In this document: in pieces, positions 1 to 64,000 of the stretch
How the letters are laid out: each line of letters begins with the position of its first letter
How positions within the stretch are numbered: the first letter of the stretch is position 1
NCBI RefSeq assembly: GCF_003148465.1
Contig: NZ_QGGI01000001.1
Coordinates: 95,170 to 159,169 of the forward strand
Origin: Oceanotoga teriensis
Lineage (GTDB): Bacteria; Thermotogota; Thermotogae; Petrotogales; Petrotogaceae
Reading direction: 5' to 3'
Length of the DNA stretch: 64,000 bases
Made by a program: the position numbers and the translations under genes
Notes under the pieces: generated by a model
Seen by the model: the letters and a program-made list of their open reading frames with translations, nothing else
Told to the model about the DNA's origin: nothing
The model's database searches: none

Positions 1-556
1 TTATAAAAAAGGTCAAAGCTAAGTATACAGGAATCCATATTTTTATCTTTTTTTCGAGGTTTTTACCATGAAGAGTTGTTTTAGAAATTATTTTAAATAG
101 AACAAATGACATAATAAGGCCTAATACAGGGGCTACTAACCAACTAACTGTTATAGTAAGAACTTTAGACCAATGTACAGCCCCAAAACCACCAGCAGCT
201 ATACCATAACCAACCATTCCACCTACTATTGAATGAGTCGTAGACACAGGCCAAGAGAAAATAGTTGCTGTTACAAGCCATAGAGTTGCTCCTATTAACG
301 CTGCCATAGATCCAATAATTACAATGTTAGGATCTTTTAACAATTCAATATTAACAATACCTTTTCTTATTGTCTCTGTAACTTGACTCCCAAAAAAAGT
401 TGCACCTGCAAATTCTAAAATACCTGCTATAAAAACAGCTTGTTTGGGTGTAATAGCTTTCGCTCCCACTGCAGTAGCCATAGAATTGGCTACATCATTT
501 GCACCTATAGCTAAAGACATTCCAAAACCTATCAACAATCCAAGAACCAGGGTCAC
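1..556 (-). CDS. Inorganic phosphate transporter, Pit family (N-terminal part; gene runs off the window start)
   Basis: Reverse-strand translation from GTG at 556 is open to position 1 and reads VTLVLGLLIGFGMSLAIGANDVANSMATAVGAKAIT...WLVAPVLGLIMSF, the classic PiT/PHO4 signature. It lies directly downstream of a DUF47 gene, the usual pit partner. Confidence 0.6.
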   Translation of the reverse strand, partial: MTLVLGLLIGFGMSLAIGANDVANSMATAVGAKAITPKQAVFIAGILEFAGATFFGSQVTETIRKGIVNIELLKDPNIVIIGSMAALIGATLWLVTATIFSWPVSTTHSIVGGMVGYGIAAGGFGAVHWSKVLTITVSWLVAPVLGLIMSFVLFKIISKTTLHGKNLEKKIKIWIPVYLALTFFI

Positions 557-577
557 ATTCAATTAAAATCACTCCCG

Positions 578-1246
578 TTATCCATTTATTAGAATAAATA
601 TTCTGTCACTAACATTTTGGCATGTATCGGCTATTTCTGATAAAATTAAAATAATTTGTCTTAAGAAAAATATATCAACAGGATTCATATCATTTTTTTG
701 TGAAAAAAGCCATTTCCCAAATTCAAATATTTTACTATCAATATCTTTTTCATACCATTTTATTTCTGTTATATCTTTAAAATGGGCCTCTAATTTTTCT
801 TTTGAAAAATCAGAATCTATAACTTCTTCTAAAAATTTTACAGATTTTTTAAATAAATCTATCATCTTTTCAACTTCTTCAACTATAGAAAAGATTTTAG
901 CCTTTGCTTCTGGAGTAATTTCAACTTCATTTAAAAGCATTAAACGTCCTATATCTTCAAAACTATCAGCTATTTTATCTTGAATTTCTATATAATCTAA
1001 TAGATCTACCCTTTCAAATCTATACATATAGCCTCTTTTTAAGTTTTGGCGTATATTTCTTTTTATTTCATCTGCTTCATCTTCAAGAGAATCTATTACA
1101 TTTACTATATTAGTTATATCTTCATGTTCAAGATACTTTCTAAATAATTCTGGTAAGTAATCAGAAGCATTTTCAATTATTCTTGCATGATTTATTATTT
1201 CTGTTATTGGATTAAATTTTTGAAAAACCTTTCCCCATAAAGACAT
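578..1246 (-). CDS. DUF47 / PhoU-like phosphate transport regulator-related protein
   Basis: 222 aa helical protein, MSLWGKVFQKFNPITEI...; resembles the TIGR00153/DUF47 family that is typically encoded upstream of pit permeases. Confidence 0.55.
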   Translation of the reverse strand: MSLWGKVFQKFNPITEIINHARIIENASDYLPELFRKYLEHEDITNIVNVIDSLEDEADEIKRNIRQNLKRGYMYRFERVDLLDYIEIQDKIADSFEDIGRLMLLNEVEITPEAKAKIFSIVEEVEKMIDLFKKSVKFLEEVIDSDFSKEKLEAHFKDITEIKWYEKDIDSKIFEFGKWLFSQKNDMNPVDIFFLRQIILILSEIADTCQNVSDRIFILING

Positions 1247-1258
1247 TTTTATTCCCCC

Positions 1259-2269
1259 CTATTTTATAAACATTGCATCACCGAAAGAAAAAAATCTATA
1301 ATTTTTTTCTACAGCTTCTTTATATGATTTCATAGTAAATTGATGACCATTAAAAGCACTTACAAGCATTAATAAAGATGACTTAGGAAGATGAAAGTTA
1401 GTTATTAGTCCATCTACAATTTTAAAATTATACGGTGGATATATGTATATATTCGTTTTTCCTGAAAGTTTTTTATTTAATGCATATGATTCTAATGTCC
1501 TCACTACTGTTGTCCCAACAGCTATTATTCTTCCACCATTTTTTTTAGTTTCTTCTATTTTGTTTTTAACATCTTCAGATATAGAATAGTACTCTTCATG
1601 TATTTGATGATTCCTTATGTCCTCTTCATTAACGGGTCTAAACGTTCCAAGTCCAACATGTAAAGTTACTTCTTCAAGGTCTATACCTTTTTTACTTATT
1701 TTATCTAATAATTCTTTTGTAAAATGCAATCCAGCAGTTGGAGCTGCAACAGCTCCTTCAATTTTTGCATAATTAGTTTGATATCTATTATTATCTTCAA
1801 GTTTTTTATGAATATAAGGTGGTAATGGAGTTTCTCCAATTTTATTAATTTCATCCCATATATTTTCACCATAAAATTCTAACAATCTTGCTCCATCATC
1901 ATAATGCTTTATTACTTTAGCTTTTAATTTATTTGAAAATATTAATTCATTTCCTAATTTTATTTTTCCACCAGGTTTTACAAGAGATTTCCATTTATTT
2001 CCTTCTCCAATTTTTTCAAGCAATAATATTTCAATTTTTGCACCAGTTGATTTTTTTCCGTATATTCTTGCAGGTATAACTTTAGTATTGTTCACAATTA
2101 AAAGATCTTTAGGATTTAAATAATCTATTATTTCTCTGAAAATTTTATGTTCAATTGTTTTTTTTTCTCTATCTAAAATCATTAATTTAGAAGAATCTCT
2201 TGGTTCAACTGGATCTTGTGCTATTTGTTCCTGAGGAAGATAATAATCATACTCTTCTATTCTATACAT
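1259..2269 (-). CDS. queA: S-adenosylmethionine:tRNA ribosyltransferase-isomerase
   Basis: 336 aa; motifs YDYYLPQEQIAQDP, LLDKISKKGIDLEEVTLHVGLGTF and FNGHQFTMKSYKEAVEKNYRFFSFGDAMFI typical of QueA. Confidence 0.9.
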   Translation of the reverse strand: MYRIEEYDYYLPQEQIAQDPVEPRDSSKLMILDREKKTIEHKIFREIIDYLNPKDLLIVNNTKVIPARIYGKKSTGAKIEILLLEKIGEGNKWKSLVKPGGKIKLGNELIFSNKLKAKVIKHYDDGARLLEFYGENIWDEINKIGETPLPPYIHKKLEDNNRYQTNYAKIEGAVAAPTAGLHFTKELLDKISKKGIDLEEVTLHVGLGTFRPVNEEDIRNHQIHEEYYSISEDVKNKIEETKKNGGRIIAVGTTVVRTLESYALNKKLSGKTNIYIYPPYNFKIVDGLITNFHLPKSSLLMLVSAFNGHQFTMKSYKEAVEKNYRFFSFGDAMFIK

Positions 2270-3254
2270 CTATAAACCTCCCAATTTCATACAACAGATT
2301 ATTATCAAATTCATATTCCGAAAATTTATCATTAGATACAATATTATATTTTAATTTATTTGATATATATATTATAAGTTCATCTGCCGGTGAATTATAA
2401 TAAACTCTTTTTGAATTACTTAATTCTCTTAAAATATCTCTATCTTCATAATTTAAGATATATTCTATATTTTTATCAAAAACTATTATGCATGGAAAAA
2501 AAGCATATTCATTTATATATAAATTATCAATTAAATCTATTAATGTTTTAATTTTATTATTATTTTCAAATCTTATTATATTACTTCCATCTATAATAAT
2601 TCCTCTTGGATTTGAATTTATAAGTTTATAATGATAATACGAATAACTTTTTAAATGTATATTAATCATTTGTTTTTCATAATTATTTAAACTTTTATAT
2701 ATTTCTTTAATTTTAATATAATATGATTTTTTAGATAATAAAGGGTTTAATCCTAAAATTTCATCAAGAATATTTTGAATAAAAGGACTTTTAGAATCTA
2801 TTGGAAAATATGTCATCAAATAATATAGATCCCTATAATCTTTAAATTTTAATTTTTTTAAAATAATTTTTGAATCATAAAATTCTACATCATATTTTTT
2901 TAAACCTTCATTATATTTACCAGGCGGAAATTTATCTGGATATATTAAAAATTTTATATTCTGTAAGGTTTCATCTTTTAAATTATAATGTTTTTTTATA
3001 TCTTCAAATCTATTTTCGGTTGGTTTTTTTAAAACATGCATCACTAAAAATTGAAAATCATTTAAATGTTTTCTTGGTATTTTTCTTTCCGCATCATTTC
3101 CAAGAACTCTGTATATCCAAAACATTCTTCTATTATCAAGTTCTTTAGGCTTTTTTATATAAAAACTTGCAAGATTAAATATTTTTTTCATTCTTTTTAC
3201 ATGTTCATAATAATCTTTTTCATTCAAAACATTAATTATTCTTTGAATAGACAT
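2262..3254 (-). CDS. Hypothetical protein with C-terminal NYN / Zc3h12a-like ribonuclease domain
   Basis: 330 aa; the C-terminal ~110 aa (GIIIDGSNIIRF...CIIVFDKNIEY...YNSPADELIIYIS...NIVSNDKF) match the NYN/Zc3h12a PIN-like nuclease pattern (hhDGSN..., acidic D, ...SND.F). The N-terminal ~200 aa are not recognised. Confidence 0.45.
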   Translation of the reverse strand: MSIQRIINVLNEKDYYEHVKRMKKIFNLASFYIKKPKELDNRRMFWIYRVLGNDAERKIPRKHLNDFQFLVMHVLKKPTENRFEDIKKHYNLKDETLQNIKFLIYPDKFPPGKYNEGLKKYDVEFYDSKIILKKLKFKDYRDLYYLMTYFPIDSKSPFIQNILDEILGLNPLLSKKSYYIKIKEIYKSLNNYEKQMINIHLKSYSYYHYKLINSNPRGIIIDGSNIIRFENNNKIKTLIDLIDNLYINEYAFFPCIIVFDKNIEYILNYEDRDILRELSNSKRVYYNSPADELIIYISNKLKYNIVSNDKFSEYEFDNNLLYEIGRFIDV

Positions 3255-4333
3255 TAACTATTCGCCCTTATCTCCATTATATTACCATCTTCTACAATTT
3301 CATCTTTTCCAGCAAGCCTACTTAATCCTCGTTTTCTAGCTTCTTCATCATTTCCAGCTACTATTAAATCTTCATATTTGATAACTTCAGCTTTTATAAA
3401 ACCTTTTTCTAAAGCAGAATGTATTGCTCCAGCAGCTTTTTTCATATTAGTCCCTTTTTTTATAGTCCAAGCTCTAACTTCATCTTTACCAACAGTAAAA
3501 TAAGAAATTAAACCTATATGATCATAAACTACCTTTGATAATCTTGATATACCTGGTCTTTCTATATTGAGCTCTTCCATAAACATTTTTCTTTCATCTT
3601 CATTAAGTTCTACAAGATCAGATTCTATTTTTCCAGATATGTCTATATAAGCAAAATTATTGTCTTTACAAGTAGATATTAATTCTTCTTTTTGAGAGTA
3701 ATCATCAGAATCATGTTGATTTTCATCAATATTCACAACAGCTATTATTGGTTTTAAAGTAAATAAAGACAATGAACTTATTAATTTTTTTTCTTCTTCA
3801 TTTAATTCATAGTTACTTGCAAATTTTTCTTCCATTAAAAGATTCTTAATTCCTTCTAAAATTTCATTTTCTTTTATCTCATCTTTAGATGCTTTATTTT
3901 TCTTTATTGAAATTTCAAGTCTTGCCAACCTATTCTCAACAACTTCTATATCTCTTATTATAAGTTCTGCAATTAAAGTATTTAATTGTTTTAATGGAGT
4001 TTCATTATTATCTGGATATGGAACTTCATCATTTTCAAAAGCTCTTATTACAAGTATCATAGAATCAACATTTTGAATCATTTGTAATATTCTACTTTTT
4101 TCTTTTTGATCTGAAGAAGAATCAAAACTTGGTATATCAACAAAATCAAGTTCAGCATACGTAGTTTTTTTGGGTTGATATATTTCTGAAAGTTTTTCTA
4201 TTCTTTCATCTCTTATAAAAGCTCTTTTTTCTTCTGAGTTAACTTTATAAGATCCATCATATGGTGTATCTGTTAATAAAGAAAAAATAGTTGTTTTTCC
4301 ACTCATTGGTAATCCAAAAATTCCTATTTTCAT
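3254..4333 (-). CDS. ychF: Ribosome-binding ATPase YchF (Obg-like GTPase family, with TGS domain)
   Basis: 359 aa; Walker A GLPMSGKTT, and a C-terminal TGS-like segment RAWTIKKGTNMKKAAGAIHSALEKGFIKAEV. Confidence 0.9.
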   Translation of the reverse strand: MKIGIFGLPMSGKTTIFSLLTDTPYDGSYKVNSEEKRAFIRDERIEKLSEIYQPKKTTYAELDFVDIPSFDSSSDQKEKSRILQMIQNVDSMILVIRAFENDEVPYPDNNETPLKQLNTLIAELIIRDIEVVENRLARLEISIKKNKASKDEIKENEILEGIKNLLMEEKFASNYELNEEEKKLISSLSLFTLKPIIAVVNIDENQHDSDDYSQKEELISTCKDNNFAYIDISGKIESDLVELNEDERKMFMEELNIERPGISRLSKVVYDHIGLISYFTVGKDEVRAWTIKKGTNMKKAAGAIHSALEKGFIKAEVIKYEDLIVAGNDEEARKRGLSRLAGKDEIVEDGNIMEIRANS

Positions 4334-4725
4334 ATTAATTCCTCCTGAAATTTCTCATCATATTCATTTCCTATATAATTTATTTCTATATCTCTATATT
4401 TAATATCTTCATTATATTTTATTTTTATTTCTAATCTATTTTTTGGGGTTAAATAATCTAAATATTCAGCCCATTCTATAAGGTAAATACCCTCTTCATC
4501 ATTAAAAAGATCTATATATTCTATTTCATAAGGATCAGCAATCCTGTACAAATCAGCATGATATATTTTGATATCCTCACCATATTCATTCATTATAGAA
4601 AAAGTTGGACTCGAAACATAATCTATTTCTTTTAATATATTTTTTATTAAAAATTGTGAAAATGTTGTTTTACCTGCACCTAATTCTCCAAAAAGCAGAA
4701 TTTTATCGCCCTTTTTTATCTTCAA
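4330..4725 (-). CDS. tsaE: tRNA threonylcarbamoyladenosine biosynthesis protein TsaE
   Basis: 131 aa; P-loop GELGAGKTTF followed by SPTFSIMNEY and HADLYRI, the YjeE/TsaE pattern; overlaps ychF by 4 nt. Confidence 0.8.
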   Translation of the reverse strand: MKIKKGDKILLFGELGAGKTTFSQFLIKNILKEIDYVSSPTFSIMNEYGEDIKIYHADLYRIADPYEIEYIDLFNDEEGIYLIEWAEYLDYLTPKNRLEIKIKYNEDIKYRDIEINYIGNEYDEKFQEELI

Positions 4726-4878
4726 AGAAAGTTTTTTAGCTATATTTTTAAAATCATTTAAATCAACTTTTTTATATATTATTTTTTATACCTCCCTTTA
4801 ATAATCCTTCTATATTTTATCATCATAAATGAATTTATATGTATTTTTTTACTTTTTTTCTTGTAAATATTACATAAC

Positions 4879-4906
4879 AAAAAAAGGATATCTTAATTGA
4901 TATCCT
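4879..4906 (-). terminator. Rho-independent terminator of the 2-hydroxyacid dehydrogenase gene
   Basis: Minus-strand hairpin AGGATATC-ttaatt-GATATCCT followed by a T7 run (A7 on the plus strand at 4879-4885), 6 nt after the stop. Confidence 0.5.
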
Positions 4907-4912
4907 CTTGAT

Positions 4913-5881
4913 TTATACAACTTCATTTATTGGTTTTTTATCAGATAATAAAAGATCTATATCTTTTGCGACCATTAATGACATTTCATTTCTAGTTTCA
5001 ACGGTTGCAGATCCTATATGTGGTGCTAAAACAACATTATTTAATTTTTTCAATCCTTCTGTAAGATTAGGTTCAAATTCATATACATCTAAACCTGCTC
5101 CGCTAATTTCATTATTTTTTAATTTTTCGAATAGAGCTTTTTCATCTATTATTGCACCTCTTGCAGTATTTATTATATAAGAATTTTTTTTCATCATATC
5201 CAATCTTCTTTTGTTTATAATATGATGCGTATCTTCAGTTAAAGGCATATGAAGACTTATAAAATCACATTCTCTCATTATATAATCAATATCTGAATAT
5301 AACACTTCTAAAGATCTTTCTGTATCATCATCAAGTCTTTTTCTTTTATAATAAAATACTTCCATATCAAATCCTTTAGCTCTCTTAGCAAAAGCTCTTC
5401 CAATTCTCCCAAAGCCTATAACTCCTAATTTTTTTCCAACTAAATTACTACCTAAAAATAATTCAGGTTCCCAACCTTTAAATTTTCCTTCTCTAACAAA
5501 TTTATCAGATTCTACTATTCTTCTTGAAATTGACATAAGTAAAGCCCAAGCTAAATCAGCTGTTGCATTTGTTAAAACATCGGGAGTATTTGTAACTTTT
5601 ATTCCCAATTCTTTGGCTGTTTTTACGTCGATATTATTATATCCAACAGCATAATTTGATATTATTTTTACTCTATTTTTTTTAGATCTCAAAATATCAC
5701 TATCTATTTTATCAGATAACAAAGTAACTACAGCATCATTTTCTTCAAAAATATTAATAAGTTCATTTTTTGTGAGTTGTCTATTTTCATTATTTACCCA
5801 AACTTCATATTTATTTTTCAAAAAATTAATTCCTTTTTCTGGTATCCTATAAGTAAATGCTACTTTTTTCAATATTATCAC
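4913..5881 (-). CDS. D-isomer-specific 2-hydroxyacid dehydrogenase (glyoxylate/hydroxypyruvate reductase-like)
   Basis: 322 aa; NAD-binding GVIGFGRIGRAFAKR and a catalytic region with ARGAIID and the HIGSAT motif. Confidence 0.75.
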   Translation of the reverse strand: MIILKKVAFTYRIPEKGINFLKNKYEVWVNNENRQLTKNELINIFEENDAVVTLLSDKIDSDILRSKKNRVKIISNYAVGYNNIDVKTAKELGIKVTNTPDVLTNATADLAWALLMSISRRIVESDKFVREGKFKGWEPELFLGSNLVGKKLGVIGFGRIGRAFAKRAKGFDMEVFYYKRKRLDDDTERSLEVLYSDIDYIMRECDFISLHMPLTEDTHHIINKRRLDMMKKNSYIINTARGAIIDEKALFEKLKNNEISGAGLDVYEFEPNLTEGLKKLNNVVLAPHIGSATVETRNEMSLMVAKDIDLLLSDKKPINEVV

Positions 5882-5962
5882 TCCTCTTTATTTTCTTGAA
5901 ATTCCAATATATAAATAAAAATAGTTTACATAAATATGATAACATAATTCGGAGGGATTTTA

Positions 5963-6816
5963 TGGTACAAAAAAATAAAAAATTTTGGAGTTATTTTATA
6001 ATAACTTTAGGTATATTTGTAAACTCATTTGGTTGGGCAGGTTTCTTAATTCCTTCCAAAATCGTTGGTGGTGGTTTTACAGGGCTTTCAACTATAATAT
6101 ACTATGCAACTAAAATTCCTGTAGGGATATCTATAGCTGTCTTAAATACTATTTTAATAATTATAAGCGTTAAAATAGTTGGAGCTAAATTTGGGTTCAA
6201 AACTTTATATGGAATATTTTTATCTGCTTTTTTTGTATTTTTATTACAAGGTTTTATAAAAGAACCTTTAGTAAAAGACTCTTTTATGGCTACAGTTATT
6301 GGAGGATTTTTATCTGGAGCAGGAGTAGGAATTTATTTTTATGAAGGTGCAAGTACAGGTGGGACAGATCTAATAACAATGATTATAACTCATTATAAAG
6401 ATATATCCCCTGGAAAAGTTTTTTTTATTTTAGATTTAATTATAATTGGAAGTTCTTATATAGTTTTTAGATCTGTTGAAACTATGATATATGGTTTTGT
6501 AACTATGGCAATAGCTGCATATACAATAGACATGATATTAGAAGGAAGAAAGCAAACTTCTCAAATTCTTATCATTTCAGATAAGTATGATGAAGTTTCA
6601 AATAAAATAAGCGAAGAGATTAAAAGAGGTATTACTCTTTTAAAAGCTAAAGGTTGGTATACTAAAAATGAAAAAGAAGTTATACTTGTAATAGTTAGAA
6701 AAAAAGAAGTTCAATGGGTATTAAGAAGTATCCATCAAATAGATCCTGATGCTTTTATATCTATATCAAATTCTTCAAGTGTTTATGGCCAAGGTTTTGA
6801 CAAATTAAAATATTAA
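5963..6816 (+). CDS. YitT family membrane protein (DUF161/DUF2179)
   Basis: The track ORF begins at 5857, but GGAGGG at 5951-5956 followed by ATG 5963 (MVQKNKKFW) is the likelier start. Multi-TM N-terminal half plus a C-terminal DUF2179-like soluble domain. Confidence 0.6.
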
Positions 6817-6829
6817 AGGAGCAAATTAT

Positions 6830-7363
6830 ATGTTAAAATTATTCTTAACCTTTTTCAAAATATCAGCATTAACTATTGGTGGTGGTTATGCTATGGTACC
6901 AGTAATACAAAAAAATCTTGAAAAAAAAGGTTGGATGTCTGATGAAGATTTTTATACACTTCTAACAATAGCTCAAGCATTACCAGGTCCAATAGCTTTT
7001 AACATATCTTGGCTTACTGGGAAAAAATTAAATGGATTTAAAGGAGCTCTTTTTGCAAGTTTAGGGGTTATGATACCACCATTTTTTGCAATAGTTTTAG
7101 CTTCGAGTATAATAATGAAATATCAAGATAATATATATCTACAAAGATTTTTAAGGGGTGCTTATGGAGCTCTTTTGGGAATGATATCAGGATTAGTTTA
7201 TAAATTATATAAAAATCAATCCTGGAATTTATATAAAATTATGTTAATAATATTTTCTTTAATAATTGTTTATATGAAATCAGATTTGATGATCCCTATT
7301 TTCGTAGCAATAGTATTATTTGCTTATATAAAAGAAAATCGTGGTTGTGATAAAAAATGTTAA
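6830..7363 (+). CDS. Chromate transporter ChrA family, half-size subunit 1
   Basis: 177 aa; TIGGGYAMVPVIQ and AQALPGPIAFN chromate-transporter motifs. Confidence 0.65.
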   Translation: MLKLFLTFFKISALTIGGGYAMVPVIQKNLEKKGWMSDEDFYTLLTIAQALPGPIAFNISWLTGKKLNGFKGALFASLGVMIPPFFAIVLASSIIMKYQDNIYLQRFLRGAYGALLGMISGLVYKLYKNQSWNLYKIMLIIFSLIIVYMKSDLMIPIFVAIVLFAYIKENRGCDKKC

Positions 7364-7869
7364 AAATGATAATGATATTCTTTAAAGTTGGTTTTATTTC
7401 ATTTGGTGGTGGATGGTCAGCAGTTGGGATTTTCAGAGAAGAAATAGTTAATAATGGATTATTATCTTTAGAAAAGTTCAATGAAGCTGTTTCAATTGCT
7501 CAAATGACACCAGGACCAGTTGCAGTTAACGTAGCTACTTATGTTGGTTATAGTGCTTATGGATTTATAGGAGGACTTTTAAATACTATTTTTTTAATAT
7601 TGCCACCTATAATATTATTTTACATTGGCTTATTCATATTAAAAAAGATAAATGTAAATAGAAAAAATCTTTTAAACTCTTTAAAATTAGGTACTGTTCT
7701 TTTAATTTCATTTAGCCTTATAAGTCTTACCGAAACTGTATTTTTAAATAAAGAATACAGTACATTTATAATTTCAGCAATTTCTTTTATTTTTTTCATA
7801 TTTACTAAAATAGATCCAATATATATTATATTAGCTTCAGCTTTTTCAGCTATTTTTATTTTAAAATAA
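7357..7869 (+). CDS. Chromate transporter ChrA family, half-size subunit 2
   Basis: 170 aa; FGGGWSAVGIF and AQMTPGPVAVN. Overlaps subunit 1 by 7 nt, the usual split-ChrA pair. Confidence 0.65.
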   Translation: MLKMIMIFFKVGFISFGGGWSAVGIFREEIVNNGLLSLEKFNEAVSIAQMTPGPVAVNVATYVGYSAYGFIGGLLNTIFLILPPIILFYIGLFILKKINVNRKNLLNSLKLGTVLLISFSLISLTETVFLNKEYSTFIISAISFIFFIFTKIDPIYIILASAFSAIFILK

Positions 7870-7875
7870 ACGGAG

Positions 7876-8391
7876 TTGATAAAAATAAAAAGTAAAAAAA
7901 TCTCTTTATATGCTATATTTGTATGTTTAATGATATTATTTTCTTGGATTTATATTCCTTTACCAATGGGTATACCCTTTACTTTTCAAGTATTTGGTGT
8001 ATTATTAATATCTTTTATCCTGAAAAAAAACTCATGGAAAATATTAGGTATATATTTAATACTTGGTATATTAGGTTTGCCTGTTTTTTCTGGTTTTAAT
8101 AGTGGAATAGGTACTTTACTTGGACCAACAGGTGGATTTTTGATTGGATTTTTTATTTCTTCATTTATTTATTTTTTTAATTTTAATAATTTAATTTCTG
8201 GTATATTTCAAATAATAATAATATATATAACTGGAATATATTTTTTTAAAGTTTATAAAGATATAGATATATTTTTAGCAATAAAAATTCTTGTTCCAAC
8301 ATTTATTTGGTTAGATATATTCAAATTAATACTCGCTTTAATAGTTTATAAAATATTTTTAAAATACATGAATAAAGGGATTGATTTATAA
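7876..8391 (+). CDS. bioY: Biotin transporter BioY (ECF transporter S component)
   Basis: 171 aa polytopic membrane protein; PFTFQVFGVLLISF and LLGPTGGFLIGF match BioY signatures. The start codon is uncertain (TTG at 7876 or a downstream ATG). Confidence 0.6.
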   Translation: MIKIKSKKISLYAIFVCLMILFSWIYIPLPMGIPFTFQVFGVLLISFILKKNSWKILGIYLILGILGLPVFSGFNSGIGTLLGPTGGFLIGFFISSFIYFFNFNNLISGIFQIIIIYITGIYFFKVYKDIDIFLAIKILVPTFIWLDIFKLILALIVYKIFLKYMNKGIDL

Positions 8392-8414
8392 TCAATCCCT
8401 TTTTATTTATTTCA

Positions 8415-8792
8415 TTATTTTTTCAAATGTTTTTCTATTTCAAGAACTAATGCCTCTGCTGATGCAACATTAGTAGCAAGAGGTATATTATGAACATCAC
8501 AAATTCTAAGAAACGCTGAAACATCTGGTTCATGTGGTTGAGCTGTAAGAGGATCTCTTAAAAAAATAACAAAATCGATATCTCCAGTAACTAAAAGAGC
8601 ACCTATTTGTAAATCGCCACCAAGAGGACCAGAATTGAATGTTTTAATATCGAGTCCTATTTTTTCTTCTATCAATGTTCCAGTAGTTTTAGTAGCAAAA
8701 AGATTACATTGCCCAAAAACATGTTTCCACTCTTTAACAAACATAACTAAATCTAATTTTTTCTTATCATGAGCTATTAAAGCAACATTCAT
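8415..8792 (-). CDS. mgsA: Methylglyoxal synthase
   Basis: 125 aa; [72 protein letters not shown], diagnostic of MgsA. Confidence 0.85.
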
Positions 8793-8800
8793 TTTATCAC

Positions 8801-9805
8801 CTATATATCTTTCTTGCTCATAGCAAGAATTAATTTTACAGTATTTTCAACATCTTCATATGAAACAACTTCATGTGGTGTATGTATATATCTTGTAGCT
8901 ATTGATATTGTACTTACTGGAATTCCTGCTTTAGTCTTTTGATATCCAGCTGCATTAGTTCCTCCAAATAACAATACTTCCATTTGATAAGGGATTTTTT
9001 CTTCAATTGCAGTTTCCTTAATAAAATCAACAACTTCTCTATCGCTTATAGAAGCTGAATCTTTTACTTTTATACATGGTCCTCTATCAAGTTCCATAGA
9101 TATTCTTTTAAGACCTTTAGGAGTATCTCCAGCCATAGTTACATCTATTGCAATTGCCATATCTATATCATAGTCATAACCTGCAACACTTGCTCCCACA
9201 AGACCAACCTCTTCTTGTACTGTAAATGCAAATATAATATTGTTTTTATTATCTTTAATACCTTTAATAGCTTGTATCATAATTGCACAAGCTATTCTAT
9301 CATCCATAGCTTTAGAAATCAATCTATTACCAAGATCAACAAAATTCGCATCATATGTACCAAATGTTCCAATAGGAGCTATTTTCTCAGCTTCTTCTCT
9401 GTTAGAAGCACCGATATCTATAAATATACTATCCATACTTAAAGATGTATTATTTTCTCTTAATTCCTTTAGTGTTTCTCCTTCAACTCCAGCAACACCT
9501 GTAACACCATTAAATTGAAGTCTTGTTCCCAATAAAATAGTTGGATTTACTCCACCAACAGCATCAACTTTTAAAAATCCTGTTTCTGTAATATGAGTAA
9601 CAACAAGACCTATTTCATCCATATGTCCATCAAATAATATAGTTTTATCTGATTGACCTTTTTTAATAGCTATTAAATTACCCAACTTGTCTATTTTTAT
9701 ATCATCAACATAATCCTTTATTTCATTAATTATAAATTCTCTCACCTTATCTTCTCTTCCACTTGGAGAATATATTTCTGTTATATTTTTTATTAATTCT
9801 TTCAT
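8801..9805 (-). CDS. M42 family aminopeptidase (FrvX/TET-like), paralog 1
   Basis: 334 aa; EIYSPSGRE...[13 protein letters not shown]...GGV.P; M42 glutamyl-aminopeptidase/cellulase-like fold. Confidence 0.8.
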
Positions 9806-9807
9806 AA

Positions 9808-10833
9808 TTAAAAAATCCTCCCTTCTGAAATTAATGATTTAACTAGCTTTACAACTCCATCATAGTCATCAAGACTTATTATTGTATTAGGAGAATGTAA
9901 ATATCTACAAGGAACAGAAATAACTCCACAAGGTATTCCATACATACTTCTTGAAAGTCTTGCAGCATCAGTTCCTCCAGCAGTTCTCATTTTATGCTGA
10001 TAGATTATATTTAAATCTTGAGCTGTATTTACAATGTTTTCATATATTTTTTTATCCAATACAACTCCAGAATGCATGAAAGTTAAAACCGGACCATTTC
10101 CAATATGAGTTGCCCATTTTTCAGGCTCATTTTCAGGATTATCTCCAGCTGTCGTACCTTCTAAAATCAAAGCAGCATCTGGCTTAACATATTCAGCCGC
10201 TGAACCACTACCTCTAAGACCTGTTTCTTCTTGAACTACAAAACAAAAATAAGTATCATATTCTGGTTTCAAATCATTTTCAAACAAAAAATCTATAGTA
10301 TCAAGCATTACAGAACAACCAGCTCTGTCATCAAAAGCTTTACAAAGAGCATGTCCATCACTTTCAATATAATCGACATCAAATGTAACCATATCTCCAA
10401 GATTAACTTTACTCTTCGCATTTTCATCATTTGTAAAGCCGGCATATAATTTTATTTCAGAATAATTAGCAACAGCACTTGTATCTTTTTCAAGATGTAT
10501 AGGTTTTGAATTTATTACCGCACTTATCTCTCCGTTTATTAAAAGTCTTTGAGCTTTAACAACTCTTGGATCGATACCTCCTACTGGAGAAATTCCAAAA
10601 GTTCCATCTTTGTTTATCTTAGTAATCAAAAATCCTACTTCATCCATATGTGCAGCAACCATTAATTTTTTTTGAGGATTATTTCCTTTTTTAAAAACTA
10701 TCAAATTACCCATACAATCTTCTTTTATTTCATCTATTTTACCTTCAATTTTTTCTTTTATATAATCTCTTACCTTTTTTTCTTTTCCAGATGGACCATG
10801 AATTTCAACTAATTCTTTTAAATATTTTCTCAT
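9808..10833 (-). CDS. M42 family aminopeptidase, paralog 2
   Basis: 341 aa; EIHGPSGKEKKV...AHMDEVGFLIT...VGGIDPRVV; tandem to paralog 1 with a 2-nt gap. Confidence 0.8.
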   Translation of the reverse strand: MRKYLKELVEIHGPSGKEKKVRDYIKEKIEGKIDEIKEDCMGNLIVFKKGNNPQKKLMVAAHMDEVGFLITKINKDGTFGISPVGGIDPRVVKAQRLLINGEISAVINSKPIHLEKDTSAVANYSEIKLYAGFTNDENAKSKVNLGDMVTFDVDYIESDGHALCKAFDDRAGCSVMLDTIDFLFENDLKPEYDTYFCFVVQEETGLRGSGSAAEYVKPDAALILEGTTAGDNPENEPEKWATHIGNGPVLTFMHSGVVLDKKIYENIVNTAQDLNIIYQHKMRTAGGTDAARLSRSMYGIPCGVISVPCRYLHSPNTIISLDDYDGVVKLVKSLISEGRIF

Positions 10834-11852
10834 CTTTTTTTCCCCTCTTTCATAGCAAAAAGTGCGAGAAGTTTTGAAGATGCATCTATATCACTTAAAT
10901 CAACACATTCAACTGGACTATGCATATTATATATTGGAACGGATACCAATCCTGTTTTAACTCCTGTTTTTGTCATTTGAACGACATCAGTCTCTGTCCC
11001 TGTTCTCATAGGAAGAACTTCTACTTGATGTTTTATATTTTCATCTTTACATATTTTTATTAATAAATCAAAAACTTCATCGTTTATAGCCGATCCTCTT
11101 GCAATTGCAGGTCCTTTGCCTAACAACATCGTTTCAACATTTGCCGGTAAGTCTTCAGAAAAAGTAACATCTACTATTATTGCAGACTCAGGAAAAATAT
11201 CATATGCTGTCCCTTTAGCTCCAACAAGCCCAACTTCTTCTCCCTTATTGAATGCAAGATGCAATTCTCCATCAAATTTAAAATCTTTTAAATAATCTAA
11301 TGCTTTCAAAAGAACTGTAACTCCCACTCTATTATCAAGAGATTTTCCGGTAATTACACCATTTTGTAGTTCCTTTGATTCCATTTTAATATACCCCATA
11401 TCACCAACATCTATATCCTTTGTGCCTCCAGAAATAGAAAAATCTATAAACAATTCATCAAATGATGGTGACTTACTTTTATTTTTAGCATTCTGAAGAT
11501 GTGGAGCAAGCATACCTATAACTCCAATTTTCTCTTTTCCATTTTTAACAAAATAAATTCTTTTTGAAATTAAAACTCTTGGATCTACTCCACCAATCAT
11601 TTCAACTCTCGCAAAACAATCATCAACAATTTTTGAAATAACAACTCCAATTTCATCAACATGTGCAAAAAAACCAATTTTTTTACCTGTATTTCCATAT
11701 TTTGCAATTAAATTACCTGTACCAGATTTTCTCAGTTCTATATCTTTAAAATTCTCTTTTATAATGTTTTCTATCAGATCAAATGTATAACTTTCATATG
11801 AACTAACTCCAAAAGAGTTTGAAAGTTTCATCAATACTTCTTTTGTATCCAT
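10830..11852 (-). CDS. M42 family aminopeptidase, paralog 3
   Basis: 340 aa; AHVDEIGVVISKI...IGGVDPRVL; overlaps paralog 2 by 4 nt. Confidence 0.8.
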   Translation of the reverse strand: MDTKEVLMKLSNSFGVSSYESYTFDLIENIIKENFKDIELRKSGTGNLIAKYGNTGKKIGFFAHVDEIGVVISKIVDDCFARVEMIGGVDPRVLISKRIYFVKNGKEKIGVIGMLAPHLQNAKNKSKSPSFDELFIDFSISGGTKDIDVGDMGYIKMESKELQNGVITGKSLDNRVGVTVLLKALDYLKDFKFDGELHLAFNKGEEVGLVGAKGTAYDIFPESAIIVDVTFSEDLPANVETMLLGKGPAIARGSAINDEVFDLLIKICKDENIKHQVEVLPMRTGTETDVVQMTKTGVKTGLVSVPIYNMHSPVECVDLSDIDASSKLLALFAMKEGKKR

Positions 11853-11876
11853 GAAAAAACCTCCTAAAAATTAAAA

Positions 11877-12479
11877 TTAGATCTCAAGCTGTTCTACCAA
11901 AGCTTCATCTCCAGTTGTTCTTATAGAAACAGGTGTTTCAGGCCATTGATAATTAAAAAGAGGTATTTCTGCTATTTCTATAAGAGAAGATTCCATTTGT
12001 GAAGCGATTATAAAAACATTTCTTTTATTACTCAAACCAGCTCTTATTATTCCAGCTACTTTACCAAAAACAATTACACTTCCACCAGCATTAACCTCTG
12101 CACCTTTATTAATATTACCAAAAATAATTATATCTCCCGGATTTTCTATGACTTGTCCAGATCTGACATGTTTTCTAAAAATTTTTGTACTGGAGAGATT
12201 CAATTCTTTTTTTGATTTTTTTACTGAAGGTAAATCACCAAAATACGCCCCTGCAAGTTGTAAATTCAAAGTAGATGCAAACTTAGCTACTTTAGGTAAC
12301 AAATTATACTGAGTATCATCTTTTAAATAAATATAAAAAGAGTCACCCATCTTAAAAAAGTTTTTCATCATATTCAATTTCTTTTGAAACTGTTCAAATA
12401 ACTCTTTTTGAGTGCAACCTTCTTCAAAAAAGAAAATAATGTCACCATCAATTATTTTGGCGTATATGAAATCATCCAT
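11877..12479 (-). CDS. minC: Septum site-determining protein MinC
   Basis: 200 aa; the C-terminal beta-helix region RSGQVIENPGDIIIFGNINKGAEVNAGGSVIVFGKVAGIIRAG is characteristic of the MinC C-domain. No minD or minE is adjacent. Confidence 0.6.
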   Translation of the reverse strand: MDDFIYAKIIDGDIIFFFEEGCTQKELFEQFQKKLNMMKNFFKMGDSFYIYLKDDTQYNLLPKVAKFASTLNLQLAGAYFGDLPSVKKSKKELNLSSTKIFRKHVRSGQVIENPGDIIIFGNINKGAEVNAGGSVIVFGKVAGIIRAGLSNKRNVFIIASQMESSLIEIAEIPLFNYQWPETPVSIRTTGDEALVEQLEI

Positions 12480-12621
12480 ATCTTCACTCCCCCCAAAATT
12501 CTTCTTCTATCATATAATACCACAAAAAAAGAAAACACTTAATAGTCCAAATAAATAAATAAGAGCCAAATAGAATGAAATTTTTTTCATTATTCTTTTA
12601 AAAGTATTCAATAATAATCTT

Positions 12622-12650
12622 TTGCAAGTTTGTAATATTAAAAATAATAA
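12622..12650 (+). promoter_or_regulatory. Putative sigma-70 promoter for the methylmalonyl-CoA operon
   Basis: TTGCAA, 17 nt, TAATAA; located about 45 nt upstream of the RBS and start of the mutase gene. Confidence 0.3.
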
Positions 12651-12691
12651 TGTAAAATATAAGATGTAAAATGATTCTGGGGGTGTTTTCT

Positions 12692-14365
12692 ATGGCAGAA
12701 CGTGAAGATAAAAACTTAATAAGCGAAAAAGAAAAATGGCAAAATTCTGTAAACAAAGCATTATCAAAGTTTCCAGAGAGAAAAGAAAAATTTGAAACAA
12801 CATATGGAGAAGAATTAAAAAGAATTTATACTCCTGAAGATATTGAAAATTTAAATTATTCTAAAGATCTTGGATTTCCAGGCCAGTATCCTTTCACAAG
12901 AGGTGTACAGCCTACAATGTACAGAGGAAGATTTTGGACCATGAGACAATACGCTGGATTTGCTTCAGCCGAAGAATCAAATAAAAGATATAAATATTTA
13001 TTATCTCAAGGACAAACAGGTCTTTCTGTTGCTTTTGATCTTCCCACACAAATTGGATATGATTCAGATGATGATATGTCTGATGGAGAAGTTGGAAAAG
13101 TTGGTGTTGCTATTGATTCTTTAGAAGATATGGAAATTCTATTCAATGAAATTCCTTTAGATAAAGTATCTGTATCAATGACAATAAATTCAACTGCTTC
13201 AGTATTATTATCAATGTTAATAGCCGTAGCAGAAAAACAAGGTGTAAAACCTGAACAATTAAGAGGTACTATACAAAATGATATATTAAAAGAATATATT
13301 GCAAGAGGTACTTATGTATTCCCTCCAGAACCTTCAATGAAAGTAATAGTTGATATTTTTGAATATGGTTCAAAAAATTTACCAAAATTTAATCTCATAA
13401 GTATATCTGGATATCATATTAGAGAAGCTGGTGCAAATGCAGCTCAAGAAGTTGCTTTTACACTTGCAGATGGTATCTCTTATGTTGATGCTGCAATAAA
13501 AGCTGGATTAGATGTAGATGTTTTTGGAAATAACCTTTCTTTCTTTTTTAATGCTCATAATAATTTTTTAGAAGAAATAGCAAAATTTAGAGCCGCAAGA
13601 AGATTATGGGCAAAAATAATGAAAAATAGATTTAAAGCAAAAAGCGAAAGAGCTATGAAATTAAAATTTCATACTCAAACAGCAGGTTCAACCTTAACGG
13701 CACAACAACCTATGAATAATGTTGTTAGAGTAGCTTTACAAGCATTATCAGCAGTTATGGGCGGAACACAATCTTTGCATACAAATTCATATGATGAAGC
13801 ATTGGGATTACCAACAGAAGAGTCTGCAACAATTGCCTTAAGAACTCAACAAATAATAGCATATGAATCTGGAGTAACTAATACAATAGATCCATTTGCT
13901 GGTTCTTATGTTATTGAAAAACTAACAAATGATATAGAAGAACAAGCTATGAACTATATTGAAAAAATAGATGAAATGGGTGGAATGGTAAAAGCTATAG
14001 AAAATGGTTATATACAGAAAGAAATCTTAAATTCAGCTTATGATGCTCAATTAAAGATTGAAAACAAAGAAGATATAATCATAGGTGTTAATAAATTTGA
14101 AACTGATCATGAACCTCCACGCGAAATATTAAAAGTTAATCCTGAAATGGAATTAAAACAGAAAGAAAAATTAAAAAAATTAAGACAAAATAGAGACAAT
14201 GATTTAGTAAAGAAAAATCTTGATTCTCTAAAAAATGCTGCAAAAAATAATGAAAATGTTATGCCATTCATATTAGAATGTGTAAAATCTTATGCAACAC
14301 TTGGAGAAATAACTAATGTTTTAAGAGAAATCTATGGTGAATTCAACGAGTCGGTAATTCTATAA
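12692..14365 (+). CDS. Methylmalonyl-CoA mutase, large (catalytic, N-terminal domain) subunit
   Basis: The track ORF starts at 12671; ATG 12692 follows [47 protein letters not shown]...; no B12-binding domain is present, consistent with a split mutase. Confidence 0.85.
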
Positions 14366-14380
14366 AAGGAGTGCATTTTT

Positions 14381-14785
14381 ATGGATAGAAGAATAAGAGT
14401 TGTAATAGGAAAACCAGGTTTAGATGGTCATGATAGAGGTGCAAAAGTTGTTTCAAGAGCTTTGAGAGATGCCGGTATGGAAGTGATATATACAGGTATA
14501 AGACAAACACCATCAGAAATAATTGAAACTGCCCTTGAAGAAGACGCTGATATAATAGGACTTTCAATTTTATCTGGAGCACATATAAGGTTATGTGAAA
14601 AAGTAATAGAAATAATGAAAGAAAAAGGATTAGATAATGTTCCACTTTTCCTTGGAGGTATTATACCAGAAAATGATATACCACAACTAAAAAAAATAGG
14701 AGTTACTGAAGTATTTGGACCTGGTACTTCTTTAAATCTTATTTCTACAAGGGTGAAAGAAATTGTTTTGGGAAAAGAAGTTTAA
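14381..14785 (+). CDS. Methylmalonyl-CoA mutase, B12-binding small subunit
   Basis: 134 aa; [35 protein letters not shown]...[11 protein letters not shown], the cobalamin-binding DxHxxG/SxL/GG module. Confidence 0.85.
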
Positions 14786-15686
14786 TGATATAATCGAAAG
14801 TTTTAAAAATAAAAACAAATACGCTTTAGCTAAAATGATAACTTTAGTAGAAAATAATCCAGATGATGCTTGGAAAATAATTTCCAAACTTCCTAAAAAT
14901 AAATCTCCTCACATAATAGGAATAACAGGTTCTCCAGGAGCTGGAAAAAGTACTATGGTATCAAAACTGGTTGAAAAATACTCAGAAAAAAATCAAAAAA
15001 TCGGAATAATTGCAGTGGATCCAAGTAGTCCATTTACTGGCGGAGCATTTTTAGGTGATAGAATAAGAATGAGAACTTTAAATCCTGAAAATGTTTATAT
15101 AAGAAGTGTTGCTTCAAGGGGATCTGTTGGAGGATTATGTGACTCAATATTTGATATAGTAGATGTGATGAGTTCATATGGTTTTGATAAAATAATAATT
15201 GAAACTGTAGGAGCCGGCCAATCAGAAATAGAAGTTGTCTATGTTGCTGATACTATATTATTAGTCATGTCACCTGATTCTGGTGATGAAGTACAGATGT
15301 TTAAAGCTGGAATAATGGAAATAGCTGATTCATATATAGTAAACAAAATAGATCTCCAAAGTGCTAATAGATTTTTAACACAATTAAAAAACACATTAAA
15401 TCTTGAATACGAAGAAAAACATTTAAGAAAAATATTTGGTATAAGTGCAATAATGAATAAAGGATTAGATGAGGTAATTGATTGGATAGATAAACATAAA
15501 CAAAATTTATATAAAACAAATGAAATAGAAGATAGAATAAAAAGAAGAAAAGTTAGAAGAACAAGAAGTAACATAATAAGAAAACTTGATTATACAATAA
15601 AAGATTATAAAATAGAAGAAGAAAACTTATTTGAACTGAAAGATAATTTAATAAAAAAATTAACTGGAGGTAAATCAAATGACTAA
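14763..15686 (+). CDS. meaB: Methylmalonyl-CoA mutase-associated GTPase MeaB/ArgK
   Basis: 307 aa; [12 protein letters not shown]-loop [22 protein letters not shown]. The TTG start overlaps the preceding gene. Confidence 0.8.
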
Positions 15687-16077
15687 AATAGATCATATAG
15701 GTATTGCTGTAAATTCAATCGAAGAAGCATTACCTTTATATAAAAATTTGTTAAAAATAGAACCTTCTGGAGAAGAAATATTAGAAGATAGAGGATTGAA
15801 AGTAGTTTTTTTAGAGATAGGAGATACAAGAATTGAATTATTACAACCTATATCAGATAATTCAGAAGTTTCAAAATTTTTAGAAAAAAGAGGAAATGGA
15901 TTTCATCATATAGCTTATAAAGTTGAAGATGTTTCAAAAGCTATAGAAGAAGCCAAAAATATGGGTTTTAAGCCTCTATCCGATGTTCCTAAAGATGGGG
16001 CACATAATACATTAGTTGCTTTTCTACATCCTAAATCTGCAAACGGGATTTTAACAGAACTTGTCCAACACAAATAG
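15679..16077 (+). CDS. Methylmalonyl-CoA epimerase (glyoxalase/VOC family)
   Basis: 132 aa; IDHIGIAVNSIEEALPLY...GFHHIAYKVEDV, a VOC-fold epimerase; overlaps meaB by 8 nt. Confidence 0.75.
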   Translation: MTKIDHIGIAVNSIEEALPLYKNLLKIEPSGEEILEDRGLKVVFLEIGDTRIELLQPISDNSEVSKFLEKRGNGFHHIAYKVEDVSKAIEEAKNMGFKPLSDVPKDGAHNTLVAFLHPKSANGILTELVQHK

Positions 16078-16090
16078 GGAGGTCATTAAA

Positions 16091-17644
16091 ATGGCTGATG
16101 AGCAGTTAAAAAATATTCTCGGAGAGTTTCATGAAAAAAAAGATAAACTCTCACTTGGTGGCGGTAAAGATAAAATTGAAAAACAACATGAAAAAAATAA
16201 ATTAACCGCAAGAGAAAGATTAAATCTATTTTTAGATGAAAATTCTTTTGAAGAAATTGACAAATTTGTAAAACACAGAAGTACTTATTTTGGATTAGAT
16301 AAAAAAGAATTTCCATATGATGGAGTTGTAACCGGTTTTGGAACTGTAAATGGTAAAAGAGTTGCCGTTTTTTCTCAAGACTTTACAGTACAAGGTGGAT
16401 CATTGGGAGAAATGCATGCAAAAAAAATAATGAAAGTCCAAGATATGGCGTTAAAATTTGGAGTACCTATAATAGGAGTAAATGATTCAGGTGGAGCAAG
16501 AATTCAAGAAGCAATAGATGCTTTATACGGTTATGGTGGAATTTTCTATAGAAATACTATTTCTTCAGGAGTAATACCACAAATCACTGTTATTGCTGGT
16601 CCATGTGCTGGTGGTGCAGTTTATTCTCCTGCTATAACTGATTTTATAATAATGGTAGATAAAAGTTCTCAAATGTTTATAACTGGTCCTCAAGTAATAA
16701 AGGCTGTAACTGGCGAAAATGTAGATAAAGAAAGTTTAGGAGGAGCAAAAGTTCATAATTCAATAAGCGGAGTTGCTCATCTAATAGCAAAAAATGATGA
16801 AGAAGCCATGAATTTGACAAAAAAACTTCTTTCTTATATACCTGCTAATAATTTAGACCCTGTAGAAAATATTGAATATAAAGAAAAAGAAATATCAGAT
16901 AAAATATATGAATTAGTGTCTCCGAACCCAAAAAAATCTTATGATGTTAGAGATGTTTTAAATGAAGTTTTTGACGAAAAATCATTTTTTGAAATACAAC
17001 CCCATTTTGCAAAAAATATGGTAATTGGGTTTGCAAGATTGGAAGGCCAATCAATAGGTATAATAGCAAATCAGCCAAAAGTTCTTGCTGGTGCATTAGA
17101 TATAAATGCTTCAGATAAAGCTGCAAGATTCATTAGATTTTGTGATGCTTTTAATATTCCAATAATAACATTTGTTGATACACCTGGATTCTTGCCAGGA
17201 GTGAATCAAGAACATGGTGGAATAATAAGACATGGTGCAAAATTATTATATGCATACTCTGAAGCATCTGTACCAAAATTATCTATAATACTAAGAAAAT
17301 CTTATGGAGGAGCATATATAGCAATGTCTTCTCAGCATTTAGGAGCTGATTTTGTTTATGCTTGGCCAACAGCTGAAATTGCTGTTATGGGACCAGAAGG
17401 TGCTGCAAATATTATATTTGCAAAAGATATAAAAAATTCAGAAACTCCTGAAATAACAAGAAAAGAAAAAATAGATGAATATAAAAATAGATTTGCAAAC
17501 CCTTATGAAGCAGCTGCCAGAGGATACATCGAAGATGTAATAGATCCAAAAGAAACAAGATACAAATTATCCTACGCACTTAATTTCGCTTCAACTAAAG
17601 CTGAATCTAAGCCTAACAAAAAACATGGAAATATTCCATTATAA
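16091..17644 (+). CDS. Methylmalonyl-CoA decarboxylase alpha subunit / propionyl-CoA carboxylase beta chain (carboxyltransferase)
   Basis: GGGAGG then ATG 16091 (MADEQLKN); the track ORF starts at 16061. Two carboxyltransferase halves (GGARIQEA...PQITVIAGPCAGGAVYSPA and ...TPGFLPG...ILRKSYGGAYIAM). Confidence 0.85.
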   Translation: MADEQLKNILGEFHEKKDKLSLGGGKDKIEKQHEKNKLTARERLNLFLDENSFEEIDKFVKHRSTYFGLDKKEFPYDGVVTGFGTVNGKRVAVFSQDFTVQGGSLGEMHAKKIMKVQDMALKFGVPIIGVNDSGGARIQEAIDALYGYGGIFYRNTISSGVIPQITVIAGPCAGGAVYSPAITDFIIMVDKSSQMFITGPQVIKAVTGENVDKESLGGAKVHNSISGVAHLIAKNDEEAMNLTKKLLSYIPANNLDPVENIEYKEKEISDKIYELVSPNPKKSYDVRDVLNEVFDEKSFFEIQPHFAKNMVIGFARLEGQSIGIIANQPKVLAGALDINASDKAARFIRFCDAFNIPIITFVDTPGFLPGVNQEHGGIIRHGAKLLYAYSEASVPKLSIILRKSYGGAYIAMSSQHLGADFVYAWPTAEIAVMGPEGAANIIFAKDIKNSETPEITRKEKIDEYKNRFANPYEAAARGYIEDVIDPKETRYKLSYALNFASTKAESKPNKKHGNIPL

Positions 17645-17659
17645 TGGAGGCGAATATAA

Positions 17660-18025
17660 ATGAGTGATGTTGCTTTAATAACTCTAACAGGAATTTTTAC
17701 GGTTTTTATTGTATTATTGATATTAATGATAGTTTTCATAATATTTGGAAAAGTATCTACAAAAAATACAAAAAAAGATCTTAAAAAATTAAATAAAATA
17801 TCTCCTAAAGAAACTATTTCTAAAGAAACAAAAGATTTTGCAGAAAACAAAGAAGATGATTTAGAAGAAATTGCTGCAATAAGTGCTGCAATTTCGTATT
17901 TTATGGGTAACAAAAAATATAAAATCAGAAGTATAGAAAAAGAAAATGAAATAAAAATCAAACAATCAAAACCTGCAAGATGGGGTTCTGTTCAACCAGT
18001 ACAAATATGGAGAACAAATAGATAA
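17660..18025 (+). CDS. OadG-like small membrane subunit (methylmalonyl-CoA/oxaloacetate decarboxylase gamma/delta-type)
   Basis: 121 aa; an N-terminal single TM (LITLTGIFTVFIVLLILMIVFIIFGKV) then a Lys/Glu-rich linker; lies between the carboxyltransferase and the biotin carrier, as in Na+-pumping decarboxylase operons. Confidence 0.5.
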   Translation: MSDVALITLTGIFTVFIVLLILMIVFIIFGKVSTKNTKKDLKKLNKISPKETISKETKDFAENKEDDLEEIAAISAAISYFMGNKKYKIRSIEKENEIKIKQSKPARWGSVQPVQIWRTNR

Positions 18026-18042
18026 TTTGGAGGGGTAGGAAA

Positions 18043-18453
18043 ATGATTAAAAATTTTAAAGTTAAAGTAAATGGTAAATCATATGATGTAGAAGTAGAAG
18101 AATTAAATAATGAAATAATAGAAAATAAAACCCAACAAAATATTGATATAAAACCTCAAGAAAAAAATCTAGAAAAAACAATCGCAAAAAAAGAAGTAAC
18201 AGAACCAAAAAAAGAAGAAAAAATCGTTGAAAAATCTTCTGGAGAAGAAATTTTAGCTCCACTTCCAGGAGTAATATTAGATATATTAGTAAATGAAGGT
18301 CAACAAATAAATAAAGGTGATAAATTATTAGTAATAGAAGCTATGAAAATGGAAAATGATATACAATCTGAATATTCAGGAATAATTGATAAAATACTTG
18401 TTAAAAAAGGTGATTCAGTCGATGGAGATCAACCAGTAATAATATTAAAATAA
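18043..18453 (+). CDS. Biotin carboxyl carrier protein (biotinyl domain subunit)
   Basis: 136 aa; the C-terminal biotinyl domain has the EAMKMEN biotinylation motif and a PV..IL tail. Confidence 0.8.
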   Translation: MIKNFKVKVNGKSYDVEVEELNNEIIENKTQQNIDIKPQEKNLEKTIAKKEVTEPKKEEKIVEKSSGEEILAPLPGVILDILVNEGQQINKGDKLLVIEAMKMENDIQSEYSGIIDKILVKKGDSVDGDQPVIILK

Positions 18454-18460
18454 TCAAAAA

Positions 18461-18486
18461 GGGCATCAAAATGATGCCCTTTTTTA
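18461..18486. terminator. Bidirectional rho-independent terminator
   Basis: GGGCATCA-aaa-TGATGCCC stem flanked by an A5 run upstream and a T6 run downstream; it can terminate both the plus-strand decarboxylase operon and the minus-strand XRE operon. Confidence 0.6.
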
Positions 18487-18509
18487 TATATTAATAACAA
18501 ACTCAAAAA

Positions 18510-18689
18510 TTATCTTTTTATTTTTTTATTAATATTATATGAAATTAAAAATATATTGATTAACATAAAAATTCCTACAATTCTTACAATCCAATCTGGA
18601 AATCGATATATAAAAAAATTAACAAACATAAAAACTATTAATAATATCATTATTGTATACAAAAAAGATCCTATAAAAATTTTTTTCAT
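18510..18689 (-). CDS. Small (59 aa) two-TM membrane protein, below the ORF-track cutoff
   Basis: MKKIFIGSFLYTIMILLIVFMFVNFFIYRFPDWIVRIVGIFMLINIFLISYNINKKIKR; starts 8 nt after the stop of the upstream membrane-protein gene; an uncertain call. Confidence 0.3.
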   Translation of the reverse strand: MKKIFIGSFLYTIMILLIVFMFVNFFIYRFPDWIVRIVGIFMLINIFLISYNINKKIKR

Positions 18690-18697
18690 ATTTTAAC

Positions 18698-19138
18698 CTA
18701 AAATTTTCTTAAACAATAAAATTTTATGAACAATCCAATCAACATTTGAATACCGGCAGTGATTATTAGAGTTAAAAATATAATTGTATTAAAATACCCC
18801 AATATTATACCCGATATTATCATAATAACCGAATTAATAAGCAATAATGGCATTCCTGCTTTACTACGTATTAACTTTAATCTTTCATCATTTTCTTTAT
18901 TATACAATAATTTTAATTTTTTATCACTTTTAACAACTTTATTCAATTTGATTAAATTTATAATAGCTAACATTTCTAAACCAAACATCAATCCAAATTG
19001 AAAAGAATTTATAAAATTCTCTGAATCAATATTATTCCTAATAAAAAAAACATCCAAAACAATATAAACACAAAAAATCAAAATAAATACAGTTAAAATT
19101 CTAATTCTTTTTATAACTTTTTTTCTAAAATTCTCCAT
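18698..19138 (-). CDS. Hypothetical membrane protein co-transcribed with the XRE regulator
   Basis: 146 aa; 3-4 predicted TM helices; 12 nt downstream of the HTH gene. Confidence 0.4.
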   Translation of the reverse strand: MENFRKKVIKRIRILTVFILIFCVYIVLDVFFIRNNIDSENFINSFQFGLMFGLEMLAIINLIKLNKVVKSDKKLKLLYNKENDERLKLIRSKAGMPLLLINSVIMIISGIILGYFNTIIFLTLIITAGIQMLIGLFIKFYCLRKF

Positions 19139-19150
19139 GGTTCATCTCCT

Positions 19151-19360
19151 CTATTCTATTTCAGAAAAATCAAAAACTTCTTCAATTGATAATCCAAAAT
19201 ATTTTGATATCTTATATGCAAGAATCAAAGAAGCGGTATATTTTTCAGTTTCAATAGAAGTTATCGTTTGTCTTGTAGTGCCTACTTCCAATGCCAAGTC
19301 TTCCTGAGATAATTTGTTCTTTTTCCTTAATTCTCTAATTTTATTTTTCAAAAAAATCAC
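19151..19360 (-). CDS. XRE-family (Cro/C1-type HTH) transcriptional regulator
   Basis: 69 aa; LSQEDLALEVGTTRQTITSIETEKYTASLILAYKISKYFGLSIEEVF is a canonical HTH_3 domain. Confidence 0.75.
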   Translation of the reverse strand: MIFLKNKIRELRKKNKLSQEDLALEVGTTRQTITSIETEKYTASLILAYKISKYFGLSIEEVFDFSEIE

Positions 19361-19368
19361 CTACTAAT

Positions 19369-19435
19369 TTTGCAAAGTTAACTTTACATTTTTAGTTTAG
19401 CATACTTTGCATTTTTTGTCAAGCTAACTTTGCAA
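19369..19435. promoter_or_regulatory. Palindromic operator (three TGCAAAGT half-sites) overlapping the divergent XRE promoter
   Basis: TTGCAAAGTTAAC at 19370-19382, its inverted copy GCTAACTTTGCAA at 19423-19435, and a third half-site (revcomp TGCAAAGTATG) at 19401-19411. A minus-strand TTGACA-17-TAAACT promoter is embedded between them. Confidence 0.45.
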
Positions 19436-19465
19436 AAAATAAAATATAAAATATTTAAATCAAAT

Positions 19466-19494
19466 TTGACAAATAAAAATAATTATGTTATTAT
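19466..19494 (+). promoter_or_regulatory. Putative sigma-70 promoter of the riboswitch-led methionine operon
   Basis: TTGACA (19466-19471), 17 nt, TATTAT (19489-19494), about 18 nt upstream of the riboswitch aptamer. Confidence 0.4.
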
Positions 19495-19511
19495 TTTATC
19501 AAATTAAATAG

Positions 19512-19615
19512 TACTTATCCAGAGAAGAGTAGGGAATCGGCCCGTTGATACTTCAGCAACCTGCAATTGCGTTGGTGCTAAATCCGACATTTCTATTTGA
19601 AATGAAAGATAAGAT
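19512..19615 (+). promoter_or_regulatory. SAM-I (S-box) riboswitch aptamer
   Basis: acTTATCCAGAGaagAGtAGGGAatCGGCCCgtTGAtaCttcaGCAACCtgcaattgcgttGGTGCTAAAtCCgac...AGATAAGat matches the S-box consensus (CTTATCaAGAG..GGAGGGAcTGGCCC.TGA..CC..GCAACC...GGTGCTAAttCC...AGATAAG). Confidence 0.8.
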
Positions 19616-19625
19616 AAAATATTTA

Positions 19626-19663
19626 TTCCTCTTTCAAACAATAGAAAGAGGAATTCTTTTTTT
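19626..19663 (+). terminator. Riboswitch expression-platform terminator
   Basis: TTCCTCTTTC-aaacaatag-GAAAGAGGAA followed by TTCTTTTTTT, directly 3' of the S-box aptamer. Confidence 0.6.
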
Positions 19664-19803
19664 AAGAGGTGATTAAAATAAATTGTGATATGAGTGATAT
19701 GTATAATATGAAAATTAATAATTCAATAAAATCAAATAAACATAAAAAAGTTTTGATTATTGGCATAACATAAAAATGCCTAAAAAGTTTGCTATAGATT
19801 TTT

Positions 19804-19842
19804 TAGTCAGTTATGCCAATGCATAACTGACTTTTTTATTTG
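19804..19842 (+). terminator. Second terminator-like hairpin immediately before the aspartokinase RBS
   Basis: Perfect 11-bp stem AGTCAGTTATG-ccaatg-CATAACTGACT followed by TTTTTT, ending a few nt before GGAGGTG and the TTG start at 19855; possibly an attenuator. Confidence 0.35.
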
Positions 19843-19854
19843 GAGGTGTAATCT

Positions 19855-21063
19855 TTGAATATAATAGTTCAAAAATTTGGTGGAACATCTATGGCAAACA
19901 AAGAATCTATAAAATTAGTTGTAAAAAAAATAACACAAGAGTTAACAAAAAACAAAAAAGTAATAACAATTGTATCAGCACCATCTGGTATTACTAATTA
20001 TCTTCAAAAATTAATAGAAGAAATGAGTCCTAATCCAAGTAACAAAGAGTTAGACTTGATTTTATCTTTAGGAGAAAATATTTCTATTTCTGTTTTATCT
20101 TCTATATTGAAAAATAATGATATTAAATCTTCATTTGTAAACCCTAGAGATATAGATCTTATCACAGATAATAATTTTAATAATGCAAAGATTAAAAGAA
20201 TCGATATAAACAAAATATATGATCTTTTAAGACTTTATGATGTACTAATAATACCTGGATTTCAAGGAATATCAGAAAAATTTGAAGTGATCACACTTGG
20301 TAGAGGTGGTTCTGATATTACAGCAATAGCTATAGCTGCTGCTTTATCTTTAGAATACGTAGATATCTATACTGATGTGGATTATGTATATTCTTGTGAT
20401 CCAAAATTAGTTAAAAATCCTATAAAAAACAAATCATTATCTTATGAAGAAATGATTGAATTATCTTCATCTGGAGCAAAAGTGTTACATAATAGATGTG
20501 TAGAAATAGCCCATAAATATGATTTAAAAATTAATTTAAAAAATACATTCTCAAATAAAACTGGAACTATCATTCATGATAATATAGAAAAATCTTTTAT
20601 CAGTGGTATTTCTTTATTAGAAGATAATTTTATTATTAATTTTGAAATAACCAATTTAAAAGATCTTTCAGATTTTTTTAAAATACTATCTGAAAATAAA
20701 ATAAACATAAATATAGTATCTCAATCACTAAAAAACATATCTATTTCAATTAATAATAAGTATTACGAAAAGACAATTTCATTATTAAATACTATAAAAT
20801 CCAATATTAATATATTAAATATTAATATTTATAAAAATTTATCAAAAATTTCTATTGTCGGAGATGGAATAAAAGACAATTATGGAATAATAAGTAAAAT
20901 AATTAATACATTAAATCAAAATAAAATAAATATAAATATGATTTCTTGTTCTGAAATAAATATTTCTTTATTAATTGATAAAAAAAACATTTGTAAAGCT
21001 ATAAATTTGCTACATTATGAATTAATAGAATCTGATCTCAAAAAACAGGAGGAAATAATATGA
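19855..21063 (+). CDS. Aspartate kinase (with C-terminal ACT domains)
   Basis: 402 aa, TTG start; VQKFGGTSMA, the amino-acid-kinase fold, and a C-terminal ACT pair (ISIVGDGIKDNYGIISKII...). Confidence 0.85.
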   Translation: MNIIVQKFGGTSMANKESIKLVVKKITQELTKNKKVITIVSAPSGITNYLQKLIEEMSPNPSNKELDLILSLGENISISVLSSILKNNDIKSSFVNPRDIDLITDNNFNNAKIKRIDINKIYDLLRLYDVLIIPGFQGISEKFEVITLGRGGSDITAIAIAAALSLEYVDIYTDVDYVYSCDPKLVKNPIKNKSLSYEEMIELSSSGAKVLHNRCVEIAHKYDLKINLKNTFSNKTGTIIHDNIEKSFISGISLLEDNFIINFEITNLKDLSDFFKILSENKININIVSQSLKNISISINNKYYEKTISLLNTIKSNINILNINIYKNLSKISIVGDGIKDNYGIISKIINTLNQNKININMISCSEINISLLIDKKNICKAINLLHYELIESDLKKQEEII

Positions 21064-22193
21064 GAACATTTGATGAAATAAATAATAAAATAAAAAATGG
21101 TGAAGCTGTAGTATTAACAGCTATCGAAGTAAAAAATTTAATTGAAAAAGAAAGTATAGATAAAGTTTTTGAAAAAGTTGATGTTGTAACAACAGCTACA
21201 TTTGGACCTATGTGTTCATCGGGAGCATTTTTAAATTTTGGTCATGCAAATCCTCCCATTAGAATGGAAAAAACCTTTATAAACAATGTAGAATCTTATT
21301 CTGGTATTGCAGCTGTAGATACTTATATAGGAGTTACACAAGAATCTAAAGTTAATAATAATTATGGAGGAGCTCATGTAATTTATGATTTAATATGTGG
21401 AAAAGAAGTAGAAATAATAGCAAGTGGAAAAGGTACCGATTGTTATCCCAGAAAATATATTAAAAGAAAACTAAAACTATCCGATTTAAATGAAGCTTAT
21501 TTATTCAATCCAAGAAATGTATATCAAAATTATAATGCCGCAATAAATACATCTAATAAAAAACTTCATACATATATGGGAATACTTTTTGAAAATTCAG
21601 AAAATATAAATTTTTGTACTTCAGGAGAAATAAGTCCTCTATTGAATGATCCAACTTATCAAACAATAGGTATTGGAACTTCAATATTTCTTGCAGGAGC
21701 TACAGGAATGATAGTTCATGAAGGAACTCAATTTAATTCTGATATAAAAAGAGATGAAAATAAATTACCTGTAGCACCCGCTGCAACACTTGCTGTTATC
21801 GGAGATTTAAAAGACATGGATAAAGAATATATAAAACCTGCAATTCTTAAAGGTTATGGCATTTCTATGTTTATTGGTATTGGTATACCTATTCCAGTAT
21901 TAAATAAAGATATATTAAAAAGCTTAGCTATTAGAAATAAAGATATTTACACTAATATTTTAGATTATTCAAAAGAAAACAAACCAACAATTAAAAGAGT
22001 TAATTATGATCAATTAAGATCTGGAAAAGTGGAAATAAATGGGAAAATAATTAAAACATCATCAATTTCAAGTTTATATAAATCAGAAAAAATTTGCATA
22101 AAATTAAAAGAAAAAATTTTAAATAAAGAATTTTATTTAACTAAACCTATAAGAAAATTTAATAATACGAAAGTTAAAGAAATGAAAAAATGA
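21060..22193 (+). CDS. DUF39/COG1900 family protein (homocysteine biosynthesis, aspartate-semialdehyde sulfurtransferase-like)
   Basis: 377 aa; the N-terminal ~330 aa resemble the COG1900 catalytic domain (…VVTTATFGPMCSSGAFLNFGHANPPIRM…YIGVTQES…) described for the MA1821-type homocysteine pathway. No CBS pair is seen. Confidence 0.55.
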   Translation: MRTFDEINNKIKNGEAVVLTAIEVKNLIEKESIDKVFEKVDVVTTATFGPMCSSGAFLNFGHANPPIRMEKTFINNVESYSGIAAVDTYIGVTQESKVNNNYGGAHVIYDLICGKEVEIIASGKGTDCYPRKYIKRKLKLSDLNEAYLFNPRNVYQNYNAAINTSNKKLHTYMGILFENSENINFCTSGEISPLLNDPTYQTIGIGTSIFLAGATGMIVHEGTQFNSDIKRDENKLPVAPAATLAVIGDLKDMDKEYIKPAILKGYGISMFIGIGIPIPVLNKDILKSLAIRNKDIYTNILDYSKENKPTIKRVNYDQLRSGKVEINGKIIKTSSISSLYKSEKICIKLKEKILNKEFYLTKPIRKFNNTKVKEMKK

Positions 22194-22202
22194 GGTGGAT
22201 TT

Positions 22203-22916
22203 ATGTATGAAAAAAGAAATTATAGGAATATAATGAAACCTAAAAATTTAATAAATTATAATATATGCGTAGAAGAATCAGATTTGAATATATCCTCAAA
22301 AATTAATTTGAGTAAATTATTGCTAATTCAATTAAAATACATAAGAAATATAATAAAAATGCATTGTATTTATAATTCTTCATTTTTAAAATCCCATACC
22401 CCCATAAATAATGATTATTCATATAATATAATAATTCAAAAAATGATCATAGCTTCTTCAAAAGTAAATGTTGGGCCTATGGCAAGTATAGCTGGTTGTA
22501 TTTCAGAATATATTGGAAAAATAGCTTTATTATTTACAGATGAAATAATTATAGAAAATGGTGGAGATATTTTCTTAAAAACTTTAATAGATAGAAAGAT
22601 TAAAATTTATGCTGGAAAATCTCCTTTATCCAATAAATTATCAATATTAATATCAAAAAATTCTGAACTTGGAATTTGTACTTCTGCAGGAACTTTTGGT
22701 CATTCTTATAGCTATGGAAAAGCTGATGCAGTAGTAATAATATCTAAAGATACATTACTTGCTGACAGTTTAGCAACATCAGCAGCCAATAAAATAAAAT
22801 CAAAGAATGATATAAAAAATGTATTAAATTATATAAATAGTATAGATAATATAAATGGGGGAATAATAATAAAAGATGATAAAGTTGGTGCAATAGGTAA
22901 TATAAACATCTGTTAA
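22203..22916 (+). CDS. UPF0280/COG2122-like (ApbE-like superfamily) protein
   Basis: 237 aa; GPMASIAGCISEYIGK...ENGGDIFL; this family is recurrently linked with COG1900 genes in anaerobe sulfur-amino-acid loci. A tentative call. Confidence 0.35.
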   Translation: MYEKRNYRNIMKPKNLINYNICVEESDLNISSKINLSKLLLIQLKYIRNIIKMHCIYNSSFLKSHTPINNDYSYNIIIQKMIIASSKVNVGPMASIAGCISEYIGKIALLFTDEIIIENGGDIFLKTLIDRKIKIYAGKSPLSNKLSILISKNSELGICTSAGTFGHSYSYGKADAVVIISKDTLLADSLATSAANKIKSKNDIKNVLNYINSIDNINGGIIIKDDKVGAIGNINIC

Positions 22917-22950
22917 ATAAAATTAAAAGTAATTTTCAGGAGTTGATAAT

Positions 22951-23832
22951 ATGTTTATTAAAGATAAATTTATAAATAAAAAACCTATAATTTCATTTGA
23001 AATATTTCCACCTAAAAAAACTGGGTCTATTAAAAAGATTTATAAAACTATAGAAGAATTAGCCGTATTAACTCCAGATTATATAAGCGTAACTTATGGA
23101 GCTGGAGGATCTGAACATGATAAAACTACAGAAATTGCTTCAATAATAAAAAATAAATACAATATTGAATCACTTGCTCATTTAACTTGCATAAATTCTA
23201 ACAAAAAAGATATTTATAATACTTTAAACAATTTAGAAAATGAAAACATAGAAAATATTTTAGCTTTAAAAGGTGATATTCATCCAGATTATAAATTGAA
23301 AAAAGATTTTAATCATGCTTCTGATTTAATAGAATATATAAAAGAAAATTTTAATTTTTGTATAGGTTCTGCAGTTTATCCAGAAGGACATTTAGAAGCA
23401 TTAAATAAAAGCATGGATTTATTTTATACACAAGAAAAAATCAATAAAGGTACTGATTTTCTAATAAGTCAGTTATTTTTTAAAAATAAAATTTTTTATG
23501 AATATCAAGAAAAACTAAAAAACAGAAATATAAAAGTCCCACTTCAGGCTGGTATTATGCCAGTTGTAAATAAAAAACAAGTAGAAAAAATAGTATCATT
23601 ATGTGGAACTTATATGCCAGAAAAATTTATAAAAGTTATGAATAAATATGAAAATAATAAAGAAGCTTTATTAGATGCAGGAGTAACTTATGCTTGTGAT
23701 CAAATAATTGATTTATTATCTTCTGATGTGGATGGAATACATTTGTATGTAATGAATAACCCTATTACTGCAAGAAAAATAGTAGAAAGAATTAAAAATA
23801 TTTTAAAATATTTAGGTGAAAATAATGGATAA
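22951..23832 (+). CDS. metF: 5,10-methylenetetrahydrofolate reductase
   Basis: 293 aa; ISFEIFPPK...VTYGAGGS...TCIN...LALKGD, MTHFR signatures. Confidence 0.85.
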   Translation: MFIKDKFINKKPIISFEIFPPKKTGSIKKIYKTIEELAVLTPDYISVTYGAGGSEHDKTTEIASIIKNKYNIESLAHLTCINSNKKDIYNTLNNLENENIENILALKGDIHPDYKLKKDFNHASDLIEYIKENFNFCIGSAVYPEGHLEALNKSMDLFYTQEKINKGTDFLISQLFFKNKIFYEYQEKLKNRNIKVPLQAGIMPVVNKKQVEKIVSLCGTYMPEKFIKVMNKYENNKEALLDAGVTYACDQIIDLLSSDVDGIHLYVMNNPITARKIVERIKNILKYLGENNG

Positions 23833-24397
23833 AAAAGAGATATTAAGATATTTAAACTATAAAAATCAAATTTTAGATGAAAAAACAAAAATATATTTAA
23901 ATGAATCTATTGAAGAAGTTGAAAAATATTCTAATATTAGATATACATATAAAATTTATAAACTAAAATCAATTTCTGAAGAAATTATTCAATTAGAAAA
24001 CTCTAAAATTCAGCTTAAAGGAAAAAGCATAAACAAATTATTAATTAATTGCAACAAAGTGATAATATTTGCAGCAACTTTAGGAATTAATATAGATAAA
24101 AAAATAAAATACTTAGAAAAAATTAATTTAGCAAAAGGTATTATATTCAATACAACTTCATCAGTATACATTGATGAAATATGTGATGAAATTGAAAAAG
24201 AATTAAAATTAAAATACAAATCTCATATCTTTACAAAAAGATATTCACCTGGATATGGAGATTTAAAATTAAATATTCAATATGATATATTAGAAGAATT
24301 AAATGCAAGTAAAAGTTGTGGAATATACACAGATGAATATAATAATTTAATTCCAATAAAAACGATAACAGCCTTAATAGGTATTAAAAAAATTTAA
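23816..24397 (+). CDS. Stand-alone methionine synthase reactivation (AdoMet-binding activation) domain protein
   Basis: 193 aa; its size and position directly upstream of a MetH that lacks this domain match the split arrangement known from Thermotoga. Confidence 0.6.
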   Translation: MKIMDKKEILRYLNYKNQILDEKTKIYLNESIEEVEKYSNIRYTYKIYKLKSISEEIIQLENSKIQLKGKSINKLLINCNKVIIFAATLGINIDKKIKYLEKINLAKGIIFNTTSSVYIDEICDEIEKELKLKYKSHIFTKRYSPGYGDLKLNIQYDILEELNASKSCGIYTDEYNNLIPIKTITALIGIKKI

Positions 24398-24427
24398 AAA
24401 TATTGAATTATTGTTTGGAGGTATAAT

Positions 24428-26773
24428 ATGAATTTAAGTAATTTACTTAATAAAAAATTTATTCTTTTTGATGGGGCTATGGGAAGCATGATTCAAAAAG
24501 AAAACATCAATACATTGCCTGAACTATTAAATTTAGAAAATCCTCATTTAATAAGATCTATACACAAAAAATATATTGAAGCTGGTGCAGATATTATAAC
24601 AACAAATACATTTGGTGCAAATAATCATAAATTAAAAAAATATAATGTAGATTCAGATTTAATAATCAAAAATGCAATTGAAATAGCAAAGTCAGTTCAA
24701 AAAAATAATTTAATAGCTCTCGATATAGGTCCCATAGGTAGAATGATAGAACCTATGGGAAAAATGACTTTTGATGAAAGTTATGAATTTTTTAAAAAAC
24801 AGGTTATAGCGGGCGAAAAATATGGAGCTGATTTAATATTATTTGAAACATTTTCAGATATATACGAATTAAAATCTGGAATACTCTCAGCTAAAGAGAA
24901 CACAAAATTACCGATATTTGCTACAATGACTTTTTCTGATGATAAAAGAACATTTACTGGAACAGATATTAAAACAATGATATCTGTTCTTGAAGGACTT
25001 AATGTTAACGCACTTGGTATAAACTGTTCTCTTGGTCCAGATAAAATGGAGTCATTAGTAGATAAATTAGTAAAATATTCATCTACGCCAATAATAGTTC
25101 AAGCAAATGCAGGACTCCCAGATTACCAAAATGGAAATACAATATATAATATTAACTCAAATGAATATAATGAACATACAAAAAAATTAATGAATAAAGG
25201 TATTCAAATTATAGGAGGATGTTGTGGAACAACCGATGAATATATAAGAAAATTAAATAATTCTAGAAAACAAATTCCATTTAAACCTGTATTCGATAAA
25301 AACTATTCATTCATATCTTCTTATTCAAAAACATATGATGTTAGCAAAAATATTCATATAATAGGAGAAAGAATCAATCCAACTGGAAAGAAAAAATTAA
25401 GACAAGCCATAATAGAAGAAAATATGGAATATATAACTAATCTTGCATTAAAGCAAAAAGAAGAAGGAGCAGAAATACTAGATGTAAATATGGGTGTTCC
25501 AAAAATAGATGAAAATAAATTAATGATAAAATCTATAAAAGAAATCCAAAAATTAATTGATATTCCACTTCAAATAGATTCAACAAATATAGAGGTTATA
25601 GATAATGGTTTAAGATATTATAATGGTAAAGCTATAATAAATTCTGTAAATGGTAAAAAAAATTCTATGGAAGAAATATTCCCTGTAATAAAAAAATATG
25701 GAGCTATGGTTATTTGCCTTACTTTAAATGAAGATGGAATACCTGAAACAATGGAAAAAAGGTTACAAATTGCTAAAAACATAGAAAACACAGCATTGAA
25801 ATATGGAATATCAAAAAAAGATTTAATATTTGATTTTTTAGTATTGGCAGTATCAGCTCAACAAAACGAACTATACAATACATTGTCCACTTTATCTTAT
25901 GTCAAAAACACATATAATTATAATACAACTTTAGGTGTAAGTAATGTATCTTTTGGTCTTCCAAATAGAAAAATATTAAATAGAACATTTTTAGCCATGG
26001 CTTTGCAAGCTGGATTAAACTTACCAATAATAAACACATCATCACAAGATATGATAGATACAATAAATTCTTACAAAGTACTTGCAAATATAGATAAAGA
26101 TTGCAAAAAATATATAAGTATTTACTCCGAACAAAAAGAAGAAGAAATAAAAAATGAAACATTGGAATACTGTATAGAAAATGGATTAAAAGAAAAAACA
26201 AAAATTATAACTATCGAAAAATTAAAAAATACAGATCCTCTTGAAATAATAAATAATATATTAATCCCAACGTTGAATAAAGTTGGTGATAAATATGAAA
26301 AAGAAATAATATTCTTACCTCAATTAATACAATCGGCAGAAACTGCAAAAATAGTATTTAAAGAAATAAAAAATAAATTACCTGATTTAGATTCATCAAA
26401 TAAAAAAGATAAAATAATACTTGCTACTGTTGAAGGAGATATACATGATATAGGAAAAAATATAGTAAAAGTAATACTTGAAAATTATGGTTATGAAATA
26501 ATAGATTTAGGTAAAGATGTCGTTTGTAATAAAATAATAGATAAAATTCAAGATTCTAAGGCTAAAATAGTGGGACTTTCAGCCTTAATGACTACAACTC
26601 TTATAAATATGGAAAATACTGTAAAAGAAATAAGAAAAAAATTTGATGATATAAAAATAATAATTGGTGGAGCAGTAGTTACAAAAACATTTGCAAATTC
26701 AATAGGTGCTGATTTTTATGCAAAAGATGCAAGAGAGGCTTTAAAATATTTAGAAAAATTACCTTTAAATTAA
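24428..26773 (+). CDS. metH: Cobalamin-dependent methionine synthase (Hcy-MT + pterin-binding + B12-binding; no activation domain)
   Basis: 781 aa; the Hcy-binding barrel (GGCCGTT), a pterin-binding domain, and a B12 module with EGDIHDIGKNIV and GLSALMTTT. Confidence 0.9.
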   Translation: MNLSNLLNKKFILFDGAMGSMIQKENINTLPELLNLENPHLIRSIHKKYIEAGADIITTNTFGANNHKLKKYNVDSDLIIKNAIEIAKSVQKNNLIALDIGPIGRMIEPMGKMTFDESYEFFKKQVIAGEKYGADLILFETFSDIYELKSGILSAKENTKLPIFATMTFSDDKRTFTGTDIKTMISVLEGLNVNALGINCSLGPDKMESLVDKLVKYSSTPIIVQANAGLPDYQNGNTIYNINSNEYNEHTKKLMNKGIQIIGGCCGTTDEYIRKLNNSRKQIPFKPVFDKNYSFISSYSKTYDVSKNIHIIGERINPTGKKKLRQAIIEENMEYITNLALKQKEEGAEILDVNMGVPKIDENKLMIKSIKEIQKLIDIPLQIDSTNIEVIDNGLRYYNGKAIINSVNGKKNSMEEIFPVIKKYGAMVICLTLNEDGIPETMEKRLQIAKNIENTALKYGISKKDLIFDFLVLAVSAQQNELYNTLSTLSYVKNTYNYNTTLGVSNVSFGLPNRKILNRTFLAMALQAGLNLPIINTSSQDMIDTINSYKVLANIDKDCKKYISIYSEQKEEEIKNETLEYCIENGLKEKTKIITIEKLKNTDPLEIINNILIPTLNKVGDKYEKEIIFLPQLIQSAETAKIVFKEIKNKLPDLDSSNKKDKIILATVEGDIHDIGKNIVKVILENYGYEIIDLGKDVVCNKIIDKIQDSKAKIVGLSALMTTTLINMENTVKEIRKKFDDIKIIIGGAVVTKTFANSIGADFYAKDAREALKYLEKLPLN

Positions 26774-26827
26774 TAGTTGATTGAATTAAAAAGTTATACT
26801 ATAAAAATGCAAAGTGATTAATTATAA

Positions 26828-27340
26828 TTAATCACTTTCTTTCTTCATAGTGTTGAAAAAACTCAAAAGAAGACCTAAAACAAAACTCCAAACCGCTGCA
26901 AGAGTTATTTGCCAATTATTTGGTAACATAAAAGTTATTGTATGCGCCGGTAACCAAAACCATAATAAAGCCCAAAATGCTTTTTTCAAACCTTCTTTAG
27001 AAATTTTTAACTTTAAATTATATAAATTTTCTAAAAATCTGTGTATTACAACCATAACAGGTCCAAACATAGAATTCATAAACAATGATTTAAAAAAGGC
27101 TTTCCAAAAATCTCCCGATGGAAGATATCCATAAGATACAAGTTCATTTACAAATCCATTAAACCCTACAAAAACAAATTTTATAATTATACCAAGAACC
27201 CCCCATACAATAGCAGAATATACAGTTTTTAAAACTATAATTTTCTTTTTAGATAGTTTTAAAGCTACTATCTCTCCAAGAGTTCCTAAAATTGCAAATT
27301 GTATAAATGCCATAAAAAAAATACTTTTAAAAAAAGTCAT
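26828..27340 (-). CDS. Hypothetical integral membrane protein
   Basis: 170 aa, 4-5 TM helices; overlaps the stop of the channel gene by 4 nt (probably co-transcribed). Confidence 0.4.
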   Translation of the reverse strand: MTFFKSIFFMAFIQFAILGTLGEIVALKLSKKKIIVLKTVYSAIVWGVLGIIIKFVFVGFNGFVNELVSYGYLPSGDFWKAFFKSLFMNSMFGPVMVVIHRFLENLYNLKLKISKEGLKKAFWALLWFWLPAHTITFMLPNNWQITLAAVWSFVLGLLLSFFNTMKKESD

Positions 27341-28365
27341 TTATAATCCCCCTTAACTATTTTTCTAAGATTTTGAACTTTTTCTTCTTCACCAAGAACT
27401 ATTATTCTATCATTAGCTTCTATTAATGAATCCGCTTTAGGATTGAATATATCTTCATCATAATATTTTTTTATTGAAATAACTATTAAATCAACTAAAT
27501 TAGGTAAAGATATTTCTTTTAAAGTTTTATTTACCATCCAAGATTCTTGAGGTATTTTAACTTCTTCTAGTCTTAACTCTTTATCTTCTGTTCTAGTAAT
27601 GGTCTCTAAAAAAGTTACTATATTAGGTCTTATTGACAAATAACCAAGCCTATTACCAGTTATTTCAGATTCAAGAACTACTTTATCTACTCCAGCATAT
27701 TTTAATTTTTTTAATGATTCAGGTTCGTTAGCCTTGGAAATGATTTTTATATTTTCATTTATAGTTTTAACAGTAAGTATAACAAATAAATTATCTATAT
27801 CAGATGGAAGAGTTAATATAATAGTTCCAGCTTTTTTTATTCCTGCATTAATAAAAACATCTTCATCTTTTATATCCCCTATTATAAAAGGAAAATCCGA
27901 ATTAAAATTATTTATAATTTTATTTACATTCTCTTCATTTTTATCGATAAGAACAAAATCTTTATTACTTTTTTTTAAAGTTTCACAGACATAAAATCCA
28001 GTTTTTCCCGCTCCAACAACTATAAAATGATTATTCATATTAGAAATTTGTTTCATCCTTTTTCTAACCTCCAAAAGATTCTTTATTTCTCCTTCTATGA
28101 TAAATGAAGTTATCTGAGAAAGAGAATAAATCACAAAAGTCATTCCAGATAAAATCAAGAATATTGTGAAATATTGACTTACAAAACTTAGATCATCTGG
28201 AATACTATAACCAACAGTACTTAAAGTAACCAATGTAAAAAATAAAGAATCAATAAATGTCCATTTTTCTAATGCCATATATCCTGCTGTACCTATTATT
28301 ATTATAAAGATAATAACTATAAAAGAAACAATAATCCTTCTAAGTCTCAAATAATAATTTTTCAT
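27337..28365 (-). CDS. MthK-like potassium-channel homolog with RCK (TrkA-N/TrkA-C) domains, atypical filter
   Basis: 342 aa; 2 TM and a pore helix with filter TLSTVGYSIPDD (canonical TVGYGD), then a Rossmann VVGAGKTG RCK domain and a TrkA-C domain. Confidence 0.65.
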   Translation of the reverse strand: MKNYYLRLRRIIVSFIVIIFIIIIGTAGYMALEKWTFIDSLFFTLVTLSTVGYSIPDDLSFVSQYFTIFLILSGMTFVIYSLSQITSFIIEGEIKNLLEVRKRMKQISNMNNHFIVVGAGKTGFYVCETLKKSNKDFVLIDKNEENVNKIINNFNSDFPFIIGDIKDEDVFINAGIKKAGTIILTLPSDIDNLFVILTVKTINENIKIISKANEPESLKKLKYAGVDKVVLESEITGNRLGYLSIRPNIVTFLETITRTEDKELRLEEVKIPQESWMVNKTLKEISLPNLVDLIVISIKKYYDEDIFNPKADSLIEANDRIIVLGEEEKVQNLRKIVKGDYK

Positions 28366-28562
28366 TTAAAACCTCCTATTTTCAACTATATTATACAATA
28401 AATAAAAAAAATTAAAACATCAAAATAAAATTAGTTAATAATAAATTCAACTAAAATTTAAATTCTATATATTAAAAAAAGAAAAAATTCTGATATAATC
28501 TTTAAGGTTAAACCCCGCTTCTATAAAAAATAGAGGCCAAGACCACGGGAGGAGGTGTAGTA

Positions 28563-28943
28563 ATGGCAAAAGTTAGATTCTACGAAACTATGATTGTAGT
28601 AAAACCTGACTTAACAGAAGATCAAAGAAATGCCATGGTAGAAAAAGTAAAGAATTTTATTGAAGTAAAAGTTGAAGGTAAAATTCAAGAAGAAAAAAGA
28701 TGGGGTATGAGAAAATTAGCATATAAAACTCCACATGGTAAATATACAGAAGGTGACTACGCATATTTTATATATGAAGCAGATCCTGAAAAAGTAAATT
28801 TACTCGAAAATTTCTTCAAAATAACTCAAGATGTAATGAGATTTATGACTTTAAGAAGAGAAGATTTAGAAAAAAAAGCTATAAAGAAAGAATCAAATAT
28901 AACAGTTGAAGAACCAGTTACAACTGAAGAAGCTGCGGAGTGA
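28563..28943 (+). CDS. rpsF: 30S ribosomal protein S6
   Basis: 126 aa; YETMIVVKPDL...RWGMRKLAY; preceded by TATAAT at 28492-28497 and a structured leader. Confidence 0.85.
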   Translation: MAKVRFYETMIVVKPDLTEDQRNAMVEKVKNFIEVKVEGKIQEEKRWGMRKLAYKTPHGKYTEGDYAYFIYEADPEKVNLLENFFKITQDVMRFMTLRREDLEKKAIKKESNITVEEPVTTEEAAE

Positions 28944-28948
28944 TATAA

Positions 28949-29446
28949 ATGGCTATTGCATACAACAAGGTCATACTTGTTGGCAGATTAACCAGAGATC
29001 CTGATATTCGTTCTACTGTTAGTGGATCTTCGGTTGCAAATTTTTCCCTTGCCGTTGATAGAATGACTAAAGATAATGATGCAGTAGATTTTATAAACAT
29101 TGTAGCTTTTGGTAAGCAAGCTGAATTTGCTTCAAATTATCTGTCAAAAGGAAAATTAATATTAGTTGAAGGTTCATTGCATATTAATAGATGGACCGAT
29201 AGAAACGATATAAAAAGAGAAACAGCTGAAATTTGGGCCTCCAGAATGAATTTTATGGAAACAAAAAAATCACAGGAAGAATATTCACAATTCAATAATT
29301 TAGATATAAAAGTTGAAGATGGTTATAAAAATAATCCTTCGATAGATAGTATTGATGATGATATACTTTCTGATGAAATGCCTGAATTCGAAGACCCATT
29401 CAGCGATCTCGAAGATGATTTATCTTCAGATGAAAAACCTATCTAA
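28949..29446 (+). CDS. ssb: Single-stranded DNA-binding protein
   Basis: 165 aa; an OB-fold (NKVILVGRLTRDPDIR...FINIVAFGKQAE) and an acidic C-terminal tail. Confidence 0.85.
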   Translation: MAIAYNKVILVGRLTRDPDIRSTVSGSSVANFSLAVDRMTKDNDAVDFINIVAFGKQAEFASNYLSKGKLILVEGSLHINRWTDRNDIKRETAEIWASRMNFMETKKSQEEYSQFNNLDIKVEDGYKNNPSIDSIDDDILSDEMPEFEDPFSDLEDDLSSDEKPI

Positions 29447-29462
29447 TTGGAGGTGAAAATTC

Positions 29463-29687
29463 ATGGCATTTAAAAGAAGAAAAAGAACAAAAAAATGTAA
29501 ATTATGCTCAATGAAAACAAAATATATAGATTATAAAGATTTAACATTATTATCTGATTATGTAAATGAAAAAGGTAAAATTATGCCTAAAAGAATAAAT
29601 GGAAACTGTTCAAAACATCAGAGAGTTTTGAGACAAGCAATACATAGAGCAAGACATGTAATGCTATTACCTTATACAAATGATTAA
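29463..29687 (+). CDS. rpsR: 30S ribosomal protein S18
   Basis: 74 aa; [60 protein letters not shown]. Confidence 0.9.
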
Positions 29688-29763
29688 TAATTAGGGAGGC
29701 TATTGAAGCCTCCCATTTGTTTTATATAAGGCATTATGGTAAAATATTATTGGAGGTGAAGAA

Positions 29764-30213
29764 ATGAAAGTTTTATTACTAGAAGACGTCAAAAAAATAG
29801 GTAAAAAAAATGAAATAAAAGAAGTATCAGACGGTTATGCAAGAAACTTTCTCATAAGAAAAGGTTTAGCAATAGAAGCAAATCAAGGAACTTTAAAACA
29901 TGTAAAAGATATGAAAAAACTTGAGGAAAAAAAGAAAGAAAACATCAGAAATAAAAGTGAAGAAATATTAGAAAATATATCATCTTATACATATGAAATA
30001 AAAGCCAATTCTGGTGAAAATGGCAAATTATTTGGTGCTGTCACATCATCTGATATAGCTAAAAGAATAAAAGAAATATCAAAAATAGATTTCAATAAAA
30101 TGTGGATAGATGAAAAAGTCAATATAAAAGAACTTGGTGTTTTTAGACTCAAAATAAAACTACCTCAAGGTGTTAAAGGTTCTATAGTAATAAAGGTCTT
30201 ACCAATAAAATAA
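29764..30213 (+). CDS. rplI: 50S ribosomal protein L9
   Basis: 149 aa; [36 protein letters not shown]. Confidence 0.85.
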
Positions 30214-30220
30214 ATATATC

Positions 30221-30247
30221 GGTGGTTTAATACCACCTTTTTTTTTA
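30221..30247 (+). terminator. Rho-independent terminator of the rpsF-ssb-rpsR-rplI operon
   Basis: GGTGGT-ttaat-ACCACC followed by a T10 run. Confidence 0.6.
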
Positions 30248-30260
30248 GAGGTGATATTTT

Positions 30261-31091
30261 TTGGAATTCATTATAAAATCAAAAGCATTATATACTACTT
30301 GGGTACTCTATAAACCAGATAGAATATTATTTGATGTTGGAGAAGGAATAAGCTCTTCACTTGGAAATAAAATATATGCAATAGAGAATATATTTTTAAC
30401 ACATTCTCATATAGATCATATATCTGGATTATGGGGATTCATAAATACAAGAAACAATGCTATGGGTTCGAGAGAAAAGCCTTTAAATATATATTATCCT
30501 GAAAACTCCGAACAAATAGTCAAGTATATAAGCTTTATAAAAAATATGAATAATAGATTAAGATATTCTTTAAATTTTATTCCAATAAATCTAAAATCTG
30601 TTATAGAAATATCAGAAACAAGATATATTAAACCATTTAAAACCCGTCATACTCCATCTGAATTAACTTTTGGATATCAAATCTTTGAAAAAAGAAAAAG
30701 ATTAAAAGACGAATATAAATATTTAGATCAAAATAGTATAATAGAATTGAGTAAAAAAATAGGGAAAGACAATATATCACAAAGATATGATGCAAATATT
30801 TTGACAATAAGCGGTGATTCTTTGCCAATACCTTTAGAATATGCTGAAAACTGTGAAATTTTATTACATGAATGTACCTTTTTTAAAGAAGAAGACCGTA
30901 AAATACGAAACCATACTTCATTAGAGGAATTAAAAATACTAATCAAAAATATAAATGCAAAAAAAATAATAATATACCATGTTTCAAGTAGATATAATTC
31001 AATAATAAAATCTACTGAAGAAAAATTAAAAAAAGAGTTTTCAGATAAAGAAATTTACATTGTTCATCCTGAAAGGAAATTAAAACTCTAA
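30261..31091 (+). CDS. MBL-fold metallo-hydrolase, ribonuclease Z-like
   Basis: 276 aa; ILFDVGEG...IFLTHSHIDHISGL (the HxHxDH motif) and a C-terminal LHECTF...IIYHVSSRY resembling the RNase Z/ElaC short form. Confidence 0.5.
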   Translation: MEFIIKSKALYTTWVLYKPDRILFDVGEGISSSLGNKIYAIENIFLTHSHIDHISGLWGFINTRNNAMGSREKPLNIYYPENSEQIVKYISFIKNMNNRLRYSLNFIPINLKSVIEISETRYIKPFKTRHTPSELTFGYQIFEKRKRLKDEYKYLDQNSIIELSKKIGKDNISQRYDANILTISGDSLPIPLEYAENCEILLHECTFFKEEDRKIRNHTSLEELKILIKNINAKKIIIYHVSSRYNSIIKSTEEKLKKEFSDKEIYIVHPERKLKL

Positions 31092-31104
31092 AGGGGGAAA
31101 TAAC

Positions 31105-31539
31105 ATGCAGTTATGGGCATTTTGGGTAATAATGGCAATAATATTCGCTGTTGCTGAAATGCTAACTCCAACATTCTTTTTTTTCTGGTTTGCAATTGGA
31201 GCAGTAGCAACTGCAATACTATCACTTTTCATAAGTTCAATGACATTAAACATTATAATATTCATAGTTATATCATTTATACTTTGGATATCTACAAGAA
31301 AAATTGTAAAAAGACTTTATAAAAATTCAGATCCTAAAAAAACCTATACAGATGATTTAATAGGTAAAGAAGCTAAAATCATTGATATAAGAGAAAATAA
31401 TAAGATAATAGTATCAATAAAGGGAGACAAATGGGTGGCTTTCATAGAAGATACTGAAAAAGTAAAAATAAATGACACAGTATTAATTGACAAAAGAGAA
31501 AGCAATTTTCTATACGTACATTTAAAAAGGGAGGAATAA
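31105..31539 (+). CDS. NfeD-like membrane protein (stomatin-operon partner, C-terminal OB-fold)
   Basis: 144 aa; 3 N-terminal TM helices, then a beta-rich C-terminal domain, immediately upstream of the SPFH gene. Confidence 0.6.
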   Translation: MQLWAFWVIMAIIFAVAEMLTPTFFFFWFAIGAVATAILSLFISSMTLNIIIFIVISFILWISTRKIVKRLYKNSDPKKTYTDDLIGKEAKIIDIRENNKIIVSIKGDKWVAFIEDTEKVKINDTVLIDKRESNFLYVHLKREE

Positions 31540-31541
31540 TT

Positions 31542-32459
31542 ATGATAATTGCATTGATAGTAGCCATATTTCTTATTATCATAGTATCAACAAGTTTAAA
31601 GATTGTAAGACCTTATGAAAAAGCTTTAGTAGAGAGACTTGGTAAATTTCATAGACAAGTTGAGTCTGGGTTAAATTTTATAGTTCCGTTCATAGAAAGA
31701 ATAACTAAAGTTGATATAAGAGAAATGGTCATAGATGTTCCACCTCAAGAAGTTATAACAAATGATAATGTTATAGTTACTGTAGATGCTGTAATATACT
31801 ATGAAATAACCGATGCTTATAGAGTTATATATAATGTCGGTGATTTTACATCTGCTGCTGTAAAACTTGCTCAAACTAATCTAAGAAATGTTATAGGTGA
31901 ACTTGAATTAGACCAAACATTAACTTCAAGAGAAAGAATAAATACCAAATTAAGGGAAGTTCTTGATGAAGCAACAGATAGATGGGGTGTTAAAGTAACA
32001 AGAGTAGAAATCAAAAAAATAGATCCACCTGATGATATAATGGATGCTATGAGCAGACAGATGAAAGCTGAAAGAATGAAAAGGGCTTCTATACTTGAAG
32101 CTGAAGGATATAAACAATCAGAAATAACAAAAGCTGAAGGTGATAAAACATCTGCTATTTTAAAAGCTGAAGGTCAATCTGAATCAATAAAAAGAGTTGC
32201 TGAAGCTGAAAAATTTAAATTAGTTGCTGAAGCTGAAGGTCAATCTCAAGCTATAATAAATGTTTTTAATGCTATTCATAAGGGAAATCCTTCAAAAGAT
32301 TTGATAACTATAAAATACTTAGATGCTTTGAAAGATATATCAAATGGAAAAGCTTCAAAAATATTTATGCCTTATGAAGTTTCTGGAATATTGGGTAGTA
32401 TATCAACTATGGTTGAAGCTGCTAAAACAAATCCAGAAAAAGAGGAGAATAATCAATAA
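31542..32459 (+). CDS. SPFH/band-7 domain protein (stomatin/flotillin-like)
   Basis: 305 aa; an N-terminal TM, an SPFH core (VDIREMVIDVPPQEVITNDNV.VTVDAV.YY.I), then AEG/AEAEGQS heptad-like repeats. Confidence 0.85.
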   Translation: MIIALIVAIFLIIIVSTSLKIVRPYEKALVERLGKFHRQVESGLNFIVPFIERITKVDIREMVIDVPPQEVITNDNVIVTVDAVIYYEITDAYRVIYNVGDFTSAAVKLAQTNLRNVIGELELDQTLTSRERINTKLREVLDEATDRWGVKVTRVEIKKIDPPDDIMDAMSRQMKAERMKRASILEAEGYKQSEITKAEGDKTSAILKAEGQSESIKRVAEAEKFKLVAEAEGQSQAIINVFNAIHKGNPSKDLITIKYLDALKDISNGKASKIFMPYEVSGILGSISTMVEAAKTNPEKEENNQ

Positions 32460-32461
32460 AA

Positions 32462-32977
32462 ATGATCCTTAATGCTTTTTTTATAAATTTAATAGCTTCA
32501 ATAATTTCTTATTTTATAATAAAATATTTAATTATAAAAAACTATAATTTGCCAAATGTCTTCGAATATTTCACAATGTACACTTTAACGGGCATGTTAT
32601 TAATATTATTTTATATAAAAAATATTTCAAATAATATAATGGCTGATATTTTTATATTTATAATATTTATATTTTATTATATAAGATCTTATGACGCTTC
32701 AAGAAAAAAGTTTCATGAAAGATTCCGATCAATGATTTTATCTTTTGGATATACAAGAAATAGCTACTTTGAAACTTTTCTATCAAAAAAATTAATTTTA
32801 AAAGGTACTGAATCTTTTTTTTACGGTACAGGGGTATTTTATATTTTAAATAAATTAATTAATATTTCTAATGATAATGTTAATATCATAAATATTTTAA
32901 TACCATCAATACTATTATTTATAGCCTCTATAGTAAAAACTACAAAAACAGGAAAAATATACAAATTTGTAAAATAG
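32462..32977 (+). CDS. Hypothetical membrane protein
   Basis: 171 aa, Ile/Phe-rich with several predicted TM helices; no recognisable family. Confidence 0.35.
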   Translation: MILNAFFINLIASIISYFIIKYLIIKNYNLPNVFEYFTMYTLTGMLLILFYIKNISNNIMADIFIFIIFIFYYIRSYDASRKKFHERFRSMILSFGYTRNSYFETFLSKKLILKGTESFFYGTGVFYILNKLINISNDNVNIINILIPSILLFIASIVKTTKTGKIYKFVK

Positions 32978-33042
32978 ACTAAATATATCCATGTTAAAAT
33001 ACCCTCAGAGGGTATATAAAACTAATTGGAGGTATCAATATA

Positions 33043-33707
33043 TGGCACAATTATTAGATGAAAAAACAAGAGAACAAGTTGCAGAAATTTTAAAAGATAT
33101 GACAAATAAAGTTAAGTTTATTCTTTTCAAAAATGACAGCGAATATTCAGAAGTTACAGAAAATTTGATAACAGAATTAACGGAAGTAAATGAAAAAATT
33201 CAAATTGAATCTCATTCTAAAGATGAAGACTTTGAAAAATATGGATTAGATAAAAATTTATTTCCATCAATGGTTTTACTCGATTCAGAAGATAAAGATT
33301 TAGGAATTAAATTTTATGGAATTCCTTCAGGTCATGAATTTTCAACCTTATTGCAAAATATAATAATGGTTTCAAATTCTAAAGTAAATTTTTCTGAAGA
33401 AACACAAAATAAAATTAAAACTATTGATAAAAAAATAAGAATAAGAGCATTTGTAACTCCAACATGTCCTTATTGTCCAAATGCAGTACTTGCAGCTCAT
33501 CAATCTGCTATTTTAAACTCAAACATATCTGGAGAAATGGTTGAGGCAAACGAATTCCCAGAATTGTCTTCAAAACATGGAGTAAGTTCAGTTCCACATA
33601 CAGTAATAGAAATATTTGAAAATGATGAATGGAAAACAAAAAACGAATTTATTGGAGCTTATCCAGAACAAAACTTCTTAGATGAAATTTTAAAATCAGT
33701 AGAATAA
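33043..33707 (+). CDS. Glutaredoxin-like protein disulfide oxidoreductase (two thioredoxin-fold units, CPYC active site)
   Basis: GGAGGT then ATG 33043 (MAQLLDEK); the track ORF starts at 32991. The second unit carries VTPTCPYCPNAV, typical of the PDO/Grx-like partners of TrxB in Thermotogae and Thermococcales. Confidence 0.6.
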
Positions 33708-33720
33708 TAAAAAATAATTA

Positions 33721-33746
33721 GGTGACCCATTTGGGTCACCTTTTTA
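33721..33746 (+). terminator. Rho-independent terminator between the PDO gene and trxB
   Basis: GGTGACCCA-tt-TGGGTCACC followed by TTTTT. Confidence 0.55.
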
Positions 33747-33770
33747 GAATCATTTAAAGGAGGATAAAAA

Positions 33771-34727
33771 ATGTTTTTTGATCTTGGAAATGCCGGTAAA
33801 AAAGATCTTATTAAAGATTATTATGATATGATAATAATAGGTGGAGGCCCTGGAGGTATATCTGCTGCAATATATGCTGTACAGGGAGGTATTAAACCTT
33901 TAATTATAGAAAAAACTCTTGAAGGTGGCCAGATGAATCTGACAGAACTTGTAGAAAATTATCCTGGTTTTACTTCAATAAAAGGTTCTGAAATTTCGAA
34001 AAAAATGGGCGAACATGCAAAACATTTTGGTGTTGAGTTTCACTTTGCACAAGTTATGGATATAAAATTGAATGAAAATGAAAAAATTATAATAACAGAT
34101 GATGGAAAAACAATAAAGACTAAAGTACTTGTAATTGCTTCTGGAGCAACTCCAAAACATTTAAATATTAAAGGTGAAGAAGAATTTAATTCTAAGGGAA
34201 TTTCATACTGTGCGACTTGTGATGGACATTTTTTTAAAAATCAAAAAGTTGCTGTTATTGGTGGAGGAAATACTGCAATTGAAGAAGCTTTATATTTATC
34301 AAAAATAGCTAAGGAAGTTCATGTAATTCATAGAAGAGATAAACTAAGAGCCGATAAAATGTTACAAGATAGAGCTTTTAATTCTTCTAATATAAAATTT
34401 AGATGGAATAAAGTGGTAAATGAATTTAAAGGTGATTTTAAACTCAAAGAATTAGAATTAAAAGATACTATAAATTCAGAATTGACTACAGAAAAATTCG
34501 ATGGAGCTTTTATATTTATAGGTCACAAACCAGAAACTTCATATTTAAAAGATATGCTAGAACTCGATGATGCTGGATATATAAAAACTGATAAAAACTT
34601 AGAAACATCTGTAAAAGGAATTTACGCTGTTGGAGATATAAGAGATACACCTTTAAAACAAATAGTTACTGCAGTTGCCGATGGAGCTATTGTTTCATCT
34701 CATGCTGTGAGGAAATACTTTAATTAA
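33771..34727 (+). CDS. trxB: Thioredoxin-disulfide reductase
   Basis: 318 aa; FAD site IIGGGPGGISAAIYA, the redox-active CATCDG, and an NAD(P) site VIGGGNTAIEEA. Confidence 0.85.
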   Translation: MFFDLGNAGKKDLIKDYYDMIIIGGGPGGISAAIYAVQGGIKPLIIEKTLEGGQMNLTELVENYPGFTSIKGSEISKKMGEHAKHFGVEFHFAQVMDIKLNENEKIIITDDGKTIKTKVLVIASGATPKHLNIKGEEEFNSKGISYCATCDGHFFKNQKVAVIGGGNTAIEEALYLSKIAKEVHVIHRRDKLRADKMLQDRAFNSSNIKFRWNKVVNEFKGDFKLKELELKDTINSELTTEKFDGAFIFIGHKPETSYLKDMLELDDAGYIKTDKNLETSVKGIYAVGDIRDTPLKQIVTAVADGAIVSSHAVRKYFN

Positions 34728-34736
34728 AACGATTAA

Positions 34737-34771
34737 ACGGGAATATATACATAAAATTCCCGTTTTTTTGT
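34737..34771 (+). terminator. Rho-independent terminator after trxB
   Basis: AACGGGAAT-atatacataaa-ATTCCCGTT followed by a T7 run. Confidence 0.6.
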
Positions 34772-34887
34772 TAATTCTTTGAAAATCAGTCTATTGTAAT
34801 AAAATGTTTCTATTTATGTAAAAACATTCTCCAAAATAAATAATACAATAGATATAATATAAAAATTTTCAGGAGGTGTTTTTACTG

Positions 34888-36345
34888 ATGAGAGAAGCTT
34901 TAACTTTTGATGATGTTTTACTCGTACCAAAATATTCAGAAGTTATACCTACACAAACTAATACTAAGAGTAGATTAGTAAAAAATATTTTTTTAAATGT
35001 TCCTTTTATATCTGCAGCTATGGATACCGTAACAGAAACAAGAATGGCAAAAGCAATGGCAAGAGAAGGCGGAGCTGGAGTAATTCATAAAAATATGAGT
35101 ATTGAAGAACAAGCTTACAAAGTTTCAAAAGTAAAAAGAGCTGAAAATGGAGTTATCACTGATCCAATAACAATTACTCCAGAAACTAAAATTTATGAAG
35201 CTGAAAAAATAATGGAAGAATATAAAATTGGTGGTCTTCCTGTAATCGATAAAAACGAAAAATTATTAGGAATAATAACAAATCGTGATATTAGATTTGA
35301 AAGAAATTCAGATAAACTCGCCAAAGAACTTATGACACCTTATAAAGATTTAGTTGTTGCTGGACCACATACAGAAATAGAAAAAGCTAAAGAAATTTTA
35401 CATGAAAATAAAATTGAAAAATTACCTATAGTTGATAAACACAATAGAATAATAGGATTAATAACAATAAAAGATGTTATGTCAGTAGTTGAAAAACCAA
35501 ATGCCTCAAGAGATACCAAAGGAAGACTCATAGTGGGTGCTGCTATTGGTACTGGTGATGGTATAGAAAGAGCAAAAAAATTGATAGAAGCTAATGTTGA
35601 TTTTTTAGTTTTAGATTCTGCTCATGGTCACTCAAAAAATATAATAAATATATTAAAAACTATAAAATCAGATTATCCTGAAATGCCTATAATTGCAGGT
35701 AATATTGCTACAGCACAGGCTGCAGAAGATCTAATAAAAGCTGGTGCTGATGGTGTAAAAGTTGGAATTGGACCAGGTTCTATATGTACAACAAGAATTG
35801 TTGCTGGTATAGGAGTACCACAATTAACTGCTATAATGGATGTATATTCAGTTACAAAAAAATATGATATTCCTTTAATCGCAGATGGCGGATTAAGATT
35901 TTCAGGAGATATTGTAAAAGCATTTGCGGCTGGTGCCTCAACTGTAATGATGGGTAGCATTCTTGCTGGAACAGATGAAGCACCTGGTGAAACTATAATA
36001 TATTCCGGAAGAAAATTTAAGACTTACAGAGGAATGGGTTCTATTGGTGCAATGGAAAAAGGTTCTAAAGATAGATATTTTCAAGATTCTGTAACTGATT
36101 CTGAAAAACTTGTTCCTGAAGGTGTTGAAGGTATGGTAGCTTATAAAGGTGGAGTTTCTGATGTAATTCATCAATTACTCGGTGGATTAAAAGCTGGTAT
36201 GGGATATTGTGGTGCTAAAAACTTTGAAATGCTTAGAAATAATTCTGAATTTATAAAAATTTCAAATGCTGCAATGTCTGAAAGTCATGCACATGACATA
36301 AAAATAACTAAAGAATCTCCAAATTATTATTTTTCTTCAAAATAA
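34888..36345 (+). CDS. guaB: Inosine-5'-monophosphate dehydrogenase (with CBS pair)
   Basis: GGAGGTG then ATG 34888 ([17 protein letters not shown]); the catalytic loop [11 protein letters not shown] and [12 protein letters not shown]. Confidence 0.9.
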
Positions 36346-36349
36346 ATTA

Positions 36350-36387
36350 AAAGTAGCTGAAAAATTTCAGCTACTTTTAATTTTTAT
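36350..36387 (+). terminator. Rho-independent terminator after guaB
   Basis: AAAGTAGCTGAAA-aa-TTTCAGCTACTTT followed by a T-rich tract. Confidence 0.6.
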
Positions 36388-36450
36388 ATGTTAAATTTAA
36401 TCATAAACCTCGATTTTATGTTACAAGAAATTTTGTTTTTTTAATTTTTG

Positions 36451-36479
36451 TTGAGTTTTGATTAAATTTAGTGTATAAT
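36451..36479 (+). promoter_or_regulatory. Near-consensus sigma-70 promoter
   Basis: TTGAGT, 17 nt, TATAAT (36474-36479), about 25 nt upstream of the RBS GAGAGGGGG and ATG 36503. Confidence 0.45.
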
Positions 36480-36502
36480 TATTTCAGAGAGGGGGCGATG
36501 CA

Positions 36503-36850
36503 ATGGATAACTTTACTAAAGAACTCAATGAATTAATAGAATTAAAGTATATAATTGACGCTTATGCTATGTATAAAAAAGGCAAAGGTAAAGTTCCAGT
36601 AGAAGAAATATATATAAATAATAAAATTAAAGAATCTTTAGATGATTTACTCATAAAAGATAAAGGTTTTATTGTAAAAAATACCGATGAAATTGAAGTA
36701 GATGCAATTCCTCCCGAAATAGACGCTGCAGATATATTAACAATAATAGAATCTTTAGAAGAGATGGGTTTTTTTACAGAATATGTATTTTCGAAAGATA
36801 TGTCTGAAATGTTTATAAAAGTTAAAAAAGTAAAAGATATAAATTATTAA
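36503..36850 (+). CDS. Hypothetical acidic protein
   Basis: 115 aa; has its own strong promoter and RBS; no family recognised. Confidence 0.4.
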   Translation: MDNFTKELNELIELKYIIDAYAMYKKGKGKVPVEEIYINNKIKESLDDLLIKDKGFIVKNTDEIEVDAIPPEIDAADILTIIESLEEMGFFTEYVFSKDMSEMFIKVKKVKDINY

Positions 36851-36861
36851 AGGGTGATAAA

Positions 36862-37131
36862 ATGATTAGCACTAAACTTATAGTATATGGCAGAGTCCAA
36901 GGCGTAGGTTTTAGATTTTATATAAAAACTCAAGCTAATAAATATAATATAAACGGATATATTAAAAATTTAATAGATGGATCTGTTGAAATAGTAGCTC
37001 AAGGTCAAGAGAGTGATTTAAATAGTTTTAAAGCTTCTATAATTAGAGGCAATGGTTTTTCAAGAGTTGAAAATATTGAAGAAGAACGGTTTAGTGAAAA
37101 AAATTTTTCACTATTTTCTGTAAAATATTGA
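36862..37131 (+). CDS. acyP: Acylphosphatase
   Basis: 89 aa; the VYGRVQGVGFRFY signature motif. Confidence 0.8.
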   Translation: MISTKLIVYGRVQGVGFRFYIKTQANKYNINGYIKNLIDGSVEIVAQGQESDLNSFKASIIRGNGFSRVENIEEERFSEKNFSLFSVKY

Positions 37132-37146
37132 AGAGAGGTAAATAAA

Positions 37147-37623
37147 ATGTCTTATTTAAAATATAGTTTAGGAGATATTGTAAAAGAAATAAAACTTCCA
37201 GATTCAAATGGTGTATTAACAGATGCATTGAATTCAAAAAATATAAAAATTATTTATTTTTATCCAAAAGATAATACTAAAGGTTGTACTACAGAAGCTT
37301 TAGATTTTACATCTAAAGTAAAGGATTTTAAAAAGTATAATACTGTAATATATGGTATAAGTCCAGATGAAGGAAAAAAACATTTTAATTTTATAGCAAA
37401 AAATAATTTAAAAATAACTTTATTAAGCGATACTGAAAAAAAAATACTCAATGAATTTGGAGTATGGCAAAAAAAGAAATTATATGGCAAAGAATATATG
37501 GGAGTTATAAGAACTACCATCCTAATAGACGAAAATAACAAAATAATAAAGATTTGGGAAAAAGTAAATGTTAAAAATCATGTGGAAGAAGTATTAAACT
37601 TTATAAAAGAAATGAAGCAATAG
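37147..37623 (+). CDS. bcp: Thiol peroxidase of the Bcp/PrxQ (AhpC/TSA) family
   Basis: 158 aa; the peroxidatic-Cys motif YFYPKDNTKGCTTEA. Confidence 0.8.
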   Translation: MSYLKYSLGDIVKEIKLPDSNGVLTDALNSKNIKIIYFYPKDNTKGCTTEALDFTSKVKDFKKYNTVIYGISPDEGKKHFNFIAKNNLKITLLSDTEKKILNEFGVWQKKKLYGKEYMGVIRTTILIDENNKIIKIWEKVNVKNHVEEVLNFIKEMKQ

Positions 37624-37646
37624 AAAAAATCTATTGCTTCATTTTT
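37614..37646. terminator. Terminator between convergent bcp and ferritin genes
   Basis: GAAGCAATAG-aaaaaat-CTATTGCTTC followed by TTTTT. Confidence 0.55.
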
Positions 37647-37648
37647 AT

Positions 37649-38161
37649 TTATTCTTCTGATGTTGCAGTTAAAGTTATTACTCCAAGTGATTCATCCATT
37701 CTCAATAATGCCATGACATTCTCATCAATTAATTCTAATCTATCAACTATTTCAGTTGCAGTTGCTTCTTCTTCAACTTGTTCAGCAACAAACCATTGTA
37801 AAAAATTATTAGTTGCATGATCGCTTAATTCAATTGCAAGATCTACCAATTTATTTATAGAATCTGTTATAAATTGTTCATGTGCCAAAGCATCTTTAAA
37901 AGCAGCTTGAACATTATCCCAGTCATGTTTTGGTTCTTCTATCGCTTTTAATAAAACTCTACCGCCTCTTTCATTTATAAAATCATAAATTTTTCTCGCA
38001 TGTATTTTTTCTTCAGATGCTTGTACATCCAACCAATTAGCAAAACCCTTTAAACTCTTGCTTTCAAAATAAGCTGCCATTGATTGATATAAGTAAGCAG
38101 AAAACAATTCTTTGTTAATCTGTTCATTCAATGCTTTTTCCATTTTTTCATTAATAGCCAT
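37649..38161 (-). CDS. ftn: Non-heme ferritin
   Basis: 170 aa; the ferritin-like four-helix bundle with ELFSAYLYQSMAAYFE and ASEEKIHARKIYDFI (ferroxidase-site residues). Confidence 0.85.
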   Translation of the reverse strand: MAINEKMEKALNEQINKELFSAYLYQSMAAYFESKSLKGFANWLDVQASEEKIHARKIYDFINERGGRVLLKAIEEPKHDWDNVQAAFKDALAHEQFITDSINKLVDLAIELSDHATNNFLQWFVAEQVEEEATATEIVDRLELIDENVMALLRMDESLGVITLTATSEE

Positions 38162-38216
38162 ATATAAATACCTCCTAAGATTAAAATTGTCTATAATAAA
38201 TTATAACATATTTAAA

Positions 38217-38666
38217 TTAAAGTTCCAGGACTCTCTTTAATTTATTTGGAGATAATCTAAAATCAGATCCTTTTCCCTGTAAAAAATGATGTTTTTCTAA
38301 AAGATGTACAGATAGATCTGTATAAATTATAGTCTCATTTAAATTATTATTAGTTAAAATAACATTAATTTTTCTAAAAATGCCATCCTCAAATGGACAA
38401 GCTAAAAAACCTCTTGCTTCATCAACTTTTATTTCCCAATTTAAATATTTAATAGGTTCTCCAAAACCTTTTCTTCCTTTTTCTAATAATTCTTTCATCA
38501 TCTCTGAAACTTTTTCAAATTCAAGATTTAATTTAAGCATTTTTTCTTCATCTTCTTCTATAATATCAACTAAAGATCTATCATCATCTCCTAAAAAACC
38601 ATTAGCAGTTATTTCACCTGGTTGCATGTTATGTTGTGCCTTCTTTAATTCAGGAGTCATTTTCAT
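38217..38666 (-). CDS. Hypothetical protein encoded 12 nt downstream of nqrF (possible operon member)
   Basis: 149 aa, acidic, no recognised family; same strand and tight spacing with nqrF. Confidence 0.4.
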   Translation of the reverse strand: MKMTPELKKAQHNMQPGEITANGFLGDDDRSLVDIIEEDEEKMLKLNLEFEKVSEMMKELLEKGRKGFGEPIKYLNWEIKVDEARGFLACPFEDGIFRKINVILTNNNLNETIIYTDLSVHLLEKHHFLQGKGSDFRLSPNKLKRVLEL

Positions 38667-38678
38667 TTTTATACCTCC

Positions 38679-39797
38679 TCAAGCAAATTTATCATAATAA
38701 ATTTTTTCTTCTGATATGTCATTAGATGTCATGACTTTAACACATGCATCTATCATACCAGGACTTCCACAAAGATAACCTTCTCTTTCATGTTCTGGAT
38801 TTAATTTAGTTTTTAAATATTTATCTAATACATCAGTTATAAGTCCTGTTTCTCCTTCCCAATTATCTTCGTCCATTGGATCTGAAAGTGCAGGAATAAA
38901 ATGAAGATTAGGCATCTTTTTAGACAATTCTTTAAATTCTTCAATATAATATAGATCTTTTAAACTTCTCGCCCCAAAAAAATACCAAATTTCTCTATCT
39001 AAAATTTCTTTTTCATACATATCATAAATAATTGATTTTATTGGAGCCATTCCCGAACCACCTGCAACACATACCATATCTGCTTTTGTTTCTCTCATAA
39101 AAAAATCTCCAAAAGGCCCTACAACTTCTACATCTTGATTTTCTTTCAAAAAATCATGTACATATGTAGTTGCTATTCCACCTGGAACAAGTCTAATCAA
39201 AAATTCAACATGTGAATTATCTTTTGGAGCTGAAGAAATAGAATATGCCCTTTGTGTGCTTTCTTTTATTTTTCCATATGGAGGAACAACAATTTGTGCA
39301 TATTGTCCTGCTTTAAATTCTATATTATCTGGATTTTTTAATTTAATATAGACTTCTTTAATATCATGAGTTACATTATTTATTTTTTCAACTTTAGCTT
39401 TATATTGTTTTACATAAAATAATTCTTCAGGTATTTCTATTGAAATATTAGATTTAACTTTAACTTGACAAGAAAGTCTAATTTTAGATTTTTTTTCCTC
39501 ATCTGTTAATAATGGAGCTTCTGTTGGTAAAATAGGACCAACATCCGATAATATTTTAACTTTACATGCACCACAACTTCCTTTTCCACCACAAGCTGAA
39601 GGTATAAATATACCTTGTTCTGCAAGTGTAAACAAAAGAGGAGATCCACCATCAACCTTAAGTTCTTTTGTTCCATTATTTATATTTATGTTTACTTCTC
39701 CATAATTATTGACTATAGAATCAACTATAGTAATAATCAAAGCAAGAACAGAAGTAAGAATTGCCACAATAATAGATGCTGATAATATTCCAGTCAT
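38679..39797 (-). CDS. nqrF: NqrF-like subunit: N-terminal TM + 2Fe-2S ferredoxin domain + FAD/NADH-binding reductase
   Basis: 372 aa; an N-terminal helix, the 2Fe-2S motif CGGKGSCGACKV...C, an FAD motif RAYSISS, and an NAD motif GGSGMAP. The domain order is identical to Na+-NQR subunit F. Confidence 0.8.
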   Translation of the reverse strand: MTGILSASIIVAILTSVLALIITIVDSIVNNYGEVNININNGTKELKVDGGSPLLFTLAEQGIFIPSACGGKGSCGACKVKILSDVGPILPTEAPLLTDEEKKSKIRLSCQVKVKSNISIEIPEELFYVKQYKAKVEKINNVTHDIKEVYIKLKNPDNIEFKAGQYAQIVVPPYGKIKESTQRAYSISSAPKDNSHVEFLIRLVPGGIATTYVHDFLKENQDVEVVGPFGDFFMRETKADMVCVAGGSGMAPIKSIIYDMYEKEILDREIWYFFGARSLKDLYYIEEFKELSKKMPNLHFIPALSDPMDEDNWEGETGLITDVLDKYLKTKLNPEHEREGYLCGSPGMIDACVKVMTSNDISEEKIYYDKFA

Positions 39798-39806
39798 ATA
39801 ATCACC

Positions 39807-40397
39807 TCACTGTACTGCAAGCATTCCGGAAAAACCCAGAAATGCCATAGCCATAAATCCTATAGTTATTAAAGTTATTCCAGGACCTTTTAATCCATAT
39901 GGAACAGGAGCTTTGTCTACTTTTTTTCTTATTGCTGCCAATGCCATAATAGCAAGCCACCATCCAAGACCGGATCCCAATCCAAAAATAATTGATTGTA
40001 TAAAAGAATAATCTCTTAACTGCATAAATAATGCAACACCTAAAATTGCACAATTAACCGTTATCAATGGCAAGAAGATTCCTAAAGCCATATATAAATT
40101 TTCGGATACTCTTTCTATTATCATTTCAAGAATTTGTACTACAGCTGCAATAACTATTATAAAAACTATATATCTTAAATATTCTAAACCAAAAGGTTCA
40201 AGTATATAATTATAAACTAACCAATTAACTGCAGTTGTTATTGTTAAAACAAAAGTCACTGCCATACCAAGACCATTTGAAGATTTATAATCTTTAGAAA
40301 CTGAAATAAATGAACACATTCCTAAAAAGTTTGAAAGTAAAATATTTGATGTAAATATAGATGCAAAAAATAATACAAAAGGACTTATTTCAGGCAT
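39807..40397 (-). CDS. rnfA: RnfA/NqrE family membrane subunit
   Basis: 196 aa; a six-TM protein with the conserved NCAILG motif. Confidence 0.85.
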
Positions 40398-40399
40398 AG

Positions 40400-41002
40400 T
40401 TATTCAGCCTCCTTCTTAGACATAATCCCTTTAACAATCCATATAAAAATAGCCAACATAAAAAATGCACTTGGTGGCATAACCATAATCGTCCATTTTA
40501 TAAAATTTTCTGGCATAATTTGAAACCCAAATATAGTACCAAAGCCTAGTAATTCTCTAAAAAAGGCTATAGTAAGTAAAACATACATATATCCAGTACC
40601 TGAAGTTATACCATCCCAAAAAGAAATAAAAGGTTTATTTGATTGTGCAAAAGCTTCAGCTCTTCCCATTATTATACAATTAGTAATTATTAATCCTACA
40701 TAAGGTCCAAGCGCTCTACTTATATCTGGTAAAAAGGCTTTTAAAATTATATCAACAATTATTACATAAAAAGAAATTATTAATGTTTGAACTATCATCC
40801 TCACTTTTCGAGGTATTAATGACTTAATTGAAGAAATTGTAAAATTTGTAAATCCCATAACTAAAATAACTCCTATTGACATTATCAAAGTATTTTCAAG
40901 TCTATTTGTAACTGCTAAAGTAGAACAAATTCCAAGGATTTGAACAAATATGGCATTATTATTCCATAGATTATCCTTTAAGATTGTTTTATATTGAGCC
41001 AT
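40400..41002 (-). CDS. rnfE: RnfE/NqrD family membrane subunit
   Basis: 200 aa; paralogous to the preceding gene, carrying the family [12 protein letters not shown] motif. Confidence 0.85.
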
Positions 41003-41613
41003 TATTCATTCACCCCCAATATAGTTTTAATTTTATATATAGTATCATTAGTAATTTTTTGAACAGATTCAGAGGTCCTTGTAGCCCCAGTAATAGAATC
41101 TATTTCACTATTTTCCTTATCTAAATCTCCTTCTCCACCACCAACTATAACTTTTATATTATTATTAATTATTTTTTCATTTTTAAATTGATCTTTAAAC
41201 CATTCTTCTTCAATTCTTCCCCCAAGACCAGGTGTTTCATTATGTGAAATAAAATCTATTCCCAATATTTGACTAACATCAGAATTAACAGCTAATATTC
41301 CAGTTATTGTTCCCCAAAGTCCATTTCCAGTGAATTTAAATCCATAAAATTTCTCATCGTTTTTTTCATATTCATACAAAATTTCATCATTATATTTTTC
41401 TATTTTTATAGTATCTTCATATTTTTCAAAGGCTTCATCATCATTTTCATAAATTATTCCAAAAGCATTAAGAACAGCTTTTCTTTCAAATAATTGTTGA
41501 TTTTTTACTATTTGTTCTTTAGTTAATTCATTTGCAAGTGCTAGAACAAAAACAAAAATAAAAGAAACAATAAATGTAAATATTATTGTATATGATTTAC
41601 TTTGTTTTTTCAT
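41002..41613 (-). CDS. rnfG: RnfG/NqrC family FMN-binding subunit
   Basis: 203 aa; an N-terminal TM anchor and a covalent-FMN site SITGATRTSESV. Confidence 0.75.
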   Translation of the reverse strand: MKKQSKSYTIIFTFIVSFIFVFVLALANELTKEQIVKNQQLFERKAVLNAFGIIYENDDEAFEKYEDTIKIEKYNDEILYEYEKNDEKFYGFKFTGNGLWGTITGILAVNSDVSQILGIDFISHNETPGLGGRIEEEWFKDQFKNEKIINNNIKVIVGGGEGDLDKENSEIDSITGATRTSESVQKITNDTIYKIKTILGVNE

Positions 41614-42497
41614 GATTTCACCTTCTTATTAAATTTAATCTGATCTAATAAAGAAGCAAATGTATTTCCCATTAAAACTGCAAAACTTGTTCCTTCTGAA
41701 AATAATGAAAAAGTTCTAATTAAAACAGCTGAAACACCTATTATAATTCCATAAATCCAATGAGACGAATTCTTTTTTGGCCCTGATACAGGATCAGTTG
41801 CCATAAAAACAGTTACAAACAATAAACTTCCAGACATAACAGCTTCAATTGGAGGCATTGCTCCAGATACATTAAAAAAATAAAGTATGGAACTTAATAT
41901 TAAAGCACTCGAAAAAGTTGATATTATTATTCTCCAACTCGCTGTTTTTGTAACCATTAAATAAATTGCGGCAATTACAATAAGCCATATGGCACTTTCA
42001 CCCATTGATCCAGGTCTTATGCCAAAAAACAAATCGCGAATAGAAAGATTATCTCCCATTCTGAGCATCTCTAAAGGTGTAGCGGTTGAAAGAATATCTG
42101 TTCCAAAATTTCCCGGTTTCATCCAACCAGTTGTCATAACATTCGCAAATGTTATATAAACAAAAAGACGTCCTGTAATTGCAGGATTGAAAATATTTCT
42201 TCCAAATCCTCCATAAACTTCTTTTCCAAATAAAACAGCAAAAATAGAAGCTATTAAGGCTATCCACCAAGGTGTTAAAGGTGGCATTGATAATACTAAT
42301 AACATAGCAGTAACTAAGACAGCTTCGCTAACTTTTTTCTTTCTATTTTTTTCAAAGATGTATTCTACTCCTATACTCGAACCAAAAACTATGGCAGATA
42401 ACATCAATAGTCTCCATCCATATAAATAAAAAGAAAAAATATAGATGGGAATTAAAGAGTATAGCACTCTTCTCATCATTATCTGTTTCTGAAACAT
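41610..42497 (-). CDS. rnfD: RnfD/NqrB family membrane subunit
   Basis: A likely ATG at 42497 (MFQKQ...) follows GGGGGTG. About 295 aa polytopic, with the family motifs GRNIFNPA and VFMATDPVSGP (FMN-attachment region). The first gene of the operon; no rnfC, rnfB or nqrA lies upstream. Confidence 0.8.
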   Translation of the reverse strand: MFQKQIMMRRVLYSLIPIYIFSFYLYGWRLLMLSAIVFGSSIGVEYIFEKNRKKKVSEAVLVTAMLLVLSMPPLTPWWIALIASIFAVLFGKEVYGGFGRNIFNPAITGRLFVYITFANVMTTGWMKPGNFGTDILSTATPLEMLRMGDNLSIRDLFFGIRPGSMGESAIWLIVIAAIYLMVTKTASWRIIISTFSSALILSSILYFFNVSGAMPPIEAVMSGSLLFVTVFMATDPVSGPKKNSSHWIYGIIIGVSAVLIRTFSLFSEGTSFAVLMGNTFASLLDQIKFNKKVKS

Positions 42498-42682
42498 GAG
42501 ATGCACCCCCGAATGTTAATATTTTTTTATTAAATCCCATTATATTTTAACACAAAAAGCATAATTTATCAACATTACATTAAATAATGACCCATAAAAA
42601 CGAATAATTTATCAATTTTATTATTATATTAAAAAATAAATTCTGTTATAATTGTAATACATAATATTAAGAGGTGATAGCT

Positions 42683-43900
42683 TTGCAAAATTTAGTGGAT
42701 AGATTTTTAAAATATATCAAAATATATACAACATCTGATGAGAATTCAGATACAATTCCTTCAACAAAAAGACAATTAGTTCTTGCCGAAGAATTAAAAA
42801 AAGAATTGATTGAAATAGGTTTAGATGAAGTATCGCTTGATGAAAATGGTTATTTGATGGCGACTATACCTTCAAATATAGAGAAAAATTGTCCTGTAAT
42901 AGGATTTATAGCCCATATGGATACATCTCCAGATATGTCTGGAGAAAATGTGAAATCTAAAATTATAAATTATAATGGTGAAAAAATTATTTTAAATGCT
43001 GAAAAAAATATTTATTTAGATCCAAAAGATTTTCCATCATTAAATGATTATAATGGAAAAACAATCATAACAACAGATGGAACAACTTTACTAGGTGCCG
43101 ATGATAAAGCAGGAATTGCTGAAATAATTACAGCTTCGGAAATATTATTAAAATCTGATATAAAACATGGAAAAATAAGAATATGTTTTACCCCAGATGA
43201 AGAAATAGGTAGAGGAGCAGATTTTTTTGATGTGAAAAAATTTGGAGCAGATTTTGCTTATACTATTGATGGAGGACCTCTTGGAGAACTTGAATCTGAA
43301 AATTTTAATGCAGCAAGTGCTAAATTTTATATTCAAGGTAAAAATGTACATCCTGGAACAGCTAAAGATCAGATGATTAATTCTATACTAATAGCAAATG
43401 AATTGATATCTTTATTTCCAAAAAATGAAAGACCTGAAAATACCGAAAAATATGAAGGTTTTTTTCATATAAATGATATTAATGGTTCTGTAGAGAAAAC
43501 TACTTTAAATATGATAATAAGAGATCATGATAAAGAATTATTTGAACAAAAAAAAGATTTTGTTCAAAAAGTTGTTGAAAAAATAAATAAAAAATATTCT
43601 AATGCTATCAAATTAGAATTAAAAGATAGTTATTACAATATGAAAGAAATAATTGAAAAAAATCCTCATATAATGGATTTGGCAAAAAAAGCTTTTTTAA
43701 ATTGTGATGTAACTCCTAATATAAAACCTATAAGAGGCGGAACTGATGGTGCAAGACTATCATTTATAGGTCTCCCATGTCCTAATATATTCACTGGAGG
43801 ACATAATTTCCATGGAAAATATGAATACGTTGTAATCGAATCTATGGAAAAAGCTGTTCAAATAATAGTAGAAATTGCTAAATTAAATACTGAATTTTAA
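42683..43900 (+). CDS. pepT: Peptidase T (tripeptide aminopeptidase, M20B)
   Basis: About 405 aa; LVDRFLKYIKIYTTSDENS, the metal ligands HMDT and DDKAG, EEIGRGA. The start is TTG 42683 or GTG 42674. Confidence 0.8.
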   Translation: MQNLVDRFLKYIKIYTTSDENSDTIPSTKRQLVLAEELKKELIEIGLDEVSLDENGYLMATIPSNIEKNCPVIGFIAHMDTSPDMSGENVKSKIINYNGEKIILNAEKNIYLDPKDFPSLNDYNGKTIITTDGTTLLGADDKAGIAEIITASEILLKSDIKHGKIRICFTPDEEIGRGADFFDVKKFGADFAYTIDGGPLGELESENFNAASAKFYIQGKNVHPGTAKDQMINSILIANELISLFPKNERPENTEKYEGFFHINDINGSVEKTTLNMIIRDHDKELFEQKKDFVQKVVEKINKKYSNAIKLELKDSYYNMKEIIEKNPHIMDLAKKAFLNCDVTPNIKPIRGGTDGARLSFIGLPCPNIFTGGHNFHGKYEYVVIESMEKAVQIIVEIAKLNTEF

Positions 43901-43906
43901 GTAAAA

Positions 43907-43943
43907 AGAATAGTTGGAATCAACCAACTATTCTTTTTATTTT
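43907..43943. terminator. Bidirectional terminator between convergent pepT and iorB
   Basis: AAGAATAGTTGG-aatcaa-CCAACTATTCTT followed by TTTATTTT. Confidence 0.55.
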
Positions 43944-44502
43944 ATTCAAATATTCTAAGATTTTTTTCTAATGCATATTCTGGTAAAAGATCTTTTAAAG
44001 CTTTTAAATAATCTTCTCTTTTTATATATTTTATAATTTCATTATTTTTTATTTCATTTAAAACAACAACATTTTGCATTCTTGCATCTTCAAGATTTTC
44101 ATCAAATACTCTGTAAACTTTTATATTTCTTTCTTTACAAATTTTATTTATATCTTCATTAGTAATTTCTTTATCTTTTCCTAAACGAACAGAAAGTGTT
44201 TGCCAAGATGTATCATAATATATTAAACTTCCACCATCTTTTAAAAACTCATTTACTCCCCTTAAGGCTTCGGTTCTTTCAAGAGAAATAACTATGTCTG
44301 CATATCCTTTTTTTATTAGAGCCGAATGTATTCCTTCTCCTATTCTAACATGTGATTGTACAGTTCCTCCTCTTTGTGCAAGTCCATGTGTATCAACTCC
44401 CATAACTGGAAGTCCAGCATAATCTGCTGCTCTAATGATAACTTCACTTAATAATCCTATTCCTTGTCCTCCTACACCTATTATATATATATTTTGTCTC
44501 AT
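43942..44502 (-). CDS. iorB: Indolepyruvate:ferredoxin oxidoreductase beta subunit
   Basis: 186 aa; IIGVGGQGIGL...HGLAQRGGTVQSHVRIG, the pyruvate/ketoisovalerate oxidoreductase gamma-type domain. Confidence 0.8.
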   Translation of the reverse strand: MRQNIYIIGVGGQGIGLLSEVIIRAADYAGLPVMGVDTHGLAQRGGTVQSHVRIGEGIHSALIKKGYADIVISLERTEALRGVNEFLKDGGSLIYYDTSWQTLSVRLGKDKEITNEDINKICKERNIKVYRVFDENLEDARMQNVVVLNEIKNNEIIKYIKREDYLKALKDLLPEYALEKNLRIFE

Positions 44503-44514
44503 ATTTATCCCTCC

Positions 44515-46383
44515 TTAATTATTTTTGGGTTTTATTGCTGAAGTTGGACAAGTTTGAATACAAGAACCATCCCCAATACAAAGATCTTCATGAACCCATA
44601 TATTTCCTTTATCATCTTTTTGAAAAGAAGGACAAGCAAAATCTTCTATACAATAATTAGAATTATTACATATATTTTGATCAATAAATACATGTCTATT
44701 TTTATAAGTTCCTTTTTTTCTCTGTTCTCTTGTAAATTTCAACATACAAGGATGTTTAGCTATAACTACTTTTAATCCTTTTATTTTTGAGGTCTTTTTT
44801 ATTATTTCAAAAAGTTTGTTTTGAGAATATGCATCAACTTCAAATATATTTTCAACACCTATTCCTTCTAAAACTTTTTTCAATGGTATTTCTTTAGTCT
44901 TTTCATTAAAATTACTTCCAACCGCTGGATGATCTTGATGACCAGTCATAGCTGTTGTACCATTTTCCATTATTATTAATGTAAGATTATGTTGATTAAA
45001 AACAGCATTTATTATTCCTGGTATTGCTGCATGGAAAAAAGTTGAATCTCCTAAAAAAGATACTATATTTCTTTTTTCATTAAACAATGAAAGTCCTGAT
45101 CCTGTAGATATTGAATGTCCCATCGATAATAACACTTCACCCATTTCATATGGTGGAAGATATCCAAGTGTATGGCATCCTATATCAGCAACTGTTATAT
45201 CTTCAGAATTTAAAGCTTTTTTTATAGCATAAAACGCTGATCTGTGTCCACATCCAGGACACATTTGAGCTGGTCTTTTTGGTACATTTATTTTTTTATT
45301 TATATTTATACTTTGAAAAATTTCTGGCCATGTATTATTCATTATTTCTTGAACTTTATCTGGAGTATATTCACCTATAAATTCATTGATATCAAATTTA
45401 CCCATTATTTTAGTATATATTTTGTTATCATAAGCTATTCTTTTTATATTTGTTTCAAGAATATCATCGAGTTCCTCTAAAATTTTTATTTCATCATGAC
45501 TATTTAAAAACGATTTTATTATTCCTTCTTCTAATGGGTAAACAACTCCAAGCTTTAATATATCAGGTTTATCTTCAACTTCTTCAAGTACATCAAGTAA
45601 AGATAAATATGGAACTCCCATTGTTATAATTCCTTTTTTGGAATTATTATTAAACAATTTATTTATATTTTTTTCAGAAGTTAGTTTTTTAAATTCATTC
45701 AATTTTAATAAAGCATTTTTTTTCATATTAAATACTTCAGAAGTTATAGGTATATAAGGTCCATTTTTTTTATCAAATTTTGATTGTTTAGAAATATTTT
45801 TTATTTCATATTTTTTAAAATGAACTTTTTGTTTAGCATGACAAACATGCGTAGTAAGTCTCAAAATGACTGGCATTTTCATTTTTTTAGAAATTTTTGT
45901 TGCTTCAATATACATTTCATATGCTTCTTGAGGAGTTGAAGGTTCTAATACTGGTATATATGTCATTTCAGCATAATGTCTATTATCTTGTTCATTTTGA
46001 GAAGAATTAGCTCCCGGATCATCACCTAAAATAATTACCATTCCACCTATCAACTCTAATAATGCCAATTGAACAAATGAATCAGCAGCTACGTTGAGAC
46101 CTACAGATTTAAAAAATACTGTTGATAAATGCCCATTAACACTAGCGCCAAATGAAACTTCAGTTGCTACTTTTTCATTTGTAGAAAATTCAAAATAAAA
46201 AGGCCTTTTTTCAGATTTAATACTTGAAATTGCAGTCGCAATTTCAGGTGTTGGCGAACCTGGATAAGAAGTTACTATTTCTGTCCCAGCTTCTATCATT
46301 GCTCTAACAATGGCTGTATTTCCTATAACAATCTCGGAAAAATTTTCATTTCTTAAGAGCATATCCCCCATTTTTTTCATTTT
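44515..46383 (-). CDS. iorA: Indolepyruvate:ferredoxin oxidoreductase alpha subunit (TPP-binding, C-terminal 4Fe-4S clusters)
   Basis: AAGGGGGA then ATG at 46383 (MKKMGDMLL); the track ORF starts at 46437. A TPP fold (GCHTLG, GDSTFFH) and a C-terminal CxxCxxC...CP ferredoxin motif. Confidence 0.85.
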   Translation of the reverse strand, partial: KMKKMGDMLLRNENFSEIVIGNTAIVRAMIEAGTEIVTSYPGSPTPEIATAISSIKSEKRPFYFEFSTNEKVATEVSFGASVNGHLSTVFFKSVGLNVAADSFVQLALLELIGGMVIILGDDPGANSSQNEQDNRHYAEMTYIPVLEPSTPQEAYEMYIEATKISKKMKMPVILRLTTHVCHAKQKVHFKKYEIKNISKQSKFDKKNGPYIPITSEVFNMKKNALLKLNEFKKLTSEKNINKLFNNNSKKGIITMGVPYLSLLDVLEEVEDKPDILKLGVVYPLEEGIIKSFLNSHDEIKILEELDDILETNIKRIAYDNKIYTKIMGKFDINEFIGEYTPDKVQEIMNNTWPEIFQSININKKINVPKRPAQMCPGCGHRSAFYAIKKALNSEDITVADIGCHTLGYLPPYEMGEVLLSMGHSISTGSGLSLFNEKRNIVSFLGDSTFFHAAIPGIINAVFNQHNLTLIIMENGTTAMTGHQDHPAVGSNFNEKTKEIPLKKVLEGIGVENIFEVDAYSQNKLFEIIKKTSKIKGLKVVIAKHPCMLKFTREQRKKGTYKNRHVFIDQNICNNSNYCIEDFACPSFQKDDKGNIWVHEDLCIGDGSCIQTCPTSAIKPKNN

Positions 46384-46396
46384 TATTCCCCCTTTG

Positions 46397-47494
46397 TCAA
46401 TATTTATATTCTTCAAGAAGATATTCATAATCATCAAACCAAAATGCTCTTGGATTTCTTTTATATATCATAAATTTATTTTTATTTTCTTCTTTATTAG
46501 CTCTATGGTATTTAAACATTATTTTATCTTTTGTAATTCCACTTATTTCTATTTTTCCTGTTTCATGAGACATGACAAATTTTGGCCTTTTTGCAAGACC
46601 TGATATTTCTTCAAGAGCTTTTAAAAAATTTATATATCCTTTTTCAACTTCTAATGCAAAAGGTTTATTACCCATTACAGGTCTATTTTGAAAAACATAG
46701 TATGGTGGGACTCCAATATAAGATAGTTTTTGGAATAATTTTTTTAATGTTTTTACATCATCATTTATTCCTTTAAGTATAGGTGTTTGATTTACAACTT
46801 GTGCACCATTCTTTAATAAAATATCTATGGATTTAATAGTATAATGTGTAATTTCATTGGGATGGTTTATATGAAGCATAAAATATAATCTTTTTTCTGG
46901 AGTAGAATAATTTTGAATTAAACTATGTAAAGTTTCATCTTCAATAATTCTAAAAGGATAAAATGCAGGTAATTTTGTTCCTATTCTTATTATTTTAATA
47001 TGATCTATATCTCTCAACTTTTTTATTATATCATTCAATTTTTTTGTAGATAATAAAAGCGGATCTCCGCCTGTCAATAAAACATTAGTAATTTCTTTAT
47101 TTTCTTCTATATATCTTAAATCTGTAGTTATATCTCTCGTTACTTCATCACCTATATTTATGAATAATCTTTTTCTAAAACAAAATCTACAAAATCCACC
47201 ACATAAATCGTTTATAAGCAATAAAACAGTATCTTTATATTTATGCTGCAATCCTTTGGATATAGTATAAGAATATTCTTTTGAAGCATCTTCAATACCC
47301 CATTCATCTAATTCTGAATACTGTGGAATAATAATCTTTCTTATTGGATCATTTTCATCTTTCCAGTCTATAAGTGATAAATAATATTCATTAGATCTAA
47401 ATTTGTATTTTTTTGATACCTCTTTTAATTTTTCTAATTTCTCTTTAGATATATACTTCATATTATCAAGTTTATGTATATAATTTACTTTCAA
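46397..47494 (-). CDS. KamA-family radical SAM protein (lysine 2,3-aminomutase-like)
   Basis: 365 aa; the cluster motif CGGFCRFCFRKR (Cx3Cx2C) and the family motif LLTGGDPLLL. Confidence 0.7.
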   Translation of the reverse strand: MKVNYIHKLDNMKYISKEKLEKLKEVSKKYKFRSNEYYLSLIDWKDENDPIRKIIIPQYSELDEWGIEDASKEYSYTISKGLQHKYKDTVLLLINDLCGGFCRFCFRKRLFINIGDEVTRDITTDLRYIEENKEITNVLLTGGDPLLLSTKKLNDIIKKLRDIDHIKIIRIGTKLPAFYPFRIIEDETLHSLIQNYSTPEKRLYFMLHINHPNEITHYTIKSIDILLKNGAQVVNQTPILKGINDDVKTLKKLFQKLSYIGVPPYYVFQNRPVMGNKPFALEVEKGYINFLKALEEISGLAKRPKFVMSHETGKIEISGITKDKIMFKYHRANKEENKNKFMIYKRNPRAFWFDDYEYLLEEYKY

Positions 47495-47527
47495 AAAAAT
47501 CCCCCCTTAATTAGTAAAAGAAAATAA

Positions 47528-48010
47528 TCAATCTAAATATTTAGATATTAGATCGATTACTTCTTCACTTAATTTTTTTAATAATATAGGATATACTGTT
47601 GAAAAAATAGAATATAATATTGAAGTTATATACATGAAGAATTCTGAATTAATTTTATTAGGAAGTTTTAGTCCAAAAAAATTAATCATCAATAGAAAAC
47701 TAATAAAAGTTGTTAATATTATGATTATATTTTTCAGGATTTTTTTATTTACAGTTTTATAAATAAAAACTGGTAAAAATATTAATAATAAAATACCTAT
47801 ACTTTCAATGACAAAACCAGAAATAAATATTAAAAACAAAAAAACAAATGTATATATTAATGAATATCTTAAGCTTAAAAAGAATATCGGCATAGGCATG
47901 ATAAAACTTATAATATTAGGAGCTATTTTTAAATATTTTAAAGATATAAATAATATATAAAAAAGCCCCGCTAATATAGATGTTTTTATAATTTCATTTT
48001 TTATTTTCAT
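47528..48010 (-). CDS. Hypothetical polytopic membrane protein
   Basis: 160 aa, 4-5 TM helices; lies between the Cys-rich small protein and the KamA-like gene. Confidence 0.35.
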   Translation of the reverse strand: MKIKNEIIKTSILAGLFYILFISLKYLKIAPNIISFIMPMPIFFLSLRYSLIYTFVFLFLIFISGFVIESIGILLLIFLPVFIYKTVNKKILKNIIIILTTFISFLLMINFFGLKLPNKINSEFFMYITSILYSIFSTVYPILLKKLSEEVIDLISKYLD

Positions 48011-48016
48011 ATCATA

Positions 48017-48253
48017 TCAAAAGAAACTACAAATATCTCCACCCATACATTCACATAATGTATCGGCACATACCAAACCACCTAAACATTGTAAACATTC
48101 ACCACAATCATTTCTTCTATAAGTATAGTATCCAGCCTTAAATTCATTAACTTTGCTTTTAAGCTCTTCATCTTTTTTATATTCATCATATAGGTCTTTA
48201 AATTGACCATTTAATATCTTGTTTTTCACATCTTTCATTATTTTCCCCTCCAT
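48017..48253 (-). CDS. Cysteine-rich small protein (7 Cys in the last 27 residues)
   Basis: 73-78 aa; a Lys/Glu-rich N-terminal half, then NDCGECLQCLGGLVCADTLCECMGGDICSFF. Its 5' end overlaps the upstream ORF in another frame; the real start may be MKDVKNK at 48238. Confidence 0.4.
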   Translation of the reverse strand: MEGKIMKDVKNKILNGQFKDLYDEYKKDEELKSKVNEFKAGYYTYRRNDCGECLQCLGGLVCADTLCECMGGDICSFF

Positions 48254-49055
48254 TTAATATAGAAGTTATTTTATATCTATGATAATTGATAGAAAAACTT
48301 AAGAGTTTTTTAACTAAATGTTTATTATGTAAAGTGTATTTTTCATATTCTTCCATAATATCCATTGAACATAGATCATAAGTAAATAAAAGTCTTTCTT
48401 TATCATTAATTTCTAATTCTTGTAAATCTTTAATATCAAAAGAATTTGAAATAGCATTAAATTTTTTTCTTTTAATATCTTTAGAAAAATCATAAATTGA
48501 ATCAACTATATAAATCAAAGTACCTATACTTACTGGCAATGTTGCATTTTGAGCATTAAAAAATTTCTTAAATAATAAGTTCATCAAAAGTTGTGTCGGT
48601 TTTGCATAACAGTCTATATCTAGTCTTGATTTTTCTATTTCATCTTGATATTCCATTAATTTTTCATATTCACATAAAAAATTATTATCATATTCATTTG
48701 AAAGTTTTTCTTTTATTTTTTTTAAAAATTTTAAAGAAATTGGATATCCTTCAAGTTTATAATCTATAAGTTTACCATATATAATTAACAGATTCAAATA
48801 TGAATATTTGTCTAAAAATTCCATTTGATTTGGTCTATATCTCGTTCCAAATTTCATCCATGGACATTTGAATTCTTTTATATCTTTTGTTTCATTTTGC
48901 ATAATAGAAAAAAGAACAACTTCTTTTATTATAGTTGGTCTATATAAATTACCAAAATTTGCCTTTAAATTATGACACATTCCACAATAATGATATAAAT
49001 AATTTCTTCTTTCTTCTTCACTTGGCTTAAAATAAATAGAAATATATCCGTACAT
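48198..49055 (-). CDS. Hypothetical protein (HYCGMCH motif)
   Basis: 285 aa; no recognised family. A possible metal-binding motif HYCGMCH sits near the N-terminus. Confidence 0.4.
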   Translation of the reverse strand: MYGYISIYFKPSEEERRNYLYHYCGMCHNLKANFGNLYRPTIIKEVVLFSIMQNETKDIKEFKCPWMKFGTRYRPNQMEFLDKYSYLNLLIIYGKLIDYKLEGYPISLKFLKKIKEKLSNEYDNNFLCEYEKLMEYQDEIEKSRLDIDCYAKPTQLLMNLLFKKFFNAQNATLPVSIGTLIYIVDSIYDFSKDIKRKKFNAISNSFDIKDLQELEINDKERLLFTYDLCSMDIMEEYEKYTLHNKHLVKKLLSFSINYHRYKITSILNGGENNERCEKQDIKWSI

Positions 49056-49057
49056 AT

Positions 49058-50269
49058 TTACTCCCTAACTTGTATAACTTTTTGACTTTTAAAAGTTATG
49101 TTATTTATTGTAAAACTGAAATTAATATTATATCTTCCAATTTTATCTAAAGTTATTTTTTTTAATTTTTCAAGATCAAATATCTCTTTATTTCCATATC
49201 CAGCTATTCCAACTCTTATTATTTTATCATTTGAATAATTATATATTTCTTCTTCAGTATCAGAAAAAGATACATTAAATGCTATATTTTGAATTATAAA
49301 TCCTTTATCTTCTGGAGATTTATTTTCAACATAACCTTTAAAATATAAATCTTGATTTTTTTCAAATGTACTCATTGTAAAATTATTAATTCCTAATAAA
49401 TCAGTTTTTTCCTCAATTTTATCCATTATATACATATTAAAGTATATGGATTTTTTCAAGCTATTCAAATCTATTAAGACATTATAAATTCCTTTTTTAA
49501 ATTTTTGAGAAAGTTCCATTTCAAATTTTTTATTCTGCATAATAGGAATATTTATGCTTCCTAAATTAAAATTATCTTCATAAATTTTATTGTCTTTTTC
49601 AAAAATACTAATCTTACCATCTAAAGTAGAATTTATTGTATCTTTAGTTATATTTTCTAACTCAAAGTTAATGATAGGTCTTTCAGATATCAAATAAAAA
49701 TCTTCTTTAGTATAAGCATTCAAAGAAAAATCATGTCTATAATCAAAAAATCTTTTTAAAATTATTGAATTTTCATTATACTTAAAAGACGCCCTTATTT
49801 CATAAAGACCTTTATCAAGTTTTGAGATTTCTTTCTCTTTTGATAAATCAAATATGAGTCTCGTTTGAAAAGAATTTAAATCTGTTTCTATTTCTTGAGG
49901 ATATAAGAATGAATATACAACTTTTGAAGTATCTTTTTTTATAATAAAAAAAGAAAAATCTTGTATTTTTACTTTTTTTGTATTATTTCCAGTATTTTGC
50001 ATTTCTACTGTGACATTAATGTTGTCTGGATAATTAAAAATTTCATCATTTCTTAAATAAAATGATATTCCATCTATTACAACATTATATTCTAAATTAA
50101 ATTTATTGAGTTTTGGCCCTATAAATATAAAAAATAACGTAGCTAAAGATAAAAATATCAATAATAAAAATGTTATTTTTTTTGTATTTTTATATTTGTT
50201 TTTTCTTTTTTTATTCTTTTCTTCATCAACTTTTTTCCATTCTTCTGGACTTTTTGAATAATAATTCAT
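49058..50269 (-). CDS. Hypothetical membrane-anchored protein with large extracytoplasmic domain
   Basis: 403 aa; a Lys-rich cytoplasmic N-terminus (KNKKRKNKYKNTKK), a single TM (ITFLLLIFLSLATLFFIFI) and ~350 aa of beta-rich, Asn-rich sequence. Confidence 0.4.
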   Translation of the reverse strand: MNYYSKSPEEWKKVDEEKNKKRKNKYKNTKKITFLLLIFLSLATLFFIFIGPKLNKFNLEYNVVIDGISFYLRNDEIFNYPDNINVTVEMQNTGNNTKKVKIQDFSFFIIKKDTSKVVYSFLYPQEIETDLNSFQTRLIFDLSKEKEISKLDKGLYEIRASFKYNENSIILKRFFDYRHDFSLNAYTKEDFYLISERPIINFELENITKDTINSTLDGKISIFEKDNKIYEDNFNLGSINIPIMQNKKFEMELSQKFKKGIYNVLIDLNSLKKSIYFNMYIMDKIEEKTDLLGINNFTMSTFEKNQDLYFKGYVENKSPEDKGFIIQNIAFNVSFSDTEEEIYNYSNDKIIRVGIAGYGNKEIFDLEKLKKITLDKIGRYNINFSFTINNITFKSQKVIQVRE

Positions 50270-50278
50270 AAACCACCT

Positions 50279-51331
50279 CTAAAAATATAATAAACCCTTT
50301 TCTTTAAGATCTTTAAATTGTTCTTCTTTAGATATAAAATTAAAATTTTTTATTCTTTCGAAGTTTAAAGTATTATTTAATAAATATTTTTTTACATCAT
50401 CATTTAATATTAAGCAATCAAAAATACTAAAAAATCCTTTTTTACCAGTATTCATACATTCTTTGCAACCTTTACCTTTACAATTTTTACAAATACCTGG
50501 TAATAATCTTTGATTGAGTATCATGTCTGTAAACTTTATTATTTCATTTTTAATACCCATAGAATAAAATCTATTTAAAACATTTTCAATACTATCAGAG
50601 TGTACAGTACTAAAAACATAATGACCCGTAGTTATTGTTTCAAATAAAAATTTTGCATATGATCTTTCTCTTATCTCACCAACAGAAATTAATTCTGGAT
50701 CTTGTCTTAAAATATACTTTAAAATGTCAATACTTTCATTATTAAGTAAAGATATTTGAACTATCCCAGATATGATATATTCAATCGGATTATCAATAGT
50801 GTGTATTTTCATTTTATCTTTTAATTTATTCAAATAATAATTTAAAGTTGTTGTTTTTCCCGATCCTGTAGGACCAGAAAATATTATAAGTCCACTTTTA
50901 TTATTTACATATTCTAATATCTTTTTTTCTATTTTTGTAGGAATATTTATATTTATTTTTTCAATATTTTTTAATTTTCTCATAACACAACTTATACCAA
51001 AAAAAGATTTCATAAATGAGACTCTATAGAAATTATCATTTAATTCGAAAGAACCATCTAAATTTTTAAAGTCTTTTATTATGTCTAATCCACAATTTAT
51101 AAGTATTCTATTTAAAAGTCTATTATATTGATTTTTAAATATTTTTTCTATTTTTATGAGATCTCCATTATATCTAACACTTATATCAACAAAATCTTTA
51201 TGAGGAGTAAAATGATAGTCTGTTATTCCATCATTATTCAACTCATAAAAAATTTTATTATATATATTATCATTATCTTCATTCTTTAAATTTTTAATGT
51301 TTATATTTTTATTCGCCCATAACATTTTCAT
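50279..51331 (-). CDS. Type II/IV secretion-system ATPase superfamily protein (PilT/GspE-like, minimal, C-terminal tetracysteine)
   Basis: 350 aa; Walker A FSGPTGSGKTTTL, an Asp box DPELISVGEIRE, a His box TGHYVFSTVHSDS, and a C-terminal CKNCKGKGCKEC zinc-ribbon-like motif; starts within or just after ftsZ. Confidence 0.7.
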   Translation of the reverse strand: MKMLWANKNINIKNLKNEDNDNIYNKIFYELNNDGITDYHFTPHKDFVDISVRYNGDLIKIEKIFKNQYNRLLNRILINCGLDIIKDFKNLDGSFELNDNFYRVSFMKSFFGISCVMRKLKNIEKININIPTKIEKKILEYVNNKSGLIIFSGPTGSGKTTTLNYYLNKLKDKMKIHTIDNPIEYIISGIVQISLLNNESIDILKYILRQDPELISVGEIRERSYAKFLFETITTGHYVFSTVHSDSIENVLNRFYSMGIKNEIIKFTDMILNQRLLPGICKNCKGKGCKECMNTGKKGFFSIFDCLILNDDVKKYLLNNTLNFERIKNFNFISKEEQFKDLKEKGLLYF

Positions 51332-52415
51332 TTAAAAACTTTTCAAGTTTTGACATTTCATCAGTAACTATCGTTTTTCCAAACTGTCTGTATAAAGCTG
51401 GTTGTTCATAAAGATCAAGATAATTATCTTCTCCAGGTAATTTATCATATCCAGAGGCAACAACTGTAACTTTTATAACTTCTGGTGGCATTTCAACTAT
51501 AGAAATTCCCATTTTGAGTTTAGCATCATCAATTGCATAAGATCTAAGAATTTCATTTATTATTCTAACATCTTCGGTTGTAGGATTCTTACCAGCTATG
51601 TTTACCAATGCAGCATTAGCATTTCTAACTTGATCTTCAAGTAATTTTGAATTCAATGCATTTTTTATAGCATCTTCAGCTCTTCTTTCACCTTTTGCCA
51701 AACCTATTCCAAGCATAGCTGAACCTTTTATTTTTAAAACAGATGCGACATCAGCAAAATCAAGATTTATCATTCCTGGTTTAGTTATCAAATCTGATAT
51801 ACCTGTTATAGCTTGGTATAAAATATCATCAGCTTTTTCAAAAGCTTTATCTATAGGTATATTTTCTCCATTATCTATTAATTTATCATTTGAAATTTTT
51901 ATTAAACTATCAACAGAATGTTTTAAATTTTGTAAACCATTTAATGCCAATCTCTCTTTTGTAGATCCTTCAAAATGAAAAGGCATTGTAACTATGGCAA
52001 CAGTTAAAATTCCCATATTAGTAGCAATATCAGAAATAACTGGTGCTGCACCAGTTCCAGTTCCACCGCCAAGTCCAGCCGTTATAAACAGTAGATCTGT
52101 TCCTTTAAGAATTTCTTTAATTTCATCAGTACTTTCAATCGCAGAATCTCTCCCCACTGAAGGATCTCCACCAGCACCTAATCCTCTTGTCAATTCTTTT
52201 CCAAGTTGGATTTTAGACTCTGTTGGATTGGATTCTAAAACTTGGACATCTGTATTAGCTGCTATAAGTTCGACATCTTCAACACCTTTTGTCACCATTC
52301 TTTGTATTGCGTTATTTCCAGCTCCACCGACTCCAATAACTTTTATAGTATAATGAGATTTCTTAGAAAATATATTTTTAGTTTTATCATTATCATCAAT
52401 TTCAAAAGGCATCAT
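51309..52415 (-). CDS. ftsZ: Cell division GTPase FtsZ
   Basis: The track ORF extends to 52535 through an out-of-context poly-Lys stretch; the real start is likely MMPFEID after GGGGGTGA. GVGGAGNNA and the T7 loop AGLGGGTGTGAAPV. Confidence 0.9.
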   Translation of the reverse strand: MMPFEIDDNDKTKNIFSKKSHYTIKVIGVGGAGNNAIQRMVTKGVEDVELIAANTDVQVLESNPTESKIQLGKELTRGLGAGGDPSVGRDSAIESTDEIKEILKGTDLLFITAGLGGGTGTGAAPVISDIATNMGILTVAIVTMPFHFEGSTKERLALNGLQNLKHSVDSLIKISNDKLIDNGENIPIDKAFEKADDILYQAITGISDLITKPGMINLDFADVASVLKIKGSAMLGIGLAKGERRAEDAIKNALNSKLLEDQVRNANAALVNIAGKNPTTEDVRIINEILRSYAIDDAKLKMGISIVEMPPEVIKVTVVASGYDKLPGEDNYLDLYEQPALYRQFGKTIVTDEMSKLEKFLNENVMGE

Positions 52416-53703
52416 CTTCACCCCCGGTGAGTTTTTGCATGATCGATTTAAAAAAACCTTTTTTATTTTTTTCTTTTTTTTCTTTCTTATCTTGAGTTGG
52501 TTCAACATTTTGATTAGTATTGTCAACCGATTCAATCATATCAAGTCTAAATCTTTCAACGATACCAAAAACTGGCAAAAATTCAGGATCATTTTTTAAT
52601 TCATCGGGAACTTCATAAAACATGTTCAAAGTAAGATTTCCTTTTCTAAAATTACTTCCCATCAAATCTTTAATAGTCATATCAACATTTTTAAGATTAG
52701 AGCCTCCTCCAGTTATAACAATTCCTCCTTGAAGTGCTCCAACTTCTGATGTTTTTTCATATCCGATTTTTGAAAGTTCTCCATTAAGTCTACTTATTAT
52801 TTCTCTTATTCTTGCAAATACTATTTTATTTAAAAGATTTTGTGAAACATATGAGTAACCACTACCAGATATCAATTCAAAGTCTATTTTTTTTATAGTT
52901 TTAGTATCTCTAAGACATACAGCTTCTTCAACTAAAAGTCTATGAGCTTCATCTTCCGAGGTTTTAAGGACATTACAAATATCTTTTAAAACATATTTCA
53001 TACCATAAGAAAAAGCATAATACAATTTTGGTATACCATTTTTAAATATTACAATTCTACACATATGATAACCAAAATCTATAACAGTTACTCCTATATC
53101 TCTATCATTAGCATTTGTAACCGCATATGCCGCAGACAAAGCCGAATCATAAATTGGTATTTGTGAATCAACTATTATATTTTTAAACACATTTATTAAT
53201 AGAGCAAATGAATTTTCAGGTACCCAAACAATATTTAATGAAGTACTTAATGATTCTTGAACAAAAAAAGATATAGGATTTCTAACGCTTTTATTATCCA
53301 GTATGAATTTCATAAATTTTGAATCAAGAATAATCTTAGATTCATCTGTATATTTTGATACTATATGATTTTTTATTTTTTTCAAGTCTGAATCTTTAAT
53401 TTCTTTTTTCTGAGAATATTCTGCAGTATAATTTTCTTGATCTATATACAAATTGTTTGTAGAATATCCTATCGCAACTTCAACATTTTTAGTCTTTTTA
53501 GGCAATTCATTTTGAAAAGAGTTTATTATTGAAGTTATAGTTTGTCTTATCGCTTCAACATCTTGAATTTCTCCATTTATAATTCCATCAGATTTTATTT
53601 TTTTATAATTTAAAGGTTTAAATTTATCATTTTCATATTCAAAAAGAATACCTTTTGTATAATAACTACCTATATCTAAACCTATTAAATACTCTTTAGC
53701 CAT
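52402..53703 (-). CDS. ftsA: Cell division protein FtsA
   Basis: 433 aa, actin-like ATPase; LIGLDIGSYYTK and GGIVITGGGSNL. Confidence 0.85.
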   Translation of the reverse strand: MAKEYLIGLDIGSYYTKGILFEYENDKFKPLNYKKIKSDGIINGEIQDVEAIRQTITSIINSFQNELPKKTKNVEVAIGYSTNNLYIDQENYTAEYSQKKEIKDSDLKKIKNHIVSKYTDESKIILDSKFMKFILDNKSVRNPISFFVQESLSTSLNIVWVPENSFALLINVFKNIIVDSQIPIYDSALSAAYAVTNANDRDIGVTVIDFGYHMCRIVIFKNGIPKLYYAFSYGMKYVLKDICNVLKTSEDEAHRLLVEEAVCLRDTKTIKKIDFELISGSGYSYVSQNLLNKIVFARIREIISRLNGELSKIGYEKTSEVGALQGGIVITGGGSNLKNVDMTIKDLMGSNFRKGNLTLNMFYEVPDELKNDPEFLPVFGIVERFRLDMIESVDNTNQNVEPTQDKKEKKEKNKKGFFKSIMQKLTGGEDDAF

Positions 53704-53723
53704 GGTAACCCCCCTAATATTAT

Positions 53724-54182
53724 CTATTCTTTAAACAACTCAGAGTTTATTAGAGTATAATTTCCTTTACTTAAATTCTCTAAAGTATTCTTTTCGAAAT
53801 ACTTTTTCAAATCTGCTTTTTCATAAAATTTTATACTAATCTTATTATAACAAATTATTTCTTTTTTTTGAAAATCTACTCTTATTATATCCTGTAGTAT
53901 TAATATACTTTTAACAATTTCTAATTCTGAATCCTTATCATCGCTAAAGATTATTTCTAAAGCATCAGGATAATGAACATCGCTTATAGCAACTACATCG
54001 TCCATAAAATTATAATAATAAAACCTTTGATTATTCTTAACAGTATATATATAATCCTTTTTTAAAAAAATTCCTTCATTTTTATAAAAAGGTGCCCCCT
54101 TGGGAACAAGGGGGAATATTATTTTTATTATCGAAAGAATGTATATTACAGTTATAAGAACTATCAAGAAAAAAGGTTTCAT
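53724..54182 (-). CDS. Hypothetical N-terminally anchored protein upstream of ftsA (FtsQ/DivIB-like position)
   Basis: 152 aa; one N-terminal TM, then a small soluble domain. It occupies the ftsQ slot of the ftsQAZ arrangement, but it is much shorter than FtsQ and has no recognisable POTRA domain. Confidence 0.3.
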   Translation of the reverse strand: MKPFFLIVLITVIYILSIIKIIFPLVPKGAPFYKNEGIFLKKDYIYTVKNNQRFYYYNFMDDVVAISDVHYPDALEIIFSDDKDSELEIVKSILILQDIIRVDFQKKEIICYNKISIKFYEKADLKKYFEKNTLENLSKGNYTLINSELFKE

Positions 54183-56108
54183 TTAAATATCTAATTCCTT
54201 AATTTTATATGCATTTTCTTCTATAAAAGTTCTTCTTAAACTTGGATCATCTCCCATTAATATTTCAATAGCTTCATTAGCCATCATAAGATCTTCTATT
54301 TTAATTTTTAACATTTTTCTTTGCTCTCTATCCATAGTTGTATCCCATAATTGGTCTGGATTCATTTCACCAAGCCCTTTATATCTTTGTAATTTATATT
54401 TTTTATCCAAATATTCTTTTTTCTTTTGTTCAAGCTCTTCATCTGTATATAAATAAAAAGACTCTTTACCAACTTCATATTTATAAAGAGGTGGTTGAGC
54501 TATATATACATGACCTTCTTCAATTAATTCTCTCATATATCTGTAAAAAAATGTCAATATTAAAGTTCTTATATGTGCACCATCTACATCGGCATCTGTC
54601 ATTATTATTATCTTACCATATCTTAATTTTGATATATCAAATTCTTCCCCTATGCCTGTACCTAGAGCAGTTGTAATATTCAATATTTGTTCATTTTTTA
54701 AAAGTTTTATCATATCTTTTTTTTCTGCATTTAATATTTTACCTCTTAAAGGCAAAATAGCCTGATAATTTCTATGTCTAGCTTGTTTAGCATTACCACC
54801 TGCTGAATCTCCTTCTACTATAAATATTTCCGATTCATTCAAATCTCTTGAAATACAATCAGCAAGTTTTCCAGGTAATGTTGAATTTTCAAATATTGAT
54901 TTTCTCTTAACAGAATCTCTAGCTTTTTTTGCTGCAATTCTTCTTCTTTGAGCAACTTTAACTCTTTCAATTATAGCCTTAGTTTCTTTAATATGACTAT
55001 CAAAATATATAGTCAAAAACTCATTCATTATATTATTAACAGATTCTCTGGCAAGTTTAGAACCCAATTTTCCTTTTGTCTGACCTTCAAAAATAGGATT
55101 AGCCATTTTAACATGTAAAATAGCAATCATACCCTCTCTTACATCTTCACCAGTAAAATTTTCATCTTTTTCTTTTAGTATATTATGTTTTTTAGCATAT
55201 TCATTTATAAGTCTTGTAAGAGCTGTTTTAAAACCAACTTCATGTTCTCCACCATCTATAGTTCTTATATTATTAACAAAAGATATTATAGTGTTTTCAT
55301 CTGAATTAGTATAACCAAGCTCAAGATCTAACTGAAGCTCTGGTTCACCTTTTTTATATAAATAAGATCCTGTTATAGATATAGAGTCTGTCAAAAGTTG
55401 TTTTTTTCTTTTTTTCATATAATAATCTAAGAATTGTTTAAGTCCACCACTAAAATGAAATTTTTCTTTTTTACCTTTTTTATTGTCCACAAAATTAATA
55501 ACTAAATTAGGATTTAAAAAAGCTATTTCTTTAAGTCTATTTTCTATTGAAATTGATTCAACTGAAATATCTTCATCTTCAAATATTTCAGTATCTGGTT
55601 TAAATCTTATATATGTTCCAGACTTATCAGATTTATCAATTATCTTAACAGGTTCATCAGGTACCCCTCTCTGATATCTTTGATAATAAACATCTCCATC
55701 TTTAAAAACTTTCACTTCAAAAAATTCACTTAAAGCATTTACAACTGAAGCTCCAACTCCATGAAGACCTCCAGAAACTTTATATGCATTTTTATCAAAC
55801 TTACCCCCTGCATGTAATACAGTCATAACTACTTCTAAAGTACTCTTTTTCTCAGTTGGATGCATATCAACTGGAATTCCCCTACCATTATCAAGTACTT
55901 CAACTGTATCATCAGCATTTAAAATAACACTGAGTTCGGTACAATAACCATTTATATGTTCATCGACTCCATTATCAACTATTTCATAAACCATATGATT
56001 TAATCCGGCTTTTGAAGTTGATCCAATATACATACCTGGTCTCATTCTTACAGGTTCAAGCCCTTTTAAAACTTTAATTTGATTACCTGTATAAGATTTC
56101 TCAATCAT
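54183..56108 (-). CDS. gyrB: DNA gyrase subunit B
   Basis: 641 aa; a GHKL ATPase (GLHHMVYEIVDN, GLHGVGASVVNA), a TOPRIM (EGDSAGG) and the QRYKGLGEM tail. Confidence 0.95.
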   Translation of the reverse strand: MIEKSYTGNQIKVLKGLEPVRMRPGMYIGSTSKAGLNHMVYEIVDNGVDEHINGYCTELSVILNADDTVEVLDNGRGIPVDMHPTEKKSTLEVVMTVLHAGGKFDKNAYKVSGGLHGVGASVVNALSEFFEVKVFKDGDVYYQRYQRGVPDEPVKIIDKSDKSGTYIRFKPDTEIFEDEDISVESISIENRLKEIAFLNPNLVINFVDNKKGKKEKFHFSGGLKQFLDYYMKKRKKQLLTDSISITGSYLYKKGEPELQLDLELGYTNSDENTIISFVNNIRTIDGGEHEVGFKTALTRLINEYAKKHNILKEKDENFTGEDVREGMIAILHVKMANPIFEGQTKGKLGSKLARESVNNIMNEFLTIYFDSHIKETKAIIERVKVAQRRRIAAKKARDSVKRKSIFENSTLPGKLADCISRDLNESEIFIVEGDSAGGNAKQARHRNYQAILPLRGKILNAEKKDMIKLLKNEQILNITTALGTGIGEEFDISKLRYGKIIIMTDADVDGAHIRTLILTFFYRYMRELIEEGHVYIAQPPLYKYEVGKESFYLYTDEELEQKKKEYLDKKYKLQRYKGLGEMNPDQLWDTTMDREQRKMLKIKIEDLMMANEAIEILMGDDPSLRRTFIEENAYKIKELDI

Positions 56109-56421
56109 TGGTACACCTCCGTATTACTTTTATTTCTTTGACTACTACTTCATTGAAATAAGAGTTTATCTTATCTATAACCTGTTTTCTCAAAAAAAGC
56201 ATTTCCTGCATTACAATATTATCTTGGCAGGAAATAATCAGTATTTTATCTCTTGGGTAATACTCAACAGGCTCTGTATAAATATTGAGCTTATCAGTAA
56301 AAAGTTCATTCCAATTTTTCTTTATTATAGAAATATTATAAACTTTTTTTATTACATTATCTTTTTTTGACATTTTTTTTAAAATGTCTCCGATAAAATC
56401 CAATATTAAATACCCTCCCAA
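56101..56421 (-). CDS. DUF721 family protein (gyrB-upstream small protein)
   Basis: 106 aa; position immediately upstream of gyrB (overlapping by 8 nt) and size typical of DUF721. A weak call. Confidence 0.5.
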   Translation of the reverse strand: MGGYLILDFIGDILKKMSKKDNVIKKVYNISIIKKNWNELFTDKLNIYTEPVEYYPRDKILIISCQDNIVMQEMLFLRKQVIDKINSYFNEVVVKEIKVIRRCTND

Positions 56422-57233
56422 TTGGTTGAATCATTTAAAATAAATTCTTTCCAATTATCCATAAGAGTTTCCGTAACTAAACCAGGAGCTGCGAATGTAA
56501 AATCAGGAAAAATTCTTCTAACCGGTACAACTCCCATTGAAGTATGGCTTAAAAAGACTTCTTCTGCTGAAAGTAATTCCCATATTTCAACATTTTGTTT
56601 TTCTTCAACTTCCATTGAAAGATTATTAGCAAGACTTAAAACATTATCTCTTGTTATACCTGGTAAAACTCCTGAAGATATATGTGGAGTAATCAATACA
56701 TTACCACTTACATAAAAAATATTTGAAAAAGTACACTCTGTAACATAACCATATTCATTTAATATAATTGATTCATAATAATAATCATATTTTTTATGTA
56801 CATATTTTATAAAACCATTCAAAGGAGATTTCACATAATATGGGATAACTGGATTAAATGGTTTACGTTCTCTGGCAATATTTATAACTATTCCATCTTC
56901 AAATACTTGATTATCTTCTATCAATTCTTCAACAAAAAAATAAAATGTTTTATTCTTAGTTGTTTCAGGAGTAATATACATTCTAAATCTAAACTCTTCA
57001 AAATTGTGTATAGTTAAAGCTTGATTAGTAACTTCAAGTAATTTATCAAATGAAGGCATATCAAGACCCATAAAGTCTGCTGATTTTTTCATTCGTTTAT
57101 AATGTTTTTTTAATGCAAATGGAATCTTTTTATAAGTTCTAAAAACTTCATATACAGTATAACCACTCATAAACCCCATATCATCTGCGTTTATCAACGG
57201 ATACTCTACCCATTCTTTACCATTATAAAACAT
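56406..57233 (-). CDS. Class IV aminotransferase (branched-chain/D-amino-acid aminotransferase or aminodeoxychorismate lyase family)
   Basis: 275 aa; fold-type IV PLP enzyme pattern (GYTVYEVFRTYKK, ECTFSNIFYV, GVLPGITR). Confidence 0.7.
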   Translation of the reverse strand: MFYNGKEWVEYPLINADDMGFMSGYTVYEVFRTYKKIPFALKKHYKRMKKSADFMGLDMPSFDKLLEVTNQALTIHNFEEFRFRMYITPETTKNKTFYFFVEELIEDNQVFEDGIVINIARERKPFNPVIPYYVKSPLNGFIKYVHKKYDYYYESIILNEYGYVTECTFSNIFYVSGNVLITPHISSGVLPGITRDNVLSLANNLSMEVEEKQNVEIWELLSAEEVFLSHTSMGVVPVRRIFPDFTFAAPGLVTETLMDNWKEFILNDSTNWEGI

Positions 57234-58533
57234 AAGAACTCACTCCTTCATCTGAAATATCTTGTATTTTAACCCTGTAAAATTTATTTTTTACAGGATT
57301 TATATTTTTAAAATCACATTTATGATGAATATAATATTCATCATACCCATAAATATAGTTATCATCAATTTTTTCAGAAAGAATAGTAACTTCTTTTCCA
57401 ATAAGTTCTTTTCTATAATCTTCTGATATATTTTTACTATTCAAATTAAGAGTTTCAATTCTATCTTTTTTTATATTACCAAGTACCTGATTTTCCATTT
57501 TAGATGCTTTAGTACCTGGTCTCGCCGAAAATCTAAAACCATGAACTTTTAAAATTTTCATGTCTTTTATGGAATTTAAAAGTTCTTGAAAATCTTCATC
57601 TTCCTCATATGGAAATCCAACAATTATATCGCTTGTAATAGAAAAAAACTTATCTCTTTCTCTAAATAATTCAATAGCCTCAATTATTTTATTTTTGTCA
57701 TACTTTCTTCCCATAAGATTTAATATTTTATTGGAGAAGTGTTGTATTGAGAGATGTACATGTTTTTCAAATATTTTAGAATTAAAAATAATTTCAACCA
57801 TTTTTTTATCTACATATTCTGGATACATAGAAGTCAATCTTATTCTAATATCATCTTCACCAAAATTTTCTTCTATCTTTTCTAAAAGTTCTGTTAAAGT
57901 TTCTGCATTGTCAAATCCAAATTGGTTTAAATTTATTCCGGTAAGAACTAATTCTTTATATCCAAGATCTATATAATTTGATATGGCTTTTAAAACTTTA
58001 TTTATAGGAAGTGATCTTATCGAAGTTCCACGAGAAAATATTATTCTGCAATAAGAACATGCATTCAAACAACCTTCTTCAATGGGTATAAATATCCTTG
58101 TTCTATCATCAAAAGACTTTTCAGGAGTTATTATCTTATCTTGATTTTTTAACCAATAAGATTTATTTAGAATAACTCCTGAATCATTTATATATTTATC
58201 TATAAATTTTTTTTCAAGATTTCCTAAAACAAGATCTGCTCCTATATCTTTAAGTTTTTCTGCATCGGTATGAACATAACAACCCACTGCAATAACTTTA
58301 ACATAATTATTTTTTCTTTTAATTCTTCTTATTAGTTGTCTTATTTTCCTTTCTGCCTCAGAAGTAACTGTACATGTATTAATAACATAAATATCATTTT
58401 TTCCGTTTTTTTCATCAAAAGTTATATTGTAACCTATACAGTTCAACTTATCCGCCATAGCTTGCGTTTCAGCTTGATTAAGTTTACAACCAAAAGTAAT
58501 CATAGAAACATTTTTACTCATCTTCTTCGCCAA
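57223..58533 (-). CDS. mtaB: MiaB-like tRNA methylthiotransferase (likely MtaB)
   Basis: 436 aa; an N-terminal UPF0004 cluster (FGCKLNQAE...INTCTVT), radical SAM CLNACSYC, and a C-terminal TRAM-like region. Confidence 0.8.
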   Translation of the reverse strand: MAKKMSKNVSMITFGCKLNQAETQAMADKLNCIGYNITFDEKNGKNDIYVINTCTVTSEAERKIRQLIRRIKRKNNYVKVIAVGCYVHTDAEKLKDIGADLVLGNLEKKFIDKYINDSGVILNKSYWLKNQDKIITPEKSFDDRTRIFIPIEEGCLNACSYCRIIFSRGTSIRSLPINKVLKAISNYIDLGYKELVLTGINLNQFGFDNAETLTELLEKIEENFGEDDIRIRLTSMYPEYVDKKMVEIIFNSKIFEKHVHLSIQHFSNKILNLMGRKYDKNKIIEAIELFRERDKFFSITSDIIVGFPYEEDEDFQELLNSIKDMKILKVHGFRFSARPGTKASKMENQVLGNIKKDRIETLNLNSKNISEDYRKELIGKEVTILSEKIDDNYIYGYDEYYIHHKCDFKNINPVKNKFYRVKIQDISDEGVSSYVL

Positions 58534-58975
58534 TCTCTCCTCTTGCTGCTTTACTCAAAAGACCTATTCTTCTTATAATACCTACAAGTTTATCATCATG
58601 ATCAACAACAGGAATTATTTTTAATTTATTTTTTATTATTACATCGGCAACATGTAAAACAGTATCATCAATATATACTTTAAATGGTTTATCGCTCATA
58701 AAATCAGATACTGGTTTATCAAGTATTTTGGATAATCCTTTAAAAAATTGATGACTATCAGGTATAAATGCTGAGCTTTCCATTAAACTCAAATATCCCG
58801 GTAAAGAAGCACTTATAACTCCACTTTCACTTAAATATCCTACTAATTTAAAATCTCCATTTATAACAGGCAATGCAGATAATCCATGTCTCTGACAAAT
58901 TTTTATAAATCTTTCTATATTTTCATCTTCCATAATCGAAGTTAAATCTCTTTGCATTATATCTTTAGCTTTCAT
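58514..58975 (-). CDS. CBS domain pair protein
   Basis: 153 aa; two CBS repeats (DIMQRDLTSI...ALPVINGDFKLVGYLS and VSDFMSDKPFKVYIDDTVLHVADVIIKNKLKIIPVVDHDDKLVGII). Confidence 0.7.
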   Translation of the reverse strand: MKAKDIMQRDLTSIMEDENIERFIKICQRHGLSALPVINGDFKLVGYLSESGVISASLPGYLSLMESSAFIPDSHQFFKGLSKILDKPVSDFMSDKPFKVYIDDTVLHVADVIIKNKLKIIPVVDHDDKLVGIIRRIGLLSKAARGEIGEEDE

Positions 58976-58986
58976 TCAGAACACCT

Positions 58987-59949
58987 CTATCCAATTCTCT
59001 CAATTGAAAATTTTGTCTTAGATCTCTCAATTTCTTCTTCAGTTCCAAGAATTTTTGCTATATAATTAGTTGAAGACATTGCAGCAGCCATACCATATTT
59101 TGCCGCTTCAAGATAATCAAACCCATTATTAATTATATAATAGACTATTCCAGACATAAAAGCATCACCTGTTCCAAAAAGATGTGATCTATCTATATCT
59201 TCTGTTGCAGTAAAAAGCCAAGCTCCATCTTCAGTCACAACTATATCACCAACAACATGATAACTCATAACTACCAACCTTGCTCCCGCTTTTATTATTT
59301 CTTTTCCAGTTTTTATATAATCTTCAGGAGTTTCAAGATTATTACCCAAAATTCTGCTACTCTTTCTCAAATCTGGTCTAACTATCATAGGACAATTTTC
59401 TCTTATAGCTTCATCAAAATGAGGTCCAACTGCTTCCATATAAGTTGTTTTACCTTGTTTTTTAGCATAAGAAAAAAGTTCTGAATAAAAAGATATAGGT
59501 ATATCAGGCGGAATACTTCCAGAAATTAAAACATGATCAACAAGATTCAAAGCACTTTTATATCTTTTCAAAAAATGTTTTAAATCTTCATCATGAATAA
59601 ATGGACCCATAGAATTTATTTCTGAAATTTTATTTTGAACAGGATCTATAATTTCTATATTCTCTCTTGTTTCTTCAGTACAATAAATAAAATTAGTCGT
59701 AATATTTTTTATATTGGACATTTTTGTTTGAATAACATTTCCTATAAAACCTCCAAGAAACCCCATATTTATAGAGGTTACACCCAAATCTGAAGTCATG
59801 AGAGAAACATTAATTCCTTTTCCTCCAGGCTCCATATTAGAATTAGATGGATTATTTATTCTAAAAAGATTTCCACTTTCAAAATTTTCAATCACAAATT
59901 CTCTATCCAGAGATGGGTTAAGTGTTACACTAAGCAAATTATATTCCAT
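58987..59949 (-). CDS. PfkB-family carbohydrate kinase (1-phosphofructokinase/tagatose-6-P kinase-like)
   Basis: 320 aa; GGKGINVS and GAGDAFMSG (the second pfkB signature). Confidence 0.75.
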   Translation of the reverse strand: MEYNLLSVTLNPSLDREFVIENFESGNLFRINNPSNSNMEPGGKGINVSLMTSDLGVTSINMGFLGGFIGNVIQTKMSNIKNITTNFIYCTEETRENIEIIDPVQNKISEINSMGPFIHDEDLKHFLKRYKSALNLVDHVLISGSIPPDIPISFYSELFSYAKKQGKTTYMEAVGPHFDEAIRENCPMIVRPDLRKSSRILGNNLETPEDYIKTGKEIIKAGARLVVMSYHVVGDIVVTEDGAWLFTATEDIDRSHLFGTGDAFMSGIVYYIINNGFDYLEAAKYGMAAAMSSTNYIAKILGTEEEIERSKTKFSIERIG

Positions 59950-60032
59950 TATCTTGCCCCCTAAATTAGTATCTGTTTAAATTATACCATATATTGATTA
60001 TTTTAATGTATAAAATTTGTGTACCTAATTTA

Positions 60033-60072
60033 ATAAAAAAAGACATCCTCAATTTATATCAAAGGATGTCTT
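60033..60072 (-). terminator. Rho-independent terminator of the radical-SAM gene
   Basis: Minus-strand hairpin AAGACATCCT-loop-AGGATGTCTT followed by a T7 run (A7 on plus at 60034-60040). Confidence 0.55.
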
Positions 60073-60088
60073 CATATCATAAATATTA

Positions 60089-61534
60089 TCAAGCTTTTTT
60101 ATCAAGAGCTAGTTTTTCTTCATTATTTTCATATCTTCTCATTCTTGTTTCATAATTATATATACCTCTCTTAGAAGGCCATTTTTCAGCATATCCTTCT
60201 TCATACCATAATTTATCTGCATAGACTTTCCAATCTGCAGCTAATTGATCTAATTCAGGAGCTAACTCATTTATAATTCTTTCACTTCCTGGATGCTGTG
60301 GTATCGCATTAAATTTCTTAACCATAGCTCTATAAACCTTTGGATTATCTATAATTGGACAAGGTCTAAATAAGTTTTCAGAATAAGGTATTGTTCTCTT
60401 ATAAGCTTCAAAGAATGGTGAACTTAAAATCTCTACTATCGATTTTTCTCTTATATTATCAACTGCAAATTGCTGGAATATACATGGTTCTGCATATCCT
60501 TTTGCATTTATATGCAAATATTTTGATCCCGCAGCAAGACAACCGTGAGATAAGAATCCATGATTCCAAAAATCAGCAACAAATGAGAATTTTCCACCTA
60601 ATCTAAGTTCTTCAGTTTTTCTAAACCTTTCTAATCTTTGTTCTGCAGTTGGAACTAATTCCATGGTTGCATCGGCACCAACTGGCATGAATTGAAATAC
60701 CCAAGCATAAGAAACTCCACTTTCTTTAAGGTAATCCCAGAAGGTATCATCCATAATCATTTCATGGTTCTTTCTTGTAGCTGTTATTGAAGAACCAAAA
60801 ATAACGCCATTTTCTCTCATTAATTTCCAAGCATTTTGAACTTGCTTATAAATACCTTTACCTCTTCTCCAATCTGTCATAGCTTCATCGCCTTCTACAG
60901 AAATAGCAAAAGTAGCATTACCAAGCTCTGCAAGTCTCTTAGCAGAATCTTCATTTATCATTGTAGCATTTGTATAAACCATAAAATATGAATCTTGGAA
61001 TTCCTCCAAAATATCATAAAAATAAGGATAAACAAAAGGTTCTCCACCAGTTATTATGAAGAAATATATTCCTAAATCATTAAATTGTCTTATTACACTG
61101 AATACTTCTTCTTTAGATAATTGATATTTATGACCATAAAGAGCTGCATAACATCCAACACATCTCAAATTACATGCATAAGTAGGAGAAATTATAGCAA
61201 GTTTAGGTAAAACTATTTTTAATTCATGCATTTTTTCTTGTCTAACTTTTTCACCAACTGCAAATTCATTAATTATCAAATTATTAATAACTTTTTCAAC
61301 CACTTTAGGATTTGATCTATTAAATAATTCTACCCAATTAACAAGCATTGGATCATGTCTATCTGCACCTTCAGCTAAATGTCTTAATCCAGATTTAGCT
61401 GGTTCTTTAGCTAACTTCGTTAAAGTCCATAAAAGCTTTGCAAACTGATCAATATCTGCTTTTCTTACAACATTTGAAACCAGTTTGGCAGCTTGTTTCA
61501 TCATCATAGATTTCATTGAATCCATAATTCCCAT
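60089..61534 (-). CDS. Large radical SAM protein with C-terminal SPASM/twitch-like Cys motifs (possible Tes/Mss-type lipid-modifying enzyme)
   Basis: GGAGGTG then ATG (MGIMDSMKS). About 481 aa; a ~110-aa N-terminal extension, then CNLRCVGCYA (Cx3Cx2C), GGEP, and C-terminal cysteines (HGCLAAG...EPCIFQQ...RPCPIIDNP). Gly/Ala/Arg/Trp-rich compared with its neighbours. Confidence 0.7.
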   Translation of the reverse strand: MGIMDSMKSMMMKQAAKLVSNVVRKADIDQFAKLLWTLTKLAKEPAKSGLRHLAEGADRHDPMLVNWVELFNRSNPKVVEKVINNLIINEFAVGEKVRQEKMHELKIVLPKLAIISPTYACNLRCVGCYAALYGHKYQLSKEEVFSVIRQFNDLGIYFFIITGGEPFVYPYFYDILEEFQDSYFMVYTNATMINEDSAKRLAELGNATFAISVEGDEAMTDWRRGKGIYKQVQNAWKLMRENGVIFGSSITATRKNHEMIMDDTFWDYLKESGVSYAWVFQFMPVGADATMELVPTAEQRLERFRKTEELRLGGKFSFVADFWNHGFLSHGCLAAGSKYLHINAKGYAEPCIFQQFAVDNIREKSIVEILSSPFFEAYKRTIPYSENLFRPCPIIDNPKVYRAMVKKFNAIPQHPGSERIINELAPELDQLAADWKVYADKLWYEEGYAEKWPSKRGIYNYETRMRRYENNEEKLALDKKA

Positions 61535-61555
61535 AAAAACACCTCCACCCAATAT

Positions 61556-62146
61556 TTATACACTTAATTTCATTAAAATATCTTTAAATTCTTCTTTAAA
61601 TTTTTCTTGTGGTACATTAACTCCAACAGCTTTATACATAGTAAGACCATCGAACATGGCATGAATCATCAAAGCTTTTGTTTTTGAATTAACTATCCCT
61701 TCAAGTTTTGAAAGCATTTTATTATAATAATTAGAAAAAATTTCAGTTAATTGTTTTATCATTTCATTATCATGATACGAATTAATTAGTATTTCAAAGA
61801 GTCTCATTAGTTCATCAGAAGCAAATTCAGAATGTAATGAAAAATACATCTCAGAAATAAGTTCTGCTTTATCTTCAAGTGTGTTTTTTTCTTCATATAG
61901 CTTTGATTCAACAGTATTTTCAAATTTTTTTACTAAATCTCCAAAAGCAAAAATTATAAGAGAATTTTTGTTCTTGAAATAATTATAAAGAGAACCTTTA
62001 GATAAAGCAGCTTTTTTAGCAACATCATCCATTGTGAAATTATTAAGACCTTTTTCTACAATAACTTCCAATGCAGTTTCTGCTATAAACTGTTTTTTTT
62101 CAAATTTAGTAATTTTTTTTGATGTTGTACTCAAAGCTTTTTTCAC
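61556..62146 (-). CDS. TetR/AcrR family transcriptional regulator
   Basis: 196 aa; an N-terminal HTH FTMDDVAKKAALSKGSLYNYFKNK; directly upstream of the radical-SAM gene on the same strand. Confidence 0.8.
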   Translation of the reverse strand: MKKALSTTSKKITKFEKKQFIAETALEVIVEKGLNNFTMDDVAKKAALSKGSLYNYFKNKNSLIIFAFGDLVKKFENTVESKLYEEKNTLEDKAELISEMYFSLHSEFASDELMRLFEILINSYHDNEMIKQLTEIFSNYYNKMLSKLEGIVNSKTKALMIHAMFDGLTMYKAVGVNVPQEKFKEEFKDILMKLSV

Positions 62147-62158
62147 CTCTTTTATTTT

Positions 62159-62190
62159 CTGACTGAACAGTCAGTCATAATAATTATGAC
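62159..62190. promoter_or_regulatory. Two abutting perfect palindromes (putative TetR operator) upstream of the tetR/radical-SAM operon
   Basis: CTGACTG-aa-CAGTCAG at 62159-62174 and GTCATAAT-AATTATGAC at 62174-62190, 12-25 nt upstream of the tetR start. Confidence 0.45.
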
Positions 62191-62471
62191 ACCAGACAAA
62201 AAAATAGTCAAATACGACAATTTAACTCTAATTTTAAAGAGTTTATTTCTATTTTTCCAAAAGCCTTAATTATAGCTAAAGAAAACTATAAAAAACAGAA
62301 AACGTACAAAAGTTTAGTTGTAATATAAAAGTATTTAATTAGTTTCATTAAAGAAACTATTGTTATCATTTTTTTACTTTATAAAAAAATTAAAATTAAA
62401 ATTCCATAAACACCTTCACAAATATAACTATGATATAATTATTATGAATTATATTATTGGAGGTTAAAACA

Positions 62472-63695
62472 TTGTATTCTATTATGGTAAGAATAAATGA
62501 AATAGCTTTAAAAAATCGTAATAAAGGTATTTTTATGAATATTTTAAAAAACAATATTGAAAAAAAAGTTGGAAAAGATTTTATTTTTGAAAGGAATAAT
62601 AATCGTATATATTTACATCCAAAAAACGATGGAATTATATTTGAAAATTATTTAGAATCTTTAAATGAAGTTTTTGGAATATATTCTGTATCTAAAGTTC
62701 ATAGATGCAATAATAATTATGATGAAATATTAGAAAATGTTTCAAAAGAATTAAATTTTATTTTAAAAAATTCAGATATAAAAACTTTTAAAATAGAAAC
62801 TAAGAGGATAGATAAAAATTTTAAAATAGAAAGTATAGATATGTCTAAAAAAATAGGTGAAGATATTTTAAAATCTTATTCTTTAGACGTGGATGTACAC
62901 AATCCAGATGTAAAAGTTTTTGTCGAAATAAGGTGTGAAGGAACATATATTTATGCTAATAATTACAAATTGAATAGCGGATTACCAGTAGGTTCATCTT
63001 CAAAAGGATCTTTATTATTATCAGGTGGTATAGATAGTCCTGTTGCTGGCACTATGATGTTAAAACGAGGAATGTCTTTAAATTGTATAAATTTTATGAG
63101 TCCACCTTATACAGGACCAAAATCAACAGAAAAAATTATAAAACTTGCTCAAAGATTGAGTTTATACAATATCAATCCTTTAGATCTATATATGATTCCT
63201 TTAACAAAAATACAACTGTTATTCAAAGATAAAAAATATTCAAAATTTTCCATAATCTTACAAAGAAGATCTATGATGAGAATTGCAAATAAAATATCGG
63301 ATCTATCTGAAACTAAGGTTATTATAACAGGTGAAAGTCTTGGACAAGTTGCATCTCAAACAGTAGAAAACTTGAATAGCATAGACAAAGAATCAAAAAA
63401 ACTTATATTAAGACCATTAATAGGTTTTGATAAAGAAGAAACAATAAAATTATCTAAAGCTTTTAATTATTATGATATTTCCACATTACCTTATGAAGAT
63501 AGTTGTACAGTTTTTTTACCCGATAGGCCTGCAACAAAATCTAAATTTGAAGTTTTAAAAAACATTGAATCAGAAATTTATGAATTAAATGAATTAGAAG
63601 ATGAAGTTATAAATTTATCAAAAAAATTGAGAATAATCAATACAAAAGTAATTGAATTAGAAAAAATCGAAAAAATAAAAGGAGGACTCTTATGA
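62472..63695 (+). CDS. thiI: tRNA 4-thiouridine(8) synthase ThiI (THUMP + PP-loop; no rhodanese domain)
   Basis: The track ORF starts at 62457; TTG 62472 or ATG 62484 after GGAGG. A PP-loop LLSGGIDSPVAG and a THUMP region. Confidence 0.85.
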   Translation: MYSIMVRINEIALKNRNKGIFMNILKNNIEKKVGKDFIFERNNNRIYLHPKNDGIIFENYLESLNEVFGIYSVSKVHRCNNNYDEILENVSKELNFILKNSDIKTFKIETKRIDKNFKIESIDMSKKIGEDILKSYSLDVDVHNPDVKVFVEIRCEGTYIYANNYKLNSGLPVGSSSKGSLLLSGGIDSPVAGTMMLKRGMSLNCINFMSPPYTGPKSTEKIIKLAQRLSLYNINPLDLYMIPLTKIQLLFKDKKYSKFSIILQRRSMMRIANKISDLSETKVIITGESLGQVASQTVENLNSIDKESKKLILRPLIGFDKEETIKLSKAFNYYDISTLPYEDSCTVFLPDRPATKSKFEVLKNIESEIYELNELEDEVINLSKKLRIINTKVIELEKIEKIKGGLL

Positions 63696-64000
63696 AAAGA
63701 TTCTTCAACAATATAGCTGATTTTATTTTTGGTATATGGTATTATATAGGATTATTTGGAATAATATATATTTATGGTAGCTGTGTGCTAATAAAAGCAT
63801 ATTTTATGAGAAAATCAAAGGGAGATGAAATAACAGATAAATATATAAGAAAAGTGGTTGGTAAATTTGGTAGAGGTACTTATAATGTAATAAGGACTCC
63901 TGTAGAGATTATTAATAAAGAAAAAATACCACAAAATGATAATTATGTAATTGTATCAAATCATCAAAGTTATTTTGATATTCCTTTAATACTTGGATTT
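63695..64000 (+). CDS. plsC: 1-acyl-sn-glycerol-3-phosphate acyltransferase-like (PlsC family), 3' partial
   Basis: 102 aa visible; an N-terminal TM and the acyltransferase HxxxxD motif VSNHQSYFDIP. Its ATG overlaps the thiI stop (ATGA). Confidence 0.6.

What the first reader, a model, noticed from the sequence alone, without database searches (positions are those of the whole stretch)
19466..26773. SAM-I riboswitch controlling a six-gene methionine operon that uses the aspartate-semialdehyde + sulfide (COG1900/DUF39) route to homocysteine
A well-conserved S-box aptamer with its own terminator precedes aspartokinase, a DUF39/COG1900 protein, a COG2122-like protein, metF, a stand-alone MetH activation domain and metH. 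COG1900/COG2122 proteins were described as the homocysteine-forming system of methanogens and some anaerobic bacteria. No metA/metX, metB, metC or metY is in the operon, so this locus would make methionine from aspartate via direct sulfide addition to aspartate semialdehyde, gated by SAM. The split MetH (core plus separate reactivation domain) matches the arrangement known in Thermotoga.
Basis: partly seen in the sequence, partly recalled or inferred. Interest (0 to 1): 0.55.

Follow-up and report, generated by a model that had tools for sequence, protein, structure and literature searches.

The report
SAM-gated methionine operon with second attenuator

Summary
A full-length SAM-I (S-box) aptamer lies at 19512-19615 (81 bits, cut-off 44), with a promoter-like site, a terminator and an antiterminator. 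Six co-directional genes follow: aspartokinase, a DUF39/COG1900 (PF01837) protein, a COG2122/UPF0280 protein, MetF, a TM0269-type MetH reactivation protein, and a MetH core without an activation domain.

The DUF39 protein is 100% identical to one from Oceanotoga teriensis (Petrotogaceae, Thermotogota), so the Thermotoga-like split MetH is expected. The DUF39 route is published. At least 23 of 86 related DUF39 loci carry a SAM-I aptamer just upstream. The main finding is therefore a new member of a known kind.

- The operon lacks the NIL/ferredoxin partner that most relatives encode between DUF39 and COG2122. That partner is genetically required in Methanosarcina and Desulfovibrio.
- asd is not in the 64-kb window.
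- A second strong terminator (19805-19838) lies directly before the aspartokinase ribosome-binding site. It has a competing antiterminator, a conserved GGCAUAAC...AUGCC hairpin and a small Met-containing ORF. Tepiditoga spiralis shares this element, and no Rfam family matches it. One relative has a second S-box in the same slot.

What the second element senses is unknown. A Met-codon leader-peptide attenuator is my leading guess.

The parts
19466..19494 (+). Sigma-70-type promoter-like site (TTGACA, 17 nt, TATTAT, with TG extension)
   Evidence: Best-scoring site in the region, 11 of 12 matches. Promoter-like sites in total are no more frequent than in shuffles, so the assignment rests on its position about 20 nt upstream of the aptamer.
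19512..19615 (+). SAM-I (S-box) riboswitch aptamer
   Evidence: RF00162, 81.2 bits against a gathering score of 44.4, E=1.4e-17, model positions 1-108 of 108.
19625..19663 (+). Riboswitch expression platform: terminator 1 (11-bp stem at 19625-19654, then a U-run). The P1 3' strand GAAAGAU can instead pair with UCUUUC of the terminator's 5' arm, forming an antiterminator.
   Evidence: Terminator scan. Folding gives -14.5 kcal/mol for the hairpin and shows the antiterminator pairing when the 3' arm is left out.
19664..19773 (+). Start of the second leader: an SD-like AAGAGGUGA (19664-19672) and a 27-codon sORF (ATG 19690 to TAA 19771-19773) encoding MSDMYNMKINNSIKSNKHKKVLIIGIT
   Evidence: Sequence and translation. 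Tepiditoga has GGAGG, 8 nt, ATG and a 31-codon sORF with NMNMWMC at the same place. In Oceanotoga the SD-to-ATG spacing is 17 nt, which is long.
19762..19780 (+). Hairpin H1, GGCAU(AACAUAAAA)AUGCC, a candidate anti-antiterminator. The strand 19758-19770 (UAUUGGCAUAACA) is complementary to 19809-19820 in the 5' arm and loop of terminator 2.
   Evidence: GGCATAAC N(3-20) ATGCC occurs once in the window, with 0 expected. It occurs at the same leader position in Tepiditoga L009. The antiterminator duplex is -15.5 kcal/mol, reached by 4 of 2000 shuffles. In Tepiditoga it is -15.4 kcal/mol, reached by 0 of 2000.
19805..19838 (+). Terminator 2: a 12-bp stem, a 4-nt loop and U6, ending 3 nt before the aspartokinase SD (GGAGGUG, 19842-19848)
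   Evidence: Terminator scan. The hairpin folds at -16.6 kcal/mol. The Tepiditoga counterpart differs by three compensatory pair changes.
19855..21063 (+). Aspartokinase (monofunctional, two ACT domains), TTG start
   Evidence: PF00696 plus ACT_9/ACT_7. NF005155 scores 362 bits against a cut-off of 346.
21060..22193 (+). DUF39/COG1900a protein, the putative L-aspartate-semialdehyde sulfurtransferase catalytic subunit, with no CBS or ferredoxin domain
   Evidence: PF01837 HcyBio, 469 bits, profile positions 1-349 of 349. C52 and C128 are invariant in 26 homologues. The protein is 100% identical to an Oceanotoga teriensis protein.
22203..22916 (+). COG2122/UPF0280 (ApbE-like) protein
   Evidence: NF003323 scores 219 bits, below the equivalog cut-off of 271. 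PF27030 AbpE_bact is precomputed for the identical gene. The local Pfam copy gives no hit. A homologue lies next to DUF39 in most related loci.
22951..23832 (+). MetF, methylenetetrahydrofolate reductase
   Evidence: PF02219, 251 bits. TIGR00676 scores 304 bits against a cut-off of 294.
23825..24397 (+). Stand-alone MetH reactivation (AdoMet-binding) protein of the TM0269 type. It is 190 aa from the ATG, or 193 aa from the GTG at 23816.
   Evidence: PDB 1j6r at E=7e-11. A profile of 7 orthologues hits 1j6r at E=4.5e-20. The motif RxSPGYGD is invariant. Orthologues in L009 and L090 pass PF02965, but this protein itself does not hit it.
24428..26773 (+). MetH core (homocysteine-binding, methyl-THF-binding, B12-cap and B12-binding modules), lacking the activation module
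   Evidence: PF02574, PF00809, PF02607 and PF02310. TIGR02082 is matched over positions 1-854 of 1182.
26811..26838 (.). AT-rich hairpin (AAAGTGATTAAT TATA ATTAATCACTTT) between the convergent metH and the next gene, the likely operon end
   Evidence: Sequence. The scan did not report it because it has fewer than 3 G-C pairs.

Best explanation
This is the methionine biosynthesis operon of Oceanotoga teriensis.

Transcription starts just downstream of the promoter-like site at 19466-19494. A SAM-I riboswitch then decides whether RNA polymerase stops. With SAM bound, helix P1 closes, terminator 1 (19625-19663) forms and transcription ends. Without SAM, the 3' strand of P1 pairs with the terminator's 5' arm and the polymerase reads on.

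The polymerase then meets a second checkpoint that is not a SAM-I aptamer. Terminator 2 (19805-19838) competes with an antiterminator formed between 19758-19770 and 19809-19820. The small conserved hairpin H1 partly sequesters the antiterminator strand. I think this second checkpoint is regulated (about 0.65). Its most likely input is translation of the Met-containing sORF, as in classical ribosome-mediated attenuation (about 0.35). In that model a ribosome that reaches the sORF stop codon covers the antiterminator strand and allows termination. A ribosome stalled earlier, or one that opens the leader, frees the strand.

Transcripts that pass both terminators encode six proteins:
- Aspartokinase commits aspartate to the pathway.
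- The DUF39/COG1900a enzyme, with its COG2122 helper, converts aspartate semialdehyde plus a reduced sulfur donor into homocysteine. Homoserine is not an intermediate.
- MetF makes 5-methyl-THF.
- The MetH core methylates homocysteine.
- A separate TM0269-type protein reactivates oxidised cob(II)alamin with AdoMet.

Asd and the electron donor must be encoded elsewhere.

Shown here: the RNA and protein family assignments, the two terminator/antiterminator architectures, and their conservation in relatives. Inferred: ligand response, enzyme activities, operon boundaries and the input of the second element.

The confidence of 0.8 applies to the riboswitch-plus-DUF39-pathway reading. The input of the second element is much less certain.
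For: - Riboswitch: RF00162 at 81.2 bits over the full model, a terminator and an antiterminator alternative.
- Proteins: Pfam and NCBIfam assignments, a PDB 1j6r match, and the conserved catalytic-region cysteines C52 and C128, which correspond to MA1821 Cys54 and Cys131 (PMC12068725).
- Pathway: genetics and biochemistry of DUF39, NIL/ferredoxin and COG2122 are published for methanogens and Desulfovibrio (PMC5764234, PMC4045070, PMC12068725).
- Aspartate semialdehyde as branch point: the closest relative, L007 (70% identical DUF39), has asd inserted between the aspartokinase gene and DUF39. AK or asd also sits in or next to several other DUF39 clusters.
- SAM control is recurrent: my CM or Rfam finds a SAM-I aptamer directly upstream of DUF39 or its operon in at least 23 of 86 related loci.
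- Second checkpoint in the window: terminator 2 at -16.6 kcal/mol and an antiterminator at -15.5 kcal/mol, reached by 4 of 2000 shuffles.
- Second checkpoint in Tepiditoga spiralis: the same layout, with SD, sORF, a GGCAUAAC..AUGCC hairpin and a terminator just before the AK SD. The terminator sequence differs, and the antiterminator matches that species' own terminator at -15.4 kcal/mol, reached by 0 of 2000 shuffles. Three compensatory pair changes separate the two terminator stems.
- In L090, which has the same gene order, a second complete S-box with its own terminator fills the slot. Two serial regulated terminators are therefore a recurring design for this operon.
Against: - No experiment supports any step in this organism.
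- asd is missing from the window.
- The NIL/ferredoxin gene is absent from the operon and the window. Most relatives have it between DUF39 and COG2122, so the DUF39 step may need an unidentified partner.
- The COG2122 protein scores below the NCBIfam equivalog cut-off.
- The 190-aa protein does not itself reach PF02965.
- The second element has only two independent examples, Oceanotoga and Tepiditoga. The leader is identical in all five Oceanotoga contigs.
- The Oceanotoga sORF has a poor SD-to-AUG spacing of 17 nt.
- Met enrichment in the sORFs is weak: P about 0.08 in Oceanotoga and about 0.016 in Tepiditoga.
- In Tepiditoga the sORF stop codon lies about 33 nt beyond the antiterminator strand, so a terminating ribosome would not mask it.
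- L007 lacks the second element altogether.
Confidence: 0.8

Rival explanations
1. The second hairpin (19805-19838) is not a sensor. It is a constitutive, leaky terminator that lowers basal expression, or a relic of a rearrangement, and the sORF is fortuitous. SAM would then be the only signal.
For: The nearest relative, L007, works with the S-box alone. The Oceanotoga sORF has a poor SD spacing and only marginal Met enrichment. The sORF's C-terminal KKVLIIGIT faintly resembles the N-terminus of L007 Asd (MKKYNVGIIGSKG), as a gene-fragment relic might.
Against: A relic or a simple terminator would not keep a 10-12-bp antiterminator that matches each species' own diverged terminator. It would also not keep the identical TGGCATAAC...ATGCC words between genera whose AK proteins are only 45% identical.
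Confidence: 0.2
2. The second element is a protein-dependent attenuator of the PyrR/TRAP type. An RNA-binding regulator recognises the conserved hairpin H1 (GGCAUAAC...AUGCC) when an effector is abundant, for example methionine, lysine or threonine. It stabilises H1 as an anti-antiterminator and lets terminator 2 form. Translation of the sORF is irrelevant.
For: Sequence, not only pairing, is conserved in H1: 9 plus 5 identical bases in otherwise unalignable leaders. That pattern is typical of a protein- or ligand-contact site. The sORF geometry is inconsistent between the two species. The first gene is aspartokinase, a step commonly under multi-effector control.
Against: No candidate RNA-binding protein is encoded next to the operon. 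H1 is only 5 bp in Oceanotoga. Both species have an SD-like sequence and an ATG directly after terminator 1.
Confidence: 0.25
3. The DUF39 protein does not make homocysteine here. It performs another aldehyde-to-thiol conversion, as its paralogue MMP16 does for coenzyme M, and homocysteine comes from a classical pathway elsewhere in the genome.
For: The COG1900 family contains enzymes with other substrates (PMC12068725). The NIL/ferredoxin partner and asd are missing from this locus. The rest of the genome could not be inspected.
Against: The gene is translationally coupled to aspartokinase (a 4-nt overlap). It sits with metF and metH behind a SAM riboswitch. It fails the MMP16 model, with 142 bits against a cut-off of 364, and keeps the two L-ASST cysteines. 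Its closest relative has asd directly upstream.
Confidence: 0.05

Closest known systems
L-aspartate semialdehyde sulfurtransferase system of Methanosarcina acetivorans (MA1821 DUF39+CBS, MA1822 NIL/ferredoxin, MA1715 COG2122) and of Desulfovibrio vulgaris Miyazaki (DvMF_1464, DvMF_0262, DvMF_0044)
   Same: It has a full-length PF01837 domain with both conserved cysteines and an adjacent COG2122 gene. No homoserine-activating or sulfhydrylase genes are in the cluster (PMC5764234, PMC12068725).
   Different: There is no CBS domain on the DUF39 protein. There is no NIL/ferredoxin gene in the operon or the 64-kb window, whereas most bacterial relatives have one between the two genes. Feedback is at the RNA level through the riboswitch, rather than by the SAM/Met-binding CBS and NIL domains.
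Thermotoga maritima split methionine synthase TM0268 (MetH core) and TM0269 (reactivation protein, PDB 1j6r)
   Same: It has an MetH core of about 780 aa without the activation module. A small adjacent protein matches 1j6r and carries the RxxPGY AdoMet motif. The source organism is in the same phylum.
   Different: The small gene lies upstream of metH here. It is too diverged to reach PF02965 on its own. It lacks the Cys-rich tail seen in the Tepiditoga and L090 orthologues.
S-box (SAM-I) regulon of Firmicutes, i.e. transcription-terminating SAM riboswitches before met genes
   Same: The aptamer, terminator and antiterminator logic are the same. The same riboswitch stands before DUF39 operons in many metagenomic relatives.
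   Different: The host is a Thermotogota species. The riboswitch terminator is followed by a second, unrelated terminator switch.
Tandem riboswitch architectures, such as the SAM plus AdoCbl riboswitches before Bacillus clausii metE (from my own knowledge), and the tandem S-boxes seen here in L090 and L010
   Same: Two complete terminator units lie in series in one leader, so either can veto expression.
   Different: The second unit matches no Rfam family, even at E up to 10. It contains an sORF rather than a recognisable aptamer.
Leader-peptide attenuators (trp and his operons) and the polycysteine sORF attenuators of mycobacteria (bioRxiv 10.1101/834739)
   Same: An sORF lies upstream of an amino-acid biosynthesis operon and carries codons for the pathway's product. 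Mutually exclusive RNA pairings decide downstream expression.
   Different: There are few regulatory codons: three Met, one of them the start. The geometry is not conserved between the two species. No methionine-responsive leader peptide is known to me, and none turned up in searches of the held literature.

Membership tests
SAM-I riboswitch (Rfam RF00162) | Covariance-model score at or above the curated gathering score over the whole four-helix aptamer | tested here: met
   81.2 bits against 44.4, model positions 1-108 of 108, E=1.4e-17.
SAM-I riboswitch (Rfam RF00162) | Expression platform in which the 3' strand of P1 alternates between P1 and an antiterminator that competes with an intrinsic terminator | tested here: met
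   Terminator at 19625-19654 plus a U-run. Folding without the terminator's 3' arm pairs GAAAGAU of P1 with UCUUUC of the terminator's 5' arm.
SAM-I riboswitch (Rfam RF00162) | Binds S-adenosylmethionine and terminates transcription in response | not testable with these tools
   Needs in-line probing or in vitro transcription.
COG1900a / L-aspartate semialdehyde sulfurtransferase (PF01837 HcyBio) | Full-length PF01837 domain | tested here: met
   469 bits, profile positions 1-349 of 349.
COG1900a / L-aspartate semialdehyde sulfurtransferase (PF01837 HcyBio) | The two cysteines conserved in L-ASST homologues (MA1821 Cys54, essential, and Cys131) | tested here: met
   C52 (PMCSSGAF) and C128 (GTDCYPR) are invariant in 26 aligned homologues. 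The correspondence to Cys54 and Cys131 is by position and by the statement in PMC12068725, not by a direct alignment to MA1821.
COG1900a / L-aspartate semialdehyde sulfurtransferase (PF01837 HcyBio) | Not the MMP16/ComF (COG1900d) subtype, which has a ferredoxin insert | tested here: met
   TIGR03287 scores 141.8 bits against a cut-off of 363.95. No CxxCxxCxxxC motif is present.
COG1900a / L-aspartate semialdehyde sulfurtransferase (PF01837 HcyBio) | Partner NIL/ferredoxin or ferredoxin subunit (MA1822, DvMF_0262) encoded next to or fused with the DUF39 gene | tested here: not met
   DUF39 ends at 22193 and COG2122 starts at 22203. No ferredoxin motif or NIL homologue is in the operon. The only 4Fe-4S hit in the window is the tail of an oxoacid:ferredoxin oxidoreductase. 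Most relatives have such a gene there. The rest of the genome was not searched.
COG1900a / L-aspartate semialdehyde sulfurtransferase (PF01837 HcyBio) | Converts aspartate semialdehyde plus a sulfur donor into homocysteine | not testable with these tools
   Inferred from context: aspartokinase is translationally coupled upstream, asd is in the L007 operon, and metF and metH lie downstream.
COG2122 / UPF0280 (ApbE-like, PF27030) | Family HMM hit and conserved adjacency to DUF39 | tested here: inconclusive
   NF003323 scores 219 bits, E=5e-65, but below its equivalog cut-off of 271. PF27030 is on record for the identical gene but is not in the local Pfam copy. Homologues lie downstream of DUF39 in most of the 86 loci.
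Split MetH of the Thermotoga type (TM0268 + TM0269) | MetH with the four N-terminal modules and no activation module | tested here: met
   PF02574, PF00809, PF02607 and PF02310 only. TIGR02082 is covered to position 854 of 1182.
Split MetH of the Thermotoga type (TM0268 + TM0269) | Adjacent small protein homologous to TM0269, the activation domain | tested here: met
   1j6r at E=7e-11 for the single sequence and E=4.5e-20 for the profile. RYSPGYGD motif.
Split MetH of the Thermotoga type (TM0268 + TM0269) | Direct membership of Pfam PF02965 (Met_synt_B12) | tested here: not met
   No hit for the window protein even at E up to 10. Positional orthologues in L009 and L090 pass at 36.8 and 33.5 bits against a cut-off of 25.
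Ribosome-mediated (leader-peptide) transcription attenuator, considered for the second element | Intrinsic terminator before the first gene plus a mutually exclusive antiterminator | tested here: met
   Terminator 2 at -16.6 kcal/mol and antiterminator at -15.5 kcal/mol, reached by 4 of 2000 shuffles. Tepiditoga has -19.1 and -15.4 kcal/mol, reached by 0 of 2000.
Ribosome-mediated (leader-peptide) transcription attenuator, considered for the second element | Translatable sORF with a ribosome-binding site, enriched in codons of the regulating amino acid | tested here: inconclusive
   Oceanotoga has an SD-to-AUG spacing of 17 nt and 3 Met in 27 codons (P about 0.08). Tepiditoga has GGAGG, 8 nt, AUG and 4 Met in 31 codons (P about 0.016).
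Ribosome-mediated (leader-peptide) transcription attenuator, considered for the second element | A ribosome at the sORF stop codon masks the antiterminator strand | tested here: inconclusive
   This holds in Oceanotoga, where the stop at 19771-19773 abuts the strand 19758-19770. It does not hold in Tepiditoga, where the stop lies about 33 nt downstream.
Any known riboswitch or leader family, considered for the second element | Rfam covariance-model match | tested here: not met
   A permissive cmscan of 19400-19900 (E up to 10) gives only SAM plus chance-level hits.

The most novel reading that the evidence does not exclude
The 190-nt segment between the SAM riboswitch and aspartokinase is a new kind of methionine sensor. 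It would be a Met-codon leader-peptide attenuator reading Met-tRNA charging and wired in series with the SAM riboswitch, so the operon needs both low SAM and low charged tRNA-Met.

A related device may recur in DUF39 operons of unrelated lineages. L057, L064 and L085 carry, right after the S-box terminator, a strong SD and an sORF starting MDMExDMxDxDMxM. Its five in-frame AUGs are invariant while the codons between them vary. L020, L025 and L027 carry a conserved sORF ending ...SNMCM(C). No methionine-responsive leader peptide is known to me.
Probability: 0.25. Interest if true: 0.65.

Novelty: new member of a known kind. Interest (0 to 1): 0.33.

Why it matters
It shows that the DUF39 route to homocysteine, under S-box control, also occurs in Petrotogaceae, and that NCBI already names close relatives (e.g. 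Fusibacter) 'homocysteine biosynthesis protein' while the identical O. teriensis protein is only 'uncharacterized protein (DUF39 family)'.

Two details could be useful.

First, a small clade (Oceanotoga, Tepiditoga, L007, L090) runs the DUF39 and COG2122 pair without the adjacent NIL/ferredoxin subunit that genetics found essential elsewhere. That makes it a natural test case for which electron donor the enzyme really needs.

Second, the leader holds an unclassified second terminator switch. If it responds to Met-tRNA or to another effector, it would be a two-input gate on methionine synthesis and possibly a new attenuator class.

Tried and rejected
- The genome-contig scan with the DUF39 protein returned one distant locus, L006 at 45% identity. 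It did not retrieve the source species, so genome-wide absence of metX, metY, asd or NIL-ferredoxin could not be tested.
- The five Oceanotoga contigs (L001-L005) have identical leaders, so they give no covariation.
- No known RNA family (T-box, L-box, other SAM classes, AdoCbl) matches the second element at E up to 10.
- The H1 pattern hit in L084 lies inside a coding region and is a chance match.
- MAFFT misaligned the two second leaders. A gapped global alignment anchors on TGGCATAAC, ATGCC and the terminators. A shared GC-containing 8-mer alone is not rare (13% of shuffles), so the case rests on position plus the antiterminator statistics.
- I did not build a CM of the second element, because it has only two members.
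- The idea that the sORF is a relic of the asd 5' end rests on a weak resemblance only.
- A ferredoxin-motif regex and tblastn with NIL-ferredoxin and ferredoxin proteins from relatives found nothing in the operon.
- Pfam gave no hit for the 190-aa and 237-aa proteins in the local copy.
- For the Met-rich sORFs of L057, L064 and L085, the CCUCC (IHPP) anti-SD can pair with either SD. A simple stalling model gives the wrong regulatory sign, so I could not derive a consistent mechanism.
- Literature searches found no described Met leader peptide and no paper linking S-box to DUF39 within the held library. Rauch et al. 2014/2017 and Allen et al. 2015 are not held and are cited only through PMC5764234 and PMC12068725.

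Full report
**Observation.** An Rfam scan of the whole window gives a single family above threshold. It is RF00162 (SAM-I) at 19512-19615 on the + strand, 81.2 bits against a gathering score of 44.4, covering the whole model. An 11-bp hairpin at 19625-19654 followed by a U-run is the riboswitch terminator. When the terminator's 3' arm is left out of the fold, the 3' strand of P1 (GAAAGAU) pairs with the terminator's 5' arm, which is the usual S-box antiterminator.

**Genes.** Six co-directional ORFs follow, overlapping or nearly abutting.
- Aspartokinase, 19855-21063, with a TTG start 6 nt after GGAGGUG. It hits PF00696 plus ACT domains and scores above the NF005155 cut-off.
- A 377-aa PF01837 HcyBio protein, 469 bits over the full profile.
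- A 237-aa protein that matches the PRK04334/UPF0280 models (NF003323, 219 bits, below the equivalog cut-off of 271). PF27030 AbpE_bact is on record for the identical gene.
- MetF, above the TIGR00676 cut-off.
- A 190/193-aa protein.
- A 781-aa MetH with the homocysteine, pterin, B12-cap and B12 modules but no activation module.

The small protein has no Pfam hit, even at E up to 10. It matches PDB 1j6r at E=7e-11. PDB 1j6r is labelled 'methionine synthase'; from my own knowledge it is the stand-alone activation protein TM0269 of Thermotoga maritima. A profile of seven positional orthologues matches 1j6r at E=4.5e-20. Those orthologues share an invariant RxSPGYGD motif. The Tepiditoga and L090 orthologues pass PF02965. 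An AT-rich hairpin at 26811-26838, between metH and the convergent next gene, probably ends the operon.

**Source.** The DUF39 protein is 100% identical to a protein named from Oceanotoga teriensis, a member of Petrotogaceae, Thermotogota. The same contig appears in several public assemblies. The 'Thermotoga-like' split MetH is therefore the lineage's normal state.

**Pathway.** The held literature establishes four points.
- DUF39/COG1900 proteins are required for homocysteine synthesis in Desulfovibrio alaskensis and D. vulgaris and in Methanosarcina acetivorans.
- A NIL/ferredoxin protein and COG2122 are also required.
- Homoserine is not an intermediate.
- The substrate is aspartate semialdehyde (PMC4045070, PMC5764234, PMC12068725).

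The window protein keeps the two cysteines described as nearly universal in this subfamily. C52 and C128 are invariant in 26 homologues and correspond to MA1821 Cys54 and Cys131. It fails the MMP16/coenzyme-M synthase model.

Context supports aspartate semialdehyde as the branch point. Aspartokinase is translationally coupled to the DUF39 gene. The closest relative, L007 (70% identity), has asd between them. AK or asd also lies in or next to DUF39 clusters in several metagenomic loci.

**How common is it?** I collected 86 related loci.
- COG2122 lies next to DUF39 in most of them.
- A SAM-I aptamer lies directly upstream in at least 23. This is a lower bound, because my search model was built from three sequences.
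- metF, metH and the small activation protein are often in the same cluster.

NCBI already names close relatives 'homocysteine biosynthesis protein'; the identical O. teriensis protein itself is only named 'uncharacterized protein (DUF39 family)'.

**Differences from the described systems.**
1. Most relatives encode a NIL/ferredoxin protein of about 135 aa, or a 2x[4Fe-4S] ferredoxin of about 60 aa, between DUF39 and COG2122. Oceanotoga, Tepiditoga, L007 and L090 do not. In the window only 9 nt separate the two genes.
2. No ferredoxin motif or NIL homologue occurs in the operon. The only 4Fe-4S hit in the window is the tail of an oxoacid:ferredoxin oxidoreductase. The electron donor is therefore unassigned.
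3. An Rnf/Nqr-like complex and oxoacid:ferredoxin oxidoreductase genes lie in the window, so reduced ferredoxin is plausibly available.
4. The DUF39 protein has no CBS domain. Feedback would act at the RNA level rather than by the SAM- and Met-binding CBS and NIL domains of the archaeal enzyme.
5. asd is not in the window. Pfam scans of ORFs of 110 aa or more outside the span annotated (30 kb onward only from 31105) showed no classical homocysteine genes. The rest of the genome could not be examined.

**The missed element: anatomy.** Between the riboswitch terminator and the aspartokinase start lie about 190 nt that contain a second strong terminator. It has a 12-bp stem, a 4-nt loop and U6, at 19805-19838 (-16.6 kcal/mol), and ends 3 nt before the aspartokinase SD. 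Upstream, UAUUGGCAUAACA (19758-19770) is complementary to the 5' arm and loop of this terminator. That duplex is -15.5 kcal/mol, reached by 4 of 2000 shuffles. Part of the strand is itself held in a small hairpin, H1: GGCAU-N9-AUGCC at 19762-19780. Directly after terminator 1 there is an SD-like AAGAGGUGA and a 27-codon ORF, MSDMYNMKINNSIKSNKHKKVLIIGIT, whose stop codon abuts the antiterminator strand.

**The missed element: conservation.** Tepiditoga spiralis has the same gene order, with 45-68% protein identity, and the same leader layout.
- S-box and terminator come first, then GGAGG, 8 nt, AUG.
- A 31-codon ORF follows, containing NMNMWMC.
- A hairpin built on the identical words TGGCATAAC and ATGCC comes next.
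- A terminator lies just before the AK SD.

Its terminator sequence differs from the Oceanotoga one by three compensatory pair changes. The upstream complementary strand matches that species' own terminator at -15.4 kcal/mol, reached by 0 of 2000 shuffles. The H1 pattern is unique in the window. No Rfam family matches the region, even permissively.

L007 lacks the element. L090, with the same gene order, has a second complete S-box and terminator in the same slot. L010 also has tandem S-boxes. Two serial regulated terminators are thus a recurring design for this operon, and in Oceanotoga and Tepiditoga the second one is of an unknown type.

**The missed element: mechanism.** I consider a regulated attenuator likely (about 0.65). 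A ribosome-mediated version is the leading sub-hypothesis (about 0.35). In Oceanotoga a ribosome at the sORF stop would mask the antiterminator strand, while one stalled earlier would leave it free. In Tepiditoga the Met codons lie on the 5' arm of H1.

The weaknesses are real:
- There are only two independent examples.
- The SD-to-AUG spacing is 17 nt in Oceanotoga.
- Met enrichment is marginal (P about 0.08 and 0.016).
- The Tepiditoga stop codon lies about 33 nt beyond the antiterminator strand.

The sequence-level conservation of H1 fits a protein-binding hairpin equally well (0.25). A constitutive terminator or relic remains possible (0.2).

**Related leads.**
- In L057, L064 and L085 the S-box terminator is followed by a strong SD and an sORF beginning MDME[SN]DM[GS][DE][AG]DM[GV]M. 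The five AUGs are invariant while the codons between them vary. Only 14 of 10,580 small ORFs in all loci reach this Met density. The sORF also holds a CCUCC tract that can pair with either its own SD or that of DUF39. I could not derive a mechanism with the right regulatory sign.
- L020, L025 and L027 share another conserved sORF ending ...SNMCM(C) right after the aptamer.
- A polycysteine sORF attenuator is described in mycobacteria (bioRxiv 10.1101/834739). I found no methionine counterpart in the held literature.

**Verdict.** The described feature is a new member of a known kind and of modest interest. The second attenuator is the only part that may be new.

Noticed in passing
window 19664-19854: A second terminator/antiterminator element with an sORF and a conserved GGCAUAAC..AUGCC hairpin lies between the SAM riboswitch and aspartokinase. 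Tepiditoga spiralis shares it (L009 6600-6790). No Rfam family matches it.
   Followed up: yes
L057 3340-3504; L064 4310-4459; L085 6797-6949 (degenerate in L053, about 1900-1960): A Met-rich sORF (MDMExDMxDxDMxM..., five invariant in-frame AUGs) with a strong SD lies between the S-box terminator and the DUF39 gene. It contains a CCUCC (IHPP) tract complementary to both its own SD and the DUF39 SD. It may be a methionine-responsive translational attenuator. The mechanism is unresolved.
   Followed up: partly
L020 6816-6881; L025 2044-2109; L027 1136-1216: A conserved sORF ending ...SNMCM(C) lies directly after the SAM-I aptamer (no aptamer was detected in L027), upstream of DUF39, in loci without SD sequences.
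   Followed up: partly
L090 4436-4538 and 4606-4708; L010 2846-2957 and 3025-3122: Tandem complete SAM-I riboswitches lie upstream of DUF39 operons. In L090 each has its own terminator. L090 has the same gene order as the window.
   Followed up: partly
window 22193-22203, compared with L010-L092: Oceanotoga, Tepiditoga, L007 and L090 lack the NIL/ferredoxin or small ferredoxin gene that most relatives carry between DUF39 and COG2122. The electron donor for this clade is unassigned.
   Followed up: partly
window 19363-19440: Repeated 21-nt units (TTTTGCAAAGTTAACTTTACA and TGTCAAGCTAACTTTGCAAAA, 90% complementary, plus direct copies) lie in the divergent intergenic region between a small XRE-type HTH gene (19151-19360, minus strand) and the met promoter. 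They look like operator sites and end about 25 nt upstream of the -35 hexamer.
   Followed up: partly
window 12671-18453: A methylmalonyl-CoA mutase (large and B12-binding subunits), MeaB, epimerase, carboxyltransferase, OadG-like and biotin-carrier cluster lies upstream. It is a second B12-dependent pathway next to the B12-dependent MetH. In L007 a cobalamin riboswitch and a BtuF-type ABC transporter lie just upstream of the met operon.
   Followed up: no
window 30261-31091: An MBL-fold protein has a precomputed hit to PF23023 (Anti-Pycsar Apyc1) in a chromosomal context after rpsF-ssb-rpsR-rplI.
   Followed up: no
window 38679-46437: A gene set resembling an Rnf or Nqr complex (Rnf-Nqr subunits, an FMN-binding protein, an RnfD/NqrB-family protein, and a Fer2/FAD/NAD protein) lies here with oxoacid:ferredoxin oxidoreductase genes. 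This indicates a ferredoxin-based redox economy that could supply the DUF39 step.
   Followed up: no
L009 about 11330-11401; L090 about 9350-9425: The TM0269-type reactivation proteins of Tepiditoga and L090 carry a C-terminal Cys-rich tail (CDGCKLNCSF.. and CDRCNAKCEF..) that is absent from the Oceanotoga and L007 proteins. It may be a metal or Fe-S site for the reductive step.
   Followed up: no

Follow-up and report, generated by a model that had tools for sequence, protein, structure and literature searches.

The minus strand of the window, the whole 64-kb stretch of Oceanotoga teriensis DNA that was analysed, carries an operon which, as judged by profile scores and phylogeny, is a sister lineage of Na+-NQR rather than an Rnf core to which NqrF has been added. 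We propose, with a probability of roughly 45%, that its product is an ion-pumping NADH:rubredoxin-type oxidoreductase that would feed O2/ROS defence. The operon type itself has been known since genome papers of 2014 and 2018, in which it was described as NqrBCDEF without NqrA in Pseudothermotoga thermarum, P. lettingae and Clostridium ultunense and its partner was left unknown (PMC4148951, PMC5924567). What is new here is the obligatory sixth gene, which encodes a protein termed P149, together with the redox fusions and gene contexts of that protein.

Organization of the operon

Five tightly packed genes lie in the order B-C-D-E-F on the minus strand between 38679 and 42506, and all of the reading frames that the earlier note had listed as rnfD-G-E-A plus NqrF (38217-42673) were found at these places. 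The B gene (NqrB/RnfD family) starts either at a GTG, giving a product of 298 residues (41610-42506), or at the ATG at 42497, which is preceded by a GGGGGTG ribosome-binding site and gives 295 residues (41610-42497). It is followed by the genes for C (NqrC/RnfG family; 41002-41613, 203 residues), D (NqrD-type; 40400-41002, 200 residues), E (NqrE/RnfA-type; 39807-40397, 196 residues) and F (NqrF-type; 38679-39797, 372 residues), and, 12 nt 3' of F on the same strand, by the gene for the soluble P149 (38217-38666, 149 residues). Junctions between the operon genes either overlap or have gaps of 1-12 nt. The Pfam and NCBIfam domain assignments of the proteins are far beyond chance, as their E-values range from 1e-17 to 1e-93. 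The upstream spacer of 167 bp (42507-42673) is bounded by a divergent, pepT-like M20 peptidase gene. A promoter-like site on the minus strand (42544-42572; TTGATA, 17 nt, TG-TAAAAT), about 40 nt 5' of the B start codon, has 10 of 12 consensus matches and an extended -10 TG in a consensus scan, although it is a consensus match only, of a kind that is no commoner in this AT-rich region than in shuffled sequence. A 2-oxoacid:ferredoxin oxidoreductase is encoded just upstream of the operon.

A ferritin gene (37649-38161, minus strand; PF00210, 3.1e-45) begins 55 nt 3' of P149 and is probably cotranscribed with the operon; no terminator-like site was found between the two genes. Ferritin is a lineage-specific addition: apart from the window, it is located 3' of P149 only in loci L001/L002, L013 and L014. 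A bidirectional terminator-like hairpin (37608-37646; stem of 15-17 bp, with a T-run behind it on each strand) is common to the operon, at its ferritin end, and to a convergent Bcp-type peroxiredoxin gene (37147-37623, plus strand; PF00578 AhpC-TSA, 1.6e-27), which is syntenic in L001 and is regarded as context outside the complex. Genes for a thioredoxin-reductase-like and a thioredoxin-fold protein are also near the operon, and this neighbourhood, with its in-operon ferritin, fits an oxidative-stress theme.

In a phmmer search of the 64-kb window NqrA, RnfC, RnfB, ApbE and NqrM had no match in any frame, and NqrA, RnfC and RnfB are missing from all related loci too, in agreement with the absences that the earlier note had reported. 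The B-C-D-E-F-P149 architecture recurs, across phyla and among unrelated flanking genes, in all 64 genome loci with enough upstream sequence to be assessed, and in metagenome loci; the missing upstream NqrA is thus not an artefact of an assembly that truncated the operon. P149, whose membership of the unit had been raised as a possibility, lies directly 3' of F in each of these 64 loci and, in distant members of its family, in the same position in 6 of 6 sampled. By this conserved gene order P149 is the obligatory sixth gene of the operon.

Descent and cofactor sites of the five subunits

Subunit F comprises an N-terminal hydrophobic TM helix, a 2Fe-2S ferredoxin domain (CGGKGSCGACKV), an FAD motif (RAYSISS) and an NADH motif (GGSGMAP), and matches the Pfam domains Fer2, FAD_binding_6 and NAD_binding_1. 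Its score of 310.8 against TIGR01941 exceeds the cut-off of 295, compared with 181 for MmoC and 175 for BenC on the same model, confirming the proposed NqrF identity. F matches V. cholerae NqrF with 230 bits (next reductase, 134), from which it differs in lacking the insert at residues 176-201. Subunit D scores 244.2 against NF006777 (NqrD), above the equivalog cut-off of 235, and 185 bits against V. cholerae NqrD, compared with 105-141 against three RnfE structures. The corresponding values for E are 234.5 (nqrE) against 227.6 bits (rnfA), and 200 bits for V. cholerae NqrE against 156-183 for RnfA. Subunit C, in which an N-terminal membrane anchor precedes the FMN-binding domain (PF04205, 4.7e-17), scores 102.3 bits on nqrC and 80.6 on rnfG, each under the cut-off. 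Only B (PF03116, 2.6e-81) is equivocal, with 206.6 bits on rnfD and 202.2 on NqrB, of which it covers profile positions 122-398, and with roughly equal matches to RnfD and NqrB in the PDB.

The cofactor ligands are all retained. F retains C69, C75, C78, C110, RAYS and GGSGMAP in every one of 74 members. Cys26 and Cys109 of D (69/69) and Cys28 and Cys116 of E (70/70) are equally invariant, and each pair would provide half of the ligands of the intramembrane 2Fe-2S site. C carries DSITGATRTS, with the flavinylation motif S-I-T-G-A-T178, and [S/T]-G-A-[T/S] is kept in 67 of 67 members. In B, T140 (STAT) is the predicted covalent-FMN threonine and is conserved, with D235, D285 and E45, in 62-66 of 66 family members. 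The three acidic residues align with D346, D397 and E144 of V. cholerae NqrB; it is solely from such acidic residues, common to Rnf and NQR, that we infer ion pumping.

When the D/E paralogy is used to root the tree, the D-like proteins group with NqrD at 100% bootstrap and the E-like proteins with NqrE at 93%, seven Rnf references fall outside both clades, and the operon family is sister to NQR, with reciprocal monophyly of the two. It is from these trees, with the NqrD and NqrF equivalog cut-offs passed, that descent as a sister lineage of Na+-NQR follows. The earlier note had instead read the operon as an Rnf membrane core (RnfD-G-E-A) with NqrF as its NADH module, a five-subunit complex that could be intermediate-looking. 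Taken further, this reading gives a hybrid that works like Rnf, paired with ferredoxin or with some other partner of low potential, and that is intermediate in evolution between Rnf and NQR. The gene sizes on which it drew are indeed Rnf-like or shorter, B having 295 residues (NqrB, 384-412; RnfD, 331-349) without the ~100-residue N-terminal extension of NqrB, and C 203 (NqrC, 236-270). The marginal preference of B for the rnfD model, the RefSeq annotation of the Ilyobacter B gene as RnfD and the upstream 2-oxoacid:ferredoxin oxidoreductase also favour a hybrid. By descent, however, the membrane core belongs on the NQR side, as the trees, the NqrD cut-off and the better nqrC score of C indicate, and the ferredoxin-binding RnfB is absent. 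NqrF, moreover, fills the input side, where Rnf takes ferredoxin, so that a ferredoxin partner would have to engage B, on the side expected to deal with a partner of higher potential. Given its reciprocal monophyly with NQR, the family represents a side branch and not an intermediate, better described as an NQR sister branch sharing the acquisition of NqrF. With the conserved P149, finally, the unit probably has six subunits, and the hybrid appears very unlikely.

P149 and its proposed redox partners

P149 is encoded in 176 species genomes. It has no Pfam family, no PDB entry matches its confidently predicted fold, and neither a known cofactor-binding fold nor a recognisable cofactor motif was found in it. 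The polar residues D28, R30, D39, K101, H123, H128 and R139 (P0303 numbering) are near-invariant across the family, and a single Cys is mostly conserved. Tandem P149 repeats occur in large proteins, and in distant repeats the Cys is replaced by Ser.

Fusions of P149 occupy the same sixth-gene slot. P149 is fused to rubredoxin in at least 6 clusters (5 fused loci in the metagenome sample), to rubrerythrin in L097, to nitroreductase in L098 and to NqrF in L095. At least 9 metagenome loci contain same-strand FDP-(ferritin-like)-B-C-D-E-F-P149-Rd clusters, the operon often beginning with the flavodiiron protein. A separate rubredoxin gene is located less than 200 nt 3' of P149 in 20 of 65 loci of the metagenome sample, a frequency that is inflated because the query with which the sample was drawn contained rubredoxin. 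In L127 a rubrerythrin gene adjoins P149. These fusions suggest that electrons from NADH go to oxygen-defence proteins and not to quinone.

Some observations count against the NADH:rubredoxin reading. Tight linkage to rubredoxin and flavodiiron genes is concentrated in clade I, the other major clade of the family, whose clusters also contain ferritin-like genes, but the window belongs to the Thermotogota/Spirochaetota/Fusobacteriota clade. No rubredoxin, flavodiiron or rubrerythrin gene, and no ApbE, is present in the 64-kb window, and in one F::P149 locus the genes of cytochrome bd oxidase, a quinol-dependent enzyme, come next. Other neighbourhoods fit the oxidative-stress theme as well: a flavodiiron gene 3 kb from the operon in Pseudothermotoga, a nitroreductase gene 2 kb away in Ilyobacter, and rubredoxin 4-8 kb downstream in 23 loci of Spirochaetaceae.

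The bd oxidase locus, together with the otherwise intact electron path, would suit an NQR whose electrons go on to membrane quinone, or to some other lipophilic acceptor, even without NqrA, which P149 would replace only structurally by stabilising B and F. NqrA itself binds no cofactor, and in V. cholerae a structural role is assumed for it (PMC12174285). P149 may indeed be purely structural, but B lacks the N-terminal segment through which NqrB contacts NqrA. Opposite V. cholerae NqrB 140/141, which we take to be the glycines of the inhibitor and quinone site, B has Ser and Ile in the alignment. Thermotogota and many of the spirochaetes and fusobacteria that host the operon are not known to make respiratory quinones, and fusion to soluble rubredoxin, rubrerythrin or nitroreductase would be unexpected for a purely structural subunit. 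We therefore regard quinone reduction as unlikely.

A redox role for P149 itself is similarly improbable. The protein would then be a small enzyme or carrier, its conserved His, Asp, Arg and Lys forming a metal or flavin site of new fold, that acts as catalyst or terminal acceptor, reducing for instance peroxide, superoxide or O2, with rubredoxin as an accessory. The near-invariant polar residues and mostly conserved Cys are in keeping with this, as is the fusion to catalytic partners typical of rubredoxin; in the rubrerythrin fusion, on our own reading, P149 stands where classical rubrerythrins bear their rubredoxin-like electron-entry domain. The lack of a known cofactor-binding fold or motif and the exchange of Cys for Ser argue otherwise, and the tandem repeats look more like an interaction module. 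P149 is proposed to be a cytoplasmic output or docking subunit.

Proposed electron route and comparison with known systems

In the NADH:rubredoxin reading the six-subunit membrane oxidoreductase would oxidise NADH at the FAD of F. Single electrons would pass from the 2Fe-2S centre of F to the intramembrane 2Fe-2S centre of D/E, then to the covalently bound FMN of C on the extracytoplasmic side and from there to that of B, so reaching the cytoplasmic face again as in NQR and RNF, and their passage would power export of a cation, probably Na+. The exit would have neither NqrA nor a quinone site; instead P149, presumably docked on the cytoplasmic side beside B and F, would pass electrons to soluble high-potential acceptors or position them. 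The main candidate is rubredoxin, which would serve a flavodiiron O2/NO reductase and rubrerythrin, although rubrerythrin or nitroreductase may be served directly. Such an energy-conserving, quinone-independent oxidoreductase would fuel O2/ROS defence in a fermentative anaerobe.

Alternatively, the exit might lie on the outer face, where the extracytoplasmic FMN of C, or that of B, would reduce sulfur/polysulfide, Fe(III), free flavins, a flavinylated reductase or another periplasmic or extracellular acceptor; P149 would then take part in assembly, maturation or regulation and lie off the electron path. Thermotogota reduce S0 and Fe(III), and in Oceanotoga the gene 3' of P149 encodes ferritin. 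FMN domains flavinylated by ApbE work in many extracytosolic electron-transfer systems, of which some are tied to iron handling (PMC8238504). Maturation genes do follow nqrF in canonical nqr operons, but P149 has neither the TM helix nor the Cys motif of NqrM, and it is fused to proteins of the cytoplasm (rubredoxin, rubrerythrin and nitroreductase) and to NqrF at the C-terminus, which is cytoplasmic. Also, all members keep B, through which electrons return to the cytoplasm, together with its FMN threonine, and no conserved exported reductase lies alongside the operon in the genome and metagenome loci. An outside exit is thus rather unlikely.

In anaerobes, rubrerythrin and flavodiiron proteins usually draw their electrons from rubredoxin, which an NADH:rubredoxin oxidoreductase reduces (reviewed in PMC12288474). 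The Oceanotoga operon has P149 in the place after nqrF that apbE and nqrM take in canonical nqr operons. The redox span from NADH to rubredoxin, about 0.3 V, is comparable to that from NADH to menaquinone, which NQR uses for Na+ pumping.

Layout and surroundings of the operon

The operon lies on the minus strand of the window, which has a G+C content of ~27%. Its first gene, the NqrB/RnfD-like B (41610-42506; Pfam NQR2_RnfD_RnfE), encodes 295 aa from an ATG at 42497, with the ribosome-binding site GGGGGTG ahead of it. It is followed by the NqrC/RnfG-like C (41002-41613, 203 aa, Pfam FMN_bind), the NqrD/RnfE-like D (40400-41002, 200 aa) and the NqrE/RnfA-like E (39807-40397, 196 aa), both Pfam Rnf-Nqr, the NqrF-like F (38679-39797, 372 aa, Pfam Fer2, FAD_binding_6 and NAD_binding_1) and a sixth gene encoding a 149-aa protein, P149 (38217-38666). 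The junctions from B to P149 overlap or leave gaps of 1-12 nt, while 55 nt separate P149 from a ferritin gene (37649-38161, minus strand, 170 aa), 3' of which lies a bidirectional terminator-like hairpin. The 167-bp spacer 5' of the operon, beyond which lies a divergent M20 peptidase gene, holds a promoter-like site, and an Rfam scan of the leader found no riboswitch or other Rfam element. The motifs cited in the earlier note were all found in these reading frames. Its description of a five-gene operon without NqrA, RnfC or RnfB also held, as the ORFs were located and no homologue of these three proteins, or of ApbE or NqrM, is encoded in any frame of the 64-kb window.

Several neighbours have redox functions. 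A two-gene, indolepyruvate-type 2-oxoacid:ferredoxin oxidoreductase (43942-46437, minus strand) comprises a 640-aa TPP/Fer4 subunit and a 186-aa POR subunit. In a related MAG, L001 (4715-7169), the same two genes directly adjoin the 5' end of the nqr-like operon and share its strand; in Oceanotoga the divergent M20 peptidase gene, pepT (42674-43900), intervenes and appears to have been inserted into a block that is otherwise syntenic. A 365-aa radical-SAM protein (46397-47494, minus strand) with a CxxxCxxC motif and a TTG start has an ORF that overlaps the oxidoreductase ORF start by 41 nt, so the start codon given for one or the other is probably misassigned. Beyond it lies a 160-aa ORF (47528-48010, minus strand) with no Pfam family. 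On the other side a redox and oxidative-stress block on the plus strand (32991-37623), the whole of which is syntenic in L001, converges on the operon. It encodes a Thioredoxin_3-domain protein (238 aa), a thioredoxin-reductase-like flavoprotein (318 aa), IMPDH, an acylphosphatase, a Bcp peroxiredoxin and a 115-aa protein without a Pfam match; the peroxiredoxin, thioredoxin-reductase-like and thioredoxin-fold genes lie just past ferritin. The sole Rfam family in the window is a SAM (S-box) riboswitch at 19512-19615 (plus strand; 81.2 bits against a gathering score of 44.4), ~240 nt 5' of a 402-aa ORF (19855-21063).

Affinities of the membrane core

The 372-aa protein had previously been called NqrF-type, and this assignment is secure. 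F passes the nqrF equivalog TIGR01941 (310.8 bits, cut-off 295), with MmoC (181) and BenC (175) as the next best NCBIfam models, and among solved structures V. cholerae NqrF scores 230 bits against 134 for the best other reductase. D likewise passes its NQR model (NqrD NF006777, 244.2 bits, cut-off 235; rnfE 173.5, cut-off 213.4). For the remaining subunits the scores fall short of both sets of cut-offs: C reaches 102.3 of 144 with nqrC, its best-scoring model, and 80.6 of 102 with rnfG; E reaches 234.5 of 247.55 with nqrE and 227.6 of 229.3 with rnfA; and B reaches 202.2 of 414 with NqrB, covering only positions 122-398 of that model, and 206.6 of 207.05 with rnfD. Every score against the TIGR Rnf subfamily models is below cut-off for B, C, D and E, and RsxE NF009070 is borderline (184.6 against 184). 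The NCBIfam scores are therefore mixed and lean towards NQR. Comparison with solved structures gives a similar picture, with D closest to V. cholerae NqrD (185 bits; RnfE 141, 123 and 106), E closest to NqrE (200 bits; RnfA 183, 176 and 156) and B about equally close to RnfD (138, 126 and 117) and NqrB (124).

Distance (neighbour-joining) trees, built with only seven Rnf and four NQR references, used annotated nqr operons of Providencia, Prevotella and Ruegeria, rnf operons of Bacteroides, Shewanella and Fusobacterium, and the chain sequences of the PDB alignments. Unrooted trees of B, D and E separate, with good support, three groups: the relatives of the operon, NQR and RNF. In a joint tree of D/RnfE/NqrD and E/RnfA/NqrE, where the paralogue halves root each other, bipartition counts grouped the D-like proteins with NqrD (100% bootstrap) and the E-like proteins with NqrE (93%), alternatives receiving 0-4%. 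As D and E bipartition with NqrD and NqrE, the membrane core falls on the NQR side of the Rnf-to-NQR split: the two subunits are phylogenetic sisters of NqrD and NqrE, and the operon is a sister lineage of NQR. The C tree, with long branches and a single RnfG reference, shows no resolved grouping, and the unrooted B tree leaves the placement of B between NQR and Rnf ambiguous.

The operon's Rnf-like features are real but a matter of size: B has 295 aa, compared with 384-412 in NqrB and 331-349 in RnfD, and C has 203 aa, compared with 236-270 in NqrC and 212-236 in RnfG. The earlier note had read the operon as an Rnf core joined to an NqrF-type subunit; the sizes of B and C on which that framing drew are indeed Rnf-like, but the branching of D (100%) and E (93%) with their NQR counterparts speaks against it, and the framing is only partly right. 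The view that an Rnf core here works with a ferredoxin partner, to which these sizes might lend some colour, conflicts with both the phylogeny and the lack of an RnfB.

The sixth gene, its fusions and its neighbours

At five relatives of F (in a Thermotogae MAG, Spirochaeta cellobiosiphila, a Fusobacteriaceae contig, Pseudothermotoga and the Ilyobacter polytropus megaplasmid) B-C-D-E-F is followed, after a gap of ~10-20 nt, by a gene for a protein of ~150 aa without a Pfam domain. The genes flanking the five loci are wholly unlike, and the sixth-gene proteins are 50-61% identical to P149 of the window, itself 100% identical to the hypothetical protein OF820_00935 of Oceanotoga sp. DSM 15011 (Thermotogota). 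When one genome per species was scanned with a profile, 176 genomes had the gene. In 64 of the 64 loci with at least 4.4 kb of upstream sequence it comes directly after B, D, E and F, on their strand. No NqrA or RnfC homologue occurs in the 85 genome loci of P149, where the only match to an RnfB query is a weak one in L026, ~3 kb downstream of the operon.

A metagenome scan with a profile of the rubredoxin-fusion subfamily yielded 485 relatives; among the best 80, F precedes P149 in every locus that reaches upstream, neither NqrA nor RnfC is present, and all long loci but the degenerate L107 carry the full B-C-D-E-F. The arrangement in the window, with P149 directly after B-C-D-E-F and no NqrA, RnfC or RnfB, is thus that of the 64 assessable genome loci and, L107 excepted, of all long metagenome loci. 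In L107 (7823-8985) only a fragment of B directly precedes F, while the flavodiiron, ferritin, P149 and rubredoxin genes are intact. In Marinitoga lauensis (L072, 6000-9985) the operon is in many frameshifted pieces, which could reflect pseudogenisation or long-read assembly errors. The six genes of the Ilyobacter locus (L006, NC_014633.1, 64606-68931), which lies on the 0.96-Mb secondary replicon pILYOP01 of a cultured model genus for Na+ bioenergetics, are named inconsistently in RefSeq (RnfD, FMN-binding protein, NqrD, Rnf-Nqr domain protein, 2Fe-2S protein and hypothetical protein), showing that the operon is not recognised as one system under current annotation rules.

The P149 family is large, an exhaustive profile search returning at least 1353 clusters of 50% identity at E<=1e-3 and 487 at E<=1e-10, and it has no Pfam or NCBIfam model. 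Pfam, NCBIfam and relaxed Pfam scans of 57 members gave noise only; DUF7919, a weak match of one distant member under the cut-off, was rejected. The predicted fold matched none of the solved structures in the PDB. P149 has no hydrophobic segment, as read from its sequence, and so should be cytoplasmic. Across the broad family the polar residues D28, R30, D39, K101, H123, H128 and R139 are near-invariant and G87 and P92 invariant (numbering of member P0303), while a single Cys is common, not universal. The domain also occurs as two to four tandem repeats in large proteins, namely P0241 (885 aa), P0312 (385 aa), P0327 (2506 aa) and P0374 (945 aa); P0241 has a signal-peptide-like start, and Ser replaces Cys in its repeats. 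The metagenome locus L134 encodes three separate paralogues (3887-4432, 5916-6236 and 13055-13393). The tandem repeats and these paralogues suggest that the fold serves as a reusable interaction module outside the nqr-like operon too.

A search for fusions among family members longer than 200 aa, in which clean in-frame fusions were kept, revealed P149 joined to rubredoxin (P0303, P0425, P0463, P0465, P0480 and P0507), rubrerythrin (P0284) and nitroreductase (P0285), and NqrF joined to P149 (P0422). Every fusion is located in the sixth-gene slot. P149::rubredoxin follows B-C-D-E-F in L093, L094 and L101, where a flavodiiron gene stands ahead of B, and in L099 and L100, where the context is different. 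P149::nitroreductase follows E-F in L098, and P149::rubrerythrin follows F in L097. In L095 (1132-5131) E and F::P149, a 489-aa fusion with five member sequences, are followed by genes for cytochrome bd oxidase subunits. Apparent fusions to AhpC-TSA (P0338) and an aldo-keto reductase (P0383), in which the domains are truncated, are possible gene-call artefacts and were left out of the evidence.

The same partners recur as separate genes. In the metagenome sample, which is biased towards rubredoxin since the query contains that domain, rubredoxin is fused to P149 in 5 of the 65 assessable loci and encoded by a separate gene less than 200 nt downstream of it in 20 of the 65. Ahead of B, on the same strand, a flavodiiron gene occurs in 9 of 31 loci and a ferritin-like gene in 6 of 31, and in L127 a rubrerythrin gene abuts P149. 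A tree of F rooted on NqrF divides the family into two clades. Clade I is metagenomic, with source names that include WOR-3, Cloacimonetes and Planctomycetota, and the tight links to rubredoxin, flavodiiron protein, ferritin and rubrerythrin belong to it. Clade II comprises Thermotogota, Spirochaetota and Fusobacteriota, the window included; there P149 stands alone and the links are looser, with ferritin after P149 in the window and in L001/L002, L013 and L014, rubredoxin 4-8 kb off in 23 related Spirochaetaceae loci and, at distances of 3 kb and 2 kb from the operon, a flavodiiron gene in Pseudothermotoga and a nitroreductase gene in Ilyobacter, respectively. Clustering of neighbours across the genome loci was set aside as evidence, as it mostly reflects Spirochaetaceae synteny (a 2-oxoacid dehydrogenase complex, a GGDEF/EAL regulator and shikimate genes) and is not independent. 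In L003 (337-4988) and ~24 other Spirochaetaceae loci, throughout a single spirochaete lineage, a full 2-oxoacid dehydrogenase complex (E1 alpha, E1 beta, E2 and E3) lies divergent beside the operon, in a neighbourhood that also holds a lipoate-protein ligase and a PNPOx-like protein. The complex is an NADH-producing neighbour, but it belongs to a single synteny block and is not independent evidence.

Electron path, output and relation to known systems

The cofactor ligands are conserved across 66-74 family members. C69, C75, C78, C110, RAYS and GGSGMAP of F are invariant, as are all four Cys of the intramembrane 2Fe-2S cluster (C26 and C109 of D, C28 and C116 of E). The predicted flavinylation threonine T178 of C, within the motif [S/T]GA[T/S] (TGAT in the window), and the predicted FMN threonine T140 of B are conserved. 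So are E45, D235 and D285 of B, which align with V. cholerae NqrB E144, D346 and D397, residues implicated in Na+ handling in the NQR literature; the B positions aligned with NqrB 140/141 are not Gly. Together the ligands and the acidic residues of B suggest an NQR-type path, in which electrons would pass from NADH to FAD and the 2Fe-2S cluster of F, the 2Fe-2S cluster of D/E, the FMN of C and the FMN of B, emerging at the cytoplasmic face, and in which their transfer would drive the export of cations.

Of the two redox partners of NQR and of RNF, the one with the lower potential works at the D/E (A/E) side, and the one with the higher potential at the B (D) side (PMC12174285). With the low-potential side taken by NqrF and NADH, the missing partner would be more positive than NADH and would be met where B faces the cytoplasm. 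P149, which is soluble, obligatory and fused to NqrF as well as to rubredoxin, rubrerythrin and nitroreductase, is the natural candidate for such an output or docking module. Electrons might instead be delivered externally from C, with P149 a maturation factor, but the retention of B and the cytoplasmic nature of the P149 fusions disfavour such a route. A role for P149 as a redox enzyme in its own right is a less probable alternative. Reduction of a quinone without NqrA, at which the L095 context hints as the sole one to place a quinol-linked oxygen reductase beside the complex, is disfavoured by the missing NqrB N-terminus of B and by host biology: the hosts of NqrBCDEF plus P149 are fermentative anaerobes that are generally regarded as quinone-free.

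In anaerobes, rubrerythrin and flavodiiron proteins are known to receive their electrons from rubredoxin (PMC12288474). The best-supported reading, resting like all functional statements here on comparative genomics, is that the complex would be an ion-pumping NADH:rubredoxin-type oxidoreductase feeding O2/ROS defence. For Oceanotoga itself, whose 64-kb window holds no rubredoxin gene, this is an extrapolation from clade I and the loose context. In its fullest form, to which we give a probability of roughly one in three, NqrBCDEF and P149, with rubredoxin and flavodiiron protein or rubrerythrin, would make up a quinone- and cytochrome-free chemiosmotic chain from NADH to O2/H2O2 in 'strict anaerobes' of at least six to seven phyla, conserving a Na+ gradient during oxygen detoxification; P149 would in that case be an output subunit of new fold, having taken the place of NqrA/RnfC and plugging rubredoxin, rubrerythrin or nitroreductase into one pump.

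The unique family of redox-driven Na+ pumps has two known members, NQR and RNF, each of them defined by its input and output modules, and a third widespread architecture, with NADH input and a different, protein-directed output, would widen the known scope of the machine. It would also assign a function to the sizeable, unnamed P149 family and answer what genome papers have asked since 2014, namely what an NqrA-less NQR reduces in quinone-free organisms. Should the link to rubredoxin prove correct, anaerobes would couple the detoxification of oxygen and peroxide to the conservation of energy, with a bearing on the aerotolerance of fermenters, spirochaetes and fusobacteria. The lineage also bears on the evolution of NQR from Rnf, because it shares the acquisition of NqrF, not that of NqrA.

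The five-gene architecture described in the earlier note is already on record. NqrBCDEF without NqrA was noted in Pseudothermotoga thermarum (Theth_1137-1141) and P. lettingae (Tlet_0865-0869) by Goker et al. (PMC4148951), and in C. ultunense (CUESP_0375-0379) and P. lettingae by Manzoor et al. 2018, who speculated on a lower-potential acceptor (PMC5924567). A genome note on 'Ca. Izimaplasma' ZiA1 lists NqrBCDEF. The authors of these papers, too, concluded that the acceptor is unknown. The Pseudothermotoga entries are the same kind of operon, our Pseudothermotoga loci (L005, L015 and L079) having the identical six-gene layout; the genome notes give five genes and mention neither the sixth gene, the sister relationship to NQR nor the rubredoxin, rubrerythrin and flavodiiron links. 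Reyes-Prieto et al. 2014 found no nqr in Thermotogae, and a 2025 review of RNF and NQR does not cover the variant with P149 (PMC12174285). Searches of the open-access literature turned up passing genome notes only, and no functional study of an NqrA-less NQR or link to rubredoxin, though a report in a subscription journal could be missed. Within the searchable literature, the probable sixth subunit, always present and of unmatched predicted fold, the placement as an NQR sister lineage and the recurrent rubredoxin, rubrerythrin, flavodiiron and nitroreductase links, which make the 2014 question testable, appear to be new.

Na+-NQR (NqrABCDEF; V. cholerae structures 7XK3 and 8A1W) shares with the window operon the order B-C-D-E-F, an NqrF-type F (TM helix, 2Fe-2S, FAD, NADH), the four Cys in D/E, the predicted flavinylation threonines in C and B and the three acidic residues of B. 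In contrast to Na+-NQR, NqrA is absent, B lacks the ~100-residue N-terminal extension through which NqrB contacts NqrA and the quinone site, C falls short of NqrC by 30-65 residues, F lacks a 26-residue insert of V. cholerae NqrF, and an extra, unrelated protein, P149, is always present. The genes apbE and nqrM, which adjoin the nqr operons of Providencia and Ruegeria, are both missing from the window; an ApbE-like gene lies 5-6 kb off in three spirochaete loci only.

Rnf (RnfCDGEAB; A. woodii 9ERI, C. tetanomorphum 7ZC6, A. vinelandii 8AHX and the T. maritima enzyme) has a homologous membrane core and resembles the window operon in the sizes of B and C, in its anaerobic hosts and in the S/T-T-A-T type FMN site of B, as found in A. 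woodii RnfD. It differs in its RnfC (NAD+ module; NADH/FMN/4Fe-4S) and RnfB (ferredoxin module; polyferredoxin), homologues of which adjoin none of the related operons, whereas here NqrF takes the input side and D and E group with their NQR counterparts. Besides NqrBCDEF, a separate canonical rnfCDGEAB is present in P. lettingae, P. thermarum and C. ultunense (PMC4148951, PMC5924567). The 'NQR/RNF-like' systems of Meheust et al. 2021 are likewise partial sets without canonical output or input subunits, with NAD(P)H as the proposed donor, but they are single proteins in which an NqrB/RnfD membrane domain is fused to an NAD-binding domain, are without D and E and come chiefly from Actinobacteria and CPR bacteria (PMC8238504). 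In the window the B and F genes stand apart, separated by C, D and E, and the operon is a different kind of system.

A precedent for a protein acceptor is E. coli RsxABCDGE, which with RseC reduces SoxR; here a complex of the Rnf/NQR family has as its partner a soluble iron-sulfur protein of the oxidative-stress response, although Rsx, unlike the window complex, keeps RnfC- and RnfB-type subunits and has neither NqrF nor P149. The same overall reaction as that proposed for the window complex is carried out by soluble chains of NADH:rubredoxin oxidoreductase, rubredoxin and flavodiiron protein or rubrerythrin in Clostridium, Desulfovibrio, Moorella and Thermotoga, in which NADH electrons pass via rubredoxin to O2- or H2O2-reducing diiron enzymes (PMC12288474). 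The likeness extends to the clustering of rubredoxin, flavodiiron and rubrerythrin genes with the reductase in the metagenome loci. NADH:rubredoxin oxidoreductase, however, is a soluble flavoprotein without homology to the window complex and conserves no energy, whereas the window complex would be a membrane ion pump.

Follow-up and report, generated by a model that had tools for sequence, protein, structure and literature searches.

The five genes that follow ftsZ in Oceanotoga teriensis (Petrotogales, Thermotogota) most likely constitute two evolutionarily separable modules. Our best overall explanation, offered tentatively, is that a pilus-type motor (Module A) and an isoprenoid/Cys-tail unit (Module B) are lodged within a long array of housekeeping genes. 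The window analyzed is a 64,000-nucleotide stretch of O. teriensis DNA, in which the relevant features are:

47528..48010, minus strand: polytopic membrane protein of 160 aa, third gene of Module B by position
48017..48253, minus strand: Cys-rich mini-protein (ORF of 78 aa; probable length 73 aa), the partner in Module B
48198..49055, minus strand: DUF5685 protein of 285 aa, the predicted enzyme of Module B
49058..50269, minus strand: 403-aa bitopic protein, the partner in Module A
50279..51331, minus strand: N1-less ATPase of the PilB/GspE type, 350 aa, Module A
51309..52415, minus strand: ftsZ (context), with Tubulin and FtsZ_C domains
52402..53703, minus strand: ftsA (context), PF14450 FtsA

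The preliminary description of this DNA was right about the five genes, their motifs and their tight, co-oriented spacing: all five ORFs were recovered at these coordinates on the minus strand. The ATPase and 403-aa genes are separated by 9 nt, the 403-aa and DUF5685 genes by 2 nt, and the mini-protein and 160-aa genes by 6 nt, while the mini-protein gene begins within the 3' end of the preceding DUF5685 gene; a KamA-like radical SAM gene lies 33 nt beyond the 160-aa gene. The stop of ftsZ (51309) overlaps the start of the ATPase gene by 23 nt, an overlap also seen in Defluviitoga, Tepiditoga and Marinitoga. As listed, the ftsZ ORF begins at a TTG within ftsA; its true start is likely the ATG at 52415, giving 368 aa. 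Within the window we found neither a prepilin-like N-terminus nor a further T2SSE Walker A motif, and no PilC- or PilD-like membrane ORF was evident.

Petrotoga mexicana, Defluviitoga and Tepiditoga spiralis share with Oceanotoga the order gyrB-152aa-ftsA-ftsZ-ATPase-~400aa-DUF5685-Cys ORF-membrane ORF. Three more Thermotogota MAG loci, checked for the ftsZ signature, the Walker A motif of the ATPase (in variant form at one locus) and the pairing of DUF5685 with the Cys ORF, display all three. The arrangement is not due to chance, and the synteny with ftsAZ across Petrotogales holds rather than dissolving into scattered genes. Beyond this core, certain Thermotogota and other bacteria uncouple the two modules. 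Marinitoga sp. 1137 has the ATPase with a 414-aa protein and lacks DUF5685 at the locus; M. litoralis has the ATPase, a 413-aa protein and DUF5685 and lacks the Cys ORF. Among metagenomic DUF5685 loci, drawn with one peptide pattern and hence representing one subfamily only, 50 of 53 distinct loci carry an ORF with a Cys-rich tail immediately downstream (39 of these 50 with an HPD J-domain), and none of 80 shows a T2SSE Walker A or FtsZ signature, both of which were detected in Thermotogota control loci. To judge from these neighborhoods, in Firmicutes metagenomes the DUF5685/Cys-tail/membrane-protein trio stands as a unit of its own; it is a widespread and unstudied system pairing an enzyme of predicted prenyltransferase-like shape with a Cys-rich tail. 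Given the 2-nt spacing between the 403-aa and DUF5685 genes, the two modules may nevertheless be functionally coupled in Petrotogales.

The ATPase matches the Pfam T2SSE family (PF00437; 2.7e-53) and displays GPTGSGKTTTL as Walker A, DPELISVGEIRE in the Walker B/Asp region, TGHYVFSTVHS as His box and CKNCKGKGCKEC as a compact CxxCx4CxxC zinc motif. Neither the catalytic motifs nor any of the four Cys vary across Petrotogales, and an NCBI entry, 'GspE/PulE family protein [Oceanotoga teriensis]', is 100% identical to it. On sequence grounds these features establish a hexameric secretion ATPase of the assembly type (PilB/GspE/ComGA-like) that is catalytically intact and has lost its N1 domain: a Pfam scan did not find PF05157, and in our alignment the ~170-aa N-terminal region of full-length GspE/PilB is missing, as are ~35 aa between the two Cys pairs. 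The N1 domain normally docks such motors to GspL/PilM-type partners. The earlier label of "PilT size" is misleading, as PilB/GspE outscores PilT both among PDB matches (PilF/PilB at about 1e-34 versus PilT at about 1e-18, with Thermus PilF and Geobacter PilB as the best structural matches) and among TIGR models (PilB 168.7 bits versus PilT 109 bits), which argues against a PilT-type enzyme. The PilB, ComGA and GspE models score it at 157-169 bits, all far under their equivalog cut-offs, of which these scores are 25-50%.

The 403-aa protein combines a conserved cytoplasmic N-terminal peptide (MxYYSKSPEEWKKxDEEK) and an ensuing Lys-rich stretch with a single TM helix and a large beta-rich ectodomain, which an AF2 model (pLDDT 65 overall; 70-88 for single domains) resolves into three tandem beta-sandwich domains at about 59-177, 199-281 and 301-402. 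Its slot is kept in all Petrotogales loci examined, and orthologs in the identical slot of six Petrotogales genomes share 30-42% identity, with M1, Y3, S7, P8, E10, W11 and D15 invariant. It matched no Pfam or NCBIfam model, and Foldseek searches against the PDB recovered only generic tandem Ig/FnIII-like sandwiches (e.g., transglutaminase C-terminal domains, RbmA and macroglobulin domains). By fold model and Foldseek, then, it is not a PilM/N/O or GspL/M homolog, an identity that we reject, in keeping with the preliminary description.

In Thermotoga, we take TM0836 to be ftsZ, which would make TM0837 the locus tag right after it. TM0837 is listed as a pilB candidate, the sole one annotated in that genus, whose pil and competence genes are dispersed (PMC5637354, Table 6), and T4P/T2SS-like tubes span the periplasm of T. 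maritima (PMC10160955). Because of this dispersal, the lack of pilin, PilC and PilD genes at the locus, earlier read as the mark of something other than a canonical pilus or T2SS locus, is no argument against a pilus role. This ATPase is, we infer, the pilB ortholog of the phylum: it would power a type IV pilus or the T2SS-like tubes with the remaining genes dispersed, and would be no part of the divisome. It might be docked at the membrane by the N-terminal cytoplasmic peptide of the 403-aa protein, whose gene follows after 9 nt and whose three Ig-like domains would extend into the wide Thermotogota periplasm.

Turning to Module B, the 285-aa protein, previously assigned to no family, contains YHYCGMCH and belongs to a named, though uncharacterized, family (PF18937, DUF5685; 73.4 bits versus a cut-off of 26.7). 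The invariant positions in the Oceanotoga protein are C24, C27, C64, D98 (in its first motif, DYKLE) and D185-x3-D189-x3-D193; those of the whole family are C25, C28, C69, D103, (D107), E152, Y197, D200, D204, (D208) and N215. Most members display a canonical DDxxD where Oceanotoga has the degenerate DYKLE; only three Cys are invariant, and a fourth ligand is not conserved. Structural modeling predicts a class I isoprenoid-synthase alpha fold; profile searches recovered no sequence-level link to prenyltransferase or terpene-synthase families, and the Foldseek matches were not significant (best E 0.15). Given the predicted fold, the DDxxD and D-x3-D-x3-D motifs and the putative three-Cys metal site of the family, DUF5685 is most probably an isoprenoid-transferring metalloenzyme that depends on Mg2+ and diphosphate. 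Further, single polypeptides that join DUF5685 to a C-terminal Cys string occur repeatedly, and their strings are heterogeneous (CCDCCDC..., ...SSGCC). Some fusions have an intervening hydrophobic segment, which could leave DUF5685 on one side of the membrane and the Cys string on the other. A thioredoxin-like gene precedes one fusion, and one is followed by a protease of the PrsW family, a member of the CAAX-protease superfamily.

The mini-protein has seven Cys within its last 29 residues (CGECLQCLGGLVCADTLCECMGGDICSFF), and an alignment of its orthologs suggests M6 at 48238 as the start, giving 73 aa. Its counterparts lie directly 3' of DUF5685 in eight Petrotogaceae loci, all eight ending in C-x-x-F/I (CSFF, CNWF, CRWF, CSCF or CRCI), and an overlap between the DUF5685 and tail genes is common among the loci. 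In Petrotogaceae the tail is preceded by a 45-residue helical head alone, with no J-domain, whereas in Firmicutes it ends a 200-230-aa J-domain/TPR protein and has a terminal -CC in 40 of 50 loci. An HMM of the Firmicute J-protein tails scores the mini-protein at 28.1 bits, as against 10.7 bits for the best of 1000 composition-preserving shuffles, and by this profile comparison the tails of the two phyla are homologous. The third gene encodes a 160-aa protein conserved in Petrotoga, Defluviitoga and Tepiditoga (38-43% identity), with no Pfam or NCBIfam match. The equivalent slot holds a hydrophobic 140-215-aa ORF in 40 of 43 Firmicute loci, with no detectable sequence homology between the two groups.

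Both modules ride in a long conserved array running pfkB-CBS-miaB-like-aminotransferase-dciA-gyrB-152aa-ftsA-ftsZ. We propose that the product of the downstream gene, which overlaps that of DUF5685, provides in its Cys-rich C-terminal tail the target or the working partner of DUF5685. S-prenylation of the tail cysteines is our preferred mechanism, since the C-x-x-F/I termini here and -CC in Firmicutes have, by analogy, the positions typical of lipidation signals. Prenylation would anchor the tail protein in the membrane beside the small polytopic protein of the third gene; in Firmicutes, where the tail protein has a J-domain, the product would be a lipid-anchored Hsp70 co-chaperone.

A doubtful though possible alternative is that no protein is lipidated and that the tail is a Zn/Fe-S mini-domain. 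The three invariant Cys of DUF5685 would hold a catalytic cluster with an open site, as in IspG, IspH and aconitase, DUF5685 and the tail would make or modify an isoprenoid lipid, and the Firmicute J-protein would be HscB-like, passing on the cluster with the help of DnaK. The lack of a conserved fourth ligand suits this reading, as do the CxxCxxC with which the tail opens, in the manner of ferredoxins, and the thioredoxin-like neighbor at one fusion; moreover, enzyme-cofactor domain fusions are common and enzyme-substrate fusions rare. Likewise, the tail pattern CADxxCECMGGD, with fixed Cys spacing and strictly conserved non-Cys residues across phyla, resembles a folded Zn or Fe-S knuckle more closely than it does a plain string of lipidation sites. 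However, the fused tails are heterogeneous Cys strings with no single folded motif, the -CC and C-x-x-F/I termini recur in 40 of 50 and 8 of 8 loci, respectively, and the Petrotogaceae partner has no J-domain. Nor did scans of the mini-protein (NCBIfam) and the tail-bearing J-proteins (Pfam/NCBIfam) recover any Fe-S or zinc-finger family, the sole match in the mini-protein tail being NuoE at E 0.0067, far below cut-off.

We give little credence to the earlier proposal that the five genes and ftsAZ form one division- or toga-associated machine. On such a reading, the Z-ring or FtsA would recruit the ATPase, with the 403-aa protein as a bridge to the envelope and with DUF5685, the Cys protein and the membrane protein as accessory parts. 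The observational basis of the proposal stands, namely the genes, the tight spacing and synteny of all five in Petrotogaceae, and the ftsZ stop/ATPase start overlap in four genera. Also in its favor, FtsN and PilN bind the actin-fold FtsA and PilM through cytoplasmic peptides like the conserved one of the 403-aa protein, and ftsA lies two genes upstream. What finds no support is the unity of the set: the trio is autonomous elsewhere, with neither ATPase nor ftsZ at any of the 80 DUF5685 loci, and Marinitoga splits the set. The array also has unrelated housekeeping genes (pfkB, CBS, a MiaB-like gene, an aminotransferase, dciA and gyrB), so that a division role draws little support from co-orientation with ftsAZ. 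In Thermotoga, a maker of pilus-like tubes, the only annotated pilB candidate is an ATPase of this type. Least credible, and in our view highly improbable, is a RiPP cluster with the mini-protein as precursor peptide (leader plus Cys-rich core), DUF5685 and possibly the downstream KamA-like radical SAM enzyme as tailoring enzymes, and the 160-aa protein for immunity or export. A small ORF with a Cys-rich C-terminus does overlap a putative modifying enzyme, the arrangement known from comQ/comX, and the radical SAM gene follows the membrane gene in Petrotoga as well as Oceanotoga. Yet neither the Defluviitoga nor the Tepiditoga locus has that gene, which is of the KamA and not the SPASM type, a protease and ABC exporter are absent, and no SCIFF or other RiPP model of NCBIfam was matched; the Firmicute tail sits on a J-domain/TPR protein rather than a precursor peptide, and the locus is vertically conserved within a housekeeping array.

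Comparison with known systems places the Module A motor alongside PilB/GspE/ComGA (PF00437), with which it shares the N2 and C-terminal ATPase core, Walker A/B, Asp/His boxes and the tetracysteine zinc motif; ComGA is also short, and the Oceanotoga ATPase is similar in size. It differs from them in lacking N1 (PF05157), in having ~35 fewer residues between the CxxC pairs, and in the location of its gene after ftsZ with a beta-sandwich bitopic partner instead of PilC, PilM/N/O or GspF/L/M. Like PilN/GspL, the 403-aa protein is bitopic, begins with a short conserved peptide on the cytoplasmic side and has its gene beside that of the motor ATPase; however, its ectodomain comprises three Ig/FnIII-like beta-sandwiches, whereas PilN, PilO, GspL and GspM combine a coiled coil with a ferredoxin-like fold, and we found no sequence or fold match between it and these proteins.

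Among class I isoprenoid-synthase enzymes (MoeN5, trans-prenyl diphosphate synthases, squalene/dehydrosqualene synthases and terpene cyclases), DUF5685 stands apart at 8-12% identity, with neither a profile match nor a significant Foldseek match, and by an extra N-terminal C-x2-C...C site on a helix and beta-hairpin; its two Asp motifs lie about 90-100 residues apart, and it shows an obligatory pairing with a Cys-rich tail protein. In gene arrangement it is analogous to ComQ-ComX of Bacillus, where an enzyme of isoprenoid-synthase-type fold is likewise followed by an overlapping small ORF: ComQ, an isoprenyl transferase of the polyprenyl synthase family, modifies a Trp of the secreted pheromone ComX. 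DUF5685 has no polyprenyl_synt match, and its partner, unlike ComX, is Cys-rich, not obviously secreted and, in Firmicutes, a J-domain protein. The Firmicute combination of a J-domain with a C-terminal cysteine string in turn recalls lipidated eukaryotic J-proteins and prenylation signals, such as farnesylated Ydj1/DNAJA (CaaX), the palmitoylated cysteine-string protein DNAJC5 and the -CC/-CXC of Rab. This likeness is one of analogy only, as eukaryotic protein prenyltransferases are alpha-alpha barrels and DHHC enzymes are membrane proteins, and DUF5685 is unlike both.

The five genes that follow ftsZ lie, together with their neighbors on either side, on the minus strand in the following arrangement:

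46397-47494, minus strand: KamA-family radical SAM protein, 33 nt downstream of the membrane-protein gene
47528-48010, minus strand: 160-aa membrane protein
48017-48253, minus strand: Cys-rich ORF (78 aa; mini-protein probably of 73 aa)
48198-49055, minus strand: 285-aa protein
49058-50269, minus strand: 403-aa protein
50279-51331, minus strand: 350-aa PilB/GspE-type ATPase
51309-52535, minus strand: ftsZ as a mechanically called ORF, with its start (TTG 52535) 134 nt inside ftsA
52402-53703, minus strand: ftsA, identified with Pfam
53724-54182, minus strand: 152-aa protein with an N-terminal TM helix, between gyrB and ftsA

All five ORFs of the preliminary description were recovered with their tight spacing, and the motifs quoted for them can be read directly in the sequence. 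The ATPase gene indeed overlaps ftsZ, its start sharing 23 nt with the ftsZ stop; the next junctions are gaps of 9 nt and 2 nt, an overlap, and a gap of 6 nt. The upstream FtsA and FtsZ were confirmed with Pfam, and ftsZ more plausibly starts at ATG 52415 (MMPFEIDD..., 368 aa) than at the listed TTG, which leaves a 14-nt overlap with the ftsA stop that agrees with the ftsA/ftsZ overlaps in related loci. The GC content of the window is ~26%; a promoter scan of this AT-rich DNA returned counts equal to the shuffled expectation, and a terminator scan found no convincing terminator within the five-gene stretch.

Several features flank this stretch. A GC-rich hairpin with an 8-bp stem (CCCCCTTGGGAACAAGGGGG, 54095-54114), unusual for DNA of 26% GC, scored as terminator-like on both strands and lies within the coding region of the 152-aa protein. 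This protein matches only DUF4894, and weakly (E 0.04); a gene of similar size fills the gyrB-ftsA slot of every fetched Petrotogales locus, and the gyrB-side slot before ftsA is the usual place of ftsQ/divIB. The FtsA N-terminus shows a sub-threshold match to PilM_2 (E 1.9e-4), probably reflecting the shared actin fold and nothing more; we note it because a PilB-type ATPase is encoded two genes further downstream and the 403-aa protein starts with a PilN-like peptide. On the other side, the radical SAM protein scores 196.7 bits against the cut-off of 199.2 for TIGR00238 and matches no specific aminomutase equivalog; its slot is occupied in Petrotoga (locus L001, 12080-13192) and not in Defluviitoga or Tepiditoga.

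Look-ups of ATPase orthologues revealed a long array with the order pfkB-CBS-MiaB-like-aminotransferase IV-DciA-gyrB-~155 aa-ftsA-ftsZ-ATPase-~400 aa-DUF5685-small Cys ORF-~160-aa membrane ORF, in which DUF5685 corresponds to the 285-aa protein. This order is identical in Petrotoga mexicana, Defluviitoga and Tepiditoga spiralis, and the upstream genes of the array are also present in the window. In three further Thermotogota MAG loci, the DUF5685-Cys ORF pair occurs with an ftsZ signature, joined in at least two cases by an ATPase Walker A; a contig search with the Petrotogales DUF5685 alignment, which relied on over-specific patterns, returned five Thermotogota loci. Thus, synteny next to ftsZ holds in three genera and, for the signatures examined, in the MAG loci, with the set being split in Marinitoga. 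Marinitoga sp. 1137 has the ATPase and a 414-aa protein, followed by an unrelated membrane ORF, without a match to the Petrotogaceae membrane protein, and a CRISPR-Cas locus; M. litoralis has the ATPase, a 413-aa protein and DUF5685, followed by convergent genes, without the Cys ORF. The CRISPR-Cas operon of Marinitoga sp. 1137 (Cas6, CXXC_CXXC large subunit, DevR/Cas7, Cas5, Cas3; locus L004, 11442-17140) lies directly 3' of the ATPase, 414-aa and membrane ORFs, in the slot taken by DUF5685 and the Cys ORF in relatives. Because the array also carries replication and metabolic genes, the tight linkage to ftsAZ within it says little about function and is no evidence for a division role.

The translated ATPase ORF has an NCBI counterpart of 100% identity, "GspE/PulE family protein [Oceanotoga teriensis]", and belongs to the T2SSE family (PF00437; 181.4 bits vs a cut-off of 24.9, 2.7e-53). 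Its Walker A, Asp box/Walker B and His box are readable in the sequence and invariant in an alignment of its relatives, as are the four cysteines of the tetracysteine zinc motif (C281, C284, C289, C292). In the same alignment, the Petrotogales clade is shorter by ~170 N-terminal residues than the full-length relatives and carries a ~35-residue deletion between its CxxC pairs; consistently, Pfam yielded no match to the N1 domain (T2SSE_N, PF05157). The NCBIfam models rank PilB first (TIGR02538, 168.7 vs 675.65 bits), then ComGA (NF041000, 160.6 vs 300 bits, though the match covers the whole 267-position profile) and GspE (TIGR02533, 157.5 vs 630.25 bits), all ahead of PilT/PilU (TIGR01420, 109 vs 319.1 bits), and every cut-off is missed by far. 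Likewise, a PDB search retrieved Thermus PilF and Geobacter/Vibrio PilB/GspE at 1e-34 to 1e-29 and PilT at ~1e-18, and no AIRNLIRE-like C-terminal motif is seen on reading the sequence. Hence, of the earlier characterization as a GspE/PilB-like ATPase of PilT size, the length stands, and the protein is by sequence an assembly-type motor and not PilT, since PilB/PilF match better than PilT. The clade is distinct: its orthologues score between 1e-55 and 1e-91, after which the list drops to 1e-42; the next-best relatives (P0044, P0021) come from other phyla and adjoin dnaA/yidC or T2SSF.

As described previously, the 64-kb window has no pilin, prepilin peptidase or PilC gene: scans for a prepilin-like N-terminus, a second T2SSE Walker A and a PilC- or PilD-like ORF were all negative, such that the ATPase is not accompanied by a PilC/GspF platform, prepilin peptidase or pilin within the window. 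In Thermotoga, the locus TM0836, which we take to be ftsZ, comes before TM0837; a literature search on TM0836 produced nothing relevant. TM0837 is given as the pilB candidate in the genome paper of Thermotoga sp. RQ7, in which the competence and pilus genes are dispersed and lie outside operons (PMC5637354). Cryo-tomography of T. maritima has revealed T4P/T2SS-like tubes across the periplasm; PilQ and PilA were detected as well (PMC10160955). The simplest reading is that the ATPase is the candidate PilB of the phylum.

The 403-aa protein has six syntenic orthologues (30-42% identity), which share an invariant N-terminal cytoplasmic peptide (M1, Y3, S7, P8, E10, W11, D15), a Lys-rich stretch and a single TM helix. 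A word-indexed homologue search returned two proteins only, and the AF2 model built from these two sequences, with a moderate pLDDT of 65 (70-88 for the domains), predicts that a long N-terminal helix is followed by three beta-sandwich domains. In Foldseek searches against the PDB this model retrieved solely tandem Ig/FnIII-like modules, namely transglutaminase C-terminal domains, RbmA, macroglobulin domains and the Fn domains of C5a peptidase. The preliminary description had allowed that it might be an ordinary PilM/N/O or GspL/M homolog; we found no profile match to PilM, PilN, PilO, GspL or GspM, and the predicted TM helix with three beta-sandwiches is of the Ig/FnIII type, with neither a ferredoxin-like periplasmic fold nor an actin-like domain in the cytoplasm. 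ATPase docking is normally mediated by the N1 domain. Because the ATPase is devoid of N1 and the 403-aa protein is always encoded next to it, the conserved N-terminal peptide may serve as the docking element. A bitopic protein with three predicted Ig-like domains is thereby put forward as a specific new partner for a PilB-type motor lacking the N1 docking domain, and the pairing is testable in Thermotogota, whose unusually wide periplasm is spanned by pilus/T2SS-like tubes.

None of the four non-ATPase proteins had been assigned to a recognized family. This holds for the 403-aa protein, the Cys-rich tail and the membrane protein, for which neither Pfam nor NCBIfam has a matching model; the 285-aa protein, in contrast, is a member of DUF5685 (PF18937; 73.4 vs 26.7 bits, profile positions 1-262 of 272). 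Profile searches recovered 2113 cluster representatives at E<1e-3, and the five below 1e-30 appear to be close (Thermotogota) relatives; given so few at that level, the Thermotogota clade looks like a divergent branch of the family. With over 2000 representative sequences, DUF5685 is common in gut Clostridia, and the searchable literature assigns it no function. Its structural model aligns over ~210 residues with isoprenoid-synthase-fold structures at 8-12% identity, and Foldseek places terpene synthases and GGPPS at the top with non-significant scores (best E 0.15). The 285-aa protein has no Pfam match to the polyprenyl_synt, SQS_PSY or terpene synthase families at E<=1, and the DUF5685 profile retrieves only noise from PDB sequences. 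A 48-sequence alignment shows (near-)invariant C25, C28, C69, E152, Y197 and N215, together with two Asp motifs, D103-x3-D107 and D200-x3-D204-x3-D208. Most members have a canonical DDxxD (e.g., YYKLCDDVED, MLDDKYDE); the Oceanotoga protein has DYKLE as the first motif and D185-SIY-D189-FSK-D193 as the second, which is spaced like the NSE/DTE metal triad known from class I enzymes. Taken together, the model and motifs suggest that DUF5685 is probably a Mg2+-/diphosphate-dependent isoprenoid enzyme with an additional three-Cys metal site. One large protein (P0224, 1345 aa, on a 22-kb ENA contig) has DUF5685 at its N-terminus and ~1050 further residues without a Pfam match.

In eight Petrotogaceae loci, DUF5685 is directly followed by the small ORF, whose product ends in CSFF, CNWF, CRWF, CSCF or CRCI. 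In many of the longer DUF5685 proteins, the domain is fused to a hydrophobic segment and a Cys string at the C-terminus (e.g., ...SSGCC, ...DNSCC, CCDCCDCFDCC..., ...GGCCCS). On a Firmicute-like contig, the gene of a J-domain/TPR protein overlaps the DUF5685 stop, and the tail of this protein (...LICADCCCECMGGDFISCC) is comparable to that of the Oceanotoga mini-protein (...LVCADTLCECMGGDICSFF). We further scanned metagenomes and obtained 80 DUF5685 loci, a biased sample because they were selected by a single peptide pattern, GRW[IV]YxIDA. An ORF with a Cys-rich tail adjoins DUF5685 in 50 of the 53 distinct loci with enough downstream sequence; of these 50, 39 include an HPD J-domain and 40 terminate in -CC. 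A hydrophobic ORF of 140-215 aa is third in 40/43 loci with room for it. A CaaX/Rab-type ending (Cys at -4, or terminal CC/CXC) is accordingly present in all eight Petrotogaceae loci, where the a1 and a2 positions lack classically aliphatic residues, and as -CC in 40/50 Firmicute loci. An HMM of the Firmicute tails scored four Thermotogota mini-proteins at 28.1, 26.1, 20.9 and 13.1 bits, compared with 10.7 bits for the best of 1000 composition-preserving shuffles. The upstream neighbors of the metagenomic loci are variable, and a yabO-like S4 gene, considered as a constant upstream neighbor of the trio, was found in 0/57 loci. Neither a T2SSE Walker A nor an FtsZ signature occurs in any of the 80.

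The fusions, the overlapping J-protein gene and the metagenomic pairing tie the mini-protein to DUF5685 family-wide: DUF5685, a conserved and enzyme-like protein, has a Cys-rich tail as its obligatory partner or fusion, and a small membrane protein is usually encoded next. The link of the third gene is positional only, since BLASTP, hmmsearch and hhalign detected no homology between the Petrotogaceae 160-aa protein and its Firmicute counterpart. Two fusions have further neighbors. In a 5.2-Mb genome (L010, 6001-7921), DUF5685 is fused to a long Cys string (...CCDLASCGDCGGCCCS) and a PrsW-family membrane protease follows 20 nt later; in another locus (L012, 5492-7089), the gene overlapping the start codon of the fusion is thioredoxin-like (Thioredoxin_2/DsbH-like), which hints at thiol redox chemistry.

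These observations bear on the proposal of a single division- or toga-associated machine. The genes do keep their synteny and differ from ordinary PilMNO/GspLM components, as that proposal would have it; they nevertheless split up, and the trio occurs without the ATPase or ftsZ in the sampled metagenomic loci. The proposal is thus supported only in part. The five genes most likely constitute two modules, a PilB-type motor with a new beta-sandwich partner, and a DUF5685/Cys-tail/membrane-protein trio. As the two are adjacent in Petrotogales and probably co-transcribed, there may be a lineage-specific coupling between them.

With regard to the trio, we prefer a thiol-directed prenyl transfer onto the Cys-rich tail, which would anchor the tail to the membrane. 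This preference stems from the predicted fold and Asp motifs of DUF5685; from the three-Cys site, which leaves one ligand position open, as in the metal sites of zinc-dependent thiol alkyltransferases; from the terminal -CC and C-x-x-F/I endings; and from the juxtamembrane Cys strings of the fusions, one of which is followed by the PrsW-family protease. Nearly as likely, the tail could be a Zn or Fe-S knuckle that serves a three-Cys metalloenzyme making a lipid: it starts with CxxCxxC, a CADxxCECMGGD pattern is fixed within it, and a thioredoxin-like gene neighbors one fusion, features set against the prenylation-type endings and Cys strings. A RiPP cluster with the mini-protein as the precursor is unlikely, as the same tail terminates a 200-230-aa Firmicute J-protein, the downstream radical SAM gene is of the KamA type and missing from two genera (Defluviitoga and Tepiditoga), and the mini-protein neither qualifies as a SCIFF/ranthipeptide nor matches any RiPP model in NCBIfam at E<=1.

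Returning to prenyl transfer, its fullest form is a tentative proposal that we regard as improbable in its entirety: DUF5685 would be the founding bacterial protein (cysteine) prenyltransferase, with a class I isoprenoid-synthase fold, a prenyl diphosphate bound via Mg2+, and a metal site of three cysteines with a free position for the thiolate of the substrate; its partners, Firmicute J-domain co-chaperones and the 73-aa Petrotogaceae mini-protein, would be lipidated at their Cys-rich C-terminal tails, and in Petrotogales the system would be expressed together with the N1-less PilB motor and the division genes. We know of no established process of endogenous protein prenylation in bacteria, and literature searches on bacterial prenylation and on J-domain/Cys-string proteins returned nothing matching. 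The predicted fold and the partner link, both derived wholly by computation, appear to be new, and the hypothesis for DUF5685 is now a concrete, testable one: a metalloenzyme that depends on prenyl diphosphate and has a Cys-rich tail protein as its partner. Farnesylated Ydj1 and the palmitoylated cysteine-string protein are architectural analogies to the trio and nothing more; should the lipidation reading hold, the trio would represent a means of tethering an Hsp70 co-chaperone to the membrane, and thus a prokaryotic counterpart of farnesylated Ydj1 and the cysteine-string protein.
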